Origin: Candidatus Kaiserbacteria bacterium | Lineage (GTDB): Bacteria > Patescibacteriota > Minisyncoccia > Phycocordibacterales > Phycocordibacteraceae | Direction: 5' to 3' | DNA length: 64,000 nucleotides | Assembly (NCBI GenBank): GCA_023264445.1 | Contig: JAHFMN010000003.1 | Span: forward strand, 18,421 to 82,420 | Shown: positions 1-64,000 of the stretch, piece after piece | Layout of the letters: the number at the start of each line of letters is the position of its first letter | Position numbering within the stretch: position 1 is the stretch's first letter | Translations under genes and position numbers: made by a program | The notes under the pieces: generated by a model | What the model saw: only the letters and a program-made list of their open reading frames with translations | Told to the model about the DNA's origin: nothing | Databases searched by the model: none

Positions 1-780
1 CACGAGATCGAACACAATATTCTTTTCGGAAGTCACCGCATTGAGAAAGCTCTGCAAGAGGCCGAACATATCATATATCGCATTGCCGTAGCTGATGCGC
101 TGCACAGCAAAACCATTCCGCTCGAGCATAGCGCGCAGACTTTCAGGCGAAAAATGAAAGAGATGCCGCGGCACATCAAGATGCAGCCAGTCTGCTGTAA
201 ACAGGCGCGCCTGCCAAGAGCGGTAGTTCGGCACTTCGATGACGAGCATGCCATCTTCCCGTAAGAGCTCAGCTATCCGCTTCAAGTACCGTTCGGGGTC
301 CTGCAGGTGTTCAAACGAGTGCCACGAGGTAATGACGTCAAAAGATGCTTCCGTAAAAGGACAGTTCGGAAGCTCATCTCTACAAATTCTCGCCGCGATG
401 TCCGGGGAGAGATGAGCGCCTTGCGCGCGCTCCGTCCCGTATACATCCCAGCCGAGCGCTGCAGCCGCCTTCAGGAACGAGCCATTTCCGCATCCGACGT
501 CCAGAAGCCGGCCCGGCGGGCGCGCCCAGGCGCGCATGACTTTCCGCATCCAGAGGTAGTTGATGAGGCCGCCCATAGCCCCCTTGCGCGAGCCGTAATA
601 CTGGTCAGCATAGTATGCACCGAGCGCCTCCGAAGTGATGTCCGGCTTCGTAACGCCGAGACCGCATAGAGGGCACTCATAGAGCTTAAACTGGTTGCCA
701 GTCCTGTATTCAGGAGCGTCGTAGCTATACGCGAGATCTGCGCGCAAGCATGCCGGACAACGATAGTGAGCATCCATCAT
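1..780 (-). CDS. Class I SAM-dependent methyltransferase with N-terminal Zn-ribbon (CxxC...CPLC); TylCIII-like sugar C-methyltransferase family. Partial: C-terminus lies beyond the window start.
   Basis: Manual translation of the minus strand from ATG at 780 gives MMDAHYRCPACL...CPLCG...GRLLDVGCGNGSF (SAM motif I) with no stop down to position 1. Absent from the ORF track because it runs off the edge. Paralog of the 9282..10253 gene. Confidence 0.7.
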   Translation of the reverse strand, partial: MMDAHYRCPACLRADLAYSYDAPEYRTGNQFKLYECPLCGLGVTKPDITSEALGAYYADQYYGSRKGAMGGLINYLWMRKVMRAWARPPGRLLDVGCGNGSFLKAAAALGWDVYGTERAQGAHLSPDIAARICRDELPNCPFTEASFDVITSWHSFEHLQDPERYLKRIAELLREDGMLVIEVPNYRSWQARLFTADWLHLDVPRHLFHFSPESLRAMLERNGFAVQRISYGNAIYDMFGLLQSFLNAVTSEKNIVFDLV

Positions 781-2216
781 CGTATGCGCTCAAAGAGCGA
801 ACTTCCCTCCATAAATTCCACCTTGCGGTAGGAAGAAGCGAGCACCGATGCATAGGCCGTTACCACGTATCGATTGCCCTCGTCCATGACGAGGAATTTT
901 GGCAGTTCGTTTAACGGGAGTGACAATGCATTCACACCGTGAACTGGGACGCCCGTCATCGAAAGATAGTGGTATCTGCTTTGAGGCGGCACGAGCGACG
1001 CGACTGCCGGGTCGTTTATGATTCCGACTGTATCGGAGCCGAGATGTGCATTCAGGTACGTAGCCGTTTGGAGAGCGGTATCAGAACGGAATACATGCGA
1101 GCTGAAGAATAGTACATACGCCTGCAACCCCACGAGTCCGGCAATACAGAGAGTCGCGTAGATACTTCTACTGAAAAAGTGGACGGAAATGTTTCGTATG
1201 AACACAGGCAGGAGCATAAGAACGCTCAATTCAAGCGGCATCAGGTACCGCAGCCAGCCGGGCGAGCGCAGGAAATAGGCAAAAGATATGATTCCCAGAA
1301 GAGAGAAGAACAGCACTATTCTTTTCTGGAACGGATCCTCTCCTTTGGCGAAGTACCACCCGACTGCGGATACACAAAGAAGGAAGAAGAAATACAGAAG
1401 GGTCGACTCTAAAGGCGCGTGCAGCACATTTGCTACGACGTTGTCGAGCATGGATGCAGAACCGAAGGGATTCTTATAAAAGCCGAGGAGCGAAGCGAAT
1501 ACTCCGGAAGTGATGGGGCGTGGCAACGTAAGTGCAAGCCAGAGAAAGATCGGCAGCGCGTACCCCATACCGAAGCGAATAAGATTGCCGAAGCGTTTTT
1601 CTTTTTGAAAGAAAAAGATATCAGCCGCTGCAGGAATACACAGCCAGAGATAGAGCGAGGGCTTAGACGCGGCAGCAAGTCCGAGCAGAAGGCCGGACGG
1701 AATGAGCCGGCCTTTGAGAAGGCACCACGCGCCAAGCAAGAGAAAGGTGAACCCCGGTATCTCTCCCGTGACCGTACGCCCGTTCGCAAAGAAAGAAGCG
1801 AATGACAGCACGAGCAAACATCCTAGAACAGCCGATCGCGTATCGAAGAATTTCCGGAGAAAGAGGAAAAGAGTGCCGACACCGGCCACACACCATGCAA
1901 GCATGTAGAACCGCGCCACGAAGAAGCTAAATCCGAACACGGCAAATGCAAACGCGAGCGGAAGCGTCACCGGATACCCATTTGAACCGGCTATCACTAC
2001 TGCGTAGGGAGAATACACGCCCGGAGCGACCGAGATATCTAGAACCTGATGCTCCGCAAAGGTGTGGGCGACTTCAATAGCAAGACCCTCGTCATACCAG
2101 AGTTTCGGCCAGGTGGTGAGCACTGGATACGATATGGCGCAAAAGACGATGGTGGCACCAATAAGTGCCCCGATGTACCACCTATCGGGAAGCGCAAACA
2201 TGCGCTTATAGTACAC
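777..2216 (-). CDS. Polytopic GT-C fold membrane glycosyltransferase (ArnT/PMT, GT39/GT83-like)
   Basis: 479 aa, more than 10 predicted TM segments. N-proximal extracytoplasmic loop has a WYDEG (DE) motif typical of PMT/ArnT-type GT-C enzymes. Immediately downstream of a Dpm1-like GT2. Confidence 0.6.
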   Translation of the reverse strand: MYYKRMFALPDRWYIGALIGATIVFCAISYPVLTTWPKLWYDEGLAIEVAHTFAEHQVLDISVAPGVYSPYAVVIAGSNGYPVTLPLAFAFAVFGFSFFVARFYMLAWCVAGVGTLFLFLRKFFDTRSAVLGCLLVLSFASFFANGRTVTGEIPGFTFLLLGAWCLLKGRLIPSGLLLGLAAASKPSLYLWLCIPAAADIFFFQKEKRFGNLIRFGMGYALPIFLWLALTLPRPITSGVFASLLGFYKNPFGSASMLDNVVANVLHAPLESTLLYFFFLLCVSAVGWYFAKGEDPFQKRIVLFFSLLGIISFAYFLRSPGWLRYLMPLELSVLMLLPVFIRNISVHFFSRSIYATLCIAGLVGLQAYVLFFSSHVFRSDTALQTATYLNAHLGSDTVGIINDPAVASLVPPQSRYHYLSMTGVPVHGVNALSLPLNELPKFLVMDEGNRYVVTAYASVLASSYRKVEFMEGSSLFERIR

Positions 2217-2973
2217 GCCCGGACGAGGAGATCAGAAATCGCGCGTCGGTCCTCACATGTGCACGGTGGAGGAGATAGTTCGCAACCACCATGAGCGTCA
2301 TGAGGCCATACTCTGCGCTTTTGAAAAAGCTCGGCGAGAGCGAATCCTTTTCGTAGCGGGTTGGAATGGGGATCTCGGTCATTCGAAAGCCGCCCGAAGC
2401 GATCTGGGCTATCATTTCAGAATCAAAGACGTAGTTGCTTGAATTCAAATGGAACGGGATAGAGCGGAGCATGCTTCCTGCATATGCTCGGTACCCCGTG
2501 TGGTATTCACTCAATTTCAACCGAAACACTAATTCCTCGAACCGGCTAAGCGCGATATTCGCGACAAAACGCCACCACGACATGCCTCCCGCGCGAGCCG
2601 ACTTCTTGGAGTGCATGCGCGAGCCAAAGCAGACGTCCGCCGTACCGTTCACTATCGGCGCGATGATATCGGGTACGAGCGCTGGATCGTATTGGAAATC
2701 CCCATGCACCATGACGATGACGTCCGCGCCACGTGCGAGCGCTTCCGCATATCCCGTTTTCTGCGAGCCGCCGTAGCCCGTGTTTTTCGGATGCGTGATG
2801 AGTACGATGCCGCTCAAGCTCTCTGCGACGGCGAGCGTCGTATCCGTGCTAGCGTCATTGATGACGATGACTTCATCAACGATATCTCGCGGAACAGCCG
2901 CGACGGTCATCGCAAGCGTTTTTTCCGCATTGTAGGTCGGTATCACGACTACTATTTTCTTATTCTGTAGCAT
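2206..2973 (-). CDS. GT2 polyprenyl-phosphate sugar synthase (Dpm1/GtrB/ArnC-like)
   Basis: MLQNKKIVVVIPTYNAEKT...VIVINDASTDTT...VMVHGDFQYDP: GT-A fold with DxD-type motifs. Start chosen at 2973 (alternative 2988). Confidence 0.8.
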   Translation of the reverse strand: MLQNKKIVVVIPTYNAEKTLAMTVAAVPRDIVDEVIVINDASTDTTLAVAESLSGIVLITHPKNTGYGGSQKTGYAEALARGADVIVMVHGDFQYDPALVPDIIAPIVNGTADVCFGSRMHSKKSARAGGMSWWRFVANIALSRFEELVFRLKLSEYHTGYRAYAGSMLRSIPFHLNSSNYVFDSEMIAQIASGGFRMTEIPIPTRYEKDSLSPSFFKSAEYGLMTLMVVANYLLHRAHVRTDARFLISSSGRVL

Positions 2974-2994
2974 GTTGCAGGCGCCCAAACTATA

Positions 2995-4755
2995 TTATGC
3001 TCGCTGCATCTTGGCAAAATAGGAACCGTGGTTCTTGAGCAGTGATTCAGGCGTTCCGTGCTCGACAATGCGCCCATGGCTCACGACGAGGATAGTATCG
3101 GCCTCGGCGACCGTGGAGGGCCGGTGCGCGATGATGAGCACGGTCACCTTGCCGTGCAGCGCGCGGATGGATTCATGGATGAGCTTTTCGGACTCATGGT
3201 CAAGCGCGCTCGTCGCCTCATCCAGGATGAGAAGTGCCGGGCGGCCCGCAAGGGCACGGGCAAGCGCGATACGCTGACGCTGGCCGCCAGAGAGCATGAC
3301 ACCGCGATCGCCCGTTATCGTTTGGAACCCTTCGGGCAGCCCCATGATGAAGTCATAAATGTTGGCTTGCTTCGCGGCATGCTCAATTTCCTCGGTGGTC
3401 AAGGTGTGATTATAAAATCGGATGTTGTCCTCAATCGTACTGTTGAGGAGAAATACGTCCTGCGACACATAGCCGATATGTCTGCGCCATGTTTCAAGCG
3501 AGATGGACTCGCTTGGTACGCCATCGAGGAGTAGTTCTCCCGCGCTCGGTTTGAAGAGCCGTAAAAGGAGATCCGCGACGGAGGTCTTCCCTGCGCCTGA
3601 AGGCCCGATAAGTCCTACCGTCTCCCCTGCACGTATGGAGAAGTCAATGCCATCTAGCACCGGCTTGCCTTCCGCATAGGCGAATGAGACTCCCTTGAAG
3701 GCGAGTTCTTTTTGGAAACTGAAAGAGGAAGTTCCTTCAGACGACTCGCGATGCAGGTCGAACTGGCGCTTGAATGCCGCGATGTTCTCGACGTACGGCA
3801 CGAGCTCGCTCACTGACTGGAGCGCGACTTGGCCGGACTCAAGATAGGTGAATATTTTTTGTATGAGATAGAGTGATGCCGCAAACGAGATGATGTTAAA
3901 GGAGTCCGAATGATACGTGAGAAGGAAGAGCACCATGGCGAGCATGATGCTGACCGGCTGGAAGAAGCTCGTACCGAGCGAATGCACGAGTGCCTGCCGG
4001 ATGGAGAGCGAGCGTAGGTGGTGGATGTGAGAGCTACCGTCGGTAATAGCGGCACGCTCCGCGCCGGCGGCCTTGATGGACTTCATGCCAATGATGTGTT
4101 CAGTGAGAAATTGCGCAAACTGCTTCTCCACTCCCGCCACCTGCCGCCCGATGCGCTGTGCGCGCCGCAGAAACGGCCGAAGCAAGAAGAGGAGGATGAC
4201 GCCGCCGAGAAGCGTGTAGAGCGTGATGCTTGGCGAGATGTTGATGATGACGAGGAGATACATGAGGAAGCCGCTGAAAGACTGGACGATCTGCGCGATG
4301 GTGCCGAGAAGCCCGCTTGTCTGGTGCACGTCCCGCACGAGCGTATTCTGCAGCGTGCCTATTTTCTGTTTCAACGAGAACGACCAAGAAGAAAGCAGCG
4401 CCCGGCGCAAGACATCCGCGCTTTCCTTACCGAGGAAGTCGGCGCTAATCCATCCGCGGATAAAGCCGAACACGACCACCGAAATCGAACGGAGTATGAA
4501 AAGGATAAGTATGAATCCAAGCAGGTAACGGAACGAAAATGGTATGTGCAGGAAGGCAAATAATCCCTGTATGGTCTGTGAGATGAAATCGGTCGCCGGG
4601 GAGCTCGCTCCGGTGAAGAAGCTTATGAGCGGGATGACGGCATTGATGCCGATACCCTCCAAGAGAGAGCTTATAATGCCAAATATGATGAGCGCCACGA
4701 TATGCCAGCGGTAGGCACGAAACGCCTGCCAGAGCGTCGTGAGGGTGTTTTTCAT
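2995..4755 (-). CDS. ABC exporter, fused permease/ATPase (MsbA/type I exporter-like)
   Basis: Six-TM N-terminal domain then Walker A GPSGAGKTS, signature LSGGQRQRIALARAL and Walker B LLILDEATSALD. Start at MKNTLTTLWQ (4755). Confidence 0.85.
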   Translation of the reverse strand: MKNTLTTLWQAFRAYRWHIVALIIFGIISSLLEGIGINAVIPLISFFTGASSPATDFISQTIQGLFAFLHIPFSFRYLLGFILILFILRSISVVVFGFIRGWISADFLGKESADVLRRALLSSWSFSLKQKIGTLQNTLVRDVHQTSGLLGTIAQIVQSFSGFLMYLLVIINISPSITLYTLLGGVILLFLLRPFLRRAQRIGRQVAGVEKQFAQFLTEHIIGMKSIKAAGAERAAITDGSSHIHHLRSLSIRQALVHSLGTSFFQPVSIMLAMVLFLLTYHSDSFNIISFAASLYLIQKIFTYLESGQVALQSVSELVPYVENIAAFKRQFDLHRESSEGTSSFSFQKELAFKGVSFAYAEGKPVLDGIDFSIRAGETVGLIGPSGAGKTSVADLLLRLFKPSAGELLLDGVPSESISLETWRRHIGYVSQDVFLLNSTIEDNIRFYNHTLTTEEIEHAAKQANIYDFIMGLPEGFQTITGDRGVMLSGGQRQRIALARALAGRPALLILDEATSALDHESEKLIHESIRALHGKVTVLIIAHRPSTVAEADTILVVSHGRIVEHGTPESLLKNHGSYFAKMQRA

Positions 4756-4810
4756 AGATGAGTCGATATCCACTATAACCTGCGCCCGCTGACAAAAGAA
4801 ACCGCCCTCA

Positions 4811-5581
4811 CTAGACACGCCCACCAATATGGTGCACGTGCGGAGCAGTAAGTGAGAGGCGCTCGAGCTGGGTGGTTGAACGGGCATTCTTTGATTCTAG
4901 GATGCGTGCAGATCGTTCGTGGCGTTTGATATTCCACCCGTACGTATTGTGGACGAGGTCGCCCTCGCGCACATGCACGAGCTTCGCTGCTGCTTTTCCC
5001 GGCCAGAGTATCTGCTGTGCGGCGATGGTTCCCATCTCCTCCATTCCTGCATTGTCCGGGTCGTTCACCGCATCGGCGGTAAGCACGAAACCGGTATGGA
5101 TAAGGTGTCCGGTCGACCACATCGCGCACGTGTTCCAGGGAATCTGCAGACCGCTCGCCCCTTCCACAAGCACACGCTCCCCGGGCGGCGCTTTAACATC
5201 ATGCCCATCGAGACGTGCACCAACGACGAGCGTTTCGTCGTCAGAATGGGATTGCAGGAGCGACACGAGCGATGGCGTCACAGGATATTCGGTGCTTGTG
5301 AAAAGGAGGTGGGTTACTTGCTTTTCTGCACATTTGAGAAGAAGCGCATTCGGCGCTTGCACCACTCTGCCCCATGGGACGACGGAAAATGCAGTGACGG
5401 TCGGATATTTTTCTCGCATGAAATCATGGCTTCCTGAAAGGTCGGCCTCGGTATTAATAGCAACGAACACCTGTTCCGCAGGGACGACCGCAAGCGCTGC
5501 ATCGACCCAGGTCGCGAGGCGCTGGACATCACCCTTGGTGAGTCCATAGAAGCGCGTTGCAATGCCTAATTTCTGCTGCAT
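4811..5581 (-). CDS. Hypothetical protein; possible nucleotide-sugar-modifying enzyme, family not recognised
   Basis: 256 aa from MQQKLGIATRFYGL. Four-nt gap to the upstream ATP-grasp stop. No recognised motif. Confidence 0.35.
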   Translation of the reverse strand: MQQKLGIATRFYGLTKGDVQRLATWVDAALAVVPAEQVFVAINTEADLSGSHDFMREKYPTVTAFSVVPWGRVVQAPNALLLKCAEKQVTHLLFTSTEYPVTPSLVSLLQSHSDDETLVVGARLDGHDVKAPPGERVLVEGASGLQIPWNTCAMWSTGHLIHTGFVLTADAVNDPDNAGMEEMGTIAAQQILWPGKAAAKLVHVREGDLVHNTYGWNIKRHERSARILESKNARSTTQLERLSLTAPHVHHIGGRV

Positions 5582-5585
5582 ATTC

Positions 5586-6794
5586 CTATTGAACGACAAA
5601 TTCCACGACCTGTACTGCCCTCTCTGCGGCTTCCACTGCCTCCGCGCGCGAGGGTGCAAGCGCTATGACATAGCCCACGCGCGATGGATGATTCACTATT
5701 GCGGGAATTTCATCTCCTACCTGCACCCACGGATCGACTTTTTTGATGAACGGCATATTCCTGGCTTCGGTAAGTCCTCGAATTTCTTTGATGACGCCTG
5801 GGGACGGAAAGAAATACCGCTGCGAAGTTGCCATATGCTTCGTCGGGACAAAACGATTCTGATCAACGCTGTTGCCGACGGTCATATCAATGAGGATATC
5901 CACGATATCAACGCCGGTAGACCACGGTACTTTGTCATAGCAGAAGTTGCCGCCGGAGAGGCGCGCCGCTATTTCAATCACGTACGCCTTGCCGTCGTCG
6001 CCCATTACCATGTCTCCTTTTGCAGGCCCCCAATCAATGCCGAGCGCGCGGACCGCCTTTTCAAACTCTTCTTCAACCAATCTTTTCTGCGCAGGGGGAA
6101 GAACCGTCGGGATATCTCCGCCATCTTCAACGAGATGCGGAGTCGTCTTTTCTACGTTCTCGTAATTGCGGTCAGCAAAGCCGGTGCAATGGAATATATT
6201 GTCGTGCATGATGCCCTCGGTGCTCACTTGGAGCCCGGGAATGTATTGCTCGGCAATCAAGTCTCCGGAATACGAATACTTCCTCGCGTACTCAAATGCC
6301 CACGAGAGGTCCGTATCGGCAGTGATGCGCAGGACGCCGCGTGCGCCGGAATTATCCACCGGTTTCAGCACCACCGGGAAGCCGGCATGTTCGATAAAGG
6401 ACTGGAGATCCGCAAGTGTCCGCACCGATGTGAATTTCGGAATGTTCACCCCGCCGCGTTCAAGTTCTTCTTTCATCTTGAATTTCTGCACGCACGTCTG
6501 CGCGACTGAAAGCGGGATATGCTTGACGCCGAGGTATTCCGCCGCCGCAGAAACGCAATGCGGGATGTCGCTTGCAATGGTCATGACGCCATCAATCTTT
6601 TTCTTGTACCCCTTCAGGAACTCAAGGATAGCCGGTACGTCTCGGGTGCTGACCAGATAGAATTCATCGGCATGCGTGGCACCGGCAGCCTTCGGATTCA
6701 TATCAAACACGACCGTATGTATGCCTTTTTCCTTCGCACGATCAATGGCATTCACTTGTTCTATCCCCGCTCCGAGAATCAGAATGGTTTTCAT
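5586..6794 (-). CDS. ATP-grasp domain ligase
   Basis: 402 aa: MKTILILGAG...VVLKPVDNSGARGV...EQYIPG...YVIEIAARLSGG, the typical ATP-grasp pre-ATP-grasp/central/C-domain layout. Confidence 0.75.
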   Translation of the reverse strand: MKTILILGAGIEQVNAIDRAKEKGIHTVVFDMNPKAAGATHADEFYLVSTRDVPAILEFLKGYKKKIDGVMTIASDIPHCVSAAAEYLGVKHIPLSVAQTCVQKFKMKEELERGGVNIPKFTSVRTLADLQSFIEHAGFPVVLKPVDNSGARGVLRITADTDLSWAFEYARKYSYSGDLIAEQYIPGLQVSTEGIMHDNIFHCTGFADRNYENVEKTTPHLVEDGGDIPTVLPPAQKRLVEEEFEKAVRALGIDWGPAKGDMVMGDDGKAYVIEIAARLSGGNFCYDKVPWSTGVDIVDILIDMTVGNSVDQNRFVPTKHMATSQRYFFPSPGVIKEIRGLTEARNMPFIKKVDPWVQVGDEIPAIVNHPSRVGYVIALAPSRAEAVEAAERAVQVVEFVVQ

Positions 6795-6795
6795 A

Positions 6796-7536
6796 CTATG
6801 AGAACAGCATACCGCCGTTTACGTTCAGCGTCTGTCCGGTGATGGATGCAGCAGAGTCCGAAGCGAGGAATGCGACTGCTGCGGCGATCTCCTCTGGTGC
6901 AGTCAATCGGCCGATAGGAATCTGCGCGGCCTTCTGCTTCCCTTCTTTTGAACCAAGCTCTTTTTTAATCATGTCCGTCTCGACGAGACCGGGAGAGACC
7001 GCGTTGCTCGTAATGCCATCTCGCGAAAAAAGCTTCGCGAGCGAGTGCGTAAAGTTGATGAGTCCTGCCTTCGCCGCGGCGTAGTGCACCTGGCGCATGC
7101 CGCCCCACTGCCCGCCGATGGAGACGATATTGATGATGCGGCCCCAGCGCTTCTTCCGCATAGCAGGTACGGTCTCTTGAGCGACAATGAATGCGCCGCG
7201 CAGATTCGTCTCCAGCATGCGGTTCCAGTCAGCATCCGTGATGCGTTCAAAGGGCTTCTCGTCCGCGATGCCGGCGTTATTGACGACGATGTCCGGAGTC
7301 TTCCCCCATTGCTTTCGTACTGCAGCAAGCGCTTTCTTTATTGAAGCTCGACTGCGGATATCGACGCGCACGGCAAGCGCTTCCGGATACTTTTTCTCCA
7401 ATTCCTCCGCACCGTTCTTATGGAGGTTATACCCGCAGGCAACGGAATATCCCTCTGCAAGCAGCTTGCTCGCGACGGCATGTCCGATGCCGCGGCTTGC
7501 GCCGGTGACGAGTGCCAGCTTAGTGTTCGTTTTCAT
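6796..7536 (-). CDS. SDR family oxidoreductase (FabG-like ketoreductase)
   Basis: TGASRGIG cofactor motif, NNAG, catalytic YAAAKAG (YxxxK). Confidence 0.85.
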   Translation of the reverse strand: MKTNTKLALVTGASRGIGHAVASKLLAEGYSVACGYNLHKNGAEELEKKYPEALAVRVDIRSRASIKKALAAVRKQWGKTPDIVVNNAGIADEKPFERITDADWNRMLETNLRGAFIVAQETVPAMRKKRWGRIINIVSIGGQWGGMRQVHYAAAKAGLINFTHSLAKLFSRDGITSNAVSPGLVETDMIKKELGSKEGKQKAAQIPIGRLTAPEEIAAAVAFLASDSAASITGQTLNVNGGMLFS

Positions 7537-7539
7537 AGG

Positions 7540-9285
7540 TTAATCGAACGATGACTCGGAATTCATGTCGTTCAGTTCTTTGCCGCCCATGAGCATAGGC
7601 AGGATGTCTTCCTGCGGATCTATCTCGCAGTGGATGAGCACCGGGCCTTTTCGTTTGAGCGCCTTCGTTATCTTTTCCTTTGCCCCGCGAACTGAAGGGA
7701 CGCTCACGGCATCGATGCCGTATGCGCGCGCGATGTCCGCGAAGTTCGGGTTGCGCTTACCGCCGGTTGCAGGATGCGACTTCCAGTTCTGTCGCTGGAA
7801 TTGCGCCACGATATTAAGAGCATGATTATCGAGGACAAGGATCTTGATATCGAGATTCCGCTCTGCGATAAATGCGAGCTCTTGTATGTTCATCTGGAAG
7901 CTCCCATCGCCCACTACGCAGAGCACCTTCGTGCGCGGGGCGGCCATCTTCGCGCCTATGGCGGCAGGAAGATCGAATCCCATCGTCCCATGACCGGAGG
8001 AAGTGAGGAGCTGACGTTCGGGATGCGAAAACGAAAAATGTCGTGGCACCCACATCTGGTGCTGGCCGACGCCGGTGGCAACGATGACATCCCCGGCGAG
8101 AGCATCGCTTGCCCATTCGATGACATGCTGCGGCTTGAGGTATGCGCCGCGCTGCTGCTCTGGCACGAGGGCGTGCGTCTTTTTCCATTCTTCAATGCTT
8201 GTGAGCCATGCCGTAGTTTTTCCTTTCGTTCGAGCCTTCTTGGAGAGAAGCGCATTGAGTGCCGTGAGTGCCTCGCCCACATCGGCATGTATTTTCAAAT
8301 CAAGCGGTACGCGGCTGTGGTCGAGCTCTTTTTCGTCCACATCTATGCGCGCAACCTTGCCTTGCGGCGTCATCCGCGCGGGCACACTGCCGGTCTGGCG
8401 GACGTGGAGCGTCGTCCCAAGCGCGATGACAAGATCAGCGTTGTAGAGAGCAAGATTCGCATACCGGCTTCCCACGTAGCCGCAGAGGCCGAGCGACAAC
8501 GGTTTATCGGAAGGGTACGCGCCCATGCCAGGGAGACTCATGGTCACTGGTATCGAGAAACGGTCTGCAAGAGAGCGCAATTGGCGCTCCGCGCGCGCCG
8601 CAATGACTCCGCCTCCGGCTAGAATGACCGGACGCTCGGCCTTCACTATCCAGTCCGCAAGCGTTGCCAGCTGTTTCTTCGGCAATGGCAGGCTTTTTGA
8701 TTTCTTTTTCGCAGGAGCTCGCACGATGCGAGGCGAAATGACGGCACGCTGGACGTTCATGGGAAGATCGACGACGACCGGACCTCCTCGCCCCTCTCGA
8801 GCAAGTGCAAACGCTTGCTCCATGACAGAGGGGAGTTCAGTTGGCTCTGTCACGAGCCATGCGGCCTTCGTGATCGGAGTGAGCACGTCAACCGTATCCA
8901 CTTCTTGAAAACCGCGCTGTTTGACGGGAATTTTCCCGCGCAAGTCGCTTGTCCCTACTTGTCCGGTAAGCACCACCATCGGCACATTATCGAAATACGC
9001 ATCTGCTATCGGCGTCACGGCGTTCGTCACGCCCGGACCTGAAGTGACCATGTAGACCGCCGGCTTCCCAGTCACCTTCGCATAGGCAAGAGCGGCAAAA
9101 CCCGCACCTTGTTCATTCTTCGGACAGATGATTTCTATATCCGTCTCCTTCTCTACTACGTCCAAAATAGGCCCAATGGTCCCGCCCGGATAGATAAATA
9201 CTTTCTCCACGCCATTGCGCTTGAATGCTTCTACGATCGCGTGCGCGCCGAACTGGTCGCGCTTTTGTGTGTGTTTCTTTTTCAT
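7540..9285 (-). CDS. Thiamine-pyrophosphate enzyme of the acetolactate synthase large-subunit family (YerE-like candidate)
   Basis: 581 aa with Pyr domain, central domain and TPP-binding domain (GDGSFQMNIQELA...NN TPP motif). ATGA overlap with the downstream Zn-ribbon methyltransferase. Confidence 0.8.
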   Translation of the reverse strand: MKKKHTQKRDQFGAHAIVEAFKRNGVEKVFIYPGGTIGPILDVVEKETDIEIICPKNEQGAGFAALAYAKVTGKPAVYMVTSGPGVTNAVTPIADAYFDNVPMVVLTGQVGTSDLRGKIPVKQRGFQEVDTVDVLTPITKAAWLVTEPTELPSVMEQAFALAREGRGGPVVVDLPMNVQRAVISPRIVRAPAKKKSKSLPLPKKQLATLADWIVKAERPVILAGGGVIAARAERQLRSLADRFSIPVTMSLPGMGAYPSDKPLSLGLCGYVGSRYANLALYNADLVIALGTTLHVRQTGSVPARMTPQGKVARIDVDEKELDHSRVPLDLKIHADVGEALTALNALLSKKARTKGKTTAWLTSIEEWKKTHALVPEQQRGAYLKPQHVIEWASDALAGDVIVATGVGQHQMWVPRHFSFSHPERQLLTSSGHGTMGFDLPAAIGAKMAAPRTKVLCVVGDGSFQMNIQELAFIAERNLDIKILVLDNHALNIVAQFQRQNWKSHPATGGKRNPNFADIARAYGIDAVSVPSVRGAKEKITKALKRKGPVLIHCEIDPQEDILPMLMGGKELNDMNSESSFD

Positions 9286-10253
9286 ATCGCTTCTCGTTTC
9301 CGCGCGACCCAGAAAATCCCGTTACCGGGCAACGCGAATGTCAGTATAAGGAAATTGAGGGGTTTGTATATCACGTAGCGCTTCAAGAGGGTCAATATCC
9401 GGTATAACCCGAGAAGGGCCTTTTTCGTTACCGTGTTCCCTTGCCTATCGATGAGCCGGTTCAGGCGGCTGCGGACGCCGAAACAGAGCGTCGGGGCAGC
9501 ATAGAGGGGGATGGTGCCGATAGAGAGGATGTCGAAACCAGAGCTCTCAAGCAGCCGCGTGAGCGCCGGCACGGTGAAATAATTGAGGTGCTCCGGCGGG
9601 ATGAGGTGATACCACTTCCTTCCGCGAAGCCGCGCGTATACGCCGCCGAAATTCGGCACGCTCCCGACATAGAGGCCGCCCGGGACGAGTCTATGCGCGA
9701 CTTCGCCCACATGCTCTCGCGGCTCCCGCACATGCTCAAGTGTCATGATTTCAGTTATGACGTCGAAATCATGAACGGCAACGTCCTCAATAGTTCCGGT
9801 CGTGATATCTACTCCTAAATGCTTCGCTCCGATGCGCTTGGCATCCGCATCCATATCCACGCCGTGCGCATCGAATCCGCACAGTTTTGCGGCATAGCAC
9901 ATGAATCCGTGGCCGCAACCGACGTCAAGAAGCCGCTTCTGGCCCGATGAACGGTACGGTTCTATAAGGGAAAGCAGAGTGAGGTTATCTTCTATGACGC
10001 TCTTGTTCGTATCGATGAAATCCTTCGCATCTCCGTGCTCATAGATATTTGATTTTGTCCTGCTCTCGCGATTCGCAGAGTAAAACTCAGCGAGTGCCGC
10101 GGCAGAAGGTAGAGGAGATACGGTCGCGAAGCCGCATGAGGCGCAGGTGATGAGGTCGTATTGCTGATTGTCGATTCCCGTAATCCCTTCGTAGGTCAGC
10201 CTGAAGTCGCCCCCAGAACACACAGGACAGACCATGGGATAGGTCCGGCTCAT
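9282..10253 (-). CDS. SAM-dependent methyltransferase with N-terminal Zn-ribbon (TylCIII-like sugar C-methyltransferase family)
   Basis: MSRTYPMVCPVCSGG...CASCGF then LLDVGCGHGF SAM motif. The long 5' ORF extension overlaps the upstream gene, so the start was set at 10253, 8 nt after the upstream stop. Confidence 0.7.
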   Translation of the reverse strand: MSRTYPMVCPVCSGGDFRLTYEGITGIDNQQYDLITCASCGFATVSPLPSAAALAEFYSANRESRTKSNIYEHGDAKDFIDTNKSVIEDNLTLLSLIEPYRSSGQKRLLDVGCGHGFMCYAAKLCGFDAHGVDMDADAKRIGAKHLGVDITTGTIEDVAVHDFDVITEIMTLEHVREPREHVGEVAHRLVPGGLYVGSVPNFGGVYARLRGRKWYHLIPPEHLNYFTVPALTRLLESSGFDILSIGTIPLYAAPTLCFGVRSRLNRLIDRQGNTVTKKALLGLYRILTLLKRYVIYKPLNFLILTFALPGNGIFWVARKREAI

Positions 10254-10260
10254 CGCGAAG

Positions 10261-11514
10261 CTAGCGCTTGCAGGCGCGAAGCGCCAAGTCTGCCTGGCGC
10301 ACGGCATTCTTCCGCAGGTGCGGAAGCTTCTTTTCAATAGTCGCAATGACGTTCTCCCGGTCATCCACGATCGCATCGAAATTCTTGCTAAGCGATTCTT
10401 TCGTCCAAAACTCCGGTTCAATGAGATAGCCCCCGAGCCAAATCTCATCAAATGCGGGCCGGACGTGCCAGCTCCCGCCAAGCGGCAACACGGGAACCTT
10501 GTGCACGGCGGCAAAAATAGCGGAGTGGCGGCGATTCGATACATGCGCCCAGAGCTTCGGGAAAATCGAGAGGATAGCGTTCAGCTTCACGCGATCCTCC
10601 AAGCAGTGGAAGGCGTTCTTATGCTTCATCCGCTTGCGTATGTCGTGAGCGATCGGACGATCATCTTCCATCGCGTGGTCGATGTCGTAGGTGCAGTTCG
10701 GTATGGAGAGGATGACTGCGTCATGTGTTTCAATGATGTGGTCGCAGAATGCCGCAAGTTCATCCGCTGTTGTTCCCCAGAAGCGTTCGCTCCACTGCCA
10801 ATAATTGTGGCGGATATTGAATCCGATGACGCGCTTCCCTTTCGGCAGCTGTGCAAAAAACTTTTTGGCCGCTGGAGACATATCCTTCAGCGGGACTGGA
10901 TTCAGCGCCCATGCGGTATCGGAGACGACAACGCAATTGTCAGTCCTGATGCCAAGCTCATGGAGCCGCGTAAGCGAGAAATCTTCCCGAAGCGTGACGA
11001 GTGCCGCATTTTCAATGCAATATTTCGTCACCTCCTTTGCATACGATGAAATGAGCTTCGAACCCATATGGATGGAGTACAGCATGACCGGCGTGCCGAC
11101 GAACTTAGCATGCGTAATGAGGAGCGCGGCATAGGAAGCAAGGCCGCGATTGAAGGAAAGCGTTATCTCCTGGAACGGATCGCCGCCGATGATGAGGAGA
11201 TCCGATTCGCGGATAATGGCGTCGAGTGCGTGCAGATGGCCGGTCGGGTCGTTCTTATTGAGCCCGTTGAACCATCTCCCTTCAGAGGCGGCTTTCGTCT
11301 CGTGCTCGAGCCCGACGACGACTCGGTCGCATCCATATTCTTTTGCGAGCCGCTCGTTCTTATGGCGGGCGACCCAGGTGATGTGGCAGTTCGGCTCGCG
11401 AACGCGCAGTTCGCGGATGAGCACCGAAAGCAGCGTCTCATCTCCGGCATTCTCAATGCCGTACACGCTCGTGCCGACGATAGTTATCTTTTTCCGCTTC
11501 TTGGAGGTAGCCAT
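10261..11514 (-). CDS. Polysaccharide pyruvyl transferase (CsaB/WcaK family)
   Basis: 417 aa; N-terminal GTSVYGIENAGDE motif and overall PS_pyruv_trans-like architecture. Confidence 0.65.
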   Translation of the reverse strand: MATSKKRKKITIVGTSVYGIENAGDETLLSVLIRELRVREPNCHITWVARHKNERLAKEYGCDRVVVGLEHETKAASEGRWFNGLNKNDPTGHLHALDAIIRESDLLIIGGDPFQEITLSFNRGLASYAALLITHAKFVGTPVMLYSIHMGSKLISSYAKEVTKYCIENAALVTLREDFSLTRLHELGIRTDNCVVVSDTAWALNPVPLKDMSPAAKKFFAQLPKGKRVIGFNIRHNYWQWSERFWGTTADELAAFCDHIIETHDAVILSIPNCTYDIDHAMEDDRPIAHDIRKRMKHKNAFHCLEDRVKLNAILSIFPKLWAHVSNRRHSAIFAAVHKVPVLPLGGSWHVRPAFDEIWLGGYLIEPEFWTKESLSKNFDAIVDDRENVIATIEKKLPHLRKNAVRQADLALRACKR

Positions 11515-11535
11515 AAATAAGAGGGTGCCGGCTGC

Positions 11536-12786
11536 TTAATGCTTCATAAGCAGATCACGTACAGCGTCGGTAGCATACGCGCATTTTCCTTCCTGCACAA
11601 GCGCACTCCGATGAACGTGTTCCGCATCCCACCCGGCGAATGCATCCGCGAGATGGGTGAGCGATGTATCCGAAAAAAGGCGATCGAATGATTTCTCATC
11701 TACGAACTCTTTCGGCGCCATGCCCAAGCTCCGATACACCTTGCCGACATGATCCTTCTCGCCGAAGAGATAGAAAGGAACCTTGAGGAGAGCCGCATAA
11801 ATGCCGCTGTGCCGTCTGTTAGACACGACATATTTTGCGTGTCTGATGCAGTAGAGAAGCTCCTCGCTTGAGAGATAGAAATCGATCGGCACGATGCTTT
11901 CCTTTTTCTCACAATGCTCGTATATCTCGTGCTGGAAGTTGATGTCGCTCTCCCAATAGTCATCCAGTTCGTATGCGCAGTGAGGAACGAGAAGGACCTT
12001 GCATCCGTAGTGTGCGGCAAGCCGATCCGCGTATGCGGCAAATTGCGCGGCATATGTTTTGGAAGTGGCGTCATTCCAGAGCCAGTAATACCCGCGCACG
12101 GTGAGTGCGATGTACTCACCGGAGGAAAGGCGGGAAAATACCTCCGAAAGTTTCTTCGACTCTATGGGCTTCGCATGCCGCAGAAGGGCGAACCCGCTAT
12201 CCGCAGAAGAAACTACCTTCTCCGATGCTGTCCCGTACGTCTGTATGAGTTCGTCTTTCGTATCGTCCTCGCGCGTCGTTATGACGTCGGCATTGTCCAG
12301 GCAGAATTTCGTGAGCGCAATGCCGTATTCGGACGTCGGTCGGCGGCCGAGATGGATGCCGAAGAGGATGACTTTCTTCTGCAGGTATTTCGCGAGCGTA
12401 ATGAGATTCGCCGTATATGGCAATATCCCGCGAAAGGGCTCCGACGCCATATTGGTATTGGAATCGTCAAATGGGTCCCCGCCGATCATGAGCGCATCGG
12501 AACTTGCGATTTCCTCCCGAATAATCCGCAGATGCTCCGTAGAATCACCGGCATTAAATCCGTGGAATCGCTTGCCGGCGCTTTCCGCTTTTGACGGGAA
12601 GTCCAGATTCCGAACGCTGCGGACGCCAAATTGCGCCTCCACCTCTTTCCCTGGATGGCGGCAGATGAGTGTGACATCAAGATGAGGCATAGCTTCTCGC
12701 ATCCCGCCAAGAAATGATTGGAGCATGGAATCATCGCTTATATTCTTGAGGCCGTAAACGCTTGCGCCCGCTATGGATAATTTCAT
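11536..12786 (-). CDS. Polysaccharide pyruvyl transferase (CsaB/WcaK family), tandem paralog
   Basis: 416 aa; GASVYGLKNISDD and IGGDPFDD motifs collinear with the preceding gene. Confidence 0.65.
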   Translation of the reverse strand: MKLSIAGASVYGLKNISDDSMLQSFLGGMREAMPHLDVTLICRHPGKEVEAQFGVRSVRNLDFPSKAESAGKRFHGFNAGDSTEHLRIIREEIASSDALMIGGDPFDDSNTNMASEPFRGILPYTANLITLAKYLQKKVILFGIHLGRRPTSEYGIALTKFCLDNADVITTREDDTKDELIQTYGTASEKVVSSADSGFALLRHAKPIESKKLSEVFSRLSSGEYIALTVRGYYWLWNDATSKTYAAQFAAYADRLAAHYGCKVLLVPHCAYELDDYWESDINFQHEIYEHCEKKESIVPIDFYLSSEELLYCIRHAKYVVSNRRHSGIYAALLKVPFYLFGEKDHVGKVYRSLGMAPKEFVDEKSFDRLFSDTSLTHLADAFAGWDAEHVHRSALVQEGKCAYATDAVRDLLMKH

Positions 12787-12792
12787 GGAGAG

Positions 12793-13941
12793 TTAGTTTG
12801 GAAAATGGAATTGAAAAATCTCTTCGCCACGAATCTGGAGCGGCATCTTCTCTTTGAGGTCTTCGCCAGCGCGCTTCCCCACCACTTCCGCATACTGAAG
12901 GGCCGAGACGCCGATATCCGGGCGTAGCAGTGATAACGATTCTGCGGTCAGAATAGTTCCCTTCGCTACGGGCGCGCGCAGATACACTCCGCGCCGCGCC
13001 CACTGGCGCTCGTCCGCTTCCCGCATGATATATGAACCTTCGACACCAGGGTGCGTGACGGTCGTGCCATGAGGCGCGGGACGCTTGATGCCATCCCCTA
13101 GTGCCTTATCGAAATCCTCCACGAACTCCTTGCGGAGCTCCTTAAGAACAACTTCTTTATCCGAGCGAGCATCGATGGCGTGAATCCTTCGTACCATATC
13201 TGCGAACTCTTCGACCGACATGGAGAAAACGTCATCAATCGAGCCGCGCGCTTTCTTTGAAGTAACGTGCTTTTCGATGACGGACGCGCCCATCGCCACC
13301 GCCATAAGCGGCACCAGTACGCCGCGTGAGCCATTGTCGGAATATCCGGCGAGCACATCGAATTCTGCAGCAAACGTCTGCATCGCTCGTACATTCGCGT
13401 CTTCAAAACTCGTCGGATAGACCGATACGCATTGCAGAAGCACGATATCCTTCGCGCCATGTGCGCGGAGCGTTTCCATCGCCATACGCACTTCTTCCAT
13501 GGTAGCCATACCGGTCGACATGATGATCGGTTTGCCGAAACTCGCGGCACGCTCCAAAAGAGGCAGATTCGTAAGCTCCCCAGAGGCTATCTTGACCGCC
13601 GGCACGCCGACACTATCCAGAAACGATGCTCCATCGACATCAAATGGCGTGCAAAGCAGGTCGATGCCTCGCTCGTCGCAAAGTGCCTTCAGCTTCGGAT
13701 ACCACTCCCGCGGCGTCTCCGTAGTCTTGAAATAGTCATAGGTTCCCTTGAGGCCGGGCGTGAGCGGCACGAGCAGTTTGTCGGCTTCAAAGAGCTGGAA
13801 CTTAACCGCGTCAGCGCCTGCGTCCGCCGCCTGGGCGACATACGACTGCGCCATTTCCCAATCATTGCCATGCGTACTCGCGACCTCAAAGATGATATAG
13901 GTCGGTCGTCCGGGTCCGAGCTCTCTGGTGCCTAGGTGCAT
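12793..13941 (-). CDS. neuB: N-acylneuraminate-type nonulosonic acid synthase (NeuB/PseI/LegI family) with C-terminal SAF domain
   Basis: TYIIFEVASTHGNDWEMAQ...KFQLF...IMSTGMAT...VLLQCVSVYPT plus C-terminal SAF (GVYLRAPVAKGTILT). Start set at MHLGTRE (13941), 17 nt after the upstream stop. Confidence 0.85.
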   Translation of the reverse strand: MHLGTRELGPGRPTYIIFEVASTHGNDWEMAQSYVAQAADAGADAVKFQLFEADKLLVPLTPGLKGTYDYFKTTETPREWYPKLKALCDERGIDLLCTPFDVDGASFLDSVGVPAVKIASGELTNLPLLERAASFGKPIIMSTGMATMEEVRMAMETLRAHGAKDIVLLQCVSVYPTSFEDANVRAMQTFAAEFDVLAGYSDNGSRGVLVPLMAVAMGASVIEKHVTSKKARGSIDDVFSMSVEEFADMVRRIHAIDARSDKEVVLKELRKEFVEDFDKALGDGIKRPAPHGTTVTHPGVEGSYIMREADERQWARRGVYLRAPVAKGTILTAESLSLLRPDIGVSALQYAEVVGKRAGEDLKEKMPLQIRGEEIFQFHFPN

Positions 13942-13957
13942 ATGCGATACCACAATC

Positions 13958-14575
13958 TTATGCCGCGCGCTCCTGTTTGTCGTGCGCCGCCGCAGAATGA
14001 TAGGTGCCTGACTTGATGGCCTCGATGCCGCGCGCCTCGGCCGCAAGACGCTCTTGATACGCTCCAGTCTGTTTGACTGCATCAAATGTTTTCTGGAAAT
14101 CAGGATTATTCTCGACAAGCACCGACTCCGCAGAGATAAACTCCGGCTGTACGGCTGGCTTCACGACATGCTCGCAGAACGTGCGCAATCGCGGGATGTG
14201 ATACTCGTTTGCGACGATGAGCACGCGCGACCATCCTTCCTTCATTGCAAGCGCAAGCGATTCCTCAAGCTGGGTTCGGCTTGTTTCCGATTTTTCCTCA
14301 AGCACGATGCTCTCGCGTGCGACGCCAAGCCCGATGAGCTCGTCTGCCGCAATGCGTGCGTGCGTCGGGAGCTCGTTTCCGCGCCTTGATGTCGTAACAA
14401 TGACGGCATCCGGGAATCGCCTTGCGAGAATCGCTGCTGCCTTGATTCGTGCGTGGCCGCCAAGCGTTCCGAACGCATCTCGATCTTCGTAGGAGGTTGA
14501 ATGCCACGCTCCGGCGCGAAGTACGGAACCGGATGTGGGGATGATGATTGCGTCGGGAATCATGACTGTTTCCAT
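13958..14575 (-). CDS. DUF218 (YdcF/SanA/ElyC family) protein
   Basis: 205 aa; IIIPTSGS...VTTSRRG...EEKSETSRTQLEES...IVANEYHIPR matches the DUF218 pattern. Confidence 0.55.
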   Translation of the reverse strand: METVMIPDAIIIPTSGSVLRAGAWHSTSYEDRDAFGTLGGHARIKAAAILARRFPDAVIVTTSRRGNELPTHARIAADELIGLGVARESIVLEEKSETSRTQLEESLALAMKEGWSRVLIVANEYHIPRLRTFCEHVVKPAVQPEFISAESVLVENNPDFQKTFDAVKQTGAYQERLAAEARGIEAIKSGTYHSAAAHDKQERAA

Positions 14576-16224
14576 AACATTGGATTCACTATCTCACGGC
14601 CGATGCCCTGAAGGCGAGCTCTGATTGCTTCAATGAAACCGTCGGGGACGCTTGCACGCGCAGATGCAAGATTCCCTTCAAGCTGTGCGAGCGTCTTTAC
14701 GCCAAATACGACACGCGCGACCGAAGTAGCATGTAATGAGAAAAGGAGCGCCGCCTCCATCTGCGAGAGATTGAACTCTCGTGCAATGCGTATGAATTCT
14801 TCAAGATACGGCCGTGCGCCCGCGATGTTTGCCGGCAATTGTTCGGGACTCATGAGCAATACGCCCTGTAGAAAAGGGCTCCGCGCAAACACAGTCGTTC
14901 CCTGCTCTTTTGCCTTTGGCCAGAAATCAGTCGCGTCTAAGCGCTGGTCAAATGCGTTGTACGGCACTTCCACGCAATCGAGGCCCTGGCGCACTGCTTC
15001 AAGCGCTTCGTCCTCGTCATATACGGAGACGCCGATCCGCTCAGCAAGGCCATCTTGCTTGATAGCGCGCAGGGCATGAAGCGCATCCTCTCGAAAAACA
15101 TACCGGGAGTTGTTGAGCAGGTAGCAGGAGAGCCGATTAAGCTTGAGCCGGCGCAAGGTCTGCTCTACATCGGCCCGTATGATTGTGGCGGCATCTACTT
15201 CTCCAGCGTGCTCACCAAGCGTGCGGGGTCCGAGTTTGGAAAGTACGCTGATTTCCCCAGCGACATTGCATGTACTCACCCATTCTCCGAGAATATCCAC
15301 TGCATTCCCGTAATCACCCGCTGTATCGAAGGTAGTGATGCCTGCGGCATATGCAGCATCCAGAATGGCGAAAGATTCTTCTTTTGTCGGCTGACCGACG
15401 TCATCTAGTCCATACGTCTTTCCGAGCTGAACGGTCCCGAGCGTTAATCTCTTCATGAGACCTTTCCAGACTTCGTCTTTTTTCTTCGTCTTCGCGAGGC
15501 CTTCGTATCCGGTCCCTCCTTTATTTATTTCCAGAAGTCCCGGCTTACGCGCAAGAAGTGCAAGGATATCGTCTTTGCCGAAGACAGGGTTTGCCGGGTA
15601 TAGCTCCTCAAATATCTTCGTCGCAAATTCGAAATCTTGCTCCGTGTCCACCGACCAATGCATCGCTGAATCATCACGTTCGCCCACCGTCCATGGCAGT
15701 CCATGGAATCGCTCTGGACGGTTCTTGAAATACTGCGCGAGATGCTCGCGCTCGGAGGGCAGCCGCCCGTTCTGCGCCGCTTCCTCAAGCGCGGAGAACG
15801 CAAAGATATCGGTATCAAGCCCTTCGGGATAATTCGCTGGCGTACCTGCATACGCGAGCGGATCGTGTGCATCGATAAAATGCCGCGTCGCCTCGTCAAT
15901 CACGGATGGGTCGTGAAGAACGCAATCTCCCGTGAGGCAGACTACGACATCCGCATCTATCTCTTTCGCCGCACGGTACACGCGATCAAGCACATCGTCC
16001 TCGCTTCCGCGGAAAACGCCGACACCAGTACGGGTAGCAAGCTCGGCGACTGCATCGTCTCTTGATTTTTCTGATGTCGCCACGATGATATGGTCAATTT
16101 CTTTTGCACGCTTCACGCGCTCGAGCATGCGCGCAAGCATCGGCTCTCCAAGAATCGGCTTCAGCACCTTGCCCGGCAACCGCGTCGAGCCCGTCCGTGC
16201 CTGGATGATTGCAACGGCCTTCAT
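14560..16224 (-). CDS. CMP-nonulosonic acid synthetase-like cytidylyltransferase (PseF/LegF/SpsF family) fused to an aldo/keto reductase domain
   Basis: N-terminus MKAVAIIQARTGSTRLPGKVLKPI (CTP_transf_3). C-terminal ~300 aa has AKR features (GITTFDTAGDYGNA...). Confidence 0.75.
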   Translation of the reverse strand: MKAVAIIQARTGSTRLPGKVLKPILGEPMLARMLERVKRAKEIDHIIVATSEKSRDDAVAELATRTGVGVFRGSEDDVLDRVYRAAKEIDADVVVCLTGDCVLHDPSVIDEATRHFIDAHDPLAYAGTPANYPEGLDTDIFAFSALEEAAQNGRLPSEREHLAQYFKNRPERFHGLPWTVGERDDSAMHWSVDTEQDFEFATKIFEELYPANPVFGKDDILALLARKPGLLEINKGGTGYEGLAKTKKKDEVWKGLMKRLTLGTVQLGKTYGLDDVGQPTKEESFAILDAAYAAGITTFDTAGDYGNAVDILGEWVSTCNVAGEISVLSKLGPRTLGEHAGEVDAATIIRADVEQTLRRLKLNRLSCYLLNNSRYVFREDALHALRAIKQDGLAERIGVSVYDEDEALEAVRQGLDCVEVPYNAFDQRLDATDFWPKAKEQGTTVFARSPFLQGVLLMSPEQLPANIAGARPYLEEFIRIAREFNLSQMEAALLFSLHATSVARVVFGVKTLAQLEGNLASARASVPDGFIEAIRARLQGIGREIVNPMLWKQS

Positions 16225-16227
16225 ACA

Positions 16228-17544
16228 TCAATTCAAGCGCTGGAATCCTGTGTGGGCGACGGGACCCTTCAGCCGCTTCATGACATCACCACGCTTGACT
16301 GCTTCTGCGATGATCTTGAACACTGCATCGACTGCATGAAGATAATTTTTGATGTGTACGGTAGTGTGCGCGGCACTTGCGAAGTAGAGATTGCTTGCGA
16401 GAAATCCGCGCTCCAGCATTTCTTGCACGAAGAGCGTCTTGAGCGCTTGTGCGTTCGGATGATTGAAAGAGAAACTGGCGATCGGCATGACACCGCCCAT
16501 AGTAATCGAGAGTCCATGTTTGCGCGCAAGGCGCTCCCATCCAGCGCGGACAGTCTGTCCGTTTTTCGCGATGCGTTCCCATACTTTTATCTTTTTCATC
16601 TTCTTCAGGGTTGCAAGCGCGGCAACGGGTCCGATGCGTTCGGTCCAGTAGGTGCTCGAGATGAAAGAACCTTGCGCCGCCTCCATAACTTTCCGACGGC
16701 CGATGATAGCCGCCATCGGATAGCCATTGCTCATCGCTTTGCTGAAGACGGCGATATCCGGATTCACTTTATAGAGAAGATGCGAACCGCCGTAGGTGAG
16801 CTTCCAACCCACTGTTATTTCATCAAATACCAGTACGGCGCCGGTTTTGTCGGCGATACGACGTACCTTTTGAAGGAAATTGTCGCGTGGCTCCTCTCCG
16901 TGTATCGGCTCCATGATAATGGCCGCGAGATTCTTTCCATGCTTGCGCACGATGGCTTCAAGTTCCTCTATCTTGTTGTAGTGGAATGGGATGACCGTAC
17001 CGCGCAGACTTTTGGGCACGCCCTTCGGGGAAAGTCCTGCGAGCAGATGCTCCTTGAGGCCATCCTTGCGCGCGAGATTCGTCGCAAGATACCAGTCGTG
17101 CCAGCCGTGGTAGCCACAAAAGGCGATGACGTCTTTACCGGTAGAGGCGCGCGCGATGCGTTCGGCTATGGCCATCGCTTCCCCGCCAGTGCGCGCATAG
17201 CGCACCATATCCGCCCATGGATGGATTTTCGTGAGTAGCTCTGCGAGCTCTACTTCCTCCGGTGCATTCAATGTGGACATGGAACCCGCGTCCACGGCTT
17301 TCTTCACTGCCTTGTTCACGTCCGCATCAGCATAGCCGAGAATACAGCTTCCCACGCCCATAATGGACATATCGGTATATTTCTCCCCATCCAGATCCCA
17401 CACCTCGCATCCCTTCGCTTTTGAGTAATATGCCGGCCAATAATCCGGCAGGAACATCTCGGGCCGCTTTGAAAGAAGCTGCGTCCCGCCCGGGATGAGC
17501 TTTTTCGCTTTTTCGTAGAGTTTTTGTCCCGTATTCTTTTTCAT
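16228..17544 (-). CDS. Class III PLP aminotransferase (glutamate-1-semialdehyde aminomutase-like)
   Basis: GYHGWHDW, VFDEITVGWK, AVFSKAMSNGYP motifs. Start at MKKNTGQKLYEKAKKLIPGG. Confidence 0.8.
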   Translation of the reverse strand: MKKNTGQKLYEKAKKLIPGGTQLLSKRPEMFLPDYWPAYYSKAKGCEVWDLDGEKYTDMSIMGVGSCILGYADADVNKAVKKAVDAGSMSTLNAPEEVELAELLTKIHPWADMVRYARTGGEAMAIAERIARASTGKDVIAFCGYHGWHDWYLATNLARKDGLKEHLLAGLSPKGVPKSLRGTVIPFHYNKIEELEAIVRKHGKNLAAIIMEPIHGEEPRDNFLQKVRRIADKTGAVLVFDEITVGWKLTYGGSHLLYKVNPDIAVFSKAMSNGYPMAAIIGRRKVMEAAQGSFISSTYWTERIGPVAALATLKKMKKIKVWERIAKNGQTVRAGWERLARKHGLSITMGGVMPIASFSFNHPNAQALKTLFVQEMLERGFLASNLYFASAAHTTVHIKNYLHAVDAVFKIIAEAVKRGDVMKRLKGPVAHTGFQRLN

Positions 17545-17548
17545 ATCA

Positions 17549-18229
17549 TCATGCGCCGGGGCGGTAACCGCCACCGATTACTTTCTTGTAGAGCGTCGCG
17601 GCGGCGCGGAAGTCATCCCGGGTTTTCGCTGTTGCATGCTTCTTTGCATCTGCCGTATAGGTATATACCCGCTCAACGCGGATATAGTTGCCGCTTGCTT
17701 CGAAGAGTGCCCCGTAATCCGCTTTATACGTGAAGACGCCGGGGCGATAGCGATACGGATTCTTGCGGGGTTCTCGAGGCAAGAAATCGCAGATGATGAG
17801 GTAGCCGCCGTCTGTAATAGCACGGTCTATTTCAGCGACAGACTGAAGAAGCGTGTCACGCGAGACCCAATGAAAGGTGAACACCGCAAGAGCCAGGTCA
17901 AACGAAGCGTCCTTGACCGGAAGTTTCGCGGCTACGCCGCGCTTGAGTTCTATGCGAGGAAATTTTTTCTTGCCGGCAGCGACAGCAGACGCAGACGGCT
18001 CCACGCCGACATACTGCGCGCGCGGACGCGCGCGACGCATGGCTTCAAGCCGCCAGCCGTTTGCGGCCCCGACATCAAGCACGCGCTTCGGATGCAACCG
18101 GTGCTTCAGGATGAGCTTCTCAACGAGGTCGCTACGCATCTCTCGTGCTTCGGGCGTAAGCGCATCCGCATTGCGCGCGTACCATGCATCAGCTTCTTTT
18201 TTACTGAAAATGTCGTCTTGGTTTTTCAT
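17549..18229 (-). CDS. Class I SAM-dependent methyltransferase
   Basis: RVLDVGAANGW motif I, 226 aa. ATGA overlap with the upstream PseC-like gene. Confidence 0.75.
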   Translation of the reverse strand: MKNQDDIFSKKEADAWYARNADALTPEAREMRSDLVEKLILKHRLHPKRVLDVGAANGWRLEAMRRARPRAQYVGVEPSASAVAAGKKKFPRIELKRGVAAKLPVKDASFDLALAVFTFHWVSRDTLLQSVAEIDRAITDGGYLIICDFLPREPRKNPYRYRPGVFTYKADYGALFEASGNYIRVERVYTYTADAKKHATAKTRDDFRAAATLYKKVIGGGYRPGA

Positions 18230-19368
18230 GCGTTCTTGAGTGCCGTGCGAAGCGCTTCTGCCACGCGCTTCTGCTGTGCAGGCGTTATCTTTGCAAACAG
18301 AGGCAACGATATCTCGGCCACGACGAACGCTTGCGTCTTTGGGCAGAGTTTCTGCGAGTATCCGAGATCCTCATAGAGAGGATGCGTGTGGACGGGGATA
18401 TGATGCACCTGCACGCCGATCCCTTGCGACCGCAAGGAATCGAAGACTGCGCGGCGCTTTGAAGGGTCTTTGAGACGCAGCGTATAGAGGTGCCAGGCAG
18501 AGCGTTCAAAGGCACGTTCATCTAGCGGGAGTACGACGCCGGGAATATTCTTCAGGAGTGAGCCGTAGCGCTTCGCCGCCGCGCGGCGCTTGGCGATGAA
18601 AGAATCAAGGCGCTTCAGCTGGCTCTCGCCGAGCGCGGCGAGAATGTCCGGCATGCGGTAATTGAAGCCGAGCGCATGCATCTCCATATGCCATCCCCCA
18701 TCCTCATTGCGTCGTAGGTACAGCTTTTCTTTCGTAATGCCATGACTACGGAAGAGCCGGAGTGTACGGGCATATTCTGCATCATTGGTGGTCACTGCCC
18801 CGCCCTCGGCAGTCGTAATCGATTTGACCGGATGGAAACTGAAGATCGTCATGTCGGCAAGTGACCCTGTCTTTTTTCCACGATACGAAGCACCCAGACT
18901 TTGAGCGCCATCCTCGATGAGGACGAGCTTGTATTTCTTCGCGAGCGCGCGGAACTCTCGCATGTCTGCAGGCCGACCCGTGTAATCAACCGGCACGATG
19001 ACCTTCGTCTTCTTCGTTATGTTTTTGCGCACATCCGCGACGCTCATATTCCCTGTCGCTGGATCTATATCAGCAAATACGGGCTTCGCACCGAGATAGA
19101 GCGCCGCATTCGCCGTAGCGGCAAAGGTGAGCGCTGGCACGATGATTTCGTCGCCCTTTGTGATACCGGCAGAAAAATACGCCGCGTGAAGCGCCGCCGT
19201 TCCGGAATTGAACGTAACGGCGAACTTCGCGCCGACTTTTTTGGCGAGTGCTTTTTCAAAACGCTCGATAGCTGGCCCTTGCGTAAGCCAGCCAGACTTC
19301 AAGGTCTGCACGACTGCCTTCACGTCGGCTTCGTTTATGTCCTGCGTGGAGTACGGGATCATGCGCAT
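18226..19368 (-). CDS. pseC: PseC-like DegT/DnrJ/EryC1/StrS sugar aminotransferase
   Basis: MRMIPYSTQDINEADVKAVVQTLKSGWLTQGP...SFHPVKSITTAEGGAV (PLP lysine). The N-terminal IPYxxQ...LTQG signature is typical of PseC-type enzymes. Confidence 0.8.
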   Translation of the reverse strand: MRMIPYSTQDINEADVKAVVQTLKSGWLTQGPAIERFEKALAKKVGAKFAVTFNSGTAALHAAYFSAGITKGDEIIVPALTFAATANAALYLGAKPVFADIDPATGNMSVADVRKNITKKTKVIVPVDYTGRPADMREFRALAKKYKLVLIEDGAQSLGASYRGKKTGSLADMTIFSFHPVKSITTAEGGAVTTNDAEYARTLRLFRSHGITKEKLYLRRNEDGGWHMEMHALGFNYRMPDILAALGESQLKRLDSFIAKRRAAAKRYGSLLKNIPGVVLPLDERAFERSAWHLYTLRLKDPSKRRAVFDSLRSQGIGVQVHHIPVHTHPLYEDLGYSQKLCPKTQAFVVAEISLPLFAKITPAQQKRVAEALRTALKNA

Positions 19369-19372
19369 AAGA

Positions 19373-20350
19373 TTACTGTGTCGTGAGCGACAGCGCCATC
19401 TCCACGACCCGTTCGGTCGCACCCGTAGGCCATACCTCGCGCAGAGGACGATTCTCGAAGGGCCAGGTACCTTCCGCATATGCCGCGAGCACCCGTTTGA
19501 GTTCTTCCGGAGAATCAATGCGGGTCGTCACGCCTGCGCGGTTGCTCACTAGCTCGTCAGGTCCCTGAAGGGAAGGCCCGTAGCAGAGCACTTTTTTCCC
19601 TGCCGCTGTGGCCTGCATGAGAACGGGAGTCGCCGGACCGATGATGAGCCCGCTTTTCGAGAGCGCTTCTTCAAGCGTCGCTTCGCTTGCCATGTGCACA
19701 CGACTATCGAGATAACGATCGTATTTGTTTCTCTCATCGCGTGGATGGAGACGAATGAAAAGATTGTAGCCTTCGGGAAGCGCCGTACGTATTGCTTCAA
19801 GCATCTGATACTCGTCCGTTGTGGGAGTAGCAAAACCCGGTAGTAATGCATCCGAACGAATTGGCTGGGATATGAAAAGAATGCGTTTCTGGTCTTCGTC
19901 CGTGCGAGTGATGCCGTCGGCAAAGTGATCGAAATGCGGATTGCCGGTGATGACAAGCCGCTCAGCAGGAAATCCTTCAGCAATCATCTCTTCCTTCGCA
20001 ATATCGTCTATCACGCATACGATATCAGGCAGATACGCGAAATCCTTGGCACCGGGATTAGAGAATCTCTGCCAATAATTCGACCAGAAATCGAGTACGG
20101 CGATTACGGGTGCTGTGCCGTGCATCGCTTCGGTCACCTGCTTTTCAATGCTTGGTCCCCCGCTTGTGCCCACAACCACCACGTCGGGGTCATGCATATC
20201 ACCTTGCGGAATATCGCGTGCAGTACACATATCGCGTGCGGCCCCTTCCACTTGCGCAACGACTTCATCACCGCGTTCTATGAATGCCTTGGCAACCGGT
20301 ATGACTGAGTTCGCGCCGCCTGGATCCTGCGCTGATATGAGTACTTTCAT
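19373..20350 (-). CDS. GT-B fold protein; PseG-like UDP-sugar hydrolase or NeuC/MurG-like
   Basis: MKVLISAQDPGGANSVIPVAKAF... two Rossmann-like halves. Sits between two DegT genes in a Pse-like operon. ATGA overlap with the upstream gene. Confidence 0.5.
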   Translation of the reverse strand: MKVLISAQDPGGANSVIPVAKAFIERGDEVVAQVEGAARDMCTARDIPQGDMHDPDVVVVGTSGGPSIEKQVTEAMHGTAPVIAVLDFWSNYWQRFSNPGAKDFAYLPDIVCVIDDIAKEEMIAEGFPAERLVITGNPHFDHFADGITRTDEDQKRILFISQPIRSDALLPGFATPTTDEYQMLEAIRTALPEGYNLFIRLHPRDERNKYDRYLDSRVHMASEATLEEALSKSGLIIGPATPVLMQATAAGKKVLCYGPSLQGPDELVSNRAGVTTRIDSPEELKRVLAAYAEGTWPFENRPLREVWPTGATERVVEMALSLTTQ

Positions 20351-21549
20351 TTTTTCTTTGCCGCTGCGATGACCTCCCGCATAGCATCGGCAAACGCATC
20401 GATATGCGCCGCAGTGTAGGGATGCTGGCATACATCCGTGCCGATAAGCTCCTGCTCATGCATGCGCTCGGTCACGGGACAGATACCTTTTCGGTACTCT
20501 TGCGTCATCCCGTCGTAATCGAATGGGAAATGCGTCGCATTGAAAGCCTGTTTCTTCTGGAAAAGCGGCAAGAGATAGAGCGGCTTCACATACCCGGCTC
20601 CGATGGGAAAACCGAGCTTCTGCAATTTCGCGACGAGCTCGGCGCGCGAGATGCCGAGTTTTTTTGCATCCATCTTCATGATGTATGAGTAATAGACATG
20701 CGTATTGCCCTTCGGGATGTGCGGCGGCGTGAGCCCAGGGATGTTTGAGAGTTTTCTGGTAAGACGATTCGCAAGAGCAACACGCTTGCGGTTCAGAAAA
20801 TCAAGCTTTGACAGCTGCACCTCGGCGATAGCGGCAGTCACTTCCGTCATGCGGTAATTACTGCCGAAGATAGGTCCCGCGGCGTAGCCGGGCATGCCGG
20901 GCACGACCGATTCGCCATGATTACGTGCGAGCTGCGCGCGAAGCGCGAATGTCTTGTTATTGGTTACTAGCACCCCGCCCTCGCCTGATTGAATCTGCTT
21001 GTGCACATTGAAGCTGAAGACGCCGATGTCTCCCACTGTGCCTGTGTACTGCCCCTGCCACGTCGCTCCGGCTGACTGTGCATTGTCCTCTATGACCGAG
21101 AGCTTGTGCTTTTTGGCGAGCGCAAGGAGCGCGCCCATGTGTCCGGTCTGGCCGAAGAGGTTGACCATCATCACCGCCTTCGTGCGCTTCGTTATCTTTT
21201 TCTCCACAGACTTCGGATCAATACAGAATGTGTCGGGGTCGATATCGGCGAATATCGGCACGGCGCCGTTCATAAGGACTGCGGTTGCAGAAGCTGACAT
21301 CGTGTAGGGCGGCACGATGACTTCGTCTCCGGGACCAATGGATAGCGCGACGACTGCGCCATGCAGCGCGGTCGTCGCAGAATTGAAGGAAACGACATGC
21401 CTGACCTTAAATTTTTTCGCGAACGCCGATTCAAATCGCTTCACGACCGGACCGCCGAAAAAATCCGCGCTCGCATCGCCGACGAAGCCGGATAGCGGAC
21501 CCTTCTTAAGCACGGCGGTTACCGCTCGTATTTCGCGTGCGTCTATCAT
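20347..21549 (-). CDS. DegT/DnrJ/EryC1/StrS family PLP sugar aminotransferase
   Basis: VIVPPYTMSASA...VIEDNAQSAGA...FSFNVHKQIQSGEGG. Start chosen at MIDAREIRAV (21549); alternative M at 21594. Confidence 0.8.
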   Translation of the reverse strand: MIDAREIRAVTAVLKKGPLSGFVGDASADFFGGPVVKRFESAFAKKFKVRHVVSFNSATTALHGAVVALSIGPGDEVIVPPYTMSASATAVLMNGAVPIFADIDPDTFCIDPKSVEKKITKRTKAVMMVNLFGQTGHMGALLALAKKHKLSVIEDNAQSAGATWQGQYTGTVGDIGVFSFNVHKQIQSGEGGVLVTNNKTFALRAQLARNHGESVVPGMPGYAAGPIFGSNYRMTEVTAAIAEVQLSKLDFLNRKRVALANRLTRKLSNIPGLTPPHIPKGNTHVYYSYIMKMDAKKLGISRAELVAKLQKLGFPIGAGYVKPLYLLPLFQKKQAFNATHFPFDYDGMTQEYRKGICPVTERMHEQELIGTDVCQHPYTAAHIDAFADAMREVIAAAKKK

Positions 21550-21574
21550 GTAGACGGGCGGAAAGGTTATCTTG

Positions 21575-22564
21575 TTATTTCTTTTTTTGCGCATGTTTTT
21601 TTATTTCTTCCAAGAGTTCCACGACGGCGCGACCGTTCTCTACGCCGCTTTCTGGCCGTTCACGATTCGTGAGGTACTGGGCGGCGCGATCAAGGGCATG
21701 TGCGGGAGCTCCGCGCCGTACCGTCGCGCGTGCGCGGTCAAGCGCGCGCTCGCCTTTGTAGGAAGATGATCGGGCGGGCGTCTCAATGAGCGCATCGCTA
21801 TTATCGAGCAATGCCCGCTCGCCTTTGCTTCCTAGTATGCGGATATCAAATATGCCGTACGCCTTCTGGTCGATACTTTGCAGGACAACGCGAGTGCCTG
21901 TTTTTGTCTCCAGAACGGCGTCTACACATGAATCGCCCGATGGATGCATCGCCTTCGGATTGGTCCGTGCCCACACTGCGTGCATGTCTTCGCCGAGGAG
22001 ATACTGAAGCGCATCCAATGCATGTCCACCATTATTGTATAACCCGTTGCTGTAGTAACAGGTCACCTGCTGTATGGTGCCGAGCGCGCCCGAATGAATA
22101 TCGCGGCGCACGCGCGCCATAAGCGGTGAGAATCGCCGCTGATAGTTGACCACGAACACTCCTTTGTCTTTGGAAACCATGCGAGCTATGGCGCGCGCGT
22201 CACGTGCGGTTTCTGCAAGCGGTTTCTCGCAGACGATAGCGCGCACGCCAGCACGAAGGCATTCCTGGATAGGGACGAGACGGACAGACGGCGGCGTTGC
22301 AATCACGACGATATCAGGACGTTCTTTCTGCAGGCACTCGCGCACGGAACGGTATCGCCCTACTTTGGGAAAAATCTTTCCCGCGCGCAGGAGCGCTTTT
22401 GCGTTCGTATCAACGAGCGCAACTAATTCAGTCTTCGGGTTTGCCTGTGCGACGCCGGCATGGCTCGCCGGCTTTCTCCGAAGTGGTTCCGCTTCGTAGA
22501 GCACTCCCACCCTTCCGCATCCGATGATGGCGACGCGATACGGGGCTGGTGTGTTGCGGCGCAT
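21575..22564 (-). CDS. Gfo/Idh/MocA family NAD(P)-dependent oxidoreductase
   Basis: VAIIGCGRVG Rossmann motif, EKP motif (IVCEKPLA), 329 aa. Confidence 0.8.
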   Translation of the reverse strand: MRRNTPAPYRVAIIGCGRVGVLYEAEPLRRKPASHAGVAQANPKTELVALVDTNAKALLRAGKIFPKVGRYRSVRECLQKERPDIVVIATPPSVRLVPIQECLRAGVRAIVCEKPLAETARDARAIARMVSKDKGVFVVNYQRRFSPLMARVRRDIHSGALGTIQQVTCYYSNGLYNNGGHALDALQYLLGEDMHAVWARTNPKAMHPSGDSCVDAVLETKTGTRVVLQSIDQKAYGIFDIRILGSKGERALLDNSDALIETPARSSSYKGERALDRARATVRRGAPAHALDRAAQYLTNRERPESGVENGRAVVELLEEIKKHAQKKK

Positions 22565-22566
22565 GA

Positions 22567-23571
22567 CTACGGCGCAAAAAGGTTCTTAGCTTCTTTTTGC
22601 GAAAGGAGGAATTTCTTATTGTTGCTCATATAGAGGAATGATTTCGGGGCGGAGCGGTAGCGCAAGAGCCAGTCGGCATTGCCTCCCCTGTGCACGATGG
22701 CGAACATGCGCGGGAGCTCGCACGTGCGATGCACTTCGTACTGCGTGAGCAATACCTCGTGCAGTTTCTCGCCCGGGCGCATACCGATGACTTGCACTTT
22801 GCATTCCGGCGCAAGTAGTTTGACGACATCCATGATGGGCATGTGCTTCATTTTCGGGACGAAGATCTCGCCGCCCTGCATGAGCGCGAGCGCTTCGAGC
22901 ACGATGTCCATCACCGACTCGATGCGTATCCAAAATCGCGTCATCTCCTTATGCGTCACGGTGATGGTGCCAGTCTGTTTCTGTCGGTCTATGAGCTCCA
23001 CGAACGAGCCCCGGCTGCCAATAACGTTGCCGTAGCGTATGACGCTGAGCGCGGTGTTGCTGTTGTCGCCGACATATGAATTTGCCGCGATGAAGAGCTT
23101 CTCTGCGGCCATCTTGGTCGCACCATAGAGATTGATGGGCTCGACCGCCTTGTCGGAAGAAATAAGTAATACCTTAGACACCTTCTTATCAAGCGCCGCA
23201 TCTATGACGTTCTTGCTTCCGATGATGTTCGTCTGTATCGCCTCAAACGGATTGTATTCGATGGAGTCCACACGCTTCAGCGCCGCCGCATGCACGACGA
23301 TGTCCACTCCCTCAAAGGCACGCCGGAGACGCTCCGGATCGCGGATGTCGCCGATAAAGAAGCGCAGGCGCGGTTCATCGCGATGCAGGGCGGCGAGCTC
23401 GCTCTGCTTGAGCTCATCGCGGCTAAACACGATGATCTTGGCGATGCCGGGGACTGCCGAGAGGCGCTTGATGAAGGCACGACCAAAGGTACCGGTGCCC
23501 CCCGTGATAAGGATGGTCTTGCCCTTCAAAAAGTCAGTGGGGGCTTGCCAGGAAGCCTTTTTTATAGCCAT
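22567..23571 (-). CDS. pseB: UDP-GlcNAc 4,6-dehydratase (PseB/FlaA1/PglF-like, Polysacc_synt_2)
   Basis: ILITGGTGTFG...YGATKMAAE (YxxxK), 334 aa, typical short PseB/FlaA1 length. Confidence 0.85.
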   Translation of the reverse strand: MAIKKASWQAPTDFLKGKTILITGGTGTFGRAFIKRLSAVPGIAKIIVFSRDELKQSELAALHRDEPRLRFFIGDIRDPERLRRAFEGVDIVVHAAALKRVDSIEYNPFEAIQTNIIGSKNVIDAALDKKVSKVLLISSDKAVEPINLYGATKMAAEKLFIAANSYVGDNSNTALSVIRYGNVIGSRGSFVELIDRQKQTGTITVTHKEMTRFWIRIESVMDIVLEALALMQGGEIFVPKMKHMPIMDVVKLLAPECKVQVIGMRPGEKLHEVLLTQYEVHRTCELPRMFAIVHRGGNADWLLRYRSAPKSFLYMSNNKKFLLSQKEAKNLFAP

Positions 23572-23634
23572 AGTCGCGGCATTGTAGCTCGTATGCTTAT
23601 AAAACTCAATAATTCTGCCTTTGGTTGCCTGAAG

Positions 23635-24645
23635 TCAGAAATCCTTTACGCCAATCCATAGAGGCACAGGGTCGCCGCCGAGATGCCGCTTGAAGTCCGC
23701 AATGGCGGCCTCTTTCTCCGTACTGCCGGTTTGCCATCCCATATCGTACCGCTCGAACCCTCGGCGTTTGAGCTCCTGCATGATCCGCCACTGAATGAAC
23801 TGGCCGATGCCGCGCAGATTGCGATACTGCGGATCGGTCGCAGCCATGCCATAGGAAGCGCAGCGCTTATATATTGTGACGAGTGCTCCGGAAAGATAGC
23901 CGCCTGCATGCTCCTGACGGAGGAGCGCCAGGAGCGCGTGCCCAGAGCGCACGCGCCCGAGCAGCTCTCGCGTGCGCTCTGGCGACCCTATCGGCCGACC
24001 CGCTGCTAACGCATAGAGGTCGGTGAATGCTGTCCACGCCTCTTCGGTGATCGTATCGCTATCAAAGAAATCTGTCTTGTATCCCTGTTTCTCCGCAAAC
24101 GTAATATCCGACCTATTTCCTTTGGAGACGCGTGAACGGAGTGTGTCCTCGTCGTGGCGCAGGTCCATGATATACGTCACCGTGCTCGTATCGGCATATC
24201 CGAACTGGAGAAAGGGATTAGTGGCGAATGCGGCATCAGTAAGCGGGTCAATGAACATCCTGCTGCGCGCGATGCCGAGCGTGAGCGCGAGTCGATCAAT
24301 CTCTTTCATGCATGCGGCGTAGATTGCTGCCTGTTCACTCGGAGAGAGTGCGTCAGCAAGCGCAGGCGAAGGGTTCGGCAAACTGTGCGTATCGGACGGG
24401 CGTGTATTGACGCTGAAGGCGAATTCCCGTCCCTTCGTAGCGATGAGTGGCTCAATGATGAGAGGCGCGATGGCGACAAGTGTTGCTCCTTCTTTCATGC
24501 CGAAAGAACGGTCCTCGCTACTCTCATCTAGCGCGAGCGCCGCGCGCCGACCGTCGCTTCGGTGACGTATCCAGGCTCCGGGCGACGCGTCGCAGAATGC
24601 ATCCCATTGTGCATCCCCTATATCCTGATGTTGAACGACCTCCAT
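23635..24645 (-). CDS. FemAB-family/GNAT-fold acyl- or aminoacyl-transferase
   Basis: 337 aa from MEVVQHQDIGDAQWDAFCD; two GNAT-like halves typical of FemABX proteins. Start chosen 5 nt after the upstream stop. Confidence 0.5.
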   Translation of the reverse strand: MEVVQHQDIGDAQWDAFCDASPGAWIRHRSDGRRAALALDESSEDRSFGMKEGATLVAIAPLIIEPLIATKGREFAFSVNTRPSDTHSLPNPSPALADALSPSEQAAIYAACMKEIDRLALTLGIARSRMFIDPLTDAAFATNPFLQFGYADTSTVTYIMDLRHDEDTLRSRVSKGNRSDITFAEKQGYKTDFFDSDTITEEAWTAFTDLYALAAGRPIGSPERTRELLGRVRSGHALLALLRQEHAGGYLSGALVTIYKRCASYGMAATDPQYRNLRGIGQFIQWRIMQELKRRGFERYDMGWQTGSTEKEAAIADFKRHLGGDPVPLWIGVKDF

Positions 24646-24649
24646 AGCG

Positions 24650-25558
24650 CTATCCCTGCGTTTTGCGTACGATCTGGATGATTCGCTCGATATCGCGGAC
24701 CGAAAGGGCCTGGTGGCACGGAAGCGCGACACATTCGACGAAGCGAGGATTGAGCATATTGCGATTGACATCGAAGTGATACACACCGCTTTCAAATCCT
24801 GCACGTTCGAGAGCGCGTGCGACCAAAGCATTTTTTGCGCCGCAAAAGAGCGGCACCATCCAAGGCACGACCGTGCTATTTGTCATGAGCTTTTCTTCTT
24901 TTGTGCCCCATACCGCCTTCCGTAGCATTTCGAAATTTCGACGACGGACCTCGACTGCTCCTTTTTTGTACTCAAGGAGAGCGACGGCTTTCGCGGCAGC
25001 CGGACATTTCGTCAGTCGGTCATAGACCGCATAAGCGCGCGCCACCTCCGTGCCGCCCTTACGCAAGCCTTGCATTACCTCGCGTTCGCAGCGCTTGTCG
25101 TGATGACGATACTCGCGTGCGACGAACTGCCGCAGTTTCCTATCTTTTGCGGAGAGCGCGCCGCCGACCGGCGTTGAAAAGAATTTCGAGAGACTCCAGA
25201 GAGCCACTCTGCCGAACGTCCCGACCCGTTTGCCGTTATAGGTGCTATCGATAGTATGCGCACAGTCTTCGATGAGGTATAGCTTGTGTGTGCGGGCAAA
25301 CTTCTCTATCGCTTCCATGTGTTGCGGGAATCCCCACTGGTGGTACACCATAAGCGCTCGGACTTTCTTGTTCATCACCATTGTCGGGAAACAATAGGCA
25401 TGCATTGTCATGTACACCCAGGTGCCGAGCCATTCGGACACGAGCACCTGCGCGCTCTTGTCGTTGAGTACCCTTTCGTGCCGTAAGAAGCGCAGTATGA
25501 CCGCAATAGCCGATTTTCCCGAAAAAATATACTGCGTTCCTTTTGGGAAAGGGCTCAT
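24650..25558 (-). CDS. Short, divergent DegT-family PLP enzyme (lacks about 40 N-terminal residues)
   Basis: LIEDCAHTIDSTYNGKRVGTFGRVALWSLSKFFSTPVGG aligns with the DegT PLP-lysine region. No room for a longer N-terminus because of the upstream methyltransferase. Confidence 0.55.
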   Translation of the reverse strand: MSPFPKGTQYIFSGKSAIAVILRFLRHERVLNDKSAQVLVSEWLGTWVYMTMHAYCFPTMVMNKKVRALMVYHQWGFPQHMEAIEKFARTHKLYLIEDCAHTIDSTYNGKRVGTFGRVALWSLSKFFSTPVGGALSAKDRKLRQFVAREYRHHDKRCEREVMQGLRKGGTEVARAYAVYDRLTKCPAAAKAVALLEYKKGAVEVRRRNFEMLRKAVWGTKEEKLMTNSTVVPWMVPLFCGAKNALVARALERAGFESGVYHFDVNRNMLNPRFVECVALPCHQALSVRDIERIIQIVRKTQG

Positions 25559-26256
25559 GGCTTCTTCGCTGATATGCCGAGATATTCGACTTCCTGTGTC
25601 ATGTCTTTGTACGTGCGCAGTACCCGCTCGATATGGATATCAACGAAGCCAGCGGCCTTGAGCATCTTCTTCGCGAGCGGCGCAGTGAGAAAGCACGTGA
25701 TGCCGTTGTTTGGATATGGCACATCCTGATTCGGCGTGTTGTCGGTCGTATAGCGATCCAGCTTTTTCCCGCCGCCTTTCTTGAAATTGATGCTTGCCGC
25801 TCCCAAGTGCCAGCTGAAGAATCTTCCGCCCGGCTTGAGACAGCGGAAAATCTCCGCGAATGTCTGCTCATGACCTTTGAGCGTCGTGTGCTCTATAGAA
25901 AAGACGTCAACGATGGCGTCGAAGAAATTGGCCTTGTACGGGAGCACTCGCATATTGCCCACGCGCAGTGTCGCGCTCGTGCCATAGCTTTTGAGCATTT
26001 CTTTACAGAGTGGCAGCGCACTCTTGGCGATGTCCAGCCCATAGGCATCAAAACCCTCCCGAGCGATGACCCAGAGGTTCGCCCCGCTTCCGCACCCGAC
26101 TTCAAGTATGCGCGTCTTCTTGCGCTCGACTCTCGGGCGTGAGAAGTAATGCTCAGCTAGAAACTGAATCATCGGCTCGTTCGGATACCGGCGCTGGGAG
26201 GCGGATCCCCTCACCTTGAAATGCGCCTCAAACTCAAGATTATCGATGGTAGACAT
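25555..26256 (-). CDS. Class I SAM-dependent methyltransferase
   Basis: ILEVGCGSGANLW motif I; start at MSTIDNLEFE (26256). Confidence 0.75.
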   Translation of the reverse strand: MSTIDNLEFEAHFKVRGSASQRRYPNEPMIQFLAEHYFSRPRVERKKTRILEVGCGSGANLWVIAREGFDAYGLDIAKSALPLCKEMLKSYGTSATLRVGNMRVLPYKANFFDAIVDVFSIEHTTLKGHEQTFAEIFRCLKPGGRFFSWHLGAASINFKKGGGKKLDRYTTDNTPNQDVPYPNNGITCFLTAPLAKKMLKAAGFVDIHIERVLRTYKDMTQEVEYLGISAKKP

Positions 26257-26279
26257 TACGAGGTAGAATACAGCGGAAG

Positions 26280-26984
26280 ATGAAAAATCTCTATTGGGTC
26301 TTCTCCAAGCTCTCTCGGGTGAAGGATATCCCGCGGTACATAGTTGAACTGCCAAGCTACCTGCGAGGTTACGCATGCGCGACGACGCGGTGGGGAGATC
26401 GCATGAAGGTTCCCTTTCCGGAGTTCCGTTCGATAGTGGAGAAGGGATATATAACCGGGCATGGAGAAGAGGGAGTATACGAATATCTTGATTCGCACCT
26501 GACGGACAACGATATCTTCTTTGATGTGGGAGCGAACGCCGGATTCTATACGCTTCTTGCCAACCACAGGGGAGCGCGCGTCTATTCTTTTGAACCGTTC
26601 CCGAGCACGTTTGAGATGCTGCACGGAAACGTGCGCACCAATTGCAATGAAAAGCGCGTGACGATACTTCCCTATGCAGTCTCCGAGCATGAAGGTACCG
26701 TGCATATGCGCAAGATGCACACGGCAGGCGTCAACCTTGTTTCTCCGGACGGGAATGTACCGGTGCAGGCAATCAGCTTGGATGGATTCGATGTCGTGCC
26801 GACAGTCATGAAGGTGGACGTCGAGGGACACGAACTAAGCGTGTTCAAAGGAGCCCAGATTATGCTACGGAAACATATGCCAGCGATAATCGCGGAAGTA
26901 TCGCCCGAGTCCCGAGACTACCTCGTCTCGCTTGGCTATACGGCGACGCTCCTCGGCAAGACGAATTATCTCTTCAGCAGATAA
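26280..26984 (+). CDS. FkbM-family methyltransferase
   Basis: FFDVGANAGFYT...MKVDVEGHELSV, characteristic of Methyltransf_21/FkbM. Alternative start 26403. Confidence 0.7.
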   Translation: MKNLYWVFSKLSRVKDIPRYIVELPSYLRGYACATTRWGDRMKVPFPEFRSIVEKGYITGHGEEGVYEYLDSHLTDNDIFFDVGANAGFYTLLANHRGARVYSFEPFPSTFEMLHGNVRTNCNEKRVTILPYAVSEHEGTVHMRKMHTAGVNLVSPDGNVPVQAISLDGFDVVPTVMKVDVEGHELSVFKGAQIMLRKHMPAIIAEVSPESRDYLVSLGYTATLLGKTNYLFSR

Positions 26985-26987
26985 TTC

Positions 26988-28061
26988 CTACGGCAGACCG
27001 AAAAACTCCTTCAGTGAACGCTCGCGTTCAGCAAGGTAGCGGCGGAGGTATGTCGCATCCAGAAATTTTTCCATACTCCATACCGCGCGTGACATTCCAC
27101 CAGAAAATCCTTCCTTGAAATCACTGATGCTACGCTCCTTATCGCTCATAATGCGCGTAAACGAAGACGGGGATGGGTAGAGCGGCATGAGGAATTCGCG
27201 GACGTCGCGGCGCTCAAGCTCCTCAAGCGCGCGCAGACGCAGCATATGCCCCACACGCTTTGGAGCGAATGCTGGATCGATGGCGACCGAATTATCGAAT
27301 GCCGCATGCTTGTAAACGGATACGAGCAACATGCCTGCAAGATTACCGGTTTCCCTATCTCGCGCGCGCACGAAGAATGCTTCCCCGGCTCGCGCGAGAT
27401 CGGCCTGACGCGCGTAACTCTCCCGAGAGCGTACCTGTTTGCCCGAATCGAGCACGTGCAAGCGGTAATACATCTCCTCCGCATCAGCATCAACTGTATG
27501 CCCTTCGAGAATATCGAAATTGAATAGTGGGGAAAATTTCCTGTCATAGCGGCGATATCGCTCGCGCGTACGCGCCACAGCGCCTTGGACCTCTACCGCA
27601 TGCAGGAGTGTTTGCGTCGCGATGTAGTGATGCACCCGTGTTGCGCGTTCCACCCGTTCTTGCTCATCCGCACGCGCGATTGGTGCAAAAAAATTTATTC
27701 CGATACAGCCCGCGCCTGCGGCGCGGGCGCGGCGTTCAAGTTCAGCAAACGCAAAATCCTCCATCTCCTCCGTGACAGTGAGTGGCCATGGCAACATGCC
27801 GTAATACGCTGCTTCAACCCATAATCCACCATATCGTTCGCGACGCTGGATGATAAGCGGACAGAGTCCAATGGGGATCTCATTCTCGTATATGAAAAAC
27901 GAATGATCCTTTGCTTCGAACGATTGTCCCGCCGCGAGCACGTATACATGCCAGTGCCAAGTGTGCCAAAACCACGAGTACGGTGAACGTTCGACAAGCG
28001 AATCCCAGAGTGCCTGAGCATCCGGTACTTCGCTAACCTCGCGTGCGGTAAATTGAGCCAT
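26988..28061 (-). CDS. FemAB-like/GNAT-fold acyltransferase (second paralog)
   Basis: 357 aa; architecture and size similar to 23635..24645. Converges on the FkbM gene with a 3-nt gap. Confidence 0.4.
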   Translation of the reverse strand: MAQFTAREVSEVPDAQALWDSLVERSPYSWFWHTWHWHVYVLAAGQSFEAKDHSFFIYENEIPIGLCPLIIQRRERYGGLWVEAAYYGMLPWPLTVTEEMEDFAFAELERRARAAGAGCIGINFFAPIARADEQERVERATRVHHYIATQTLLHAVEVQGAVARTRERYRRYDRKFSPLFNFDILEGHTVDADAEEMYYRLHVLDSGKQVRSRESYARQADLARAGEAFFVRARDRETGNLAGMLLVSVYKHAAFDNSVAIDPAFAPKRVGHMLRLRALEELERRDVREFLMPLYPSPSSFTRIMSDKERSISDFKEGFSGGMSRAVWSMEKFLDATYLRRYLAERERSLKEFFGLP

Positions 28062-28076
28062 GCTAGACAGTATGCC

Positions 28077-29963
28077 TCATGCGGGAGAGGAAGAAAGCGA
28101 GGAGCGCAATAGTGCCGCCATGCGTTCGGATGATTTTCCATCAAACGCGTAATTCTCAAGAAACCGTTTTTGCTGTGCGGCAAGCTCCGTTCGATACGTG
28201 GCATCACTGAACACTCGTGCAACCTCGTCCGCGAGCGCTTGCGCGCTATAGAGAATCGGCGCGGCGGGAGCATACATTTCCGCATGATAGGTGTCGGATG
28301 GGCGCCACGGGAAAAGTAGGAGCGGGATGCGGGCAAGCAACGCTTCGTAAATGACTGTTGAGTTCCCGCATATGGCTATATCACTTACGCACAATAGAGC
28401 AAACAAGTCTTCCTGATCCACGCAAACGGCATCCGCGCCGAATAATTCACGCACGAAGCGGCGCGGCTCTGACGCGCGCTGTCCGTTCCGGAACTTGAAA
28501 ATGACCTGGAGTCCCGGGACCCGTTCCTGCGCCTTGCACACCGCACGAAAGAGATCCGCGACTGCATATGATTCGGTCTGCAGATCAGGTACCGCGACGA
28601 GGAGCACCGGTCGCGCGCGATCAAGCCCCGCGCCCTGCAGTATCTTTTCTCCCCGTGCGTGCGCTTCATCACGCTCCAGAATGTAGCGATCAAAACGTGG
28701 CGAACCAACAGGAATGATTCGCCCGCCCGCGACTCCCATGCGCTCATACCACCCACGCACATACGGGCCGTACGAAGCCAGATAGTCCGCCTCCAGGCGT
28801 GAGAACACTGAACGCGGGTCCACATGGGCGCCGGCATGCTGGATTTCGATGGAAGGAATGCTCAATTGGCGGGCCAATCGCGCCAGTACGAAAAAATGGG
28901 TTTGGTAACTGCTGATCGATACGCGCAAAAGTATCTTGTCCGGCCGTTCGTGGCGCAGCAATTTCTCGCATGCTTCAATCTCTGCGATGACGCGCTCGGC
29001 ATACGCACAGACGAGATACTCGAACACCGGCTCCACTGACGACCACCCCAGCAGCGAAAACTGCGGGTGAACCGCAAGTGCTGCACGAGCAACGAGCCAT
29101 TTTTTGCGAAACTGCTCAAGGGCAGTACGGGCTACGCGGCGTACACTCCGATCGGTTGCATCACGCGGATGCGCCAACCGTACGCGATGCTTCCATATTT
29201 CTCGCCACGGGATGTTTCGTAACTCCCCGCGCTCCATAAGCACAAGCTCTACATCCTTCATCCGTTCCATAAACGGCGCAATATGATGCCAATACTCGGA
29301 TGCATAGATTCGTATTCTTCGGCGCGGCACCAATCCGATTACTGCGTTGTAGAGCATGACGGCCGCGGTGTGCCAGCGCGGACCGGGATGCATATGCCGT
29401 TCGGGCGGCAACGGTGCCTCGCCACGCGTATCAAAAGGCAGACCGCGCTTCATGGCCATCTCGCGTGCCGCATCCACCACCACGCGCATCTCAAAGTGCG
29501 TCAACGGGCCGGTTGCGGCCGATATCCGTGCCGCAGGATAGGGGACGATGAGATGTGCGTGCGGATTGGCGTTCAGAATCTGCTCAAATATCGCCCGATA
29601 GTAGAGTAGTCGTCCCAGATATATCGCGCATCCGGATTCAAGTGCTTCCCCAAGTGGAATATGCTTGTGCTCGAAAAACTGCATTTCCGGAATGCGATAC
29701 CATTCCCGCGCGGCAATTTGAGCCTCTTCGAGAAGCGGTCCGTCATCTTGATTTTGCGAACGATATTCAGCATAGGAATGGGCCGAGATGCCGCGATCCG
29801 CAAGCATACGCTCGGCCCAGAGATTGAGAGCGAGCACTTCCCCGCCTGCCTTCGCGTGTGCAACGGCCGCCTCGATCTGTTCAAGGTCATACACGACGAA
29901 CATGCCAGGCGTTTGCATGCTTTTCATATCAGTTGTGGAGTAAACGAGCGGCCGTTTGCGCAA
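28077..29963 (-). CDS. Large hypothetical protein with GT-B-like C-terminal half (KpsC/CDP-glycerol transferase/Maf-like); candidate nonulosonic-acid or polyol-phosphate transferase
   Basis: 628 aa; C-terminal LLVAVPDLQ...ICGNSTVIYEALLARIPLLLF resembles the nucleotide-binding half of GT-B transferases. Possible start at MKSMQTPG (29927). Confidence 0.4.
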   Translation of the reverse strand: MRKRPLVYSTTDMKSMQTPGMFVVYDLEQIEAAVAHAKAGGEVLALNLWAERMLADRGISAHSYAEYRSQNQDDGPLLEEAQIAAREWYRIPEMQFFEHKHIPLGEALESGCAIYLGRLLYYRAIFEQILNANPHAHLIVPYPAARISAATGPLTHFEMRVVVDAAREMAMKRGLPFDTRGEAPLPPERHMHPGPRWHTAAVMLYNAVIGLVPRRRIRIYASEYWHHIAPFMERMKDVELVLMERGELRNIPWREIWKHRVRLAHPRDATDRSVRRVARTALEQFRKKWLVARAALAVHPQFSLLGWSSVEPVFEYLVCAYAERVIAEIEACEKLLRHERPDKILLRVSISSYQTHFFVLARLARQLSIPSIEIQHAGAHVDPRSVFSRLEADYLASYGPYVRGWYERMGVAGGRIIPVGSPRFDRYILERDEAHARGEKILQGAGLDRARPVLLVAVPDLQTESYAVADLFRAVCKAQERVPGLQVIFKFRNGQRASEPRRFVRELFGADAVCVDQEDLFALLCVSDIAICGNSTVIYEALLARIPLLLFPWRPSDTYHAEMYAPAAPILYSAQALADEVARVFSDATYRTELAAQQKRFLENYAFDGKSSERMAALLRSSLSSSPA

Positions 29964-30927
29964 CTTCGCGGAGATCTACTGCCTCCAAACATTTCGCGAA
30001 GCTGGAATAGTCATGGCGACCCTTACAGATATCCGGACGAGTGAAAAGCGCGCTCGGTACGCCCGCACCGTACATCTCCGGAGACCACCATTGCATGCCG
30101 ACACAGCTTGCAAGCACGACGAGCGGCTTTCGCAGGTGCGCGGCGATGTGCGCGGCACCGGTATCAAGCGACACCATAAGCGCCGAGTGATTGATGAGCT
30201 CCGCAAGTTCCTGAAGCGATGTAGACGCCAAAACGACATTCGATGGAAATTCCTTCCCGAGGCTTTCACGCTCTGCATCGGAGCCAGTAAGTACCACCGC
30301 TACATCGCGCGGCAACGCCTCCGAGAGCGAGTGAATGAGCGTGCGGCGATTCTCGGGTGAAAGCCCGCGTGCATCCGCGCCGGAGAAAAGATGCAGTACG
30401 ACGTATTTCCCGTCGGAGAGCCCAAGTCGCTCCAGGAGATGCGGCTGCGGAACGTATGCGAATGTCGGGCGCTCAATAGCGGCGGGAATATCGAGTGCGC
30501 GAAGCGCATCAGTCTCAAGGAGGCGTGGCGCGCGAGCGCGCCCGACAAGCGGAATGAGTTTCGTGTACAGAAAACGATTTAGTCTTGATGAGTCGGTGTA
30601 ACCGACAAGCGTACGTGCGATAAGCCGTGCGGCTATCTTTGGTGCAAGTGGAAACACACCACCGGTATACGGAGTTATGACCACATCTTGCTGACCGCGA
30701 CCGAAAAGCGAAGAGAGTGAACCTGGCCTTTTATTCGCTTCAACAATCTCAAGCCACGGGTAGGCGGCAAACAAATCTCGTATCATTGCGATCCGGCTTG
30801 AGACAGCAAGCGCGAAACGCGCATCGGGAAATGCAACCCGAATATTTTCAAGCAGGTACTTCCCCATCAGAGAATCTCCGATGGAAGATGCGCGGAAGGT
30901 GAGTATGCTAGAGATGGTTCTGCTCAT
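29929..30927 (-). CDS. GT9 family glycosyltransferase (LPS heptosyltransferase RfaF/RfaC-like)
   Basis: FRASSIGDSLM N-terminus and LDTGAAHIAA near the C-terminus are hallmark GT9 motifs. Confidence 0.8.
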   Translation of the reverse strand: MSRTISSILTFRASSIGDSLMGKYLLENIRVAFPDARFALAVSSRIAMIRDLFAAYPWLEIVEANKRPGSLSSLFGRGQQDVVITPYTGGVFPLAPKIAARLIARTLVGYTDSSRLNRFLYTKLIPLVGRARAPRLLETDALRALDIPAAIERPTFAYVPQPHLLERLGLSDGKYVVLHLFSGADARGLSPENRRTLIHSLSEALPRDVAVVLTGSDAERESLGKEFPSNVVLASTSLQELAELINHSALMVSLDTGAAHIAAHLRKPLVVLASCVGMQWWSPEMYGAGVPSALFTRPDICKGRHDYSSFAKCLEAVDLREVAQTAARLLHN

Positions 30928-32092
30928 CGAGTGTTTTTCTTTCTATGAACGCCCGTACCGATTTCGCACGCCCTTCCCAGCTCAAGTCTTTTGCCGCCTC
31001 GCGCGCGCGACCTACTCGCACTTCTGCTTCTTGCGGCGACGCAAAGACTTCATGCACGGCGTCTGCGATAGCTTTTGCATTGTCTGGTTCGGCAAAATAG
31101 CCCATGCCTTCAAGGAGCACGTCGCGGATGCCAGGCACGTCCGAGGCGACGATCGGACGCCCCGAAGCCATGTACTCCATGAGTTTTGATGGGGATGACT
31201 CAATGGCGCCTGCCGCTTCCTTAGCGGTGTTGGGGATACTCAAGATGTCGGCCGCGCGCAGCCACAAGGGAATATCCCCATGAGGCTTACGTCCCGCGAT
31301 GACGATATTCTTCGGAGATCCGGCATCCTGCCACTTCTGCTTGAAACTCGCGATGTCTTCATCGGTACCACCGACAAAATAGATGATTTCTCCCTCCTTG
31401 AGATACTGGTGCGTATCAAACAACACGTCCACGCCTTTGACCGGAAACAGGTGCCCGACATACAGAATGATCTTTCCTTCAAGCGGCAGTCCAAGCTTCG
31501 TACGCGCCGCCGCCTGCGGCATATCGATGCCGAACCGTTCAAAGTTGACGCCGCACGGCGCGTACAGGATCTTCTCTTCCGAGACGCCGTAGTCGCGCAT
31601 GATTTCCGTTCGGAGCGGCTTGGTGGCGGCGATGATGCCGCGCATGAGATTGAAGCCGCGGCGGTTGATGAAATCAAGGCCGCTGCGGTAGTACATGTGT
31701 ATTTCAGAGAATGTATTTGTGCTCAGCCAGTGAGCGGTAAAGGCATCACGCAGGTCAAAGAAATAAAATATCGTATTCTTCCGATCCTTCAGGAAGAGCA
31801 TCTTGAAGAAGACAGAGACGACAAAGCTCCCAAGCATGAGTAAGAATCCGAACTTCCCCGCCGTAAACGGCATGATGTCGATTACCGGCAGTTTTCGTAT
31901 CGTGAAGTTGCGTTCGATGAGATGGTAGTCAAAGGGGTCGGTGTGCACGAGCTCCGGGATGTTCTGCCGGCGCGGGGCCCAGAGCTCCACCTCCATTCCC
32001 TCGCGCGCAAACGATTCGAGCACGCGCATCATATAGGGCGCCATCGTCTTTTCTGACGGAAAGCGCCAATGGGAGACACAGACGAGCTTCAT
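30908..32092 (-). CDS. GT4 glycosyltransferase (GT-B, Glycos_transf_1)
   Basis: 394 aa; E-x7-E-like C-terminal region (EYMASGRPIVASDVPG). Confidence 0.8.
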   Translation of the reverse strand: MKLVCVSHWRFPSEKTMAPYMMRVLESFAREGMEVELWAPRRQNIPELVHTDPFDYHLIERNFTIRKLPVIDIMPFTAGKFGFLLMLGSFVVSVFFKMLFLKDRKNTIFYFFDLRDAFTAHWLSTNTFSEIHMYYRSGLDFINRRGFNLMRGIIAATKPLRTEIMRDYGVSEEKILYAPCGVNFERFGIDMPQAAARTKLGLPLEGKIILYVGHLFPVKGVDVLFDTHQYLKEGEIIYFVGGTDEDIASFKQKWQDAGSPKNIVIAGRKPHGDIPLWLRAADILSIPNTAKEAAGAIESSPSKLMEYMASGRPIVASDVPGIRDVLLEGMGYFAEPDNAKAIADAVHEVFASPQEAEVRVGRAREAAKDLSWEGRAKSVRAFIERKTLDEQNHL

Positions 32093-32125
32093 AGGTGGGA
32101 TAACCTCCGCAGACGCGTCAAGGTA

Positions 32126-32803
32126 TCAGAGCCCAAGCCGCATTTTGATGAGGTATTTCAGCATGCGCCAACCGTCGCGAAAAGGGTTCAGCTTGGATTC
32201 GCCGAGCCGCGGGTGATACGGGATATGGTACTCGGCGAAACGAATTCGGGGATTAGTGGCAGCGCGCACCTTTATTTCCTGTGTGAGCGACATGCCCTTG
32301 CTTTCCTCCGTCTGTTCGAGCTTCATGTGATCAAGCGCGCTCTTACGGAAGATCCACATACCCGATTGCGCATCGTAGAGTCGTAGGTTGAACAGCACGT
32401 TGGTCGCTATCGTGAGCCCCCAGTTCCCCACTTTTCGGATGAGCGGCATCGAACCCGCATCATCAAGCGGAAATCGTGCTGCAGAAACAAAATCCAGATT
32501 ATTTTCAACGAGAAACTCCGCTATCTCTACGACCTTGTAGGGCGGATACTGGTTGTCGCCATCCAAGGTCGCGATGATGTCGCCCTGCGCATTGCGGAAG
32601 CCGCAGGCAAGCGCGGGCCCGTAGCCCTGCTTTGCTTCCGGGACCACGCGCGCACCGGCCTCTCGCGCAATCTCTGCCGTCCGATCGGTCGAATTATTGT
32701 CAACAACGAGGATTTCCAGAACGCCTTTGGGTACTGCGCCAATGACTTCTGCGATGGATTTCTCCTCGTTGTGACACGGAATGACTACCGAGATCGATGC
32801 CAT
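32126..32803 (-). CDS. GT2 polyprenyl-phosphate sugar synthase (Dpm1/GtrB-like)
   Basis: ISVVIPCHNEEKSI...VVDNNSTDRT...TLDGDNQYPP; 225 aa catalytic-domain-only form. Confidence 0.8.
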   Translation of the reverse strand: MASISVVIPCHNEEKSIAEVIGAVPKGVLEILVVDNNSTDRTAEIAREAGARVVPEAKQGYGPALACGFRNAQGDIIATLDGDNQYPPYKVVEIAEFLVENNLDFVSAARFPLDDAGSMPLIRKVGNWGLTIATNVLFNLRLYDAQSGMWIFRKSALDHMKLEQTEESKGMSLTQEIKVRAATNPRIRFAEYHIPYHPRLGESKLNPFRDGWRMLKYLIKMRLGL

Positions 32804-34152
32804 AAAGTCTTACAATACAGGAATCCATATAAAGCGAAAGGGATAATGAATGCTTCGACCGGCAAACGATATCTCGCATTTACCGTGAGTCCGACGATGA
32901 TGGTCGTAAGTGCCATATAGAAGATGGTCGCGAGTAGTGTGGCGGCGTAAGGTGTGAGACCTTCCTTCCGCACGTAATGAACTGCGCCGATACAGAAGAG
33001 AATCGTCGCAATGACCCATACAATGCGCATAAGAAGTACCAGAACAAACGGCGATTGCAGATAATGCCCGATGAACCAAAGAAATTTGAGTGGGTCGCTG
33101 AGCAGCAGGAAGAGCGCTGATGTCCCAAGAGACATGTCCGGTCGAACTTCAAGAAGTCGCAACACGTTCAACATACCGTCATGAGTGAAGAATGCTATCT
33201 CTATAGTGCCAGCTGTCAGTAGAAGCGCTATCGGATGCTGTGCGAGAAGGGTAAGTGCACGGGTCGTATAACCCTGCGCCTGATCAAGATTCGTCGCATT
33301 CGGTCCTGAGATACCCTGGGCTTCTATTTTCTTGAATTCAGTATCGAAGCTTGTACCGTGTTCTATAGACAGCACCGATGGCAGGAGATTTGCATAGAGA
33401 TTGACTCCCGTCTGCGGTGTGAGCGCAAAAACGCCGAACGCAACTTTATTTCGATACATCCACGGTGCTATCACGATGAAGAAGATGAGGAGATAGGCGG
33501 CGACATGTGTGATGATATTTTTCGTCAGATGTTTCCGTGCTTCCCAAAGAATGATGGCGGCAATAATGATGGGGAGAAATTCAGTTGTTGGGCGCGTAAG
33601 AGTTGAAAATCCGATAAGAGCCGCGGAGATGATTAGAGAGAGGAGTTGCTTTCGTTCGAAATAATCGAAGAGGTAGTAGAGCGAGAGGAAGAGGAAGAAC
33701 ATCGAAAGCATTTCGCTATAGAAAAGTATTGAGAGAAGTACGGAAACCGGCTCAAGCGCAAGGAAGATGCCGGTTCCAAGAACGACTGTCTTCGAAGGAG
33801 AGAGACGGCGTGCAAGTCGCATGGCGATAAGAGGAAGCGAACACCCGATAAGTAGAGTGAGTATGAATGGCAGCCAATAATTTCCTCCTGCAAGCCCGGC
33901 AGTCCACGCGAGGAAGTAGGGTTGTAGCGGCGCACGGAACGAGCTCGGCGTAAACGGCGGGCCACCCGCTCCCGAGAATCCATGTCCGTGCAGGAGATTC
34001 TGGCTGATGACGAAATAACCATCCGCGGCAGAACTCGTTTCTGTGAGGTTCCAATCATGGGCCTGCATCGCGAGGCCGAAATAGAACAGTCGGGCGATAA
34101 GGGCGAGAGAGAAAATAGCGACCTCGATCTTGTGCGCGCGAATGAAGTGCAT
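32785..34152 (-). CDS. GT-C fold membrane glycosyltransferase (PMT_2/ArnT-like)
   Basis: 455 aa, about 11 TM segments. Directly downstream of the Dpm1-like GT2 and divergent from the GtrA gene. Confidence 0.6.
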   Translation of the reverse strand: MHFIRAHKIEVAIFSLALIARLFYFGLAMQAHDWNLTETSSAADGYFVISQNLLHGHGFSGAGGPPFTPSSFRAPLQPYFLAWTAGLAGGNYWLPFILTLLIGCSLPLIAMRLARRLSPSKTVVLGTGIFLALEPVSVLLSILFYSEMLSMFFLFLSLYYLFDYFERKQLLSLIISAALIGFSTLTRPTTEFLPIIIAAIILWEARKHLTKNIITHVAAYLLIFFIVIAPWMYRNKVAFGVFALTPQTGVNLYANLLPSVLSIEHGTSFDTEFKKIEAQGISGPNATNLDQAQGYTTRALTLLAQHPIALLLTAGTIEIAFFTHDGMLNVLRLLEVRPDMSLGTSALFLLLSDPLKFLWFIGHYLQSPFVLVLLMRIVWVIATILFCIGAVHYVRKEGLTPYAATLLATIFYMALTTIIVGLTVNARYRLPVEAFIIPFALYGFLYCKTLWHRSR

Positions 34153-34199
34153 GAATCACATTCTACTTCATGCTAGGATGAACGCAATCAAAGCGTCCT

Positions 34200-34682
34200 A
34201 TGGACCCCATCCTGCAGTTATGCAAGAAGTTCCTGGAAATGCGCATCGTCCGCACGCTCACGGTGGGAGTCATTGCGGTTACCGTGCAGACTATAGTGTT
34301 CGAACTCCTTGCGGTGTACCTGCGGATTCTTCCTCCCAGCTCCGCCGTGATCATCGGCGCGGAAGTCGCTATTTTGACGAACTTCTACCTGAACAACCGT
34401 TTTTCTTTCGGCGACCGAAAACATGATCTCCCGCTCTTTTCACGCCTCGTGCGCTTTCATCTCGTCGTAAGCGGCTCTGTATTCTTGCAGTGGCTCTTCG
34501 TCTTCCTTGTCGAACGACAGACGTCCGATTGGCTTTTCATCCACGCTGCCTATGCAGCCGGCATTATTCTTGGCTTCTTCTGGAACTACACTTTCTACCT
34601 TCTTTTTGTCTGGCGGCATGTCCCGCCGCAAGCGGAAGATCAATCCTTGAGCCGATACAATTCAAACCGGCCGTCGCTATAG
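34200..34682 (+). CDS. GtrA-family flippase-like protein
   Basis: 160 aa, 4 TM. Positioned beside a GtrB-like GT2 and a GT-C transferase, the classic three-component Gtr layout. Confidence 0.7.
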   Translation: MDPILQLCKKFLEMRIVRTLTVGVIAVTVQTIVFELLAVYLRILPPSSAVIIGAEVAILTNFYLNNRFSFGDRKHDLPLFSRLVRFHLVVSGSVFLQWLFVFLVERQTSDWLFIHAAYAAGIILGFFWNYTFYLLFVWRHVPPQAEDQSLSRYNSNRPSL

Positions 34683-36421
34683 ACACGCACGGCGCCCAGT
34701 TTTTCCGGATGATACTGCGGGTCGAGAACGATATCCTTCAAGATGTAAGAGACGTGGTACTTCTGTAGATACGCTTGTATGTTCGGCTTGATATCGGTTT
34801 GGAATTGCCGTTCCAAGTCATTAAAGAATTTTTCGCCCATGAGTTCGGCCGATGTGGGCGGTATACCGCAGTCCTTATTTTTATCCCAGAAATACACTAT
34901 CCGGCAGATCTTGATGCCGCGTTCGATTGTCTTTGCATGATGATAGACGTCCTGCCGCCCGAGATAGGTGCCTATATCATCTTTTAGATCTTGCACGGTC
35001 GGATTATTGAAATAACTCGCGACTAAATACCGCTCCCGTATCTCTGCATTTGAAACCAAATGGAAAATGGTCGGTCCGGCGTAGAGGACGAAATGCCGGG
35101 TGAAGATGGGGAGCTCTTCCGTTGAGAAATCGTTTGGACTGCCCCAGACCACGACCGGCTGCGACTCGTGTGCATTGAGCCATGCGTAGGGTGCCGCATA
35201 GAGCTGTTGTGTCTTCCAAAATGCCGGGGCGATGTCAAAGAGAAAGCCCTTTAGATGCGTATACATAAAATTGCTTGCTCCAAACATGAGCACTGCAAAA
35301 CCGGCAATACAGAGAAGCCGCATGCCTTTCGTGATTTCGGCACGATGCCGCCATACCGGCAAAGCTGCGCCAATGCCTGCCCACACGAGCCAGGTGCCTA
35401 TGAATGGCCGCATGTGCACGGATGTTTCCAAAAGCTGGCCGGTTATGAGATTGCTTCCCTGCATGATCCAAAGTCCAAGGCCTCCAAGAACGATAAAAAA
35501 CCCGATAGATCGGAAATATACATCCCGCCGCAATGCCTCAATGCGCCAGTAGAGAATGCCGAGTAGCGCAAGAGCGGCGCCAATCCATCCACCCGAGTAG
35601 ATGACCTCGGCTTCAGGCAGATGTGTCGCTACAAGGCCAAATCGCGCGATACTTTCCCAGAAAGCGGGATTGGTATGCGAAATCCAGAGCGTATAGAGAA
35701 GAGTCGGCAGACCAATGCCGCCGCCGATGGACGAGGCAATCAAGGTGGCGCGCAGAAGAGGCCACTGCCGCCGTAGCAGAGCATAGAGCGCAAGGAGACC
35801 GAGCGTAATGACGACCGTCTGCCAGAGATAGCTAAAGACCCAGAACGTGGCGCCTGCCGCCAAGCCGAGGAAGAACGTGTTGGCCTTATTCGGATTTTTG
35901 AGGAACCGCGCAAGAACGATGTAGAAAAGGAGGAAGAAAGGATAGACCGTCTGGCGACTACTCATGCGGAAGATGAGCCCGCACGTTTGTATGAAGGCAA
36001 ATAATGCACCCGCCGCGCTGAGCCACTTCGGCGCGCGAAGCTCGCGGAGAAGCCAATAGAACAGTACGACGAAGATGATGCCCCACAGGATGTAATCGAG
36101 CGTTGCTGACGTCATAAGCGGTATGTGGAACAAAAGCGGCAGAGAAGAAAGCCACGTTCCGCCGAAAATCACCAGCGGCATATCGCCCGCATGCTCAAGG
36201 AGATACGGATTGCCGAAACCCCAATGACCCTCGGCTACGGCATGTGCTTGCGCATAGTAGAGGAACTCGTCGCCGTATGCCTGCGGTATGCCCCGCCAAT
36301 CCTCCCCGATGAACATCCACGCCTCCAGAGCCGGCGCAAGCGCGACGAGGAGCGCGAATACGAGCGCGACGAGGAGCGCGCGATGCTTCTGTACAAAATC
36401 TTTCACGTTCTCGAAGCGCAT
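34640..36421 (-). CDS. Large polytopic membrane protein, putative GT-C-type transferase or polymerase with C-terminal extracytoplasmic domain
   Basis: 593 aa, more than 10 TM segments, then a ~200 aa soluble C-terminal domain. No precise family assignable. Confidence 0.45.
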   Translation of the reverse strand: MRFENVKDFVQKHRALLVALVFALLVALAPALEAWMFIGEDWRGIPQAYGDEFLYYAQAHAVAEGHWGFGNPYLLEHAGDMPLVIFGGTWLSSLPLLFHIPLMTSATLDYILWGIIFVVLFYWLLRELRAPKWLSAAGALFAFIQTCGLIFRMSSRQTVYPFFLLFYIVLARFLKNPNKANTFFLGLAAGATFWVFSYLWQTVVITLGLLALYALLRRQWPLLRATLIASSIGGGIGLPTLLYTLWISHTNPAFWESIARFGLVATHLPEAEVIYSGGWIGAALALLGILYWRIEALRRDVYFRSIGFFIVLGGLGLWIMQGSNLITGQLLETSVHMRPFIGTWLVWAGIGAALPVWRHRAEITKGMRLLCIAGFAVLMFGASNFMYTHLKGFLFDIAPAFWKTQQLYAAPYAWLNAHESQPVVVWGSPNDFSTEELPIFTRHFVLYAGPTIFHLVSNAEIRERYLVASYFNNPTVQDLKDDIGTYLGRQDVYHHAKTIERGIKICRIVYFWDKNKDCGIPPTSAELMGEKFFNDLERQFQTDIKPNIQAYLQKYHVSYILKDIVLDPQYHPEKLGAVRVYSDGRFELYRLKD

Positions 36422-36423
36422 GA

Positions 36424-37506
36424 TTAGGACGTAAAGAGAGGAGCCAGTGATTCCTTATTAGCGATGAGCCATGCGTGGACATCGCCCATGATGGTTTCAA
36501 TATTTCGCTTCGGTTTCCAGCCGGAAAGCTTCTCGAACTTCGAGAAGTCCGAAATATATAACTTCACGTCCCCAAAACTATTTTCCGGAACCGAACCAAT
36601 GGCAATCTGTTGCCCGCTTATCCGCTCGCACACGCGCGTCAGCTCCCGGAGCGAAGCGCTGTTTGCGACTCCTCCACCCAGATTGAACGTACTCCCTGCA
36701 AGCGTGTCGAAGTGGTCGAGCTGATACGACAGCGCATCGAAGAGGTCATCGGGATGGAGGAAATCCCGCACTTGCTTCCCTTCCCCGCCCCAACCGAAAT
36801 ACGCGAGCTTCTGGTTCGGGAACACATGCCGCGCCATCCAGAGGACGGCAAGGCCTTGGTCCACCTTCCCGAATTGCCAGGGTCCCCCGATGATGCCGCA
36901 CCGATTGATGATGGCGCGCGTGCCATAGAGAAGTCCGTACTCTTTGATGAGGATTTCCGAGGCAAGCTTTGTGCCTCCATAGAGCGTCCTTTCTCCATCT
37001 ATACCCATGGGGAACGACTCAGCAATGCCCCGCTCCGTAATGCCGGACATTGTCTGATCGGGTGCAACGGCAAATCGCGTGTCCGTCTCGATAGTTCTGA
37101 TTTCGTTCAGTTCGCGTACCGGATATATCCGGCTCGTTGACAGGAACAGCACTGATGCAGTTGTACGCCGCGCAAGCTCGAGTACATTGACGGTTCCCCA
37201 GAGATTCGTCTCAAGCACATACATGGGCGAGCCGCCTTTCCCTGCCATCACCGACGGCTCGGCGGCACAATCAATGATGAGGTCAACCGTATCAAACGGT
37301 GTGAATGTCTCTATGTTTCGTACGTCGCCTTTGATGCACTCGATCCCGGCCGCGGTAAGCCGCGGTACATTCAGTTCGGATCCCTTGCGGATGAAATTAT
37401 CAACGGCCGTAACCCGGCTATCCGGAAATTTTTCCTTGAGCCTAAGCGCGAGCGAGGATCCGACGAATCCGCATCCGCCCGTGATGAGTATGTGGTGGAA
37501 GGTCAT
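36424..37506 (-). CDS. NAD-dependent epimerase/dehydratase (CDP-paratose 2-epimerase-like)
   Basis: ILITGGCGFVGSSL, YGGTKLASE (YxxxK). Confidence 0.8.
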   Translation of the reverse strand: MTFHHILITGGCGFVGSSLALRLKEKFPDSRVTAVDNFIRKGSELNVPRLTAAGIECIKGDVRNIETFTPFDTVDLIIDCAAEPSVMAGKGGSPMYVLETNLWGTVNVLELARRTTASVLFLSTSRIYPVRELNEIRTIETDTRFAVAPDQTMSGITERGIAESFPMGIDGERTLYGGTKLASEILIKEYGLLYGTRAIINRCGIIGGPWQFGKVDQGLAVLWMARHVFPNQKLAYFGWGGEGKQVRDFLHPDDLFDALSYQLDHFDTLAGSTFNLGGGVANSASLRELTRVCERISGQQIAIGSVPENSFGDVKLYISDFSKFEKLSGWKPKRNIETIMGDVHAWLIANKESLAPLFTS

Positions 37507-37512
37507 AGAAGA

Positions 37513-38565
37513 CTATTCTCGCACATGCGCGCACAGATCTCGGAGGGTCGCGTCTATGTCGTAGGTAATGTCCCATTCCGGATAATGGGATTTGAATTTC
37601 CCGAGGTCGGTGATGTACCAGATATGGTCTCCGACGCGCGGCGTGTCGTCGTAGACGACATTCGCCTTCTTGCCGGTAAGCTTCTCTATCTTCTCAATCG
37701 CTTCTAGCATGGAGACGTTTGCCTGACGCCCGCCGCCTGCGTTGTAGACCTCGCCAGGATGAGGATTCTGATGGAAATGCCAGAACATGTTGACGAGGTC
37801 GCGTGCGTGAATATTGTCGCGTACCTGTTTCCCTTTGTAACCGAATATCGTATACGGAGCACCCGTTGCGATGCACTTCACTAGATAGGAGAGGAATCCA
37901 TGCAATTGCGCCCCGCTATGATTCGGGCCCGTGAGACATCCGCCGCGGAATACGCCGGTCTTGAGGCCAAAGTATTTCCCGTATTCCTGTACCATCACGT
38001 CGGCGGCGACTTTTGAAGCGCCGAAAACGCTGTGGAGCGTCTGGTCAATGCTCATAGACTCGTTGATACCTGCATGAAATGCATGCGCCGGATCAATCTC
38101 CCACCGCGTATCGGTCTCTATGAGCGGCAAGTAGTTCGGCTGATCACCGTACACTTTATTCGTTGAGGTAAAGATGAAGGTCGCCTGTGGTACGAATTGC
38201 CGCACGCTTTCAAGGAGCACGAGCGTCCCAATCGCATTCACGGAAAAATCAGTATGCGGCTCTTTCGCGGCCCAATCGTGACTTGGCTGGGCTGCTGTGT
38301 GGATGACGATGTCGGGAATATATTCCTTGATGAGTTCCTCCATCTGCGCGCGATTGCGGATGTCGGCGACATAATGCCGGTACTGCGCTCCTAAGTCCTT
38401 GGCGAGCTGTTCTTGGTTCCACGTCGTGCTTGCGCCTTCGCCAAAGAAATATTTGCGCATGTCATTGTCCACGCCGACTATCTGGTATCCTTTTCCAGCA
38501 AAAAACCGAGCTGATTCAGAGCCGATTAACCCCGCGGAGCCGGTAATGAGAGCGACTTTTGCCAT
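37513..38565 (-). CDS. NAD-dependent epimerase/dehydratase (tandem paralog)
   Basis: [22 protein letters not shown] (YxxxK equivalent), 350 aa. Confidence 0.8.
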
Positions 38566-38611
38566 ACAATATCGCGATTATGCTAACACAGAACTATGAT
38601 AGAGTCCTGTC

Positions 38612-39367
38612 ATGCAAACGACGCTTAGCGTGGTGATTCCGGCCCACAATGAAGAAGGTTCTGTTAGAGAAACGGTGAAGTCCATATCTGGCGCGCTCAC
38701 GCGGGAACACATTCCGTTTGAAATTGTCGTGGTGAATGACCACTCCACCGATGCGACAACAACCGTACTCGCCGAGCTCGTCCAAGAGATACCGCAACTA
38801 CGAGCCGTAGACAATAAACAGTTGCCGGGTTATGGAAGAACAGTCGTGAGCGGTATCAACGCCGCGCACGGCGACTATGTTGCCATTATGATGGCCGACC
38901 TCTCGGATGATCCAGAAGATCTCGTCCGTTTCTACCGAAAGGCACAGGAGACCGGAGCGGACTGCGTATTTGGTAGCCGATTCATAAAAGGCGGGGCGAC
39001 CTATGACTACCCTCAATTCAAATTATTGCTCAACCGTTTTGCCAATACGCTCGTGCGCGTACTGTTCGGCTTCCGCTATAACGACTGCACCAATGCATTC
39101 AAGCTTTTCAAGCGAGACACCCTTGAGGGATTGCGTCCTTTCCTTTCTCCGCACTTCAATCTTACGCTTGAATTGCCGCTTAAAGCTATCGTGCGCGGAT
39201 ATTCGTATGTCGTGCTTCCCAATTCATGGCACAACCGTAAAAGTGGTGTCTCAAAACTCAAGATAAAGGAGATGGGGAGCCGATATCTGTTCGTACTGCT
39301 GTATTGTCTCATTGAACGCCACTTCAGCCGTGGAGATTTTAAGAAAAGCGATCCAGTACTATCATGA
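38612..39367 (+). CDS. GT2 polyprenyl-phosphate sugar synthase (Dpm1-like), third copy
   Basis: LSVVIPAHNEEGSV...VVVNDHSTDAT...MMADLSDDP. Confidence 0.8.
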   Translation: MQTTLSVVIPAHNEEGSVRETVKSISGALTREHIPFEIVVVNDHSTDATTTVLAELVQEIPQLRAVDNKQLPGYGRTVVSGINAAHGDYVAIMMADLSDDPEDLVRFYRKAQETGADCVFGSRFIKGGATYDYPQFKLLLNRFANTLVRVLFGFRYNDCTNAFKLFKRDTLEGLRPFLSPHFNLTLELPLKAIVRGYSYVVLPNSWHNRKSGVSKLKIKEMGSRYLFVLLYCLIERHFSRGDFKKSDPVLS

Positions 39368-40197
39368 GGCTCTTCAGGTTTATTGGGTATTTTTTGCAAC
39401 TGCAGAGACTAATCGGTCTTCGAGCGGCAAGTGCTTTTGCACTCGTGCATGCACGGAATAAGCGCAATCCCCCTCATGACGGGGAGCTAGCGCATGTTCC
39501 CGTAGGACCGTATGTGTTTTATTTTCCATCACTTCCCTACTTTGAGGGACTCTTTACTGAAATATTTTTTAAGGGAACGTATCGGCTTGCCGCCACGCGC
39601 AATCCCATTCGCGTCATCGATTGCGGGGCAAATATCGGCGTATCGCTCCTCTACTTCAAGATACGTGCACCGCAGGCGCGCGTGCTGTGCTTCGAACCCA
39701 ACCCCGCCGCGCGAGCAGTGCTTGAGAAAAATATCGAAGCAAATGGATGGAAAAAGGATGTGCAGGTATTTCCGTACGCGCTCGGAAAGGAAAAAGGTAT
39801 GATGCGATTCTTTGTCGAGAAAAACGCACCGACCAGCAGCGGAGGGAGCGCTACAAACTATCTGAAGGAAGAAGGCCGCGAGCTTGATGTGTACGACGTG
39901 GAGATGACGACGCTCTCGCAGTACATCGACAGCGATATTGCTCTGCTTAAGATAGACATTGAGGGTGCAGAATTCGACGTTCTGGAGGAATTAGCCACAC
40001 AAGACAGCATGCGCCATATTGCCGCGATACAGCTCGAGTATCATTACATTCCCGGATTCTTCACGAGACCGCTCTCTGACCTGCTCGCTCTACTTGAGTC
40101 ACATGGGTTCCATACGTCCGTGCAATCAAATGCACCAACCAATCACATAGCTGATCCTGCGGCCATACAAACTTCCATGGTCTTTGCACAGCGCTAG
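39364..40197 (+). CDS. FkbM-family methyltransferase
   Basis: VIDCGANIGVS...LKIDIEGAEFDV; ATGA overlap with the preceding GT2. Confidence 0.7.
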   Translation: MRLFRFIGYFLQLQRLIGLRAASAFALVHARNKRNPPHDGELAHVPVGPYVFYFPSLPYFEGLFTEIFFKGTYRLAATRNPIRVIDCGANIGVSLLYFKIRAPQARVLCFEPNPAARAVLEKNIEANGWKKDVQVFPYALGKEKGMMRFFVEKNAPTSSGGSATNYLKEEGRELDVYDVEMTTLSQYIDSDIALLKIDIEGAEFDVLEELATQDSMRHIAAIQLEYHYIPGFFTRPLSDLLALLESHGFHTSVQSNAPTNHIADPAAIQTSMVFAQR

Positions 40198-40228
40198 CAA
40201 CAAAAAAACGCCCCTCATACGAGGGGCG
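40198..40228. terminator. Bidirectional intrinsic terminator between convergent genes
   Basis: A-tract caacaaaaaaa, 8-bp GC stem cgcccctc/gaggggcg with atac loop. On the minus strand the hairpin (containing the rSAM stop codon) is followed by a T-tract. Confidence 0.65.
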
Positions 40229-41711
40229 AAGAACTGCGAAGGATGTGGGACGGTGGAGACTGCCCCATCGAGTGCTCATAGAGCGCTGCGGGGCGGCTCT
40301 GATTGAACGGGATGCCGAGTCCTTTGCGGACGTCTGCTTCCAATTCGTTACGGCGTACTACGAGCGTTGCGGCGTCCAGATAATCAGTCCACACGTGTGA
40401 GGCGTATCCATCATCCGGATCGCCCTTGTAGTAGTCCGCTTCCCTGCTGTAGTCGACTTCCTCCTGGTAGAGGCGGTCTCCGTTTTTGCAGGAGTAGACC
40501 CACACCGGTTTCCCGTTTGCCTCCCCGAAAGGAAGCGCCTGGTCATAGTAGGGCGAACCAGGATACGGCGTGATGATTGATGCGTCGAAGTCGAACGGCT
40601 TGACCTCCATGAGCCACTTGCGTGTCTCCTGAATCGTCTCCTCGGACTCGCCCGGGTGACCGAGCGACATGAGCGCCTTCACCTTGAGTCCGTGACGACG
40701 CGCAATCTCCACACAGCGGGTGTTGTCGTCGCGCGTCGCGATCTTCTGGATGTTCTCCAGAATACGCGGCGAACCCGACTCGAACCCGATCAGGAGCTGC
40801 CGAAAGCCGGCTTCGAACATCGCCTGCGCCTGTTCATCGGTGAACCGCTCCGATTTGACGAACCCGCGTAACTTCCACTCCGTCTTCAGGTCGCGTTGCG
40901 CCTGTGCGATCTTCTGCATCAGGGTGACCATCTTCGGATTGACGTTGAGCTCGTCATCGTAGAACATGAAGCCCTTGTAACCGCGTAGCTGATACAAGAA
41001 CGACATTTCTTCGACGATGCTCTCATCGCTTCTCGTACGGATGTTGCGCAGCATGGGCGAAGCCCGTCCTGCACAGAACCCGCACTTGTACGGACACCCG
41101 AGCTGGGCGATGAGCGAAAGCGCGGGAACGCCGTCGATGGTGTAGCGGTAGCTTGCAAGGTCGATAAGATGCCGCGCCGGAAATGGCGTTGCATCGAGCC
41201 GCGCATCGGTGAGGAAATGCGGAGATTTGCGATCATCCGCATCGATGAGCTTCGGTGCATCGTCTTCTGCGGCGAGAAAGATAGTCTCTTCCCCGTCGCC
41301 GGCAACGATAACGTCGAAGTGCTCCTCAAGCTGGCGATAGGCTTCGTGGGCCCTACCAACCCTCTGATGCTGGTTCTCGTACTTGCGCGCGGCGACGACG
41401 AGCGTCGCATGCGTGCCACCGATGATGATCCGAGCATCGGACTTCACCGAACGAATTGCGGCAGCGATCTGCACTGCTGCAGGAAACTGCGGCGTCGTTG
41501 CGGTGATACCGAAGTGTCGTGCTACTGAACCGCGAACATGATCTTCGACCGCATCGGTGAAGTTCTTGATGCCGGAGAGGTCGAGTACTTCGACCGGCCA
41601 ATCCGCCTCCTCGAGCATTGCCGCTACTTTCAGCGGTCCAAGGAAGGGAAACACCCGCTCGTCCAAAAGGAATGGAGAGGGCGGGATGATAAGGCAGACA
41701 GTGTGTGCCAT
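40215..41711 (-). CDS. B12-binding domain radical SAM protein (class B rSAM, putative methylase)
   Basis: N-terminal B12-binding-like region, then CPYKCGFC (CxxxCxxC) radical SAM motif; 498 aa. Confidence 0.75.
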   Translation of the reverse strand: MAHTVCLIIPPSPFLLDERVFPFLGPLKVAAMLEEADWPVEVLDLSGIKNFTDAVEDHVRGSVARHFGITATTPQFPAAVQIAAAIRSVKSDARIIIGGTHATLVVAARKYENQHQRVGRAHEAYRQLEEHFDVIVAGDGEETIFLAAEDDAPKLIDADDRKSPHFLTDARLDATPFPARHLIDLASYRYTIDGVPALSLIAQLGCPYKCGFCAGRASPMLRNIRTRSDESIVEEMSFLYQLRGYKGFMFYDDELNVNPKMVTLMQKIAQAQRDLKTEWKLRGFVKSERFTDEQAQAMFEAGFRQLLIGFESGSPRILENIQKIATRDDNTRCVEIARRHGLKVKALMSLGHPGESEETIQETRKWLMEVKPFDFDASIITPYPGSPYYDQALPFGEANGKPVWVYSCKNGDRLYQEEVDYSREADYYKGDPDDGYASHVWTDYLDAATLVVRRNELEADVRKGLGIPFNQSRPAALYEHSMGQSPPSHILRSSSPLV

Positions 41712-41801
41712 CTCGATATCCTTTCGTAATAGGTTGTTGAAGGAGCTCCGTAGCGGAGCATACCATTTTCTCTTTTGTCAAGAAAGATTGACAATTGAGG
41801 T

Positions 41802-42917
41802 TTACGGCATCTTATTTTGCACGAGACGTTGTGCACGTAATTCTTCCACGATGAGGGGCATAAGCGCTTCAATGCGGAAATACTTGACGTAGGCATCGCG
41901 GGCATTTCTCTGCATCTGTTTGTAGCGCTCCGGCGAAATCTTCGCATGGAACTCGGCGATGATTTCCGGCAAGCGTTCGACATCGCGGAAGTCTACGGTA
42001 AGCGCAAAGGAAGAATAATCCACCTTATCGCTAAACGGAAAATTGCGTTCGGTATCCACAATGACGGGAATGCGCCCGAGCGATAGTATCTCGAAGAGCC
42101 GGGTTGAATCATTCGCATCTCCGCGCACATCGAGCGCATAATCGCTCTCAAGGATGGTGTTGACCATTTCCTCGCGAAGCTTCTGCATATCGCCCATCGC
42201 CGTTTTCGGGCTGGCAGAAAATGACATGCGCGCATGAAGATTGAGCGTTACAAGCGGCGAGCGCTGCAATATCCCTATCGCCTTCTGGCGCCACAGCACC
42301 CCTTTGATGCAGGCGCGGTACCGCTTGTCGAAGATGCTCTTGAAGCGCACTGGCAATTCTTTCATCACCGTGCGGACATACTGCATCGGAGAAAGCTTCG
42401 CCCAGCCGGCAAATCCTATGATGGGTTTCCCTTCTCTCTTTGCGCGAATCTCGAGCGTCCCGCCACGGTATCGCTCCAAGAAATCATCCGCAATGGGCGG
42501 TATTTGGGTTCTCCCGCGCTCGGGCAAGAAATGATATCCGCCATATCGCAGGATATGGGCGTTTTCTATATTGATTGGATAGTCCACATCTCCCACGCCA
42601 TCGACGAGGAGCGGCAATCCTGCTTCCTTCGCTGTCCGCACGCATTCGTCGAAGAGCGCCGTATCATGCCGGAGGAACCATATGTGCGGATACGGCGGCA
42701 GTACCATGTCGGCCGCATGTACATCATCAGTGATGGTGTAGTACTTCGTATCGAATGAGTGGGCATCGAACATCTGCTTGGGAAAAATCGCTTCGTCTTC
42801 GTAAGGATTGCCCCACCAGGGATTGAGGAGCGGGGTGTGAATACGCCCGCGATGCCACGCGGGATTGACGTACAGCCGGAGCGGCTGAAATTTAACGGAG
42901 TTTTGAGAGACGTTCAT
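41802..42917 (-). CDS. Putative glycosyltransferase, exostosin (GT47)-like C-terminal motif
   Basis: LDVRGDANDSTRLFEILSLGRIPVIVD...FPFSDKVDYSSF resembles the conserved exostosin-family C-terminal block. Confidence 0.45.
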   Translation of the reverse strand: MNVSQNSVKFQPLRLYVNPAWHRGRIHTPLLNPWWGNPYEDEAIFPKQMFDAHSFDTKYYTITDDVHAADMVLPPYPHIWFLRHDTALFDECVRTAKEAGLPLLVDGVGDVDYPINIENAHILRYGGYHFLPERGRTQIPPIADDFLERYRGGTLEIRAKREGKPIIGFAGWAKLSPMQYVRTVMKELPVRFKSIFDKRYRACIKGVLWRQKAIGILQRSPLVTLNLHARMSFSASPKTAMGDMQKLREEMVNTILESDYALDVRGDANDSTRLFEILSLGRIPVIVDTERNFPFSDKVDYSSFALTVDFRDVERLPEIIAEFHAKISPERYKQMQRNARDAYVKYFRIEALMPLIVEELRAQRLVQNKMP

Positions 42918-43914
42918 AGTCGGCTTTTGCCATCATCTCCGCTAGTCCGTCGAAGGTAACTTCTGGGCTCCATCCGAGCTCAGTACGCGCCTTGGTACTG
43001 TCGCCCATTAGATGATGCACTTCATTGGGACGATAATACTCTTTATTTATAGTGAGAATGACCTTGCCTTTGTCATCTCTTGCAACCTCATCGAGACCGG
43101 AACCGCTCCATGAAAGATTTATGCCAAGTGCGCGGGCGGCCGCCTCAACGAATTCACGCACGGTATGGCTAATCCCGGTCGAAATAACATAATCAGCTGG
43201 TGTCTTCCGTCCGAGCATCAGATGCATGGCCTTTATATAATCCCCGGCAAAGCCCCAATCGCGTTTGGCCTCTAGATTCCCGAGCGAGAAGCTGTCTTGC
43301 ATGCCAAGCTTTATTTTTGAAAGTGAGATGGTGATTTTACGCGTGACGAAATGCTCACCACGATGCGGTGATTCATGATTGAACAGGATGCCGGAACAAA
43401 TGAAAAGTCCGTGTTTCTCCCTGTATCCTTTGACGAAATGTTCATGTGCTAATAGTTTTGCTTCCCCGTAAGGACTCACCGGTTGAAAGGAAGAAAGTTC
43501 ATTTTGCGGGGGCTTTGTCTTACCGAACATCTCACTCGTTGATGCTTGGTAGATCCGTACGTCCGGACGTACTCTCACCGCCTCATGTACCAAACGACCG
43601 AGTCCGTGATAATTGATTTCCATTGTTTCATCCGGACATTTGAAAGAAATCCCTACGTCGGACTGCGCCGCAAGGTTGTATATCTCGTCGGGTTTGCTTT
43701 CCTCGAGCGCAAAACGCAATGTGCCGCTGTCGCGCAAATTCCCATAGTTGATATGCATCCCTGTATGTTTGGTAAGCTCGCCAAGCCGCAGCATTGGATC
43801 GAGGCTTGTCCTGCGCACGAGTCCCCACACCTCATAGCCAAGACCGAGGAGATAGTCCGCTAGATAGGAGCCGTCCTGGCCAGTGATACCCGTGATGAGA
43901 GCTCTTTTTTTCAT
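42892..43914 (-). CDS. gmd: GDP-mannose 4,6-dehydratase
   Basis: MKKRALITGITGQDGSYLADYLL...YGEAKL...GILFNHESPHRG, canonical Gmd. Start at 43914 (the ORF-track start at 43977 is an upstream extension). Confidence 0.9.
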   Translation of the reverse strand: MKKRALITGITGQDGSYLADYLLGLGYEVWGLVRRTSLDPMLRLGELTKHTGMHINYGNLRDSGTLRFALEESKPDEIYNLAAQSDVGISFKCPDETMEINYHGLGRLVHEAVRVRPDVRIYQASTSEMFGKTKPPQNELSSFQPVSPYGEAKLLAHEHFVKGYREKHGLFICSGILFNHESPHRGEHFVTRKITISLSKIKLGMQDSFSLGNLEAKRDWGFAGDYIKAMHLMLGRKTPADYVISTGISHTVREFVEAAARALGINLSWSGSGLDEVARDDKGKVILTINKEYYRPNEVHHLMGDSTKARTELGWSPEVTFDGLAEMMAKADYERLSKLR

Positions 43915-43922
43915 CGACTGTT

Positions 43923-45020
43923 TCAGAGTACTTTCTTTTCCAAAAAGAGCAAATATTCGTGCGCGGTTTTTTCCCAAGAGAATTTTTTCGCCTGTGCATG
44001 CCCTTTTTCGATCATCTCTGCGCGCAATCTGCGATCGGAAAAGATCTTTTCCATAGCGCGGCTGATATCTTCGACATTATATGGGTCGACGAGTAACCCG
44101 GCATCGCCTGCCGCTTCGGGCAAAGACGATAGAGAAGAAGTGATGACTGGCGTACCGAGGTGCATCGCCTCCACTACCGGCATGCCGAATCCTTCGTTTA
44201 GCGAAGGGAAAACGAATGCTACTGCATGCATATAGTACGAACAGAGCGATTCTGTCGGCACATAGCCGACAAAAAATACATCGTTTCGTAATCCGTTTCT
44301 TGTAAGTTCTTCGGTCATTGAACGGTAGTATCCATCGCCCGTCTTACCGGCTATCACGAGCTTGCAATCGGCGTTCGTCCGCTTCTTGAATTGTATGAAC
44401 GCAGACACTATACCGTGTACGTTCTTGCGCGGTTTGACCCTTCCCGTAAAAAAGAAGTATGGCTTCATGTGTTCATCGACCGGCGGTGCGGTTTCCCTAT
44501 AGGGAGTCAAATCTTGAAAGCCGACATATATGATGGTAATGCTTCCTGAAGGGACCCTATAATACTTCATAATGTCCTGCATGGTAGCCTGCGAGATAGT
44601 AATGATTGAAGTGGCGCGACGGAAACATATCGGCATAAGGAGGTGATCGCGGACGAATGCCACTAGCTTATCTCCGAGTGAACCGGGGGTTATTTTTTGG
44701 CTCACCAATTCTGGGCAAATAGGCACCGCTTTGATACGACTCGGCAGTATAAGCGGTAAAAGCGGCGTAATGAACAAAAGCACGTCGATATCTTCCTTCG
44801 TCCATAAGAACCAGAATAATTTCCCCACTAGGCCTCGCGGCACAATAACGTTGCGTATCGGCACGTTCACCAGACCGCTTTGGATGGGGCGCGAAGAGTA
44901 GATGGTAAATTCGTGCTGTTTCCCCGCCGCCGGTAAGTGCTTCAAAAGTTCCCAAACCATATACCCCATGCCGGAGGCACCGGACTCTTCATAGGGTTCC
45001 GCGACAAATCCGATCTTCAT
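43923..45020 (-). CDS. GT4 glycosyltransferase
   Basis: 365 aa; C-terminal EGFGMPVVEAMHLGTPVI. Confidence 0.8.
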   Translation of the reverse strand: MKIGFVAEPYEESGASGMGYMVWELLKHLPAAGKQHEFTIYSSRPIQSGLVNVPIRNVIVPRGLVGKLFWFLWTKEDIDVLLFITPLLPLILPSRIKAVPICPELVSQKITPGSLGDKLVAFVRDHLLMPICFRRATSIITISQATMQDIMKYYRVPSGSITIIYVGFQDLTPYRETAPPVDEHMKPYFFFTGRVKPRKNVHGIVSAFIQFKKRTNADCKLVIAGKTGDGYYRSMTEELTRNGLRNDVFFVGYVPTESLCSYYMHAVAFVFPSLNEGFGMPVVEAMHLGTPVITSSLSSLPEAAGDAGLLVDPYNVEDISRAMEKIFSDRRLRAEMIEKGHAQAKKFSWEKTAHEYLLFLEKKVL

Positions 45021-45922
45021 ATTCCTTGTATGGTGCCTAGTATCGCAGGAATGAGATTCTGGAGCGAGTGATGCTTCCGAACGTACTCGGGACCTTCTGC
45101 CTCAAGCGGTTTGAGCGCTAGGTCATTCGTCCTGATGTGCAATCCGCAGGCAAGCGCTTCGAGCACGACCTTGTCCAAGCTTCCCGTCTCACTCGTATGT
45201 ATCAGATACGCGGCTCTGCGGTATTCATCACGCAATTGCGTTTGGGTAAGGCCACCCAGAAATTGAACATCAGCATGCAGGTCATAGGCCATGGCTTCCA
45301 AGTACGCACGCTCGGGACCTTCGCCTGCAATGCGCAACGCTCTTCCTTCCTGTACTGCCCGCTCTATAGCGAGGTCGTGACGCTTGCTCGGCATGAGTCG
45401 CCCAACAGAAAGAATCCAATTGCCGCGCGCAACGCTCTCATCAGGAGAAAAGAAATTAGTATCTATGCCGTGTCCCATCACGCGCACTTTTGAACTTGCA
45501 AGACGGAAACTTTCTTTTGATGCAGTGAAAACGACGTTTGAAAGAAAAGTCGCGATGCGAAGCTGTAGGTTGACGCTCTTGTGCGTATACCATAAGGCGA
45601 TGCGCTTATGCAGGAGACGCCAGAGAGGACCGGCGACAACGATATATTCCGGATTCATATGCACGAATACGGCATCATATTCGTGTCGGAGTTTCCACGC
45701 CAAGTATTTGAATCGCATAGCGTAGGTGAGTGCGGAGGATCTTCCCTTCTCCTTTCCGAGCGAGTGCACCCGTACGTTTGCCGGCAGTGTATGAGTACCT
45801 TCATACAAACATATGACCTCCACGCGCTTCGTGTGTCTTGCGAACTCTTCTACCCAACGCACGAAGAATCCAAGATCAGAATCCCCGGCATCAACTACTT
45901 GTGTGCAGATGAGTAATTTCAT
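45017..45922 (-). CDS. GT4-like glycosyltransferase (short)
   Basis: 301 aa; DKVVLEALACG motif region. ATGA overlaps on both sides. Confidence 0.65.
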   Translation of the reverse strand: MKLLICTQVVDAGDSDLGFFVRWVEEFARHTKRVEVICLYEGTHTLPANVRVHSLGKEKGRSSALTYAMRFKYLAWKLRHEYDAVFVHMNPEYIVVAGPLWRLLHKRIALWYTHKSVNLQLRIATFLSNVVFTASKESFRLASSKVRVMGHGIDTNFFSPDESVARGNWILSVGRLMPSKRHDLAIERAVQEGRALRIAGEGPERAYLEAMAYDLHADVQFLGGLTQTQLRDEYRRAAYLIHTSETGSLDKVVLEALACGLHIRTNDLALKPLEAEGPEYVRKHHSLQNLIPAILGTIQGI

Positions 45923-47004
45923 ACGTGAGATTCAAGCCAGTCTACAAGATTCCCGACGACGGCGTGCGGGGAAAAGTCGCTCTCCGAGCGTGCACGAGCC
46001 CGCTCCCCGAGCCGACCGCGCAAGGTTGGATCACGCTTCAACGCGATAATTTTCTCCGCAAGGGCGGCGGCATCCCCAGGCGGTACCATGCACACGTCCT
46101 CTCCATCGTGGAGCATCTCAAGTGCCGCCGGTGAGCGTTCGGTAATCACCGGCTTCCCGCAACTCATGCATTCGTACACCTTATTTGGAATGACGCGGAG
46201 CGCCTTTTCGGATGTGCCGAATATGCCAAGACACACGTCGCCACGCGCAATGGAGTGCGGAAGCTCCTGCAGGGGGCTCCTATCGAGGAACTTCATGTTC
46301 GTAAGGCCAAGCTGTTCCGCCAAGCGGGTCATGGCGGCAAAAAGCTGTCCCATGCCGGTCATCTCGAAATGCACCTGTTCTCCGCAGTCCTGAATAATCT
46401 TTGCCGCATGGATGATGTGTTCTACGCCTTGGAGGGGACTGAACCCTCCGTGGAATTCAACGATGAAACCGTCGCCGGGTGCCTGCAAAGAAGGCAATGG
46501 TTTGAAAAGGTCAGAACGGCATCCGACGCGCGCAACGATTATTTTTCCCGGACTCACGAAAAACCGTTCGGCGAAAAATCTCTTGTGCTCAAGCGTATCC
46601 ACGACGATAGCATCGGCAAGAAAGCAGGATATGGCGTCCGCGCTCCAGAGAAACCATGCGCGCGGACTGAAGCGCGAGACGCGTTTTCGATCATTGACCT
46701 CGGTGTCGTACTGCGACACGAGCGTATCGAGAATTACCGGAATCCCCCGCCGGCGTGCGAGAAACCACGCAAGCGGCATGAGGTAGTACCCCATAAAAAT
46801 GACATACACCGCATCGACAGGGCTAGTGATTTCATTCCATTTCCGATAGAGGTCTCGATACTTTGCGAAAAATCCGTTAACGAGTGTCTGGCAACGCTGT
46901 ACCTCGATACCGCGCTCAACGAGTCCTGTCCGTATCGCCCATGCCCGCCCGCCCTCGTCCTGCTCATCGAATCCGAAGAAACAGACGGAAAGTTGTTTTT
47001 TCAT
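45919..47004 (-). CDS. GT4 glycosyltransferase
   Basis: 361 aa; NKVYECMSCGKPVI region. Confidence 0.75.
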   Translation of the reverse strand: MKKQLSVCFFGFDEQDEGGRAWAIRTGLVERGIEVQRCQTLVNGFFAKYRDLYRKWNEITSPVDAVYVIFMGYYLMPLAWFLARRRGIPVILDTLVSQYDTEVNDRKRVSRFSPRAWFLWSADAISCFLADAIVVDTLEHKRFFAERFFVSPGKIIVARVGCRSDLFKPLPSLQAPGDGFIVEFHGGFSPLQGVEHIIHAAKIIQDCGEQVHFEMTGMGQLFAAMTRLAEQLGLTNMKFLDRSPLQELPHSIARGDVCLGIFGTSEKALRVIPNKVYECMSCGKPVITERSPAALEMLHDGEDVCMVPPGDAAALAEKIIALKRDPTLRGRLGERARARSESDFSPHAVVGNLVDWLESHV

Positions 47005-48140
47005 ACCTTCTGCAACGCGCGTTGAAGGTCATCTCGGATGCGCTCCACGAGATTCCCCTGTGCTGCAAGATGCGCGCGTGCGGTCGCTTCAGCATGAATC
47101 GGCAGCTGGAGCCGCACCGAGGTGTCTTCGATAAATCCAACGATGGCAAGCGAGAGCGCCGTAGGGTCGGCGACTGGCACGGCAAGCACATCTTCGTATC
47201 CTTTGAACACTTCACCGACGATCCCGACATCAGTCGTGATAATCGGGACTTTGGCGAGCGCCGCTTCGATGAGCGTGCGGCCGTACCCTTCGTACGCACT
47301 CGCTTGGATAAATGCTTGTGCATGCGCCATCAAACCTCGCGCGTCCGAACGATTGCCAAGGAAAACAACGTTATTCGTGAGACCAAGTGAACGCGTCATA
47401 CGTTCGAGTTTTCCGCGCTCGCTTCCCTCCCCAGCAATGAAGAGTCCGACCATCGGATAGTGTGCTACCACGAGCTTGAGGGCGGCAAGAATATCTTCAA
47501 TGCGTTTTTCCGGCTCGAGACGCCCGACTGCAATGAGCGCGAAGGTAAATGCGGGGTGCACGGGCAATCGCACAGGAGCAGGTGATGCTGCGTCAACTGC
47601 GATCGGGATGACTGATGGCTCGGGAATGTGGGAGCCGTACCTCGCGATGAGCGATTCTTTAATGCGCTCGGAGACGACGCGGATGCCGCTTGCCGCCGGT
47701 AAAACGCGATCGGCGAAACGCTGGCGGAAGCGATTCAAAAGCGGCATGCGCACGGAGGGCGAACGCCAATTGCCGCGCCTCGTGAACCATGAGGAAAGGA
47801 AATCCGTGTGTACTTGCACATGAAGCTTTGCGCTCGTCCCTCGGATGGCTCGAAGCGCGGCAAGACCATGCTCAAAAGGATCCTGTGCGGAGACGATATC
47901 AATTCCCTGCTCCAGAATGAGCGCATGGGCGCGCTTCTCAAGCGCTCGCATCCGAAACGGCTTCCAGGAATACACGGGGTAGAGAAACAGGTTCCCGTCC
48001 TGCGCTTCGCGCGCGCCTGGACGCGCGGAAGATACGATATGCAGTGTGCCTATTTCCGCGGCATACACGCGCATGCGCGCGCGAGCCGCACTCGCTTCAT
48101 CGAATATGGTCGGGTCGTTCGAGATGAAAAGGACTTTCAT
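47001..48140 (-). CDS. GT4 glycosyltransferase
   Basis: 379 aa; EGYGRTLIEAALAKVPIITTD. Confidence 0.8.
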   Translation of the reverse strand: MKVLFISNDPTIFDEASAARARMRVYAAEIGTLHIVSSARPGAREAQDGNLFLYPVYSWKPFRMRALEKRAHALILEQGIDIVSAQDPFEHGLAALRAIRGTSAKLHVQVHTDFLSSWFTRRGNWRSPSVRMPLLNRFRQRFADRVLPAASGIRVVSERIKESLIARYGSHIPEPSVIPIAVDAASPAPVRLPVHPAFTFALIAVGRLEPEKRIEDILAALKLVVAHYPMVGLFIAGEGSERGKLERMTRSLGLTNNVVFLGNRSDARGLMAHAQAFIQASAYEGYGRTLIEAALAKVPIITTDVGIVGEVFKGYEDVLAVPVADPTALSLAIVGFIEDTSVRLQLPIHAEATARAHLAAQGNLVERIRDDLQRALQKV

Positions 48141-49150
48141 AGAGAATGTGTGAGAAGCGATGCAGTGAGCTCAACCATGCGCGAAGATGAGAACACTTCT
48201 CTGTTCTTTTGTGCAAGTTGAGCACGATTCTTAGCCGCGCCTGGATCATGTTCCGTATTTGTCAGCGCTTCTTCAAGTGCGTCATCATCCTTCGACGGGA
48301 TAAGAATTCCCGTCTTTCCATTCTCGATAAGAAAAGGGTTTCCGCCTACATTCGTAGCGATGACAGGAGTACCGAGCATCATCGCTTCAATGAGCACATG
48401 CGAGAGGCCTTCATAGGTGGAATTGAGCACGAACACATCGGCTGCTTGCATCCAAGCAAGCATTTCGATGCGCGGAAGTCCAGATGCGATGAATACTTGC
48501 CAGTGGGGATGTTTTTCCGCTACGCACTCGATCGCTTCAAACCCTTTCCACGGGACACGCCGGCCAGCAGAAACGATAAGGAATTTCCCTTCCTCTTTTT
48601 CGCGAACAGGAATCTCTTTCGGCAATTCGACGCTGTTGTAAATCGGGACAATCTTTTCCTCCGAGACTCCCCAATGCGAGACGATGCCCTTAAGGTACGG
48701 GCTCGGCACGATGATTTTTACCGCTCCCTTCGCAACACGGGTCTGGATTTTCTGAAGCAACTGCACGAACAGCGATCTCTGCTTAGTACGTACGAATTCA
48801 TCGAGTTCCTGGGTCACGCCAAAGCGCTGTCTGCCCTGCTCCCAAGCATAATCGCCAACTATTTTCACGATGAGCGGTTTCTTGAGCTTCTTAGCCGCGC
48901 AATGCGCTGGATACCCGACCGATACTGGATCGAGCGCAAGAACGGCATCCGCATTGCGGAGCGCTTTAAGCACGCGGCGGTAATAGACATAATGCCGCAG
49001 AAACTTTGGCAAGTGCCGGACCTCCGAGAACTTTACGATGGAAATATCCTTAATTCCGTGAGATGGCAGACCTTTCTCAAGCTCTTTGATATAGGTCGCT
49101 GGCCCGCCTATCTCGGGCGGGTACAGCGGCGTCGCAATAACAAGTCTCAT
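48137..49150 (-). CDS. GT4 glycosyltransferase
   Basis: 337 aa; EGLSHVLIEAMMLGTPVIATN. Confidence 0.8.
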   Translation of the reverse strand: MRLVIATPLYPPEIGGPATYIKELEKGLPSHGIKDISIVKFSEVRHLPKFLRHYVYYRRVLKALRNADAVLALDPVSVGYPAHCAAKKLKKPLIVKIVGDYAWEQGRQRFGVTQELDEFVRTKQRSLFVQLLQKIQTRVAKGAVKIIVPSPYLKGIVSHWGVSEEKIVPIYNSVELPKEIPVREKEEGKFLIVSAGRRVPWKGFEAIECVAEKHPHWQVFIASGLPRIEMLAWMQAADVFVLNSTYEGLSHVLIEAMMLGTPVIATNVGGNPFLIENGKTGILIPSKDDDALEEALTNTEHDPGAAKNRAQLAQKNREVFSSSRMVELTASLLTHSL

Positions 49151-50367
49151 ATACCCAGTGTAGCGAATAATGACTGCATTTGTTTTGTGATAATAGTCCA
49201 GTCATACTTTTCTTGAACCATTTTCTTCGCAGTGATGGTCACTTCCTTTGCCTTCTCCGGATGTGCAACTATGTCCTGCACCGCTTCCGCTATCTGCTTG
49301 GGCGAGTCCTTATCTACTGCCCAGCCAGTCGTTTCCGTATCAGGATTGCGCTTCGCGTCAAAGAGGAAATCTGCGATGCCACCCTCTTGTGTCCCGATGA
49401 CCGGCAATCCGGCCACCATCGCCTCTATGAAAGAGTTTCCCATACCTTCGGAGCGTGATGGCCGGATGAAGATATCGCACGCACTAAATACAAGCGGTAT
49501 ATCGGGATGCTGAAGCTGTCCCTTGAAATGAACGCGGGAAATGAGACCAAGTTCCTTTGCAAGATGTTTCAGCATGGATTCGCTGGGGCCAATGCCATAC
49601 ACGAGGAATTGTATGTTGTCCGGCATCAGCTGGAGTGCACGTATCACGTCATCAATACCGTTCTTGTGCACCAATCTCGATGTCGTGACGAGGAATATGT
49701 CGCCGGGATTCTTGGAAAGCTTTTCTCGCATCGAGCTGATTTCTTTTTCCGTATGGGCATGGGCAAAATGCCGTGCATCGACGCCGTTTGGAATCACTTC
49801 CGCATGCCCTGCAAATCCCATGCGGCGACCCCATGCGAGGAGGAAATGAGAGATACATTGAAGCCCATCTGCTTTCGTGAAGCCGCGTTTGAAAAGCGGC
49901 CATACCGGTAGTGCAAGTCGTTCTATATACCGCGGTGGATCGCCTTCCTGGAGCGTAAGCAGATACGTTACTTCTGGATGGAGCGTCTTAAACATGCCGG
50001 CCGGAATGCCGCACGAATGCGCCATCATCGCCCAGATACCATCGAAATGGTATTCGCGATGGAGCCGCGAAGCGATAAACGGCGTCACGAACTGGAACCA
50101 ATATTTATTCAGGAAAAGCGGGAATTTCTTTAGGTCTTGTATGGTCGGCGATGGTCTCGAGAATCCGATTCGGTGCACTATCACATTCCCTACCTTCTCC
50201 GTTCTTGGCAGCTTCGAGTCGAATCGGAGCGTTATCATGTGAAATTCAAACTCTTCCGGAGAGAGCCGGTCAGTAATTTCTTTTATCGCGACTTCCGCTC
50301 CGCCAACGAAATTCGGATAATACGCGAGTGAGAAGATGAGGATCTTCTTGACCTTTTTATCTAACAT
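49147..50367 (-). CDS. GT4 glycosyltransferase
   Basis: Start at MLDKKVKKILIFSLAYYPNFVGGAEV (50367); C-terminal EGMGNSFIEAMVAGLPVI. Confidence 0.8.
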   Translation of the reverse strand: MLDKKVKKILIFSLAYYPNFVGGAEVAIKEITDRLSPEEFEFHMITLRFDSKLPRTEKVGNVIVHRIGFSRPSPTIQDLKKFPLFLNKYWFQFVTPFIASRLHREYHFDGIWAMMAHSCGIPAGMFKTLHPEVTYLLTLQEGDPPRYIERLALPVWPLFKRGFTKADGLQCISHFLLAWGRRMGFAGHAEVIPNGVDARHFAHAHTEKEISSMREKLSKNPGDIFLVTTSRLVHKNGIDDVIRALQLMPDNIQFLVYGIGPSESMLKHLAKELGLISRVHFKGQLQHPDIPLVFSACDIFIRPSRSEGMGNSFIEAMVAGLPVIGTQEGGIADFLFDAKRNPDTETTGWAVDKDSPKQIAEAVQDIVAHPEKAKEVTITAKKMVQEKYDWTIITKQMQSLFATLGI

Positions 50368-50392
50368 TGTCCCTATGATAACCTCTTCCGTA

Positions 50393-50433
50393 CAAAAAAA
50401 GAAACGCACGGGACTTGGGGTCCAATGCGTTCC
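50393..50433 (-). terminator. Candidate intrinsic terminator after the epimerase-fusion gene
   Basis: On the minus strand: imperfect hairpin (aacgca...tgcgtt around ggac/gtcc) followed by TTTTTTT. Lies between the 50547 stop and the GT4 array start. Confidence 0.4.
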
Positions 50434-50546
50434 TATTACGGGAGAATTTCGTCTCACCATCTTTCCTTCCACCTGCCGATCTCGAAATCTTTCGCGAAAT
50501 AATCTCAGGCACGACGTATGGCTCCAACGATCAGAGCTGCACCTGC

Positions 50547-51992
50547 TTATTTCTTACTCATATTACGCAGGATGGCAGAATACGCGAAGCGGATCTGGTT
50601 GGCGAAGGAGTCACCCGCACCGAGTGATTTACGAGCGCGCATACGCTTCTCGAGTGAGAGAAGTTTCTCACCCTGCTCGGGAGTCGAGGTGTAGACCTGG
50701 TCAGTCTGCGAGAGAATAAGGCGTAGGAAGAGCCGCTCGTACCACGAGAGCGATTGGTCGGCGAGCGTCACCAGAAGCGGGATGAGCTTCCCTTTCCGCA
50801 CGATGAGCGCAGGGAGCGTGCCGTAGCTCGCCATAATAGACCATGAGAAGAGGTACCTATGTTTGTCGGCCAGATTGAGCGCTTTACTGGTTCCGAGAAA
50901 TGGCAGGAGGAACTTATCGAAGCGATTACCGAAGCCAACGCGATACACCGTGCCATTAGGGACGATACAGGGAATACCAAGTGCCTCTTTTGCATGAGCG
51001 GCGGTGATGATATCGAAGTGCACATCGGGCATCTTCTCCATGAGTTCGCAGAGTGCATCCTCGGCAGGACCCGAGATAGGGTGAAAGGTGGTGGTGAAGA
51101 CGAGAATACGCTTCTCGGGTGCGGGCTCAGGTTTAGCATCTTTCACGAACGCTGCGATATCGTCAGCAAGCGAGCGACGTGGTGCCCAGCCCAGCTGACG
51201 CGTCTTTTCGGTATCCACCATTGCCTGCATACGATTCCCTTGCCGTTCAGGAAGCATGACGACATCCCTTCCGAACAGTTTTGCGAGCCCAAGAATAGAG
51301 AAGGTGTCATTGCTTCCGATGCCATAGCCGTCACCGACTCCCTTCTCTCCAACCAAAACGAGACCGTCGACGATATCGTGCACGTGCGTAAAGATGCGCT
51401 CCTGTGTACCAGGAGCGACCACACCGAGCGAAAGCCCACGGCGGTACTGTTCTTTAAAAATAGCGACGACCGTCCCCATCGCACCAGTGCGTTCGTTCGG
51501 TCCATACACATTATAAAAATAGGTGATCGCGTAGTTAATGCCGAACCAATCGCCATAATTTCTCACGAGCTCGGTCATACTTGCCTTGCTCCATGCATAG
51601 GGGCTCTGATCGCGCCCGAGACCACCATCGCTGAACTTAGTGGAGGAGCCGGCGTACACGAGCTTCGCTCCGCGACGACGAGCGAATTCGAGCACCGCAA
51701 AGGTGCCATATTGATTTAAGTCCCACACCTGCTCTACGTCTTCAAAACTCTTCTCGACGCGTGAGTATTCGCCGAGGTGAAAGATGAGGTCGGGTGTCTC
51801 GGGAATGTGCTTTTCGATATCCTTGGTATGACCTTCGCGATAGTCTACGCCCGGGACATGATTCTCTCGGCTTCCAGCAAAGTAGTTGTCGAGCGAGATG
51901 ACTTTGTGACCCTCTTTTATCAGACGCGTGCAGAGATGCGTGCCGATGAAGCCCGCGCCACCGGTGACGAGGATTATTTTTTTATCCGCCAT
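50547..51992 (-). CDS. NAD-dependent epimerase/dehydratase (UDP-glucuronate decarboxylase-like) fused to a ~180 aa C-terminal domain resembling a GT4 N-terminal half
   Basis: ILVTGGAGFIGTHL...YAWSKAS (YxxxK) for ~300 aa, then ILVFTTTFHPISGPAEDAL... The unusual fusion gives 481 aa. Confidence 0.7.
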   Translation of the reverse strand: MADKKIILVTGGAGFIGTHLCTRLIKEGHKVISLDNYFAGSRENHVPGVDYREGHTKDIEKHIPETPDLIFHLGEYSRVEKSFEDVEQVWDLNQYGTFAVLEFARRRGAKLVYAGSSTKFSDGGLGRDQSPYAWSKASMTELVRNYGDWFGINYAITYFYNVYGPNERTGAMGTVVAIFKEQYRRGLSLGVVAPGTQERIFTHVHDIVDGLVLVGEKGVGDGYGIGSNDTFSILGLAKLFGRDVVMLPERQGNRMQAMVDTEKTRQLGWAPRRSLADDIAAFVKDAKPEPAPEKRILVFTTTFHPISGPAEDALCELMEKMPDVHFDIITAAHAKEALGIPCIVPNGTVYRVGFGNRFDKFLLPFLGTSKALNLADKHRYLFSWSIMASYGTLPALIVRKGKLIPLLVTLADQSLSWYERLFLRLILSQTDQVYTSTPEQGEKLLSLEKRMRARKSLGAGDSFANQIRFAYSAILRNMSKK

Positions 51993-52031
51993 AGTATGAG
52001 ACTAGTATAAAAAAGGTTGAAATGCGAACTA

Positions 52032-53417
52032 TCACAGAAGTATGAATGCAGTCCCCGCAAGGGCAACAACGCCGAGGAAACTAAGGGCCCAGGGGGACTT
52101 GAAGATTCCCGTGGCGCGTGAGGTCGACGATGCTGGCAATGCCGCCCCCGCAGCGGCGAGCTCTGTCGCCGCTGCGGGGGCGCGTACTGCTGTAATTTCA
52201 TGCGCCGTGCCGCTTACGCCCTTACTCAAAGCAGGTTCGACTGTCTGCTTCTCATTAAAACTCATTCCGGGGGCAGAAGGTTGCACAGAGGCAGCCACCG
52301 AAATGGCTCCTTCGGGAAAGCGAGCTGCCACTTCTCCGCTTGGGAACAGGAGGGAGGCACTGCTCGCTATCGGCAGCTCAATAACCTGCGATGGGAAAAG
52401 GATAGTCCGGCCAGCAAGAATCTGTGTATCTGCGGGAATCGTGAACTCCTGCCCTCCCTCCGACAATCGCCAGAACGAGAGGTCCAGCGTTCGCGTACCG
52501 CTGTTGGCAAGAGTGATACCGCGAGGCGTGACCGAAGTAATCTTGATGTTCGCATCCTGCACCGTGATTATATTCTCGGCGAGCGCATCACCGCCATCAG
52601 CGGTAGTCGCGTGCACCACAACGACATATTCGCCCGAGCTGTAATACCGATGGAAGACACTTGCGCCCGTTCTGCGCATTCCATCGCCGAACGCATAGGT
52701 AATGATGGCGTCATCTCGTTTATTGCTTTTGCTGTCATATACGGCGGCAGAGAAAGCAACGTCCGCGCCGGAAGACAGTGTACGATTGCCGCCACTCACG
52801 ATACGAAGCGTCGGTATGGGCAGGTATTCCGGCACACCCAGGCTTGAGTGTACGATTGACGCACTTTCGGTCGTACTCGCCGCAACGGAAGAAGTTGTTG
52901 GAGTGCTTCCTGTGTTTGAGTTCGATTGAATCGAGACTCCCGCATTTACCGCGTGCGGTGTTGCAGCAGCTGTCTCCCAGCCGGAAGCCGTACGCTGTGC
53001 AGTCTCCTTGTTCGCATTATCCCCTCCGATGTCTACCCAATTTGCACCGCCTATCACTTGGTCAATAGTGTTCCCGCTTGTGTCCGTAAGCGTCAGTGTC
53101 GCACCGCTATTGGTAAGCGCCCCGGTATATATCTGGTCGGCAGTGACGCTCGGCACTGAAGCGTCTGATGTGCGTTCAAGCAAGAAAAAGCCGGAGGCGG
53201 CGATAGTTCCTGCAAGCGTTATGGAAGGGGAACCGTTGCTAGCGACAAGGTGCCAGCCGGTTATATCCACTGGCGCACTGCCGGTATTCTCGAGCTCCAT
53301 CCATTCTGCGTTCGCGCTGGCTGCTGTTCCCATCCATGCGATTTCGTTTATGGCGACCGCTGCATGCGCGAACACGGGGAAAAGAACGGCGAGCGCAAGG
53401 AAAGAGACAAAACGCAT
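52032..53417 (-). CDS. Secreted, C-terminally membrane-anchored protein with lamin-tail domains (LTD)
   Basis: Signal peptide MRFVSFLALAVLFPVFAHA; LTD signature AINEIAWMG...AEWMELENTG...ITGWHL; second LTD-like block SFWRLSEGGQEF; Ser/Thr-rich linker; C-terminal TM helix. Confidence 0.7.
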   Translation of the reverse strand: MRFVSFLALAVLFPVFAHAAVAINEIAWMGTAASANAEWMELENTGSAPVDITGWHLVASNGSPSITLAGTIAASGFFLLERTSDASVPSVTADQIYTGALTNSGATLTLTDTSGNTIDQVIGGANWVDIGGDNANKETAQRTASGWETAAATPHAVNAGVSIQSNSNTGSTPTTSSVAASTTESASIVHSSLGVPEYLPIPTLRIVSGGNRTLSSGADVAFSAAVYDSKSNKRDDAIITYAFGDGMRRTGASVFHRYYSSGEYVVVVHATTADGGDALAENIITVQDANIKITSVTPRGITLANSGTRTLDLSFWRLSEGGQEFTIPADTQILAGRTILFPSQVIELPIASSASLLFPSGEVAARFPEGAISVAASVQPSAPGMSFNEKQTVEPALSKGVSGTAHEITAVRAPAAATELAAAGAALPASSTSRATGIFKSPWALSFLGVVALAGTAFILL

Positions 53418-53423
53418 ACGGGG

Positions 53424-55190
53424 TCAGGATTCTCCTTTGAGCACGTTGCGGAGCGCATCTTCGGGAACTTCAAACGGTTTCTTTTCTTCCGCTGCTGGCT
53501 TTGGCATTTCCTGCTTTCTGCTTTCCACTTTCTGCTCTTTAGGTGGTGCCTCCTGCTTGTTTTTCTGAAGCACCTCGGCAAGTGCTCCCTTGAGCGACTG
53601 CTGCTGCTGTTCTTGCTTCTTTTCCTTTTCTGCACCAGTCTTCGCGGCCATAGTGCGCAAGATTGACTTCAGGTCTTCAGCGCTCTTTGATGGCGGCGCT
53701 GGACGATTGATTGGAGGGCGGGGTACAAAATCACGACGCTCCTCCCGCTCAGGCGAACGCGGTACAGAAGGGCGGTAGGGCGGAACTTCGGGAGCTCTCT
53801 GCGGAACACTTGGCATCTGGGCTGCAAACGGCTTTGGCGCGGGAGGCAAGGGCGCCGGTTTCCGCTTCATCCGCGCATCGCGTGGCGCTTCGGACGCGGC
53901 GCTTGCGGCAAGCTCGTCGATAATCGATTTCTCGATGCTTGCGCGCGGTGCGGTAAACTGCTTGCGCGAAGAGGCAATGACCTGCTCCCTATAAGAAACA
54001 GGTGGCGCCTCTATGGGCGGGATCGTCACCGCGGAAAATGGAGCTGACCCGACGCCGTCTATCATGAGCGTCAGGTATATCTGCCGGCGGTCGAGACCGA
54101 CCACGTCCTCCTTTGTGAATCGGGGCATGAAAATAGTTTCAAGCACCTCGGCATCGAACGGTCCGACGCGAAAGACGACTGTGGTGCCGACGTTGCCGAA
54201 CACGGCATCGCGCACCTCTTCTTCCATCTGCTCGATGTATTGGTGCGCGATGACAAGGTTCAGTTTATATTTGCGAGCTTCGGAAAGTATTTCTGCGAAC
54301 GTTTCGTTCGCGAAGTTCTGGAACTCGTCAACATAAAAATAGAGATGCGGAAGTCGCGTAAGCTCGGGTGCGGCAAGGTTTGCCCTACTCATCGCCGCGA
54401 GAAAGATGCGCGTTGTAAGCATCGAGCCCAAGAGGCGCATATTGGTCTCGCCGACGAGTCCTTTGGAGAGATTGATGATGAGGATCTTCTTTTCGTCCAT
54501 CATCGTACGGATGTCAAAGGAAGATTTCGGCTGACCGATGATGTTCCGGATGAGCGGATTGCCGGTGAACTGCCCGATTTTGTTCTGGATGGCAGGGGTC
54601 GCTTCTTGGGTATACCGGTCGCCGTAATTTGCGAATTCCTTTGTCCAGAAATCCTTTACGACCGGGTCCTTCACGTTATCCACGACCTTTGTTCGGTACT
54701 CCTTATCGGTATACATGCGATTCACACCAAGTAGAGTTGCATCCGGATACTCGAGGAGGGCAAGGAGCGTATTCGTAAGGATGTATTCCATGCGGGCGCT
54801 CCACGCGTCTTCCCATATCTTCTTGAAGGTCGCCATGAGGCCGCTTACCACGAGGTGGCGTTTGTCATAGCCGACGTCCTCCATCACATTGAAGGCAATA
54901 GGGTGCTCGAGATCGAAGGGAGCGAAGTAGACGACATCTTTTATTCGGTTTTCGGGAATGTATTCGAGGAGTCGCTCAACGGTGCCGCCATGCGGGTCGA
55001 TAAAGGCGAGCCCTTCGCCATTCCTGATATCCTGAATCGCCATATTCTCGAGCAAGGTGGACTTGCCCATACCGGTCTTGCCGATGACATACATGTGGCG
55101 ATCGCGGTCTTTTGACTTGATGCCGAAAGGGACATACTTTCCCCGCGCGTCAGTCGCCGCGAAGTAAGTCACGCGCTCGGGATTCTCCAT
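53424..55190 (-). CDS. P-loop NTPase of the TraD/TraG/VirD4 coupling-protein (AAA_10/DUF87) type with disordered Pro/Lys/Glu-rich C-terminal tail
   Basis: Walker A VIGKTGMGKST, Walker B LYFYVDEFQNF; C-terminal ~170 aa low complexity (PAPLPPAPKP...EKEKKQEQQQQ). Confidence 0.6.
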   Translation of the reverse strand: MENPERVTYFAATDARGKYVPFGIKSKDRDRHMYVIGKTGMGKSTLLENMAIQDIRNGEGLAFIDPHGGTVERLLEYIPENRIKDVVYFAPFDLEHPIAFNVMEDVGYDKRHLVVSGLMATFKKIWEDAWSARMEYILTNTLLALLEYPDATLLGVNRMYTDKEYRTKVVDNVKDPVVKDFWTKEFANYGDRYTQEATPAIQNKIGQFTGNPLIRNIIGQPKSSFDIRTMMDEKKILIINLSKGLVGETNMRLLGSMLTTRIFLAAMSRANLAAPELTRLPHLYFYVDEFQNFANETFAEILSEARKYKLNLVIAHQYIEQMEEEVRDAVFGNVGTTVVFRVGPFDAEVLETIFMPRFTKEDVVGLDRRQIYLTLMIDGVGSAPFSAVTIPPIEAPPVSYREQVIASSRKQFTAPRASIEKSIIDELAASAASEAPRDARMKRKPAPLPPAPKPFAAQMPSVPQRAPEVPPYRPSVPRSPEREERRDFVPRPPINRPAPPSKSAEDLKSILRTMAAKTGAEKEKKQEQQQQSLKGALAEVLQKNKQEAPPKEQKVESRKQEMPKPAAEEKKPFEVPEDALRNVLKGES

Positions 55191-55238
55191 TAGTATTCAG
55201 TATAACAAATCCCGCTTGACGCAGGATTTACATACACA

Positions 55239-55460
55239 TCAGATGGGAGAAATTTCGGAGGGAGGAGTTGGTTCGGATGTGGGAGCTTCCTTGGGCGGCT
55301 GTGCGCTTTTGGCCTCCCGTGCACGAAGCATGAGACCGATGCCGAGAATGGAGGCACCGCATGCAACGGTAAGGAGCGAGCGGAGCGCCATCGGGAGGCC
55401 TGAAAACGGCGTAATGAGCGTCAGAATACCAAGGACGATGAGTGCGCTGGTGCGGGACAT
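55239..55460 (-). CDS. Small membrane protein (2 TM) with Pro-rich tail, hypothetical
   Basis: 73 aa ORF filling the gap between rsmI and the ATPase; hydrophobic helices LIVLGILTLITPF and ILGIGLML. Confidence 0.35.
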   Translation of the reverse strand: MSRTSALIVLGILTLITPFSGLPMALRSLLTVACGASILGIGLMLRAREAKSAQPPKEAPTSEPTPPSEISPI

Positions 55461-55472
55461 GGAAAAAGTATA

Positions 55473-56138
55473 TCAGGGTGTCACGATGACGACAAACTCA
55501 CCCCGTATCGTGTCTGGATGCGAAGCGAAATGGGCAGACACGTCTTGCGGCGTGCCCGAAACAACCTCTTCATGAATCTTCGTAAGCTCGCGGGCGACGG
55601 TAATGCGCGATACGCCTTCCAATTCTTTCAGCAGCTTCTCTATACGGTGCGGTGACTCATAGAGCACCACCGGTATTTCGCTCACAACAATCTTCTTTAA
55701 CGCTGTCTGACGACCCTTCTTGTGGGGCAGGAATCCAAGAAAGGTAAAAGCGGTAGCATCCAGTCCGGCGATAGAAAGCGCAGTCGCGAGCGCAGAAGGA
55801 CCCGGTATCGCTTCAATCTTTGCGTCAGGCAATTCCTTGCGTACATGTGCAACAAGACGCGCACCAGGGTCAGAGATGCCTGGGGTGCCCGCGTCGCTTA
55901 CGAACGCGACACGCTCGCCATTCTCAAGGCGAGCGATGACCTCATCAGCCTTCTTGATTTCCTTCGCCGCATCAAGCCGCTGGAGCGGCTTTGCAATGGA
56001 GTAGCGCGCAAGAAGCTTCGAGATGACGCGTGTGTCTTCGGCATATATCACATCGCATTCTTTCAGCGTCCGCAAAGCACGGAGCGTAATATCCTCCAAA
56101 TTTCCTATCGGCGTCGCGACGATCGAGAGCGTTCCCAT
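55473..56138 (-). CDS. rsmI: 16S rRNA (cytidine1402-2'-O)-methyltransferase
   Basis: MGTLSIVATPIGNLEDITLRA...DAGTPGISDPG, canonical RsmI/tetrapyrrole-methylase fold. Confidence 0.9.
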   Translation of the reverse strand: MGTLSIVATPIGNLEDITLRALRTLKECDVIYAEDTRVISKLLARYSIAKPLQRLDAAKEIKKADEVIARLENGERVAFVSDAGTPGISDPGARLVAHVRKELPDAKIEAIPGPSALATALSIAGLDATAFTFLGFLPHKKGRQTALKKIVVSEIPVVLYESPHRIEKLLKELEGVSRITVARELTKIHEEVVSGTPQDVSAHFASHPDTIRGEFVVIVTP

Positions 56139-56139
56139 A

Positions 56140-57408
56140 TTATGTTGTCACTAACTCATCAGCGACTTTATAGATGTCGCCGGCACCCATCGTTATCACT
56201 GTGTCGCCCTCCCTCGCTTCGCTTAGAGCTTTTAGAATTGCATCAAATGAGAGAGCTTGTGTACTCGTACCGGTCGCGCGAATGCGCTCGGCAAGTATCT
56301 CGCTCGAGATAGAACCATCGTCTGCCTCGCGGGCGGCATAGATGGGGGCAATGTAGACTTGATCAGCATCGCTGAAAGCAGCTGCGAATTCATCAAGCAG
56401 ATCTCGTGTGCGGCTGTAGAGGTGGGGATGGAAGGCAACGATGATGTTTCCTTTTGCTTGTGCGCGAAGCGCCTTGAGCGTTTCTCGCACGGCCGTCGGG
56501 TGGTGTGCATAGTCGTCGTACACGTCTGCCCCATTTTTATTTTTTCCTTTGTATTCAAATCGGCGCCACGTGCCGTGGAAATCAGCGAGAGACTCGGCGA
56601 TGGTCGCATCTGAAATCATTGGGAGCACGGCACGGGCGGCGGAGGCAGCCGCTCGTGCATTATTCTGATTAAACTCTCCCGGCAAACGGAGGTCGTATGC
56701 GGTCTCCTTGGTGTAATCGACCACGCGCGCTTTTGCGCCCGCCAAAAGGGAAGTGATGTTTCTATTATTTTGGTCCGTTACGATTGCTCCGTCTGCGGGC
56801 ACCCGCTCAATCGCTTTCTTAAATGTTTCCTGAAGGGAAGTGAGAGAGGGGAAATAGTCGGTATGGTCCCATTCGAGATTCGTGATAACTAAAACCTTCG
56901 GCGATAATTCGAGCAAATGGTCCTTGTATTCGCACGCTTCTACCACAAGCATGTTTGCATCTCCATGAAGATAGTTCGATTGGAAGTCCTTCACGATCGA
57001 GCCGATAATTGCGGTCTCGTTTGCCCCAGCATCGTGGAGAATCTTGGCGAGCATTCCTGTCGTCGTGGTCTTGCCGTGAGTCCCAGCGACTGCAATCGTA
57101 TACCTATCTGCCGATACCTTTCCGAGCATTGCAAAATACGACATTTGTGGTGTCCCCAGTTCGGCTGCGCGAACGCGTTCAGAGTTATCCACAGGTACCG
57201 CATCGCTGTAGACGACCATCTCTGCGTCGGCTGGAACATTTTCTGCCTTCTGCCCGATAGACACCTGTATTCCCTTCTTTTCAAGCAGATCGGTAGTAGG
57301 GCTTGCTTCCCTATCCGATCCGGTTACGGATGACCCGTGATCAATAAAATATTGCGCGAGCGCGCTCATCCCTATCCCCCCGATGCCGATGAAGTAGATT
57401 TTCTTCAT
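56140..57408 (-). CDS. murC: UDP-N-acetylmuramate--L-alanine ligase
   Basis: IYFIGIGGIGMSALA...AVAGTHGKTTTT...; 422 aa. Confidence 0.9.
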   Translation of the reverse strand: MKKIYFIGIGGIGMSALAQYFIDHGSSVTGSDREASPTTDLLEKKGIQVSIGQKAENVPADAEMVVYSDAVPVDNSERVRAAELGTPQMSYFAMLGKVSADRYTIAVAGTHGKTTTTGMLAKILHDAGANETAIIGSIVKDFQSNYLHGDANMLVVEACEYKDHLLELSPKVLVITNLEWDHTDYFPSLTSLQETFKKAIERVPADGAIVTDQNNRNITSLLAGAKARVVDYTKETAYDLRLPGEFNQNNARAAASAARAVLPMISDATIAESLADFHGTWRRFEYKGKNKNGADVYDDYAHHPTAVRETLKALRAQAKGNIIVAFHPHLYSRTRDLLDEFAAAFSDADQVYIAPIYAAREADDGSISSEILAERIRATGTSTQALSFDAILKALSEAREGDTVITMGAGDIYKVADELVTT

Positions 57409-57986
57409 GGATAATTGGGCAGCGTATCGGGTCGATAGTCGAAATGGAAATACTCACGTTTCGTACCGATACGGAAACCGTTAAGCATCATTAATTTACC
57501 GAGATAGTCTTGTAATTCCTGGCATTGCTGTGACCCTTCGTCTTTTTTATTTTTATAAAAGTCGATGAAGAGCGCTGGTACACCATCTTCGCTACGCCGC
57601 ATATGAATTTCTTTATTTTCTTTGGTATCCCAGATCGCTACGTCTACCGAAAGACCAAGAGCGTGGGGCATTGTATTCATATTTAGGATGGAGTCTGTTA
57701 CTTCTTTACCGTATTTCTCCACGCGCCGCTGGTATACGATTTTGTAGATTTCCTCCGATCGATACCCTTCTTTTATGTATAAACGCCATCCTTTTTCTTG
57801 GAGTTTTTGGTCTATCGCCGCCAGTTTATCAATAATTTGCTTGCTCACCCGAACTCGATCATCTTTAAGGCCAGCTTGCATAATATCCTCCTTAGTAAGG
57901 CCGTGTGTAGCGTATTTATGCCAATAAAAATTGCTACCGAGGAGGCCATAGTCGTCTATATATACGAGGTCGGTAGGCGTGGTCAT
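57405..57986 (-). CDS. M15-family zinc metallopeptidase (VanX/D-Ala-D-Ala dipeptidase or LD-carboxypeptidase-like)
   Basis: HALGLSVD (HxxGxAxD) motif and 193 aa size. GC content clearly lower (about 43-45%) than the flanking ~60%. Confidence 0.6.
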   Translation of the reverse strand: MTTPTDLVYIDDYGLLGSNFYWHKYATHGLTKEDIMQAGLKDDRVRVSKQIIDKLAAIDQKLQEKGWRLYIKEGYRSEEIYKIVYQRRVEKYGKEVTDSILNMNTMPHALGLSVDVAIWDTKENKEIHMRRSEDGVPALFIDFYKNKKDEGSQQCQELQDYLGKLMMLNGFRIGTKREYFHFDYRPDTLPNYP

Positions 57987-59293
57987 AGCTTCCCTACTAT
58001 CGCATTGAACTGGTCGCCGCGATCATACTCGTTCTTGAACATACCAAAGGAGGCGAAGGCGGGAGAAAAGAGAATGGTGTCGCCCAACTCGGCAGAGGAG
58101 AAAGCTTCAGCTATGGCTTTATCAAGAGTATCAAAGACAGAGGCGCCGGGAATAAATTCAAGTACGCGACTCGTACCAGTCCCCGCGAGCAGGATAGTGC
58201 GCTTCACCCCCCCAAGCTTTGCGAGAAGCGCATTCATATCAAGGCCCTTATCTGCGCCGCCCATGATAAGTACCGTTCGCGCTGGGTCGAGTGCCGCGAG
58301 CGCGGCAAGGGTCGCTTCGGGCGTGGTCGCAGTGGTGTCGTTGTAAATTTTGACCCCATTCACTTCCCTCACGAGTTCGAGCCGGCCGGGGACGCCCTTA
58401 AATGATTCAAGCGTCTTACGGCTTATCGAGTCGTCAATATCGAGTGTGCGAGCGACAGCGAGCGCGAGGGCAGCATTGTAGCGGTTATGGAGGCCCGGGA
58501 CACGAAGCGTCCACGTGTCAGGAAGCTTCGTCTCGTCTACCACGAGCGTTTTTGACTCTATCTGCTCTCCGTATCTATCAATGACTGTCGGCGCGCATTG
58601 TTTACCCAAGATGAGTGTGTCTTCTGGCTTCTGGTATAAAAAGATATTCGCCTTGTCAGCAAGATATACGTCAATATCGTTTTTATAATAGTTCAAATGG
58701 TCGGGATACAGTGTTGTGAAGACTGCAATATGCGGACTCATCCTCGCCTCACCGAAGCCCTGGCACTGCCACGAATCCAGCTCGAGAACTGCGACGTGTT
58801 GGGAAGTCGTTTCTGGCAAAAGAGAAAGTGTAGAGACGCCGCGCACATTTCCGCCAAGCAATACCTTCTTCCCTGCCCCTTTCAAGATGGCATGAATCAT
58901 GTGCGCTACGGTTGACTTGCCGCGGGTACCCGTCACGCCGATTATCGGAATCCCAGAAATTTCTGCGAAGAGGTCCGCGCTCATGCGTACCGGTATCTCA
59001 TGCTTCTTTGCCTCCGCGATATAGGGAGAATCAAGCGGCACGCCGGCCGCTTTCAGAATGAGATCGCGATTATTAAAATCTTCCAGCCGGTGCTCGCCAA
59101 GAACGAACGTGATGTTTGTAAACTGTTCAAGCTGGGCAACCGATTCAGCGAGCTCCTCGCGCGACTTCAAGTCAGTCACAATAAGCTCCGCTCCGCACTC
59201 CGCGAGATAAGCGGCATCGCCTACGCCTCGACCCAAAAGGCCGAGTCCCATGATAGTTATCTTTTTGCCCCGAAAATGAGATGAGGCGTCCAT
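57983..59293 (-). CDS. murD: UDP-N-acetylmuramoylalanine--D-glutamate ligase
   Basis: MDASSHFRGKKITIMGLGLLGRGVG...GVTGTRGKST...; start set at 59293 because the longer ORF-track start would overlap tRNA-Ile. Confidence 0.88.
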   Translation of the reverse strand: MDASSHFRGKKITIMGLGLLGRGVGDAAYLAECGAELIVTDLKSREELAESVAQLEQFTNITFVLGEHRLEDFNNRDLILKAAGVPLDSPYIAEAKKHEIPVRMSADLFAEISGIPIIGVTGTRGKSTVAHMIHAILKGAGKKVLLGGNVRGVSTLSLLPETTSQHVAVLELDSWQCQGFGEARMSPHIAVFTTLYPDHLNYYKNDIDVYLADKANIFLYQKPEDTLILGKQCAPTVIDRYGEQIESKTLVVDETKLPDTWTLRVPGLHNRYNAALALAVARTLDIDDSISRKTLESFKGVPGRLELVREVNGVKIYNDTTATTPEATLAALAALDPARTVLIMGGADKGLDMNALLAKLGGVKRTILLAGTGTSRVLEFIPGASVFDTLDKAIAEAFSSAELGDTILFSPAFASFGMFKNEYDRGDQFNAIVGKL

Positions 59294-59298
59294 GTGGG

Positions 59299-59371
59299 TG
59301 CACGCTCTAGGAGTCGAACCTAGGACCGCCCGAGTATCAGTCGGGTGCTCTACCAACTGAGCTAAGCGTGC
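59299..59371 (-). tRNA. tRNA-Ile (anticodon GAT)
   Basis: Manual fold: acceptor GCACGCT/AGCGTGC, D-arm GCTC-AGTTGGTA-GAGC, anticodon arm CCCGA-CTGATAC-TCGGG (GAT), T-arm CTAGG-TTCGACT-CCTAG, discriminator A. CCA not encoded. Confidence 0.9.
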
Positions 59372-59408
59372 ATCTGTGGATATTATCAAAAAACCTCTTT
59401 AGTTTCCA

Positions 59409-59447
59409 CTCAAACAAAAACACCCTTCTCGGGCGTTTTTGTTTGAG
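59409..59447. repeat. 39-nt near-perfect palindrome with flanking A- and T-runs in the 16S-tRNA spacer
   Basis: ctcaaacaaaaac-a-ccc-ttctc-ggg-c-gtttttgtttgag; terminator-like in both orientations. Confidence 0.7.
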
Positions 59448-59452
59448 TTTAA

Positions 59453-59488
59453 GAAAAGATGTGATGCGCTCTTTTGTTCCGCCTATTC
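59453..59488 (-). promoter_or_regulatory. 3' half of the 16S rRNA processing stem (pairs with 61105..61139)
   Basis: gaaaagatgtg...cttttgttccgcctattc is the exact reverse complement of 61105-61122 plus 61129-61139, bracketing the 16S gene. Confidence 0.7.
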
Positions 59489-59639
59489 TGTCTCGCTTGA
59501 GAGCTCATATGTGGCTCTCAAACGACCACCGGATTACGTTCCCCGGCACTCGAGCATCGGTTAGAGACGAATGCTATCTCTCGTGATTCTTTCGAATCAC
59601 ATCGACATGATTTTCCTTTCGGGAAAATCGGTTCCAATT

Positions 59640-61102
<1,463 letters not shown>

Positions 61103-61104
61103 AA

Positions 61105-61139
61105 GAATAGGCGGAACAAAAGAATTCACACATCTTTTC
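61105..61139 (-). promoter_or_regulatory. 5' half of the 16S rRNA processing stem (leader)
   Basis: Complementary to 59453..59488. An adjacent perfect hairpin gcccggcac-tcgc-gtgccgggc lies at 61141..61162. Confidence 0.7.
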
Positions 61140-61273
61140 TGCCCGGCACTCGCGTGCCGGGCGTTCACGTATGTAATTGTCAAAAAACATTCCGGGAAAC
61201 AAAAAGAACTCCTACGAGTCCGTCTTTGCTTCGACGTCCTGCCTACCTACTCTCTTCAGGTGGCAGTAAACCT

Positions 61274-61302
61274 ATACTATATGAGCCCCCGAGGGGCGTC
61301 AA
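61274..61302 (-). promoter_or_regulatory. Candidate sigma70-type rRNA promoter
   Basis: Minus-strand TTGACG, 17-nt spacer, TAGTAT, about 165 nt upstream of the 16S 5' end and just after an upstream terminator hairpin. Confidence 0.3.
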
Positions 61303-61321
61303 TAGCCTTGCCAGAAACAAG

Positions 61322-61356
61322 AAGCCCACGAGAAGAATGGGCCTTCTCGTGGGCTT
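61322..61356 (-). terminator. Intrinsic terminator of the small membrane-protein gene
   Basis: Perfect 14-bp stem aagcccacgagaag/cttctcgtgggctt with 7-nt loop, followed on the minus strand by CTTGTTTCTGG. Confidence 0.55.
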
Positions 61357-61374
61357 AGGTAGATTCTCTGGGAA

Positions 61375-61662
61375 TCAATAGTCCCAATCTTCAGGTCTAC
61401 CGATAAGCGCTAGGATGATCATCGCGGCAATCACCAAGGAGCAAAGGACGCCGACGCCGAAGTCACCGCCTATCGCCCCTATGCCCTTACTGGCCATTTC
61501 AGGCCCTCCTCCAATGAAGAACGGCGCAATGAAAAACATTACCGCTCCTACAATGAAGAGAATCAAAATAGGACCGAGAACAAGACGCAGTTCTTCGTAG
61601 ATATCCCCCCAGGATTGCCGCCTATAACGGGGAAACATCGACCATAACTTCTTAATAATCAT
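61375..61662 (-). CDS. Small hypothetical membrane protein (2 TM)
   Basis: 95 aa; two hydrophobic helices. Own terminator downstream and an AT-rich promoter region upstream. Confidence 0.5.
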   Translation of the reverse strand: MIIKKLWSMFPRYRRQSWGDIYEELRLVLGPILILFIVGAVMFFIAPFFIGGGPEMASKGIGAIGGDFGVGVLCSLVIAAMIILALIGRPEDWDY

Positions 61663-61871
61663 CGGACTCTCCCATAAATGAAATCAACGATCCCTAGAAA
61701 CTGAAAACAGTGTATCATTGAAAGTACAACATGTCAATAATCATGAAAACCCCGATGGATGGGGGAGGAATGGGGACATCCACCATTTAGCGCGCTAACA
61801 GCTCATGCAAAAGCCGAACGGCTCAAACCAGCCATCCCCATTTGGGTCCTATAGGGTCATTATTGGGATAC

Positions 61872-61900
61872 TTGGATATTTTTTCATTAGCGACTATCAA
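61872..61900 (+). promoter_or_regulatory. Candidate sigma70-like promoter for the plus-strand operon
   Basis: TTGGAT - 17 nt - TATCAA inside the AT-rich 415-nt intergenic region, about 35 nt upstream of the small-ORF ATG. Confidence 0.3.
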
Positions 61901-61932
61901 AAATAGAAGATTACCTATTGTTGGGATGGTAG

Positions 61933-61955
61933 CATATGAGGCATATGAGGCATAT
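61933..61955 (+). repeat. Tandem 9-nt repeat (catatgagg x2.5) containing duplicated in-frame ATG codons
   Basis: Read directly: catatgagg catatgagg catat. Confidence 0.8.
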
Positions 61956-62082
61956 TCTTACAGAGGAATTTGCACGTGCGGCGTGTGATCCGGACATGAT
62001 TGAACTCGCCGAGTGGAGCATCGACGATTACAAACAGCTTTTAGATGACGTGCCAGAGGAGACCGTAACGCTACAAATATGA
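61936..62082 (+). CDS. Unannotated 48-aa small ORF, translationally coupled (ATGA) to the downstream nucleotidyltransferase
   Basis: MRHMRHILTEEFARAACDPDMIELAEWSIDDYKQLLDDVPEETVTLQI; acidic, protein-like composition. Its stop TGA overlaps the ATG at 62079. Below the ORF-track length cutoff. Confidence 0.35.
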   Translation: MRHMRHILTEEFARAACDPDMIELAEWSIDDYKQLLDDVPEETVTLQI

Positions 62083-62540
62083 AAAATCCCGTCATCGTAG
62101 CGGTGTCTGGTGGTTTTGACCCCATCCATATCGGACATATCAGGATGTTCCAGGCGGCGAAGGCGCTCGGGGATGAGCTCGTGGTGATTCTAAATAATGA
62201 TGACTGGCTGTCCCACAAAAAAGGGGCGCCCTTTATGCACGAGCAGGAACGCAAGGAAATTATCGAGTCCATCAAAGGGGTTGACCGCGTCGTGATCACT
62301 GACCACTCGCCCAAAGATCCTGACCGGAGCGTGTGCCGCGCCCTGCGAGACATTCATCCCGATATTTTTGCGAATGGCGGCGACCGCCACCCCGAGGGGG
62401 ACCCTGTGCCCGAAGTAGAGCTCTGTAAAGAGCTTGGAATTGAGATGGTATACAACGTCGGCCACGGCGGCAAGGTCCAATCCTCCTCGTGGCTTATCAA
62501 GAAAATCACAAAAGATACTCCCGACACAAAAAGCAACTAG
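62079..62540 (+). CDS. Cytidylyl/adenylyltransferase-like nucleotidyltransferase (RfaE domain II/TagD family)
   Basis: VIVAVSGGFDPIHIGHIRMFQAAKALGDELVVILNND: HxGH nucleotidyltransferase motif; 153 aa. Confidence 0.65.
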   Translation: MKNPVIVAVSGGFDPIHIGHIRMFQAAKALGDELVVILNNDDWLSHKKGAPFMHEQERKEIIESIKGVDRVVITDHSPKDPDRSVCRALRDIHPDIFANGGDRHPEGDPVPEVELCKELGIEMVYNVGHGGKVQSSSWLIKKITKDTPDTKSN

Positions 62541-62598
62541 TACAAGTTGCACTTCCCTTTCAACAGACTATGATAGAGGGAGCCGTCACCCTTGCCTT

Positions 62599-63291
62599 AT
62601 GAACGCGAACGAGCGGGAGCGAATTGTTGTGTCCGTTGGAGGTTCACTTATCGTTCCTGATGGAATTGATACCGACTTTCTCTCTCGCTTCAGAGCGCTT
62701 ATTCTTGAAAAAATAGAGGCTGGGTTCTCCTTCTCCATTATTTCCGGCGGTGGAAAAACCGCACGTCGATACCAAGATGCCGCGCGTGCGGTTACCACGC
62801 TTTCACGTACCGACCTCGACTGGATTGGCATTCATGCGACGCGTCTCAACGCACAGCTCCTGCGCAACATCTTCGTCGAGCAGGCGTACCCGCATGTCGT
62901 AAAGAATCCGACCATCGATATTGAGGCCGATGAACCCATTATCATCGCTTCCGGCTGGCAGCCCGGCTGGTCTACCGACTATGTAGCGGTACTCATGGCA
63001 AAGAATCTCGGCGCACGACGCCTCGTGAACCTTTCTAACATTGACTATGTGTATGACAGCGACCCGCACAAAAATCCTGATGCAAAAAAGATTGAGGAAA
63101 TAGGTTGGGCTGACTTTAGAAAGTTAATTCCTGAAGAGTGGGATCCGGGACTCTCCTCCCCATTTGATCCCATCGCCGCAAAAGAGGCCGAGACCCTCGG
63201 TCTTGAAGTCGCCATCATGAACGGCGCAAAGCTCGAAGAATTTTCAAACTACCTCGACGGCAAGCCGTTCGTTGGAACAGTTATTTCTTAG
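62599..63291 (+). CDS. Amino-acid-kinase family protein, archaeal-type UMP kinase (PyrH)-like
   Basis: RIVVSVGGSLIV...ISGGGKTARRY...ASGWQPGWSTD. Start at MNANERER (62599); the ORF-track start at 62434 overlaps the upstream gene. Confidence 0.55.
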   Translation: MNANERERIVVSVGGSLIVPDGIDTDFLSRFRALILEKIEAGFSFSIISGGGKTARRYQDAARAVTTLSRTDLDWIGIHATRLNAQLLRNIFVEQAYPHVVKNPTIDIEADEPIIIASGWQPGWSTDYVAVLMAKNLGARRLVNLSNIDYVYDSDPHKNPDAKKIEEIGWADFRKLIPEEWDPGLSSPFDPIAAKEAETLGLEVAIMNGAKLEEFSNYLDGKPFVGTVIS

Positions 63292-64000
63292 CGAACCAGT
63301 TCGCGATAGGGATGAGGAGCGGAGCGGAGCGGCAGATGGAGGAGAAGGTGCCGGCGACAACGCCGACGAGCATCACGAGTGCAAAATTTTTGGTCGCCTC
63401 GGCACCGAAGTAGATGAGCGCCAGAAGAGCGAGCACGACTGTGAGTGCTGTGTTGATGGAACGAGTCATGGTCTCATTGATAGACTTCCCTATCGTGTCT
63501 TCGAACGATTCCTTGAGGCCAGTCTTCTCATTATTATTCAAATGCTCGCGAATGCGATCGAAGATGACGATGATGTCGTTCACACAGTAGCCCAAGAGAG
63601 CGAGCAGAGCGACGACGAAGAGCGAATCTACCTCAGCCCCCGAGAAATGAGCGTACGCGGCAAAGAATCCGGTCGGTACGATGATATCAATCGCGAGCAT
63701 TGCGATAACCGTGAGTCCGTAACCCCAGCTCGGTACTGGTCGAGATACCTTGCGGAAGGCAAAGGCGATATAGAGCACGATGACAAGCATTACGGCTCCG
63801 ATAGCCCAGAGTGCCTTGTCAGTGAACTGACTCCCAAGTGCAGGACCGACCGACGTATACGCAATTTCAGTTATGGGTACACTCGAAGAAAGAGCGGCAA
63901 AGATGGCCTCATGCTCCTCCGGTGTCATGGTGCGTGCGCGGATGGAGACATCGTTCGTCCCAACCGTGCGGACCGAGACCATGCCCTCGTGAACGAGGGC
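63281..64000 (-). CDS. secF: Protein translocase subunit SecF (or SecDF) C-terminal part; partial, N-terminus beyond window end
   Basis: Periplasmic domain then TM helices with the SecF-type ...LGYCVNDIIVIFDRIRE... motif. The reading frame is open through position 64000. Confidence 0.7.
   Translation of the reverse strand, partial: ALVHEGMVSVRTVGTNDVSIRARTMTPEEHEAIFAALSSSVPITEIAYTSVGPALGSQFTDKALWAIGAVMLVIVLYIAFAFRKVSRPVPSWGYGLTVIAMLAIDIIVPTGFFAAYAHFSGAEVDSLFVVALLALLGYCVNDIIVIFDRIREHLNNNEKTGLKESFEDTIGKSINETMTRSINTALTVVLALLALIYFGAEATKNFALVMLVGVVAGTFSSICRSAPLLIPIANWFAKK

Follow-up and report, generated by a model that had tools for sequence, protein, structure and literature searches.

In Shewanella oneidensis MR-1, formation of the flagellin glycan requires the genes sfmABCDE (SO_3261-SO_3265, with neighbors SO_3266-SO_3269), as reported in 2013 (Bubendorfer et al., PMC3765264). 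Mutants in sfmA-E lose the flagellin glycan; all modification is gone in sfmB, sfmC and sfmD mutants, and an sfmE mutant keeps a little, with a slightly smaller shift (PMC3765264). The structure of the added 236-264-Da group and the reactions of SfmB-E were not solved in the 2013 paper (PMC3765264) or in a 2023 preprint. The Shewanella nonulosonic acid bears one N-acetyl group and an added C9H16O7 unit that contains no nitrogen and is substituted with 0-2 methyl groups, and the decorated MR-1 residue amounts to 274 + 236-264 Da. The outer 236-264-Da part is readily lost in the ion source and upon collision-induced fragmentation, and the 274-Da part seems to retain a basic group.

The biosynthesis of yersiniose involves YerE-like ThDP lyases (YpYerE, ErwE, JanthE (8RPH) and PpYerE, the last of which we take to be the protein of PDB 5AHK) together with YerF. 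Relatives such as ErwE take long hydroxylated 2-keto acids as donors. The genes for the N-acyl viosamine of Pseudomonas syringae flagellin encode a KAS-III-like synthase, a FabG-like reductase, an acyltransferase and a methyltransferase. Both acetolactate synthase (ALS)-like enzymes and split transketolases have been proposed to branch keto-sugars (review PMC12247030).

The stretch of DNA analyzed here (64 kb, referred to throughout as the window) contains an ALS-like gene that the original prediction had placed in a sugar cluster, with YerE/YerF as precedent. Comparison of the encoded sequences indicates that the closest known relative is instead SfmB/SfmC/SfmE of S. oneidensis, and the closer precedent is sfmABCDE, to which the original prediction did not refer.

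RESULTS

The ThDP enzyme

Features of the locus are collected in Table 1. The ThDP (TPP) enzyme contains TPP_enzyme_N, TPP_enzyme_M and TPP_enzyme_C (Pfam, E 1e-35 to 2e-46), in agreement with the predicted full-length TPP-dependent ALS homologue. Among solved structures, AHAS catalytic subunits were its best matches (E 1e-106, about 360 bits), and considerably lower scores were obtained with the YerE-like JanthE (211 bits) and with 5AHK (261 bits). S. oneidensis SfmB aligned over 565 aa at 42% identity and 454 bits, against 303-374 bits obtained by the same method for canonical AHAS, to which identity is 33-39%. With TIGR00118 the enzyme scored 528.0 bits, just under the equivalog cut-off of 538.35, and it scored far under the cut-offs of all other ALS equivalog models. 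In an NJ tree without bootstrap support, SfmB-like enzymes formed a clade separate from canonical AHAS, with SfmB and the window enzyme together; the window holds one TPP enzyme of this kind. These comparisons assign the ThDP enzyme to a sister clade of the AHAS catalytic subunits, distinct in both the tree and the clade signature.

Table 1. Genes of the module and the surrounding nonulosonic-acid cluster, with positions in the window
Feature	Position	Strand	Basis
ABC exporter, 586 aa	2995..4755	(-)	ABC_tran, ABC_membrane (Pfam)
Conserved protein of predicted GT-A/nucleotidyltransferase fold, 256 aa	4811..5581	(-)	AF2 + Foldseek
SfmE-like ATP-grasp carboxylate-amine ligase, 402 aa	5586..6794	(-)	LAL_C2 8e-21, ATP-grasp_3 (Pfam)
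SfmC-like classical SDR ketoreductase, 246 aa	6796..7536	(-)	adh_short_C2 9e-62
SfmB-like ThDP enzyme, 581 aa	7540..9285	(-)	three Pfam TPP domains, SfmB match, clade signature + tree
Zn-ribbon SAM methyltransferase, 323 aa, homologue of Shewanella SO_3267 (MT303)	9282..10253	(-)	Methyltransf_23 4e-21
Two paralogous polysaccharide pyruvyl-transferase-family genes, 417 + 416 aa	10261..12786	(-)	PS_pyruv_trans 1e-21, 4e-26
NeuB-family nonulosonic acid synthase + SAF domain, 382 aa, SfmA counterpart	12793..13941	(-)	NeuB 3e-74
Cytidylyltransferase (CTP_transf_3) fused to aldo/keto reductase, 554 aa	14560..16224	(-)	Pfam
Upstream nonulosonic-acid precursor genes	16228..23571	(-)	Pfam

The catalytic Glu (NEQGAG) and the FQE Gln (GFQEV) are kept in the ThDP enzyme. 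The Arg aligned with Arg377 of AHAS, which in AHAS binds the acceptor carboxylate, is invariant in the SfmB-like clade (motif R[LF]D[VL]RQTG). The acceptor-pocket Trp (VRQWQ in AHAS) is replaced by Phe (VAQFQ), a change that probably enlarges the pocket, and HVRQTG stands where AHAS has RFDDRVTG; both changes are common to the whole clade. Also common to the clade is a 6-residue insertion after GQV that AHAS lacks; it is basic and lies beside the substrate channel.

Coupled genes

The methyltransferase TGA stop overlaps the ATG of the TPP enzyme by 4 nt, ATGA ('gcgatATGAaaa'), the SDR starts 3 nt past the TPP-enzyme stop (TAA-cct-ATG), and 1 nt separates the SDR stop from the ATP-grasp start. 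Coupling to a Zn-ribbon methyltransferase and a following SDR ketoreductase had both been correctly anticipated; the ATP-grasp gene had been missed. The methyltransferase carries CPVC...CASC at its N terminus and is 28% identical to SO_3267 over 275 aa; the gene call gives 323 aa, and a mechanical ORF of 420 aa is over-extended. Many related loci likewise have a homologue of this methyltransferase upstream of their TPP gene.

The best NCBIfam models for the SDR are FabG, acetoacetyl-CoA reductase and 3-hydroxybutyrate dehydrogenase, and it is 50% identical to SfmC. Nucleotide-sugar reductases are usually extended SDRs. The ATP-grasp ligase (37% identity to SfmE) has an L-amino-acid-ligase domain at its C terminus, and among solved structures the L-amino acid ligase 3VOT matches it best (3.5e-26); such ligases activate small-molecule carboxylates. 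On the basis of these alignments, the TPP enzyme, SDR and ATP-grasp ligase are taken as orthologues of SfmB, SfmC and SfmE, and the methyltransferase as an orthologue of SO_3267.

Conservation of the unit

The TPP, SDR and ATP-grasp genes occurred together in all 13 TPP-anchored homologous contexts, and their order was permuted to SDR-TPP-ATP-grasp in L171 and L172. Among ATP-grasp-anchored metagenome loci, the SDR gene adjoined the ATP-grasp gene in 46 of 50 near and 10 of 12 distant loci, and a TPP gene lay upstream in 20/21 of the near group; in the distant loci, the SDR-ATP-grasp pair stood without a TPP gene in six of seven cases. Identities for TPP enzyme, SDR and ATP-grasp ligase were 64, 69 and 67% for Rhizomicrobium and 42, 50 and 37% for Shewanella. 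The three proteins diverge in step, as a unit, which was sampled from Alphaproteobacteria, Gammaproteobacteria, marine metagenomes and probable Patescibacteria. One NeuB gene was present per sampled locus, and many loci have a short NeuB gene in tight linkage with the module.

In one close relative (L090), the SDR, ATP-grasp and GT-A-fold genes are preceded not by the ALS-like gene but by a split transketolase in exactly its position. Rosetta-stone fusions of the TPP enzyme were also found, one to CTP_transf_3 and one to a methyltransferase with a Methyltransf_14 C-terminal domain of the sugar-C-methyltransferase type. An ilvN-like query matched 35 of 80 canonical ilvB loci and none of 91 SfmB-type loci, the window among them.

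The surrounding cluster

Pfam scans (ORFs of at least 200 aa up to 30 kb and at least 180 aa beyond, four short or overlapping ones excepted) assigned only glycan, cell-wall and surface genes to the larger ORFs of the window. Neither ilvN, ilvC nor ilvD was found among these larger ORFs of the 64 kb, as the predicted lack of a branched-chain amino-acid context implied, and no genes for CDP-3,6-dideoxyhexose were found in the same scans. Homology and Pfam searches of the window found no Maf or flagellin homologues and no flagellar domains. From its predicted genes (PseB, DegT, NeuB and cytidylyltransferase), the sugar cluster is assigned to the pseudaminic/legionaminic-type nonulosonic acid pathway, so that the proposed context of glycan biosynthesis with a ketoreductase stands in a more specific form.

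The precursor genes at the upstream end encode a class-III aminotransferase, a methyltransferase, a DegT protein (PseC-like), a 352-aa protein without assigned function, a second DegT protein, a GFO/IDH oxidoreductase and a PseB-like 4,6-dehydratase. Two FemAB/GNAT-like genes are also present in the window. The NeuB-family synthase matches the PseI and NeuB NCBIfam models and is 38% identical to SfmA. The cytidylyltransferase-aldo/keto reductase fusion recurs in L002 and L086, and its N-terminal domain is 26% identical to SO_3269. The pyruvyl-transferase-family pair sits between the NeuB and methyltransferase genes; members of this family recur in L083, L091, L157, L164 and L168. In the closest relatives (L001, L083 and L090), an ABC exporter gene likewise follows the module and holds an equivalent position. 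Pfam and NCBIfam searches of the 256-aa protein gave no match. Its 104 homologues share 56-83% identity, and those carrying a name are all from Patescibacteria. The AF2 model (pLDDT 83) matched EXTL2, GpgS, TarP and IspD in Foldseek (E about 1e-5, TM about 0.5). The protein is probably a transferase that uses the completed sugar.

When the Shewanella proteins were searched against the window by tblastn (E <= 1e-4), SfmD (a 395-aa methyltransferase) and the GH57-like SO_3268 gave no match; SO_3266 gave short methyltransferase-domain matches only. Of the methyltransferases of the Shewanella locus, the SO_3267 type alone is represented in the window.

DISCUSSION

The TPP enzyme, SDR, ATP-grasp ligase and coupled methyltransferase form one accessory module of the nonulosonic acid pathway, as seen in their gene content, orthology, clade separation and conserved linkage. 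We infer the substrates, step order and product of this module as follows. The reading that we favor, tentatively and with slightly less than even confidence, is that the TPP enzyme and SDR make an α,β-dihydroxy acid with which the ligase amidates a sugar amine, the methyltransferase then capping the product. Here, the AHAS-like enzyme would decarboxylate pyruvate, and the resulting hydroxyethyl-ThDP carbanion would be added to a 2-keto acid or glyoxylate as the carboxylated carbonyl acceptor, giving an α-hydroxy-β-keto acid, which would be 2-acetolactate if both substrates were pyruvate. The FabG-like SDR would reduce the β-keto group to yield the α,β-dihydroxy acid, the carboxylate of which would be converted by the ATP-grasp ligase to an acyl phosphate and then to an amide with the sugar amine, which could be the 4-amino group on the UDP-hexose intermediate or, on the nonulosonic acid, N7/N5. 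The ligase would thereby take the role of the N-acetyltransferase in the canonical pathway. After methylation of the new side chain, the decorated CMP-sugar would be used by the GT-A-fold protein, and the glycan would be exported to the cell surface by the ABC transporter. The glycan target in Proteobacteria is flagellin; the host here is probably a member of the Patescibacteria, so that the target would be something other than flagellin.

A carboxylated acceptor is suggested by retention, across the clade, of the catalytic Glu, the FQE Gln and the counterpart of AHAS Arg377. A small-molecule route is likewise suggested because the SDR is of the classical 246-aa type, with its best models among FabG and related reductases, and because the ligase is closest to L-amino-acid ligases. 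Persistence of the SDR-ATP-grasp pair at distant loci without the TPP gene fits a ligase with a modular acid supply. In addition, C9H18O8 corresponds to two 3-deoxy-2-keto acids (10 C in total) less CO2 plus 2 H, and this arithmetic points to AHAS-type coupling followed by ketoreduction.

Several observations weigh against the amide model. The labile outer 236-264-Da part of the Shewanella glycan looks more glycosidic than amide-linked, and retention of some modification in the sfmE mutant is not predicted by a simple scheme in which B, C and D feed E. The split transketolase of L090 is of a type proposed for keto-sugar branching, and the TPP fusions to a cytidylyltransferase and to a C-methyltransferase-type protein hint at nucleotide-sugar chemistry. 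The basic insertion by the substrate channel could be a nucleotide-binding element, and the two FemAB/GNAT-like gene products could serve as N-acylation enzymes.

In the branching originally proposed, the ThDP enzyme would place a C2 unit from pyruvate on the keto carbon of a nucleotide-activated keto-sugar. The acceptor would be the PseB product or an oxidized CMP-nonulosonic acid, the SDR would convert the acetyl branch to 1-hydroxyethyl, and ATP-grasp amidation would be unrelated. The exchange of the ALS-like gene for a split transketolase, both classes having been linked to keto-sugar branching (PMC12247030), speaks for this scheme, as do the fusions, the PseB-type 4-keto sugar and GFO oxidoreductase of the cluster, the lability of the outer moiety in mass spectrometry, and the fact that C9H16O7 is also the formula of a heptose with a hydroxyethyl branch. 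However, the enzyme is much nearer to AHAS than to JanthE, the acceptor-carboxylate Arg is invariant, the reductase is a FabG-type SDR of the classical and not the extended class, no CDP-dideoxyhexose genes emerged when the window was scanned with Pfam, and the invariable ATP-grasp partner is left without explanation. Branching of the YerE/YerF kind is considered unlikely, and membership of that family is not upheld; the general logic of ThDP-dependent C2 addition followed by ketoreduction does gain support from the L090 transketolase. We give a similarly low probability to independent recruitment of an enzyme from the AHAS sister clade, rather than from YerE, to add a C2 branch to a keto intermediate of nonulosonic acid synthesis, with a split transketolase serving in one lineage. 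Transketolases normally use aldehyde acceptors, and the L090 replacement would suit a DXS-like extension of a sugar aldehyde or aldehyde-acid by C2, from which the SDR would produce a CH3-CHOH-CHOH tail and not a branch. The 9-deoxy tail of Pse/Leg already comes from the PseB route, nothing points to a suitable aldehyde, and chain extension of this kind is regarded as very unlikely.

Quite unlikely, in our estimate, is a long-chain variant in which a NeuB-type 3-deoxy-2-ulosonic acid serves the ThDP enzyme as donor or acceptor, coupled either to pyruvate or to a second acid of its kind. The branched polyhydroxy C9 acid left after reduction would be ligated by the ATP-grasp enzyme, and this would explain the Shewanella C9H16O7 unit. 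Any two 3-deoxy-2-keto acids of 10 carbons in total fit the formula exactly, ErwE-type relatives accept long hydroxylated donors, many loci show the tight linkage of a short NeuB gene noted above, and the acceptor pocket, which carries the basic insertion, is probably enlarged. Yet the single NeuB gene of each sampled locus is required for the nonulosonic acid core, and the formula match is weak, several unrelated structures fitting equally well. An ordinary acetolactate synthase for valine/leucine/isoleucine or acetoin, lying in a glycan cluster by chance, would accord with the near-threshold TIGR00118 score and with AHAS structures as best solved matches. Against this stand the lack of ilvN, ilvC and ilvD in the window scans, the contrast in ilvN-like matches between SfmB-type and canonical loci, a clade with its own indel and motifs, a glycan context conserved across phyla, and the genetic demonstration that the Shewanella genes act in flagellin modification (PMC3765264); this explanation is exceedingly improbable. 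A branched-chain amino-acid AHAS role was rejected on the sub-cut-off TIGR00118 score, the ilvN/C/D result and the separate clade.

Taken together, the transketolase replacement, the two gene fusions and the formula constraint narrow the chemistry to ThDP-dependent C2 transfer, ketoreduction and amide ligation, and provide a short list of candidate substrates. Should C-branching prove correct, a C-branched sialic-acid-like sugar of a hitherto undescribed class would be made in Patescibacteria and on proteobacterial flagellins. The sequence signature of the unit separates SfmB-like enzymes from true acetolactate synthases, as which they are frequently annotated in public records; for proteins with the motifs GQVGTxD(L/M)x5(V/I)(R/K)QxGFQEV and VSQFQ/VAQFQ, an ilvB label is unsuitable.

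Comparison with known systems

Canonical AHAS (IlvB/IlvG/IlvI; PDB 6LPI, 1JSC, 1YBH) shares with the ThDP enzyme its three-domain fold, the catalytic and acceptor residues described above, GVGQHQMW and the C-terminal lid. The enzyme differs in the insertion after GQV, in Val/Leu for the Asp before Arg, in Phe for Trp, and in having neither a regulatory subunit nor an ilv context. In YerE/YerF, too, a reductase follows a ThDP enzyme of the ALS superfamily within a surface-glycan cluster, and pyruvate-derived C2 chemistry is plausible in the window as in YerE-like lyases. By contrast, the window pathway is of the UDP/CMP nonulosonic-acid type rather than the CDP-3,6-dideoxyhexose (ddh/asc) type, and its unit has an obligatory ATP-grasp partner. 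The P. syringae viosamine route follows the same logic as that proposed here, in which C-C bond formation gives a β-keto acyl group that is reduced by a FabG-like enzyme and joined as an amide, with a methyltransferase in addition. It proceeds on ACP with an acyltransferase, whereas the window route would use a free acid, a ThDP enzyme and an ATP-grasp ligase, and the two have no sequence relationship.

The sfm system of MR-1 has in common with the window a NeuB-type synthase, a 581-aa ALS-like ThDP enzyme bearing the clade signature, a FabG-like SDR, an ATP-grasp enzyme with LAL_C2, an SO_3267-type Zn-ribbon methyltransferase, a CTP_transf_3 enzyme and adjacent PseB and PseC (38, 42, 50, 37, 28 and 26% identity for NeuB, ThDP enzyme, SDR, ATP-grasp enzyme, methyltransferase and CTP_transf_3, respectively). 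Unlike the sfm system, the window is without Maf, GlfM and flagellar genes, its NeuB, which includes a SAF domain, is the long form, and its cytidylyltransferase is fused to an aldo/keto reductase. The window has, in addition, the two pyruvyl-transferase-family genes, a class-III aminotransferase, the GT-A-fold protein and the ABC exporter. The module is a further member of the known, uncharacterized sfm kind, here in a host that is probably of the Patescibacteria (candidate phyla radiation) and probably non-flagellated.

Gene Organization around the ALS-like Enzyme

Throughout the first 24 kb of the window, every gene lies on the minus strand and spacing is minimal. The full-length ALS-like enzyme (TPP enzyme) described in the original prediction retains its three ThDP-enzyme domains; it is coupled to a methyltransferase whose stop TGA overlaps its start codon (ATGA), and the SDR gene follows immediately, which confirms the original observation. 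A mechanically read methyltransferase ORF of 420 aa proved to be over-extended relative to the public-contig gene call.

Features of the 64-kb window discussed in the text
Feature	Position	Strand	Observation
Methyltransf_23 methyltransferase (second), 214 aa as read	55-696	-	28% identity to Shewanella SO_3267
256-aa protein	4811-5581	-	No Pfam or NCBIfam family
ATP-grasp ligase with L-amino-acid-ligase C-terminal domain	5586-6794	-	Start 1 nt past SDR stop
Classical FabG-like SDR, 246 aa	6796-7536	-	Start 3 nt past TPP stop
ThDP (TPP) enzyme, 581 aa	7540-9285	-	N, M and C ThDP-enzyme domains
SAM methyltransferase, 323 aa	9282-10253	-	Gene call on public contig; N-terminal CPVC...CASC
Two paralogous polysaccharide pyruvyl-transferase-family genes, ~31% identical	10261-12786	-	Between NeuB and methyltransferase
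CTP_transf_3 cytidylyltransferase::aldo/keto reductase fusion	14560-16224	-	Same fusion in alphaproteobacterial loci L002 and L086
FemAB/GNAT-like protein	23635-24831	-	Acetyltransf_6/FemAB
DegT-family ORF, 302 aa	24650-25558	-	Matches profile positions 109-308 of 360 only
B12-binding radical-SAM enzyme (498 aa) and exostosin/GT47-like protein (371 aa)	40215-42917	-	Within glycan region
Lamin-tail-domain/PKD surface protein beside TrwB/TraG-type coupling ATPase	52032-55190	-	Just past glycosyltransferase block

The surroundings constitute a nonulosonic-acid cluster. Upstream are genes for a PseB-like dehydratase, a GFO/IDH oxidoreductase and two DegT aminotransferases, then a class-III aminotransferase and a methyltransferase, followed by the cytidylyltransferase fusion, a DUF218 protein, a NeuB synthase with a SAF domain and the pyruvyl-transferase-family pair. 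Downstream are the 256-aa protein, an ABC exporter, a GT2 and a PMT_2 protein, beyond which the Methyltransf_23 ORF lies near the window edge. The remainder of the window encodes glycosyltransferases, FkbM methyltransferases, a B12-radical-SAM enzyme, sugar epimerases, dehydratases, an LTD/PKD surface protein, a TrwB-like ATPase, MurC/MurD-type ligases and an amino-acid-kinase-family protein. Pfam scans of the larger ORFs revealed neither ilv nor flagellar genes in the 64-kb window, and no second ALS-like gene was found there.

Several further features were observed. The cytidylyltransferase and aldo/keto reductase are separate genes in comparison locus L083, and the pyruvyl-transferase family also occurs beside the SDR-ATP-grasp pair in distant TPP-less loci (L157, L164 and L168). 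An ORF at 26988-28061(-) has no Pfam match, and its kinship to the FemAB/GNAT-like protein is suspected from reading the sequence; both are candidates for the acylation or aminoacylation of a sugar amine. The 302-aa DegT ORF overlaps its neighbor by ~180 nt and is either a truncated aminotransferase or one with a mis-set start. Both the B12-binding radical-SAM enzyme and the exostosin/GT47-like protein are unusual for bacterial surface-glycan clusters.

The ALS-like Enzyme Is Distinct from Canonical Acetolactate Synthases

The TPP enzyme scored 528 bits on TIGR00118, for which the cut-off is 538.35, and fell far under all other ALS equivalog cut-offs. By BLASTP, identity was 33-39% (303-374 bits) with canonical enzymes, rose to 42-50% (434-541 bits) with members of a separate clade and reached 62-77% with the closest relatives. 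This clade carries a 6-residue insertion, GQVGTxD(L/M)xxxxx(V/I)(R/K)QxGFQEV, where canonical enzymes have GQVxxxxIGxDAFQE; the canonical RFDDRVTG and VRQWQ are replaced by R(L/F)D(V/L)RQTG and by VSQFQ or VAQFQ, respectively. Three residues are retained, namely the catalytic Glu, the Gln of FQE and the Arg at the position of plant AHAS Arg377, which in AHAS binds the acceptor carboxylate. The AHAS FAD-contact motifs seem to align without large gaps, as judged from the overall alignment.

Of 80 canonical ilvB loci, 35 are followed by an ilvN-like gene, compared with none of the 91 loci of the window type. The controls were canonical ilvB loci (34-40% identity), the sole return of a genome-contig scan keyed on generic AHAS motifs. 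The sub-cut-off TIGR00118 score, the clade signature and the lack of ilvN linkage together rule against a canonical acetolactate synthase. A midpoint-rooted NJ tree without bootstrap support likewise separated canonical AHAS from the window protein and the sequences related to it. Neither clustering with acetolactate synthases nor, within the window, an ilvN or ilvC partner was seen, and the proposal that the enzyme lies outside branched-chain amino-acid metabolism is upheld.

Three ThDP classes for keto-sugar branching were distinguished in a 2025 review, namely YerE-like enzymes of the decarboxylase superfamily, E1-type alpha-keto-acid dehydrogenases and split-gene transketolases (proposed only); for the AHAS subclass, alpha-keto esters are described as acceptors (PMC12247030). 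Comparison with YerE was made through bit scores to two structures. The window protein gave 211 bits with YerE-like JanthE (8RPH, an entry confirmed as JanthE) and 261 bits with 5AHK, presumably PpYerE, but about 360 bits with AHAS structures, which places it outside the characterized YerE subclass.

An ATP-grasp Ligase Completes a Conserved Triad

Both the SDR and the ATP-grasp gene were adjacent in 13 of 13 TPP-anchored contexts (window/L001, L002, L083-L089, L170, L171 and L172). The taxon-named contexts are from Alphaproteobacteria and Shewanella, and the others are metagenome contigs. Gene order is permuted to SDR-TPP-ATP-grasp in L171 and L172, implying that linkage of the triad is functional rather than inherited synteny. 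Eighty metagenome loci with the ATP-grasp gene as anchor were mapped by tblastn. In the near group (at least 60% identity), the SDR was adjacent in 46/50 and TPP upstream in 20/21; in the distant group (about 40% identity), the corresponding values were 10/12 and only 1/7. The original prediction had paired the TPP enzyme with the SDR and had not included the ligase, which belongs to the same unit. What stands of that interpretation is a non-ilv, glycan-linked logic of C2 transfer plus reduction; its two-gene boundary and YerE membership do not.

The window triad (5586-9285) shares 64/69/67% identity with that of the alphaproteobacterium Rhizomicrobium (L002:10001-13700), values that are unusually high across such distant phyla and suggest horizontal transfer of the triad as one unit. 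Among the genes that recur nearby are those for PseB, DegT, a GH57-like protein and a short form of NeuB, along with CTP_transf_3, in many cases as an aldo/keto reductase fusion, and between one and three methyltransferases. In alphaproteobacterial loci, a TPR protein (L002, L085 and L086) and flagellins (L084) also occur. The GH57-like protein (637-690 aa) is a frequent partner (L084, L085, L087, L089, L170 and L171; e.g. L170:17281-19197) that includes Shewanella SO_3268, matches Glyco_hydro_57 weakly and in its N-terminal part only, and is not encoded in the window; it might stand in for the missing PseG-type UDP-sugar hydrolase. A DAO-family oxidase conserved in alphaproteobacterial loci was rejected as a glyoxylate source: in L085, which lacks island genes, it remains beside the recG/mfd flank, and neither Shewanella nor the window has it.

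In window-type loci, the 256-aa protein is always encoded 3' of the ATP-grasp gene. Its approximately 100 homologues share 56-83% identity, and all that are taxon-named are from Patescibacteria (Nomurabacteria, Paceibacterota and Kaiserbacteria), which makes a candidate-phyla-radiation bacterium the probable host. An AlphaFold2 model (pLDDT 83) has a GT-A/nucleotidyltransferase fold, with Foldseek matches to EXTL2, GpgS, TarP and IspD (E about 1e-5, TM about 0.5). The protein is probably the transferase for the decorated sugar in Patescibacteria.

Transketolase Replacement and Gene Fusions

The closest relatives of the window ATP-grasp ligase (76%) and 256-aa protein (82%) are in locus L090. 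Here, the ALS-like gene is missing and its slot, directly upstream of the SDR, is filled by a different ThDP-dependent C2-transferring enzyme, a split transketolase (L090:7470-9247(+); Transketolase_N, then Transket_pyr/Transketolase_C). This replacement shows that the two enzymes are interchangeable in the module and mirrors the enzyme classes used in sugar branching. Two more ATP-grasp genes and two methyltransferase genes are also found in L090.

Two fusions of the TPP enzyme were found, both in typical loci: P0121 (L088:2175-4589; 804 aa) is a CTP_transf_3::TPP fusion of the Sfm-type ThDP enzyme, and P0122/P0274 (L089:10001-13006; 1001 aa) joins it to a methyltransferase with a Methyltransf_14 domain of the sugar-C-methyltransferase type. 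Among the methyltransferases, only those of L088 and of the P0122 fusion have this domain. No link to TcaB9- or KijD1-type sugar C-methyltransferases emerged when SfmD and the 397-aa L002 methyltransferase were searched against the PDB.

The Shewanella sfm Operon

The sfmABCDE genes of Shewanella oneidensis MR-1, described by Bubendorfer et al. in 2013, encode a 290-aa NeuB, a 581-aa "IlvB" ThDP protein and a FabG-like reductase, together with a methyltransferase of 395 aa and an ATP-grasp protein of 412 aa (PMC3765264). Deletion of sfmA, B, C or D abolished the flagellin mass shift, and a slightly smaller shift remained on deletion of sfmE (PMC3765264). The MR-1 glycan comprises a 274-Da mono-N-acetyl pseudaminic-type core (C11H18N2O6) and a nitrogen-free 236-Da unit (C9H16O7) with 0-2 methyl groups (PMC3765264). 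A 2023 preprint still terms it an atypical Pse derivative and the cytidylyltransferase SO_3269 oversized; SO_3269 has 574 aa and no known Pfam domain in its C-terminal part. SfmB (P0295) and the MR-1 locus (L170) were recovered for comparison.

Candidate Chemistry of the Module

The model that we favor, though tentatively, is synthesis of an acid followed by amide ligation. Here, the ThDP enzyme would form an alpha-hydroxy-beta-keto acid; after reduction by the SDR, the acid would be joined to a sugar amine as an amide by the ATP-grasp ligase, and the methyltransferase would cap the product. This model is favored because the ligase is an invariable partner akin to small-molecule carboxylate ligases, the reductase is a classical SDR of the FabG/3-hydroxybutyrate-dehydrogenase type, the acceptor Arg is invariant in the clade and the SDR-ligase pair persists without the TPP gene. 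In addition, AHAS-type coupling of two 3-deoxy-2-keto acids (10 C in total) followed by reduction gives C9H18O8.

By contrast, the Shewanella outer unit is labile in mass spectrometry, the core seems to retain a free amine, and the sfmB-D mutant phenotype is stronger than that of sfmE. The transketolase replacement and the two fusions also count against the acid/amide model, pointing instead to nucleotide-sugar chemistry. YerE-like branching of a sugar, with which the enzyme exchange in L090 is in keeping and the JanthE and 5AHK scores are not, appears unlikely, and a long-chain ulosonic-acid variant is rated as rather improbable. The C9H16O7 formula was discarded as a discriminator: it fits 3-deoxy-2-keto-acid coupling, 3,9-dideoxynononic acid and a heptose with a hydroxyethyl branch equally, and so cannot tell the models apart.

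Relationship to the Sfm System

Publications on Plesiomonas, Enterobacteriaceae flagellin glycosylation and Aeromonas contained nothing on an Sfm-type module, the genetics of which are known but the biochemistry uncharacterized. Window proteins are 38/42/50/37/28/26% identical to SfmA/SfmB/SfmC/SfmE/SO_3267/SO_3269, respectively. No counterpart of SfmD, SO_3266, SO_3268 (GH57-like) or Maf is present in the window. The window cluster is a new, probably non-flagellar member of the Sfm-type module.

Follow-up and report, generated by a model that had tools for sequence, protein, structure and literature searches.

A tandem pair of pyruvyl transferase family proteins encoded within a nonulosonic acid operon of a Kaiserbacteria-like member of the Patescibacteria

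Results

The window, by which we mean the whole 64-kb stretch of DNA analysed, contains two adjacent minus-strand genes whose products we have named PvtA (10261..11514, 417 aa, the downstream paralog) and PvtB (11536..12786, 416 aa, the upstream paralog). The first-pass annotation had described them as neighboring genes for proteins of about 416 aa in the polysaccharide pyruvyl transferase family, and both parts of this description hold. Open reading frames were found with exactly the boundaries it gave, and the Pfam model PS_pyruv_trans (PF04230), which it had proposed as a check, matches both proteins far above the gathering cut-off of 25.3 bits (PvtA: 78.2 bits, E 1.3e-21, profile positions 1-277 of 280; PvtB: 93.1 bits, E 3.6e-26, positions 40-278). 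The two proteins are 31% identical over 386 residues (BLASTP, E 2e-61) and the longest nucleotide repeat common to their genes is no more than 22 nt, indicating that they are paralogs that diverged long ago and not, as the first-pass annotation had also judged, the product of an assembly duplication. The motifs it named are present: both proteins contain IGGDPF, and PvtA matches GxSxYGxxNxGD exactly (GTSVYGIENAGD), with Ser in place of the last Gly in PvtB (GASVYGLKNISD).

The pair lies inside one tightly packed operon for nonulosonic acid (NulO) biosynthesis, flanked by a NeuB-type NulO synthase and by a cassette encoding a methyltransferase, a TPP enzyme, a short-chain dehydrogenase/reductase (SDR) and an ATP-grasp ligase; all of the genes for which coordinates are given here are on the minus strand. 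The gaps from the NeuB gene to pvtB, from pvtB to pvtA and from pvtA to the methyltransferase start (as called on an identical contig, the source of the 382-aa NeuB and 323-aa methyltransferase gene calls) are 6, 21 and 7 nt, spacing that indicates a single operon. The synthase (12793..13941, 382 aa) combines a NeuB domain (PF03102, E 3e-74) with a SAF domain and scores 268 bits on the NeuB_NnaB equivalog and 253 bits on PseI. Upstream of it lie a DUF218 protein (13958..14575, PF02698) and a CTP_transf_3 cytidylyltransferase fused to an aldo-keto reductase (14560..16224, PF02348 and PF00248). The latter is a putative CMP-NulO synthetase with weak PseF and KdsB matches, and in one relative (L016) the CTP_transf_3 domain is fused to DUF218. 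These are followed by a class-III, GSA-aminomutase-like aminotransferase (16228..17574, PF00202 with NCBIfam matches), a conserved cassette member that also occurs in relatives, a DegT/PseC-like sugar aminotransferase (18226..19518, PF01041, E 4e-122), a second DegT-family aminotransferase (20347..21594, PF01041, E 7e-92), and a PseB-like UDP-GlcNAc 4,6-dehydratase (22567..23571, PF02719), which would catalyze the first step of a 9-deoxy-NulO pathway and scores 384 bits on the PseB model TIGR03589 against a cut-off of 408.

On the other side of the pair, a 323-aa SAM methyltransferase of the Methyltransf_23 (MT23) type with an N-terminal Cys4 zinc ribbon (9282..10253, PF13489) is the most constant immediate Pvt neighbor and adjoins Pvt in most related loci. 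It is followed by an acetolactate-synthase-like enzyme with three TPP domains (7540..9285; 528 bits on TIGR00118, cut-off 538), replaced in relatives by a transketolase or a TPP decarboxylase, in either case split, by an SDR that is kept beside Pvt and the TPP enzyme (6796..7536, PF13561, E 9e-62), and by an ATP-grasp ligase of the L-amino-acid-ligase type that is conserved in relatives (5586..6794, PF18603 and PF02655). A fused TMD-NBD ABC exporter (2995..4887, PF00664 and PF00005) is syntenic with the cassette in three relatives from the Candidate Phyla Radiation (CPR; L005-L007). Glycosyltransferases in the window as a whole number more than 12, and it also encodes two GT-C/PMT_2 proteins and an ABC exporter. 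A 628-aa GT-B protein (28077..29963) is a candidate NulO transferase, matching the BFO_1060 family model NF046086 at E 5e-9 (36 bits, cut-off 200) and, weakly, Epimerase_2 and Glyphos_transf. We take the link between BFO_1060-type glycosyltransferases and NulO transfer to derive from work on Tannerella forsythia.

PvtA and PvtB belong to a small, uncharacterized branch of the pyruvyl transferase family, defined in the present analysis, that is found in many phyla inside NulO gene clusters. Both have its signature, namely a length of about 405-420 aa, the insert NLDxxSKxxSxGRxFxGxNxGDxT and the invariant or near-invariant alignment columns IGGDPF, RxxYWxW and SNRRHS. The insert, itself conserved and about 22 residues long (PvtB 57-83), is specific to the subfamily and absent from CsaB, the enzyme that forms the 4,6-ketal on SCWP beta-ManNAc in Bacillus and Paenibacillus alvei. 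PvtA falls in a broader "A" clade with 105 relatives and PvtB in a narrow "B" clade with 21; the two occur in tandem at 13 loci, some of them in lineages far removed from one another. The AF2 model of PvtB (pLDDT 94.5) has the two-domain GT-B-like fold that also characterizes CsaB, a soluble PF04230 protein with the N-terminal YG-x-x-N-x-GD motif; a profile of 40 subfamily members aligned with bona fide CsaB over 354 columns (hhalign probability 99.7%, E 3e-25) at about 20% identity. Residues R172, R231, R324/H326 and H346 (PvtB numbering) are invariant in these 40 members across both paralog clades; in the alignment the invariant residues fall on the CsaB positions R, D, loop-R, R-x-H and K. 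The PEP-binding Arg, loop-Arg and R-x-H of CsaB are conserved in PvtA and PvtB alike, while GGG has become GGD, xRLH has become NRRH and the Lys position is His.

When all PDB chains were searched by sequence with PvtB and the 40-member profile, no meaningful match was obtained even at E<=10. To our knowledge, Pvg1p, the Gal 4,6-pyruvyltransferase of S. pombe and a member of the same Pfam family, is the only one to have been crystallized (PDB 5ax7). Its PEP-binding residues R217 and R337-L338-H339 follow the same logic as those of Pvt, and in P. alvei CsaB mutagenesis has identified R148, R207, H308 and K328 (His in Pvt) as PEP-binding (PMC10435577), the Pvt residues being mapped onto the P. 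alvei numbering by motif and spacing and not by direct alignment.

Related loci were counted where at least 10 kb was available (n=22, from at least eight phyla), and in 20 of them NeuB and/or CTP_transf_3 lies within 10 kb. Their tight core consists of MT23, the TPP enzyme, SDR or Fe-ADH and ATP-grasp, and the window has the same neighborhood, with NeuB/CTP_transf_3 accompanied by MT23, TPP enzyme, SDR and ATP-grasp genes. The hosts include Patescibacteria, Acidobacteriota, Actinomycetota, Nitrospiraceae, Rhodothermales, Alphaproteobacteria/Sphingomonadales and one cyanobacterium. Several of the loci are flagellin glycosylation islands, and in five alphaproteobacterial loci flagellin genes adjoin the cassette. 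One of these islands (L004) lacks any conventional glycosyltransferase, except for a TPR protein, over the 21 kb read, and the Acidobacteriota locus begins with a Maf-type protein (strong PF01973 MptE-like match, weak Maf N-terminal domain); from this gene content, the NulO machinery emerges as the only constant partner of Pvt. A virus-like locus (L022) has a Pvt pair without NulO genes, relatives were absent from scans of IMG/VR and of phages in GenBank, and a plasmid scan returned a single match, at 26%.

The identification of the pair as CsaB/WcaK-type did not withstand comparison with equivalog models. On the CsaB model TIGR03609 PvtA and PvtB reach 76.1 and 65.1 bits against a cut-off of 213.1, compared with 303.7 bits for the control, a genuine CsaB (P0125), and on the WcaK models TIGR04006 and NF007452 (cut-offs 727 and 399 bits) PvtA reaches 28.7 and 35.3 bits and PvtB 21.7. 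WcaK of E. coli, a PF04230 protein of 426 aa, is similar in length to the Pvt proteins and shows a weak co-linear match at about residues 160-345. Its substrate in colanic acid synthesis is the terminal Gal of an Und-PP-hexasaccharide, and the Wzx/Wzy locus that encodes it has no NulO genes (PMC6801904). The control CsaB gene is surrounded by SecA2, SLAP, TagA/WecG and TagO genes and has no NulO genes nearby, whereas none of these SCWP/S-layer genes was found in the 64-kb window. The first-pass annotation had further connected the pair to the anchoring of SLH-domain S-layer proteins in Firmicutes and had suggested a search for such proteins; within the window no scanned protein has an SLH domain. 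The best named homologs of a MurC-like protein (73-80% identity) are all from Patescibacteria, Paceibacterota or Kaiserbacteria and the closest syntenic genome locus is that of a Candidatus Kaiserbacteria MAG, placing the window in the Patescibacteria (Kaiserbacteria-like) and removing the Firmicutes framing.

Discussion

Our findings point to a possible role for PvtA and PvtB in the tailoring of nonulosonic acids. Judged from sequence, we give roughly even chances to the proposal that the two proteins represent a small PF04230 subfamily of competent, soluble, cytoplasmic, PEP-dependent pyruvyl transferases that is dedicated to NulO pathways. In this proposal pvtA and pvtB would be co-transcribed with the pathway comprising PseB, the PseC-like aminotransferase, NeuB and the CMP-transferase, and the same transcript would carry a tailoring cassette made up of the zinc-ribbon methyltransferase, TPP enzyme, SDR, ATP-grasp ligase, class-III aminotransferase and aldo-keto reductase. 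Each Pvt enzyme would bind PEP through Arg172, Arg231, Arg324-His326 and His346 (PvtB numbering) and transfer a three-carbon pyruvyl unit to one or more hydroxyls of a NulO-type sugar, of its hexose precursor, or of a hydroxylated side chain made by the neighboring TPP, SDR and ATP-grasp enzymes, giving either a 1-carboxyvinyl ether or a 1-carboxyethylidene ketal. As for the presence of two copies, which the first-pass annotation had read as two ketal positions or a duplicated specificity, PvtA and PvtB may act at different positions or steps, or may form a heteromer. PEP as the donor, a NulO-related acceptor and the division of labor between PvtA and PvtB are what we infer from the residues and the gene neighborhood. 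A NulO built from a PseB-type start should be 9-deoxy and 5,7-diamino, which leaves just O4 and O8 free on the core and makes for poor cyclic-ketal geometry, so that an ether or a side-chain diol must be invoked. The change of CsaB Lys328 to His and of GGG to GGD, and the Pvt pair of locus L022 with no NulO genes beside it, also weigh against the proposal. MurA and NikO offer an analogy for the ether option, as they use PEP in the cytoplasm to place a three-carbon carboxyvinyl group on a hydroxyl of a nucleotide-activated sugar precursor, but they are unrelated to Pvt in fold and family and the parallel extends no further. An enzyme assay based on phosphate release is described for CsaB in PMC8615578.

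Full-text literature searches returned no paper linking a pyruvyl transferase with a nonulosonic acid, no pyruvylated NulO, and no functional study joining pyruvyl transferases to legionaminic or pseudaminic acid or to flagellin glycosylation. In a keyword search of a review of pyruvylation (PMC6801904) the word "nonulosonic" was absent and sialic acids were not tied to pyruvate substituents. The term "pyruvylated" in most of the literature matches denotes the NeuB/PseI condensation. The closest precedent is in the flag-2 VR1 region of Citrobacter, where De Maayer et al. (2020; PMC6993521) noted PF04230 "WcaK-like" genes amid flagellin glycan tailoring genes that include Mtf23-type methyltransferases and suggested pyruvyl decoration of flagellin glycans; this is an annotation-level remark that mentions neither a link to NulO nor a tandem pair nor an occurrence in CPR bacteria.

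The strongest competing explanation, which we consider unlikely, is that PvtA and PvtB form conventional 4,6- or 3,4-pyruvate ketals on neutral Gal, Glc, Man or ManNAc residues of a lipid-linked glycan that also bears NulO. All characterized PF04230 enzymes (CsaB, WcaK, Pvg1p and others; PMC10435577, PMC6801904) attach pyruvate to hexose diols of acceptors that are lipid-linked or glycans, some Pvt relatives reside in Wzx/GNVR-type polysaccharide loci, and the glycosyltransferases, GT-C/PMT_2 proteins and exporter of the window imply that a complex glycan is made. The proximity of the NulO genes could then be explained by the whole 50-kb region being one glycan locus. Against this, it is NeuB/CTP_transf_3, MT23, TPP, SDR and ATP-grasp genes that are conserved among the related loci whereas glycosyltransferase content is not, the L004 flagellin island has no conventional glycosyltransferase near its Pvt gene, and the pair in the window has genes for precursor synthesis around it, the nearest block of glycosyltransferases lying 15 kb away.

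A further alternative, which we rate as distinctly improbable, is that the proteins are not pyruvyl transferases at all and represent a GT-B pair that has drifted to another phospho-carboxylate reaction or to nucleotide-sugar hydrolysis or epimerization. Transfer or hydrolysis of CMP-NulO would be one example, as the anomeric phosphate beside a carboxylate resembles PEP. The full-length PF04230 match, the hhalign match to CsaB and the retention of the PEP-site residues argue against such drift, as do two features of the gene content. Separate candidates for the NulO transferase exist, in the BFO_1060-like glycosyltransferase of the window and the Maf-type and TPR proteins of relatives, and a transferase role for the Pvt pair is disfavored. 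PseG-like domains are fused to CTP_transf_3 in three Pvt-bearing loci (L009, L004 and L017), and we reject the idea that the pair substitutes for a missing PseG/NeuC hydrolase because such domains co-occur with Pvt. That the genes are a duplicated CsaB-type system, placing 4,6-ketals on the ManNAc of an SCWP to anchor SLH-domain S-layer proteins, is scarcely credible: S-layers are reported on CPR cells and the CsaB model is the best NCBIfam match for both proteins, but the low scores, the gene content of the window, the patescibacterial host and the presence of Pvt relatives in the flagellin glycosylation islands that Gram-negative bacteria carry leave the CsaB, SLH and Firmicutes interpretation unsupported. 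Automatic "CsaB/WcaK-like" labels would mislead the annotation of these proteins.

Returning to a NulO-dedicated role for PvtA and PvtB, the NulOs displayed by flagellins, capsules and S-layers govern motility, recognition by the immune system and the adsorption of phages, and their chemical diversity far exceeds the set of known tailoring enzymes. A branch of pyruvyl transferases that travels with NulO genes in at least eight phyla suggests an acidic modification that has yet to be described. We tentatively suggest, as a possibility well short of an even chance, an undescribed class of sugars in which a NulO, or its N-acyl or C-branched side chain, carries a PEP-derived 1-carboxyethylidene or 1-carboxyvinyl group installed by a portable cassette. 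If this is correct, the cassette would consist of one or two Pvt proteins, a zinc-ribbon methyltransferase, a TPP enzyme, an SDR or Fe-ADH and an ATP-grasp enzyme, its targets would be the flagellins of Alphaproteobacteria and Acidobacteriota, the polysaccharides of other phyla and, in CPR bacteria, the cell surface, and tandem paralogs would add two such groups or form an obligate heteromer. The Pvt branch also provides a gene marker, together with a mass shift (+70 Da), for surveys of NulOs. In the small-genome CPR bacterium studied here, most of about 52 kb (positions 1-52,000) is devoted to an elaborate sialic-acid-like surface glycan, and a glycan locus of this size bears on the interaction between CPR episymbionts and their hosts.

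Results

Two adjacent minus-strand genes, pvtA (10261..11514, 417 aa) and pvtB (11536..12786, 416 aa), fill exactly the interval 10261-12786 reported by the first-pass annotation, and a Pfam HMM search places both products in PF04230 (PvtA 78 bits, PvtB 93 bits; gathering score 25.3). The reported sequence blocks are present, though GxSxYGxxNxGD is inexact in PvtB, with Ser for the last Gly. The proteins align over 386 residues at 31% identity (E 2e-61) and the longest nucleotide repeat common to the genes is 22 nt, thus they are ancient paralogs and not the product of a recent assembly duplication. Gaps of 6 nt from the NeuB gene to the pair, 21 nt within the pair and 7 nt from the pair to a methyltransferase gene place all of these genes in one operon.

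Positions 1 to ~52,000 of the window are almost throughout a minus-strand glycan locus. Upstream of the pair are encoded a PseB-like UDP-GlcNAc 4,6-dehydratase (384 bits vs the PseB cut-off of 408), a GFO/IDH/MocA oxidoreductase, two full-length DegT aminotransferases, methyltransferases, a class-III aminotransferase, a CTP_transf_3 cytidylyltransferase-aldo-keto reductase fusion, a DUF218 protein and a NeuB + SAF nonulosonic acid (NulO) synthase. Downstream are a zinc-ribbon Methyltransf_23 protein, an acetolactate-synthase-like TPP enzyme (528 bits; cut-off 538) and an SDR, followed by an L-amino-acid-ligase-type ATP-grasp ligase, an unknown protein and a fused ABC exporter. GT9, GT4, GT2 and GT-C (PMT_2) enzymes lie farther along the locus, as does a GT-B protein with weak similarity to the glycosyltransferase model of the BFO_1060 family. 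Genes for a B12-binding radical SAM enzyme (40215-41711, minus strand) and an exostosin/GT47-like glycosyltransferase (41802-42917, minus strand) adjoin a GDP-mannose 4,6-dehydratase gene and a series of GT4 genes.

Two GT2 + PMT_2 gene pairs (777-2988 and 32126-34152, both minus strand) and a GtrA-like membrane protein gene (34200-34682, plus strand) suggest extra-membrane glycosylation dependent on polyprenyl-phosphate-sugars, besides the cytoplasmic pathway. Directly downstream of a PMT_2 gene, at the start of the window (1-776, minus strand), is a paralog of the zinc-ribbon Methyltransf_23 gene adjoining pvtA. A DegT-like ORF (24650-25558, minus strand) is truncated, matching no more of the profile than positions 109-308 of 360, and shares ~180 nt with a FemAB/GNAT-like ORF (23635-24831, minus strand); a frameshift, a mis-called start or the remnant of a gene may account for this. 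Immediately after the glycan locus come adjoining genes for a lamin-tail-domain + PKD surface protein and a VirD4/TraG/TrwB-like coupling ATPase (52032-53417 and 53424-55190, both minus strand).

The pair scores well below the NCBIfam cut-offs for both CsaB (PvtA 76, PvtB 65 bits vs 213) and WcaK (35 and 22 bits vs 399). The positive control P0125, a bona fide CsaB and the most distant match of our homology search, reaches 304 bits on the CsaB model and has a textbook CsaB neighborhood of SecA2, SLAP, TagA/WecG, a MurJ-like flippase and TagO. An exhaustive profile search recovered 16,499 representatives at E<=1e-3, which amounts to the entire superfamily, of which 617 remain at E<=1e-30. Among the best 150 listed matches about 100, mostly full-length, exceed ~185 bits, and these were taken as the subfamily. 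A 40-member subfamily alignment matches P0125 in hhalign with 99.7% probability (E 3e-25, 354 columns, 20% identity), and its invariant R172, D196, R231, R324/H326 and H346 (PvtB numbering) align with the CsaB R, D, loop-R, R-x-H and K. Matched by motif and spacing, these correspond to residues of P. alvei CsaB, in which mutagenesis showed that PEP binding and catalysis depend critically on R148, R207, H308 and K328 (PMC10435577). Since both paralog clades retain all of these PEP-site residues, neither copy resembles a dead partner. The subfamily differs from CsaB in a conserved extra insert of ~22 residues (PvtB 57-83; invariant K66, G71, F74, G76, N78 and D81), in GGD for GGG, in a YW insertion behind the loop Arg, in NRRH for xRLH and in the His for Lys.

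The host is a CPR bacterium and no Firmicute, since the named homologs closest to the MurC-like ligase (73-80% identical) all belong to Patescibacteria / Paceibacterota / Kaiserbacteria / Minisyncoccia, and a Candidatus Kaiserbacteria MAG contains the closest genome locus that is fully syntenic from DegT to the unknown protein directly preceding the ABC exporter gene. Downstream of a complete bacterial 16S rRNA gene (59638..61105, minus strand, 1352 bits) come tRNA-Ile(GAT) (59295-59372, minus strand) and then Mur ligase genes, and no 23S rRNA gene accompanies them; the rRNA genes therefore seem unlinked, which is consistent with a CPR genome.

We compared 34 non-redundant related loci and two gene-table-only contigs, with cluster genes placed by tblastn and Pfam. 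Of the 22 loci that span 10 kb or more, 20 have NeuB and/or CTP_transf_3 <=10 kb from Pvt; the other two are L010, whose contig stops within the cassette, and L022, which is virus-like. Pvt is linked most tightly with genes for Methyltransf_23, an SDR and/or Fe-ADH, an ATP-grasp ligase and a TPP enzyme that is ALS-like, split transketolase-like or split decarboxylase-like; a GH57-like protein is often present as well. Named hosts include Patescibacteria, Acidobacteriota, Actinomycetota, Nitrospiraceae, Rhodothermales, Alphaproteobacteria/Sphingomonadales and a cyanobacterium. The cassette adjoins flagellin genes in five alphaproteobacterial loci, one of which (L004) carries FlaF/FlbT and, over the 21 kb read, no conventional glycosyltransferase apart from a TPR protein. 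An Acidobacteriota locus opens with a Maf-type protein (PF01973 MptE-like strong, Maf N-terminal domain weak), and further loci are Wzx/GNVR polysaccharide loci. As the NulO linkage is kept while these settings vary, the constant partner is NulO machinery and no fixed glycan backbone.

Several related loci contain a second NeuB homolog. In relatives such as L017 (14359-15420) and a JGI contig it adjoins a TPP decarboxylase split into parts of about 170 and 150 aa, an Fe-ADH, an ATP-grasp ligase and a GH57-like protein, which suggests chemistry more elaborate than the standard Pse/Leg pathway, whether a hydroxy-acid side chain or another condensation with PEP. No NulO gene lies within 10 kb of the tandem pair in L022 (metagenome contig Ga0222694_1000027, 9980-12480), which is 36% identical to PvtB; with a NUMOD3/HNH homing endonuclease, fragments of a split C5 DNA-methylase and a 1522-aa ORF without a Pfam match as neighbors, the pair looks like the cargo of a phage or virus-like element. 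The syntenic contig of L005, deposited in a MAG labelled 'Candidatus Saccharibacteria', has the same sequence and the same tblastn map as that of L006, deposited in a MAG labelled 'Bacteriovoracaceae', probably through a co-assembly binning error.

Tandem Pvt pairs occur in 13 of 36 loci; Alphaproteobacteria and Nitrospiraceae have a single copy. In a neighbor-joining tree, upstream copies of the CPR/Rhodothermales type form the B clade and downstream copies the A clade, and upstream and downstream copies of the Acidobacteriota/Actinomycetota type form separate sister clades. The paired state is therefore either ancient or evolved more than once, which argues that the pairing is functional.

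Discussion

The best-supported reading of these sequences, which we consider about equally likely to hold or to fail, takes PvtA and PvtB to be active PEP-dependent pyruvyl transferases that work in the cytoplasm and are specialized for a NulO pathway. Family membership and the conserved residues suggest PEP as donor and the general chemistry, and gene linkage a putative NulO-type acceptor. The enzymes would place a pyruvate-derived acidic group on a NulO-type sugar, on its precursor, or on a hydroxylated side chain that the adjoining TPP, SDR and ATP-grasp gene products may build. A NulO that starts from PseB is a 9-deoxy, 5,7-diamino sugar in which O4 and O8 remain, which makes a classical cyclic ketal on the NulO core unlikely in this case; the group would have to be attached as an ether, carboxyvinyl or lactyl, or as a ketal to a diol of the side chain.

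Conventional pyruvylation of a hexose within the same glycan is a weaker but serious contender, against which stand the varied glycan settings in which the NulO linkage persists. A GT-B activity other than pyruvyl transfer is improbable and stands against the retained PEP-site residues. The first-pass annotation was right in its pyruvyl transferase family call and wrong in its interpretation, as CsaB-type pyruvylation anchoring SLH-domain S-layer proteins in a Firmicute is scarcely credible for a patescibacterial pair far below the CsaB cut-off, with no SLH domain in any window protein scanned.

Our full-text literature searches returned no functional study tying PF04230 to NulOs, and none of the top matches treated CPR together with NulO. 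Where a keyword search reached into a review of pyruvylation, 'nonulosonic' was absent and sialic acids were unlinked to pyruvate substituents (PMC6801904). The nearest precedent is an annotation remark on Citrobacter flag-2 loci, where the variable region for flagellin glycosylation contains WcaK-like PF04230 genes (PMC6993521). In summary, the pair belongs to a distinct, uncharacterized NulO-linked branch of the pyruvyl transferase family, conserved in tandem in a CPR glycan operon.

Follow-up and report, generated by a model that had tools for sequence, protein, structure and literature searches.

The window, a 64,000-nucleotide stretch of DNA, carries a glycan cluster that spans about 50 kb (777-51992), as the preliminary description had proposed. 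Within it, positions 12793-23571 hold ten co-directional genes, all on the minus strand, which are given here with the neighboring genes that bear on them.

28077-29963, minus strand: 628-aa GT-B protein (weak PF02350/PF04464)
24650-25558, minus strand: atypical short DegT-like PLP protein (PF01041)
23635-24645, minus strand: FemAB/GNAT_6-like acyl or aminoacyl transferase (PF13480/PF02388)
22567-23571, minus strand: PseB-type UDP-GlcNAc 4,6-dehydratase (inverting), 334 aa (Polysacc_synt_2, 4.1e-90)
21575-22564, minus strand: Gfo/Idh/MocA NAD(P) oxidoreductase, 329 aa (PF01408, PF22725, PF02894)
20347-21549, minus strand: DegT aminotransferase no. 1, 400 aa (PF01041, 6.6e-92)
19373-20350, minus strand: 325-aa GT-B-fold protein of a CPR-restricted "hypothetical" family
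18226-19368, minus strand: PseC, UDP-4-amino-4,6-dideoxy-N-acetyl-beta-L-altrosamine transaminase, 380 aa (TIGR03588; PF01041, 4e-122)
17549-18229, minus strand: SAM-dependent methyltransferase, 226 aa (Methyltransf_11/25/12)
16228-17544, minus strand: class-III (GSA-aminomutase-like) aminotransferase (AT3), 438 aa (PF00202, 1.7e-46)
14560-16224, minus strand: fusion of CTP_transf_3 (residues 1 to ~250; PF02348, 4e-31) and aldo-keto reductase (AKR; ~257-554; PF00248, 1.4e-27), 554 aa
13958-14563, minus strand: DUF218/YdcF-like cytoplasmic protein, 201 aa
12793-13941, minus strand: NeuB-family nonulosonate synthase with SAF domain, 382 aa (PF03102, 3e-74; PF08666)
4811-12786, minus strand: downstream tailoring genes of the same gap-free run (conserved order and family models)

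The ten genes are packed like an operon, with ATGA overlaps at three of the nine junctions, including that of the methyltransferase start with the pseC stop, and gaps of 2-25 nt at the others. The earlier picture of one long operon with most genes linked by ATGA overlaps was thus right about the packing, though not about the majority of overlaps. The tight arrangement takes in 21 genes between 23571 and 777, none of them separated from the next by more than 25 nt. All of the domains listed in the preliminary description were recovered in place on the minus strand, and the DUF218 gene, which it had passed over, is also present. The start of DegT no. 1 (21549) matches a metagenome gene call. Many independent contigs from metagenomes and MAGs repeat the gene order of the region, which is therefore not a chance arrangement. 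The named homologues belong to Kaiserbacteria, Giovannonibacteria, Parcubacteria and Patescibacteria, and the source is a Patescibacteria bacterium (Kaiserbacteria-like, CPR, uncultivated), in line with the divergent lineage suspected before.

Judged from the encoded enzymes, the pathway starts in the Pse rather than the Leg/ptm manner, since the dehydratase is nearest to PseB and one DegT protein exceeds the PseC equivalog cut-off (TIGR03588, 476.6 bits against 423.5). The dehydratase gave 384.2 bits with the PseB model TIGR03589, just below the cut-off of 407.75, and the runner-up family was FnlA with 213 bits. Its top PDB match was indeed H. pylori FlaA1/PseB (2gn4, 3.8e-91, 308 bits), whereas CapD, CapE/FnlA and the retaining PglF gave 215, 197 and 130 bits, respectively; it thus groups with inverting PseB, and not with generic epimerases or PglF. 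The SSDKA and YGATK motifs and the catalytic Tyr are kept. With the family models applied to the proteins of the region, LegB reached only 52 bits (cut-off 475) and LegC 254 (cut-off 420), and no PtmE-like or NeuC-type gene was detected at threshold. As a result, the parallel previously drawn to both the pse and the ptm (legionaminic) loci holds for the pse start and fails for the ptm/Leg start.

These scores also bear on a legionaminic-type product or another non-Pse stereoisomer, for which the 325-aa epimerase_2-like GT-B protein would be a hydrolyzing 2-epimerase (NeuC/LegG-like) and NeuB would condense the 2-epimerized hexose. Although the TGNP...D and HP motifs of that family are also present in the 325-aa protein, and JGI labels some members of the NeuB clade as LegI, we consider this possibility unlikely, because LegB and LegC lie far under their cut-offs while PseB and PseC are at or near theirs, the dehydratase sides with the inverting enzyme, and the 325-aa gene accompanies the NeuB clade in just three of 20 related loci.

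The NeuB-family synthase remained under the cut-offs of its family models (NeuB_NnaB, 268 bits; PseI, 253.5 bits against 340). It is equidistant from the SpsE, PseI and NeuB structures, with B. subtilis SpsE (1vli, 3.8e-43) as the top solved relative, marginally closer than PseI/NeuB. The sps pathway of B. subtilis is a legionaminic-acid pathway with SpsE as the synthase and SpsF as the cytidylyltransferase (PMC7439481), and this top match is a further point in favor of a legionaminic-type product. The protein belongs neither with the true sialic-acid synthases nor with the KDO8P/DAHP synthases (matches to those only at E~1e-5). In a phylogeny with PseI, LegI and NeuB, it fell into a clade with CPR members only (identity >=50% within, <=40% outside), which was monophyletic in 100/100 bootstraps and sister to PseI in 26%. 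The synthase thus belongs to a separate CPR-specific clade, assignable to none of PseI, LegI and NeuB, and, with PseI as sister in so few bootstraps, the tree gives no substrate stereochemistry for the condensation step. Asn203 replaces His215, one of the two metal-binding His residues of NeuB, in 22/22 clade members, and an insertion of ~40 aa precedes the SAF domain of the CPR-clade synthase.

We then compared 20 non-redundant related loci with >=6 kb on each side, inspecting ~20 kb per locus. PseC and the cytidylyltransferase accompany the NeuB clade in all 20, the methyltransferase in 19, an ATP-grasp ligase in 18, and PseB in at least 15. PseC usually adjoins NeuB, and the order PseB-PseC-NeuB-CTP occurs in L008, L009, L031, L034, L038 and L045, while L011 is a compact seven-gene version (PseB-PseC-AT3-CTP-AKR-DUF218-NeuB). 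The class-III aminotransferase is present in 13 loci, 12 of which also encode AKR or Gfo (Fisher p=0.007), and in L007 and L010, which lack AKR, a Gfo gene adjoins it. DUF218 occurs in 16 of the 20 loci, with none within 9 kb in the other four. Fusion partners of DUF218 in relatives are NeuB, the cytidylyltransferase, AKR and Gfo, and NeuB+CTP fusions are also seen.

The fusions link DUF218, AKR, Gfo, CTP and NeuB, and never include PseB or PseC, as would be expected of two independent modules, one (PseB/PseC plus Gfo/DegT/GT-B) making UDP di- or tri-amino hexoses as direct glycosyltransferase substrates, and the other (NeuB-CTP-AKR-AT3-DUF218) making an unrelated CMP-ulosonic acid or CDP-amino-alditol from another precursor. 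Reductase-cytidylyltransferase fusions are known for CDP-ribitol, and WbpB/WbpE/WbpI-type 2,3-diamino-sugar modules consist of Gfo, DegT and epimerase_2-like enzymes, a composition also found here. Nevertheless, the invariable company of PseC and the NeuB clade, the NeuB+CTP fusions, which point to the NeuB product as the substrate of the cytidylyltransferase, and the absence of alternative hexose-supplying genes (NeuC, ManNAc pathway) make such a division improbable.

The Gfo protein weakly matches the models of inositol 2-dehydrogenase and of the archaeal UDP-GlcNAc 3-dehydrogenase (top PDB match 4hkt, 1e-15), and its close orthologues, at 59-63% identity, are confined to L003/L014 and L004/L024, the nearest relatives. 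DegT no. 1 matches perosamine synthetase (3bn1, 8.6e-59), BtrR (2c7t), the Kdo8N transaminase KdnA (5k8b) and WbpE (3e-37). It was also considered as PseC-like and rejected, with 227 bits on the PseC model, far under the cut-off. The 325-aa GT-B protein is a candidate UDP-sugar 2-epimerase/hydrolase or glycosyltransferase. Since the Gfo, DegT and GT-B trio is found in the closest relatives only, this protein does not serve as core UDP-sugar hydrolase in the pathway type, and its former designation as PseG/NeuC-like holds only at the level of the fold. The trio may instead form an accessory module, for a NeuC/PseG-like step or a separate 2,3-diamino sugar.

By these comparisons, PseB and PseC are the only canonical enzymes, and the rest, DUF218 included, appear to be lineage-specific substitutes. 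Indeed, the family models detected no orthologues of PseH, PseG, PseI or PseF in the region. The DUF218 model shows a nucleotide-binding fold like that of YdcF and USP, and has no N-terminal membrane segment. YdcF and ElyC are the best-studied DUF218 proteins, and no enzymatic activity is known for them. A more distant member of the DUF218 subfamily was seen in an unrelated context. The conserved gene neighborhood and the fusions suggest that DUF218, with its HUP-like nucleotide-binding fold, may supply a missing core step, most likely the release of UDP from the sugar.

The cytidylyltransferase scored 37 bits on the PseF model (cut-off 206) and 75 bits as KdsB-type, and the top PDB match of its N-domain was 6oew, a "Cytidylyltransferase" (4.9e-38). 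The enzyme may be SpsF-like, rather than PseF/NeuA-like. Its fusion to AKR recurs in L003/L014/L021, and L004, L005, L006, L011 and L012 carry the two halves as separate genes. The AKR domain keeps Asp, Tyr and Lys. Its catalytic His, present in the fused orthologues, is replaced by Asn in this window alone, a substitution that counts against the proposed AKR role. The class-III aminotransferase gave 275 bits with PRK06209, under the cut-off, and matched GSA aminomutases (1.5e-44), an aminopentol aminotransferase and sugar C-6' aminotransferases (7lm0/7lld, ~1e-33) in the PDB. The methyltransferase weakly matches the Pse-associated methylase TIGR03587 (39 bits against 112).

With ~20 kb inspected per locus, genes for PseG and PseH may lie in other parts of these genomes. 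An ordinary Pse pathway, with PseH/PseG/PseF-type functions too divergent or elsewhere and with DUF218, AKR and the class-III aminotransferase as bystander tailoring enzymes, would agree with this, with the canonical PseB and PseC, and with a related H-to-N NeuB (P0118), which lies on a branch grouping with PseI and is clustered with a fused PseB-PseC and a GNAT. We find it very unlikely, however, since compact loci such as L011, L008 and L034 contain no GNAT or GT28-type gene, DUF218 is repeatedly fused with core enzymes, and the cytidylyltransferase and NeuB fall well short on the PseF and PseI models.

The FemAB-like and DegT-like pair (23635-25558), directly upstream of pseB, weakly matches TIGR04421 FemAB_IMCC1989 and TIGR04422 PLP_IMCC1989, also follows PseB-PseC in L048, and is a candidate for the N-acylation step. 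The C-terminus of the 628-aa GT-B protein matches NF046086, "BFO_1060 family glycosyltransferase", at 4.6e-9 (36 bits, cut-off 200), and a homologue with 31% identity lies just upstream of pseB in L011, which makes this protein a candidate nonulosonic-acid transferase. Downstream, 4811-12786 encodes two CsaB-like pyruvyl transferases, a methyltransferase, a FabG-like SDR, an ATP-grasp ligase, an acetolactate-synthase-like TPP enzyme (TIGR00118, 528 bits against 538) and a 256-aa protein of unknown function, in an order kept in L003/L014/L006 and partly in L004, L010 and L012.

Taken together, the region is probably the nucleotide-sugar core of a surface-glycan locus, predicted to make a CMP-activated 5,7-diamino-3,5,7,9-tetradeoxy-nonulosonic acid via a pseudaminic start with DUF218/AKR/AT3 substitutes. 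The homology of the genes supports the initial proposal that a large glycan cluster contains a pathway for a 5,7-diamino nonulosonic acid with extra modifications. We regard the pathway as a variant of the known one, and infer the structure of its product as well as what DUF218, AKR/class-III aminotransferase and the 325-aa GT-B protein contribute to it. By homology, PseB would convert UDP-GlcNAc into the 4-keto-6-deoxy L-arabino sugar, PseC would aminate C4, the NeuB-family synthase would condense the free hexose with PEP, and the CTP_transf_3 enzyme would activate the condensation product with CTP.

For the steps after PseC, which we infer, the conserved gene neighborhood and fusions suggest the following roles. 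The 4-amino group may be acylated by ATP-grasp ligases and/or the FemAB-like transferase, in place of the acetyl-CoA-dependent PseH. AKR (or Gfo) and the class-III aminotransferase may oxidize and then transaminate a hydroxyl group, installing a further amino group, with C8 as the best guess for its position (a methyl ketone once oxidized). Methyltransferases and pyruvyl-transferase-like enzymes may tailor the sugar further, and the 628-aa GT-B protein may transfer it onto a lipid- or protein-linked glycan, followed by export through an MsbA/PglK-like ABC protein.

The CMP-Pse pathway of C. jejuni/H. pylori (PseB, PseC, PseH, PseG, PseI, PseF) shares the first two enzymes and the NeuB-PEP condensation followed by CMP activation, whereas the window lacks the other four orthologues and a flagellin context, has the CPR-clade synthase with its Asn and its insertion, and adds DUF218, AKR, the class-III aminotransferase and ATP-grasp ligases. 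Compared with B. subtilis sps, the entry enzymes of the window are Pse-type, and sps lacks DUF218, AKR and the class-III aminotransferase. Aryl-alcohol dehydrogenase is a usual annotation for aldo-keto reductases. The non-serogroup-1 LPS cluster of L. pneumophila (lp12_0779-0787), a nonulosonic-acid O-antigen locus, has a class-III "GSA aminomutase" grouped with an acylneuraminate-cytidylyltransferase-like and an aryl-alcohol dehydrogenase gene next to PseG (PMC3694923), a trio that matches AT3, CTP and AKR of the window by annotation. Unlike the window, that cluster has recognizable PseG, GNAT and HisH/HisF-type amidotransferase genes, and DUF218 is not reported (PMC3694923). In T. forsythia, where modified Pse caps a surface-protein glycan, the transferases for Pse5Am7Gra/Leg derivatives are Tanf_01245/TFUB4_00887/BFO_1060, and the BFO_1060 family is GT-B/TagB-like with HP and D/E-D/E-G motifs (PMC5420450); the weak match of the 628-aa protein to the model of this family covers its conserved C-terminal domain, and T. 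forsythia relies on the canonical PseBCHGIF. Finally, the pairing of an NAD(P) oxidoreductase with a PLP aminotransferase resembles, at the family level only, WbpB/WbpE(/WbpI) for 2,3-diamino uronic acids, KdnB/KdnA for 8-amino-Kdo, and the aminoglycoside C-6' aminotransferases, although the class-III aminotransferase of the window is partnered by an AKR and not by an Fe-ADH or FAD enzyme.

Pfam and NCBIfam scans identified ten genes, all on the minus strand, between 12793 and 23571.

Genes of the locus, from Pfam and NCBIfam scans
22567-23571, minus strand: PseB-like dehydratase, Polysacc_synt_2
21575-22564, minus strand: Gfo/Idh/MocA oxidoreductase
20347-21549, minus strand: DegT aminotransferase no. 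1
19373-20350, minus strand: 325-aa protein, no family match
18226-19368, minus strand: DegT aminotransferase no. 2
17549-18229, minus strand: SAM methyltransferase
16228-17544, minus strand: class-III aminotransferase
14560-16224, minus strand: CTP_transf_3 (cytidylyltransferase) and aldo-keto reductase (AKR) fusion
13958-14563, minus strand: DUF218 protein
12793-13941, minus strand: NeuB with SAF domain

Every domain named in the preliminary description was present, and the DUF218 protein, absent from its list, was found in addition; its interpretation as a pseudaminic/legionaminic-type pathway proved essentially right, and the finding is real. The genes belong to a series on the minus strand that extends, with hardly a break, from about 52 kb to 0.8 kb, in DNA of about 55% G+C. 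None of the 21 genes from pseB to coordinate 777 is separated from the next by more than 25 nt, and the operon-like packing is therefore real. The proposal that most genes are linked by ATGA overlaps had to be given up for 12793-23571, where such overlaps occur at three of the nine junctions and the remainder are gaps of 2-25 nt; six successive GT4 genes at 43923-50472, with ATGA at all five junctions, were probably the source of that impression. The start codons, picked from the sequence, match independent gene calls (two metagenome contigs with an identical NeuB protein). An SD-like GGAG, GAGG or AGGA lies within 20 nt upstream of one of 29 gene starts across the cluster, so translation initiation in the bacterium seems largely SD-independent.

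We compared the entry enzymes with the pseudaminic and legionaminic families, taking as PseB a soluble, inverting UDP-GlcNAc 4,6-dehydratase of the Polysacc_synt_2 family with catalytic Asp-Lys and Tyr-x3-Lys. The dehydratase is of this kind, and the motifs SSDKA and YGATK were seen in the alignment; the Tyr of YGATK is missing from the retaining PglF. Its best PDB match was indeed Helicobacter pylori FlaA1/PseB (2gn4, 3.8e-91, 308 bits), ahead of CapD (215 bits), the 5-epimerising CapE/FnlA (197 bits) and the retaining PglF/WlaL (130 bits), and its score on the PseB model TIGR03589 was 384 bits, 94% of the curated cut-off of 407.75 and formally just under equivalog level. DegT no. 2 scored 476.6 bits on the PseC model TIGR03588, above the cut-off of 423.5 and thus at equivalog level. 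A legionaminic pathway (LegB/C/H/G/I/F and PtmE) would be marked by LegB and LegC at cut-off, a PF02350 hydrolysing 2-epimerase and a GlcN-1-P guanylyltransferase. Here, the LegB and LegC models gave 52 bits against a cut-off of 475 and 254 bits against 420, both below family level, the Pfam scan of the window proteins gave no PF02350 match at gathering score, and no NTP_transferase gene was found within the operon. The PseB and PseC scores, set against those of LegB and LegC, thus show a pseudaminic entry to the pathway. On the family scores and the PDB ranking, the legionaminic, sialic, KDO8P and DAHP readings were rejected.

All assignments beyond PseB and PseC are drawn from comparative genomics. 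PseH or a typical GNAT had no match among the approximately 50 window proteins scanned, which held only FemAB/GNAT_6-like proteins and ATP-grasp ligases, and neither a PseH-type GNAT nor a GT28 protein of the PseG type (a GT28/MurG-like UDP-sugar hydrolase, TIGR03590) was found in the window or among the scanned unassigned ORFs of relatives. On the PseF model TIGR03584 (cut-off 205.7), the cytidylyltransferase gave 37 bits, over residues 4-71 only, and the domain more closely resembles the cytidylyltransferase 6oew. The synthase reached 253.5 bits on the PseI model TIGR03586 against a cut-off of 340 and was not assigned to PseI by its grouping in the tree. Strictly filed, the locus falls outside the canonical PseBCHGIF set, as four of the six enzymes that define the set cannot be recognised; it appears to work like a Pse pathway at the entry, condensation and activation steps.

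In members of the NeuB superfamily, a TIM-barrel NeuB domain precedes a SAF/antifreeze-like domain, and Glu, Lys, Lys, Ser-Asp and Glu-x-His are conserved. The synthase is such a member, with PF03102 at 250 bits and the SAF domain PF08666 at 32 bits, both above gathering score, and with E19, K47, K117, S201, D202, E223 and H225 invariant in its clade; an insertion of about 40 aa lies between barrel and SAF domain. A sensu stricto N-acetylneuraminate synthase requires 399.65 bits on TIGR03569 (268 bits here) and also both metal-binding histidines. SpsE, PseI and two NeuB structures are equidistant from the synthase (33-36% identity over the barrel). A search of 5.8 billion proteins placed it in a block of homologues (P0001-P0087) at least 50% identical, followed by a sharp fall to 40% or less. 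In neighbour-joining (NJ) trees of the TIM-barrel domain, built from four PDB-anchored references and 55 homologues, this block was monophyletic in 100 of 100 replicates, and its position as sister to the PseI group was recovered in 26% of 200 bootstraps. Classification by phylogeny or NCBIfam (NeuB_NnaB at 268 bits versus PseI at 253.5) was therefore ambiguous.

At the position of His215 of Neisseria meningitidis NeuB, the synthase (12793-13941) has Asn (residue 203, GYSDNGS), as do all 22 sampled clade members, and the second metal His is retained (His236 of the N. meningitidis enzyme, His225 here). His occupies the first metal position in 34 of 37 outgroup sequences; the other three, all placed with the PseI branch, have Asn. 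Among these is P0118, a fusion of CTP and NeuB whose gene has a fused PseB-PseC gene and a GNAT as neighbours, so the substitution occurs in apparently working pathways. A synthase inactivated by the His-to-Asn change is accordingly unlikely, with the Asn invariant across a conserved clade and found in P0118 as well. The essential metal is bound by two His side chains in the NeuB crystal structure, and some KDO8P synthases are known that work without metal (PMC12531865).

The gene neighbourhood of the synthase was then analysed in 17 genome and 43 metagenome loci of relatives (L numbers), with ORFs annotated by BLAST and jackhmmer against the window proteins. Counts of genes within 9 kb of NeuB cover 20 non-redundant loci of the clade, each flanked by 6 kb or more on both sides.

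Genes within 9 kb of NeuB in 20 non-redundant loci
PseC: 20 of 20
cytidylyltransferase: 20 of 20
methyltransferase: 19 of 20
ATP-grasp ligase: 18 of 20
DUF218: 16 of 20
PseB: at least 15 of 20
class-III aminotransferase: 13 of 20
Gfo: 11 of 20
AKR: 7 of 20
325-aa protein: 3 of 20

The DUF218 protein scores above the Pfam gathering score on PF02698 and has a YdcF-like fold. In relatives, DUF218 is fused to NeuB (P0024, P0079), to a cytidylyltransferase (in L038 as proteins of 435 aa, with orthologues of equal size in L031 and L008, and in P0303), to AKR (P0275, P0322) and to Gfo (P0382). These fusions suggest that it belongs to the enzymatic core of the pathway, and our best guess is that it would handle the nucleotide-sugar and release UDP in the role of PseG. 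A hydrophobic N-terminal segment was found in one of 145 sampled members of the subfamily, which comprises 216 representatives at E<=1e-30, unlike ElyC, where the DUF218 domain is periplasmic behind two membrane helices. DUF218 was not found within 9 kb of NeuB in four of the 20 loci, and the idea that it is exclusive to nonulosonic acid (NulO) loci was refuted by a distant member, P0272, in an unrelated context. A second, generic NeuB-family gene (27-34% identical) occurs in relatives at L048:16276-18790, after its own cytidylyltransferase and DUF218, at L007:16676-18499, after DUF218, and at L013:13775-15522, beside a cytidylyltransferase; the DUF218-NeuB link may thus reach beyond the clade specific to the candidate phyla radiation (CPR).

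Of the 13 loci that carry the class-III aminotransferase, 12 also have AKR or Gfo, and of the seven that do not, five have neither (Fisher p=0.007); in L007 and L010, which have no AKR, the Gfo gene directly precedes the aminotransferase. The compact locus L011 reads GT4, homologue of the 628-aa GT, PseB, PseC, class-III aminotransferase, cytidylyltransferase, AKR, DUF218 and NeuB. Cytidylyltransferase and AKR are split genes in five genome loci and fused in the window and in L003, L014 and L021. The catalytic His of AKR is replaced by Asn in the window (14560-16224, YLLNN), with Asp, Tyr and Lys kept, and is intact (YLLHN, YLFHS) in the fused orthologues of L003 and L021 and in stand-alone orthologues. 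AKR or Gfo, together with the class-III aminotransferase, would convert a hydroxyl into an amine. C8 is an attractive position, since its oxidation gives a methyl ketone, and methyl ketones of this kind are generally accepted by class-III transaminases. A pentadeoxy-nonulosonic acid occurs in the O-antigen of Tenacibaculum (Flexibacter) maritimum, according to a review. Similarly, Legionella non-Sg1 LPS loci carry a class-III aminotransferase, a cytidylyltransferase and an aryl-alcohol dehydrogenase beside PseG (PMC3694923), so the module is probably not CPR-specific.

Only in the nearest relatives are Gfo, DegT no. 1 and the 325-aa protein found together as close orthologues. DegT no. 1 resembles perosamine synthase, BtrR, KdnA and WbpE more than PseC, Gfo has a weak likeness to inositol or UDP-GlcNAc 3-dehydrogenases, and the 325-aa protein gave a confident GT-B model nearest to UDP-GlcNAc 2-epimerases, including the hydrolysing LegG/NeuC, with TGNP, HP and Asp residues invariant in its family. 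Through these likenesses the trio is similar to the WbpB/WbpE/WbpI-type modules that make a 2,3-diamino sugar. Another possibility is that the 325-aa protein acts as a NeuC/PseG-like hydrolase or transfers NulO; a few of its relatives are annotated as polysialyltransferase-like. Its earlier description as a PseG/NeuC-like GT-B protein stands at the level of the fold and no further.

By homology, PseB converts UDP-GlcNAc into the 4-keto-6-deoxy sugar and PseC this into the 4-amino sugar, and the NeuB-family enzyme condenses a later intermediate with PEP before CMP activation. In between, N4 (N7 of the product) may be acylated by ATP-grasp and/or FemAB-like enzymes replacing PseH, and DUF218 may remove UDP; methyl- and pyruvyl-type transferases would tailor the sugar and the 628-aa GT would transfer it. 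A complete scheme, which we offer as a long shot, is a streamlined CPR Pse-like route in which a cytoplasmic DUF218/YdcF-type protein provides UDP release, ATP-grasp ligases take the place of the acetyl-CoA-dependent PseH, AKR or Gfo with the class-III aminotransferase introduces a third amino group and so leads to a 5,7,8-triamino nonulosonic acid, and the Asn synthase has an altered or no metal requirement, like the metal-independent KDO8P synthases.

The locus is a variant of a known pathway, and our literature search found nothing tying CPR/Patescibacteria to nonulosonic or pseudaminic acid, and nothing relevant on DUF218 in sialic or nonulosonic acid synthesis or on a "triamino" nonulosonic acid; a large NulO-synthase phylogeny makes no mention of Patescibacteria/CPR (PMC8208679). 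Pathogens and host mimicry are the settings in which nonulosonic acids are best known. If a Pse-like operon is conserved in and specific to this lineage, then tiny, probably episymbiotic cells devote many genes to an acidic, heavily tailored surface sugar (about 50 kb in the window, where the whole genome is probably close to 1 Mb, a related locus lying on a contig of 1.02 Mb), which could plausibly serve host attachment or phage evasion. The fusions and neighbourhoods also define a NeuB variant without one metal ligand. For the widespread DUF218 family, which has no known activity, they provide a concrete biochemical hypothesis that can be tested, and UDP release, if true, would be its first enzymatic function.

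Upstream of pseB lies a pair of FemAB/GNAT_6-like and short DegT-like genes with weak matches to two "IMCC1989" NCBIfam models, found again after PseB-PseC in L048. In the window, still further upstream, come methyltransferases and a second FemAB-like protein, and then the 628-aa GT-B protein (28077-29963, minus strand). The latter scored 35.9 bits on the BFO_1060 family model NF046086 against a cut-off of 200, over its C-terminal 145 residues only, a lead rather than membership; the family comprises Tannerella forsythia transferases of Pse/Leg derivatives (PMC5420450). On the 3' side, NeuB is followed in order by two CsaB-like pyruvyl transferases, a methyltransferase, an acetolactate-synthase-like TPP enzyme (528 bits, cut-off 538), a FabG-like SDR, an ATP-grasp ligase, a 256-aa protein, an MsbA/PglK-like ABC exporter and a GT2 and PMT_2 pair. 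The two paralogous CsaB/WcaK-like "polysaccharide pyruvyl transferase" genes (10261-12786) are kept in L003/L014, L006 and L020. The module at 4811-9285 (TPP enzyme, SDR, L-amino-acid-ligase-like ATP-grasp protein and 256-aa protein), whose order is kept in L003 and L006 and partly in L004, L010 and L012, may serve to make an unusual N-acyl group and attach it.

The rest of the cluster encodes GT9, GT4, GT2, GtrA-like and PMT_2 proteins, sugar epimerases/dehydratases, a GDP-mannose dehydratase, a B12-radical-SAM enzyme and the six consecutive GT4 proteins. The B12-binding radical-SAM enzyme (40215-41711), with HpnJ-, PhpK- and AprD4-like matches all below cut-off, suggests C-methylation or radical dehydration of a sugar. 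Two pairs of GT2 and PMT_2 (GT-C) genes, at 777-2988 and 32126-34682, the second accompanied on the other strand by a gene for a GtrA-like flippase (34200-34682), resemble GtrABC/ArnC-ArnT-type extracytoplasmic glycosylation from polyprenyl-phosphate sugars. Plus-strand islands at 26280-26984 and 38612-40197, each with an FkbM-type methyltransferase and the second also with a GT2, may be later insertions. At the upstream edge of the cluster are a protein with lamin-tail and PKD domains (52032-53417), possibly a surface or acceptor protein, and a TrwB/TraG-like coupling ATPase (53424-55190).

Homologues of NeuB and the 325-aa protein with a named source came from Candidatus Kaiserbacteria, Giovannonibacteria, Parcubacteria or the "Patescibacteria group", and syntenic relatives include Parcubacteria GW2011_GWA1_56_13 (NeuB 74% identity) and Kaiserbacteria CG10_..._56_12 (70%). 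The window also carries a 16S rRNA gene (59638-61105, minus strand) followed by tRNA-Ile(GAT) (59295-59372); a 23S rRNA was not found in it at the gathering score of Rfam. Where the 23S gene might be expected there are two genes for MurD-like Mur ligases (56140-57408, 57983-59389) and one VanY-like gene, so the rRNA genes appear unlinked; the second Mur-ligase ORF, in its longest form, overlaps the tRNA gene.
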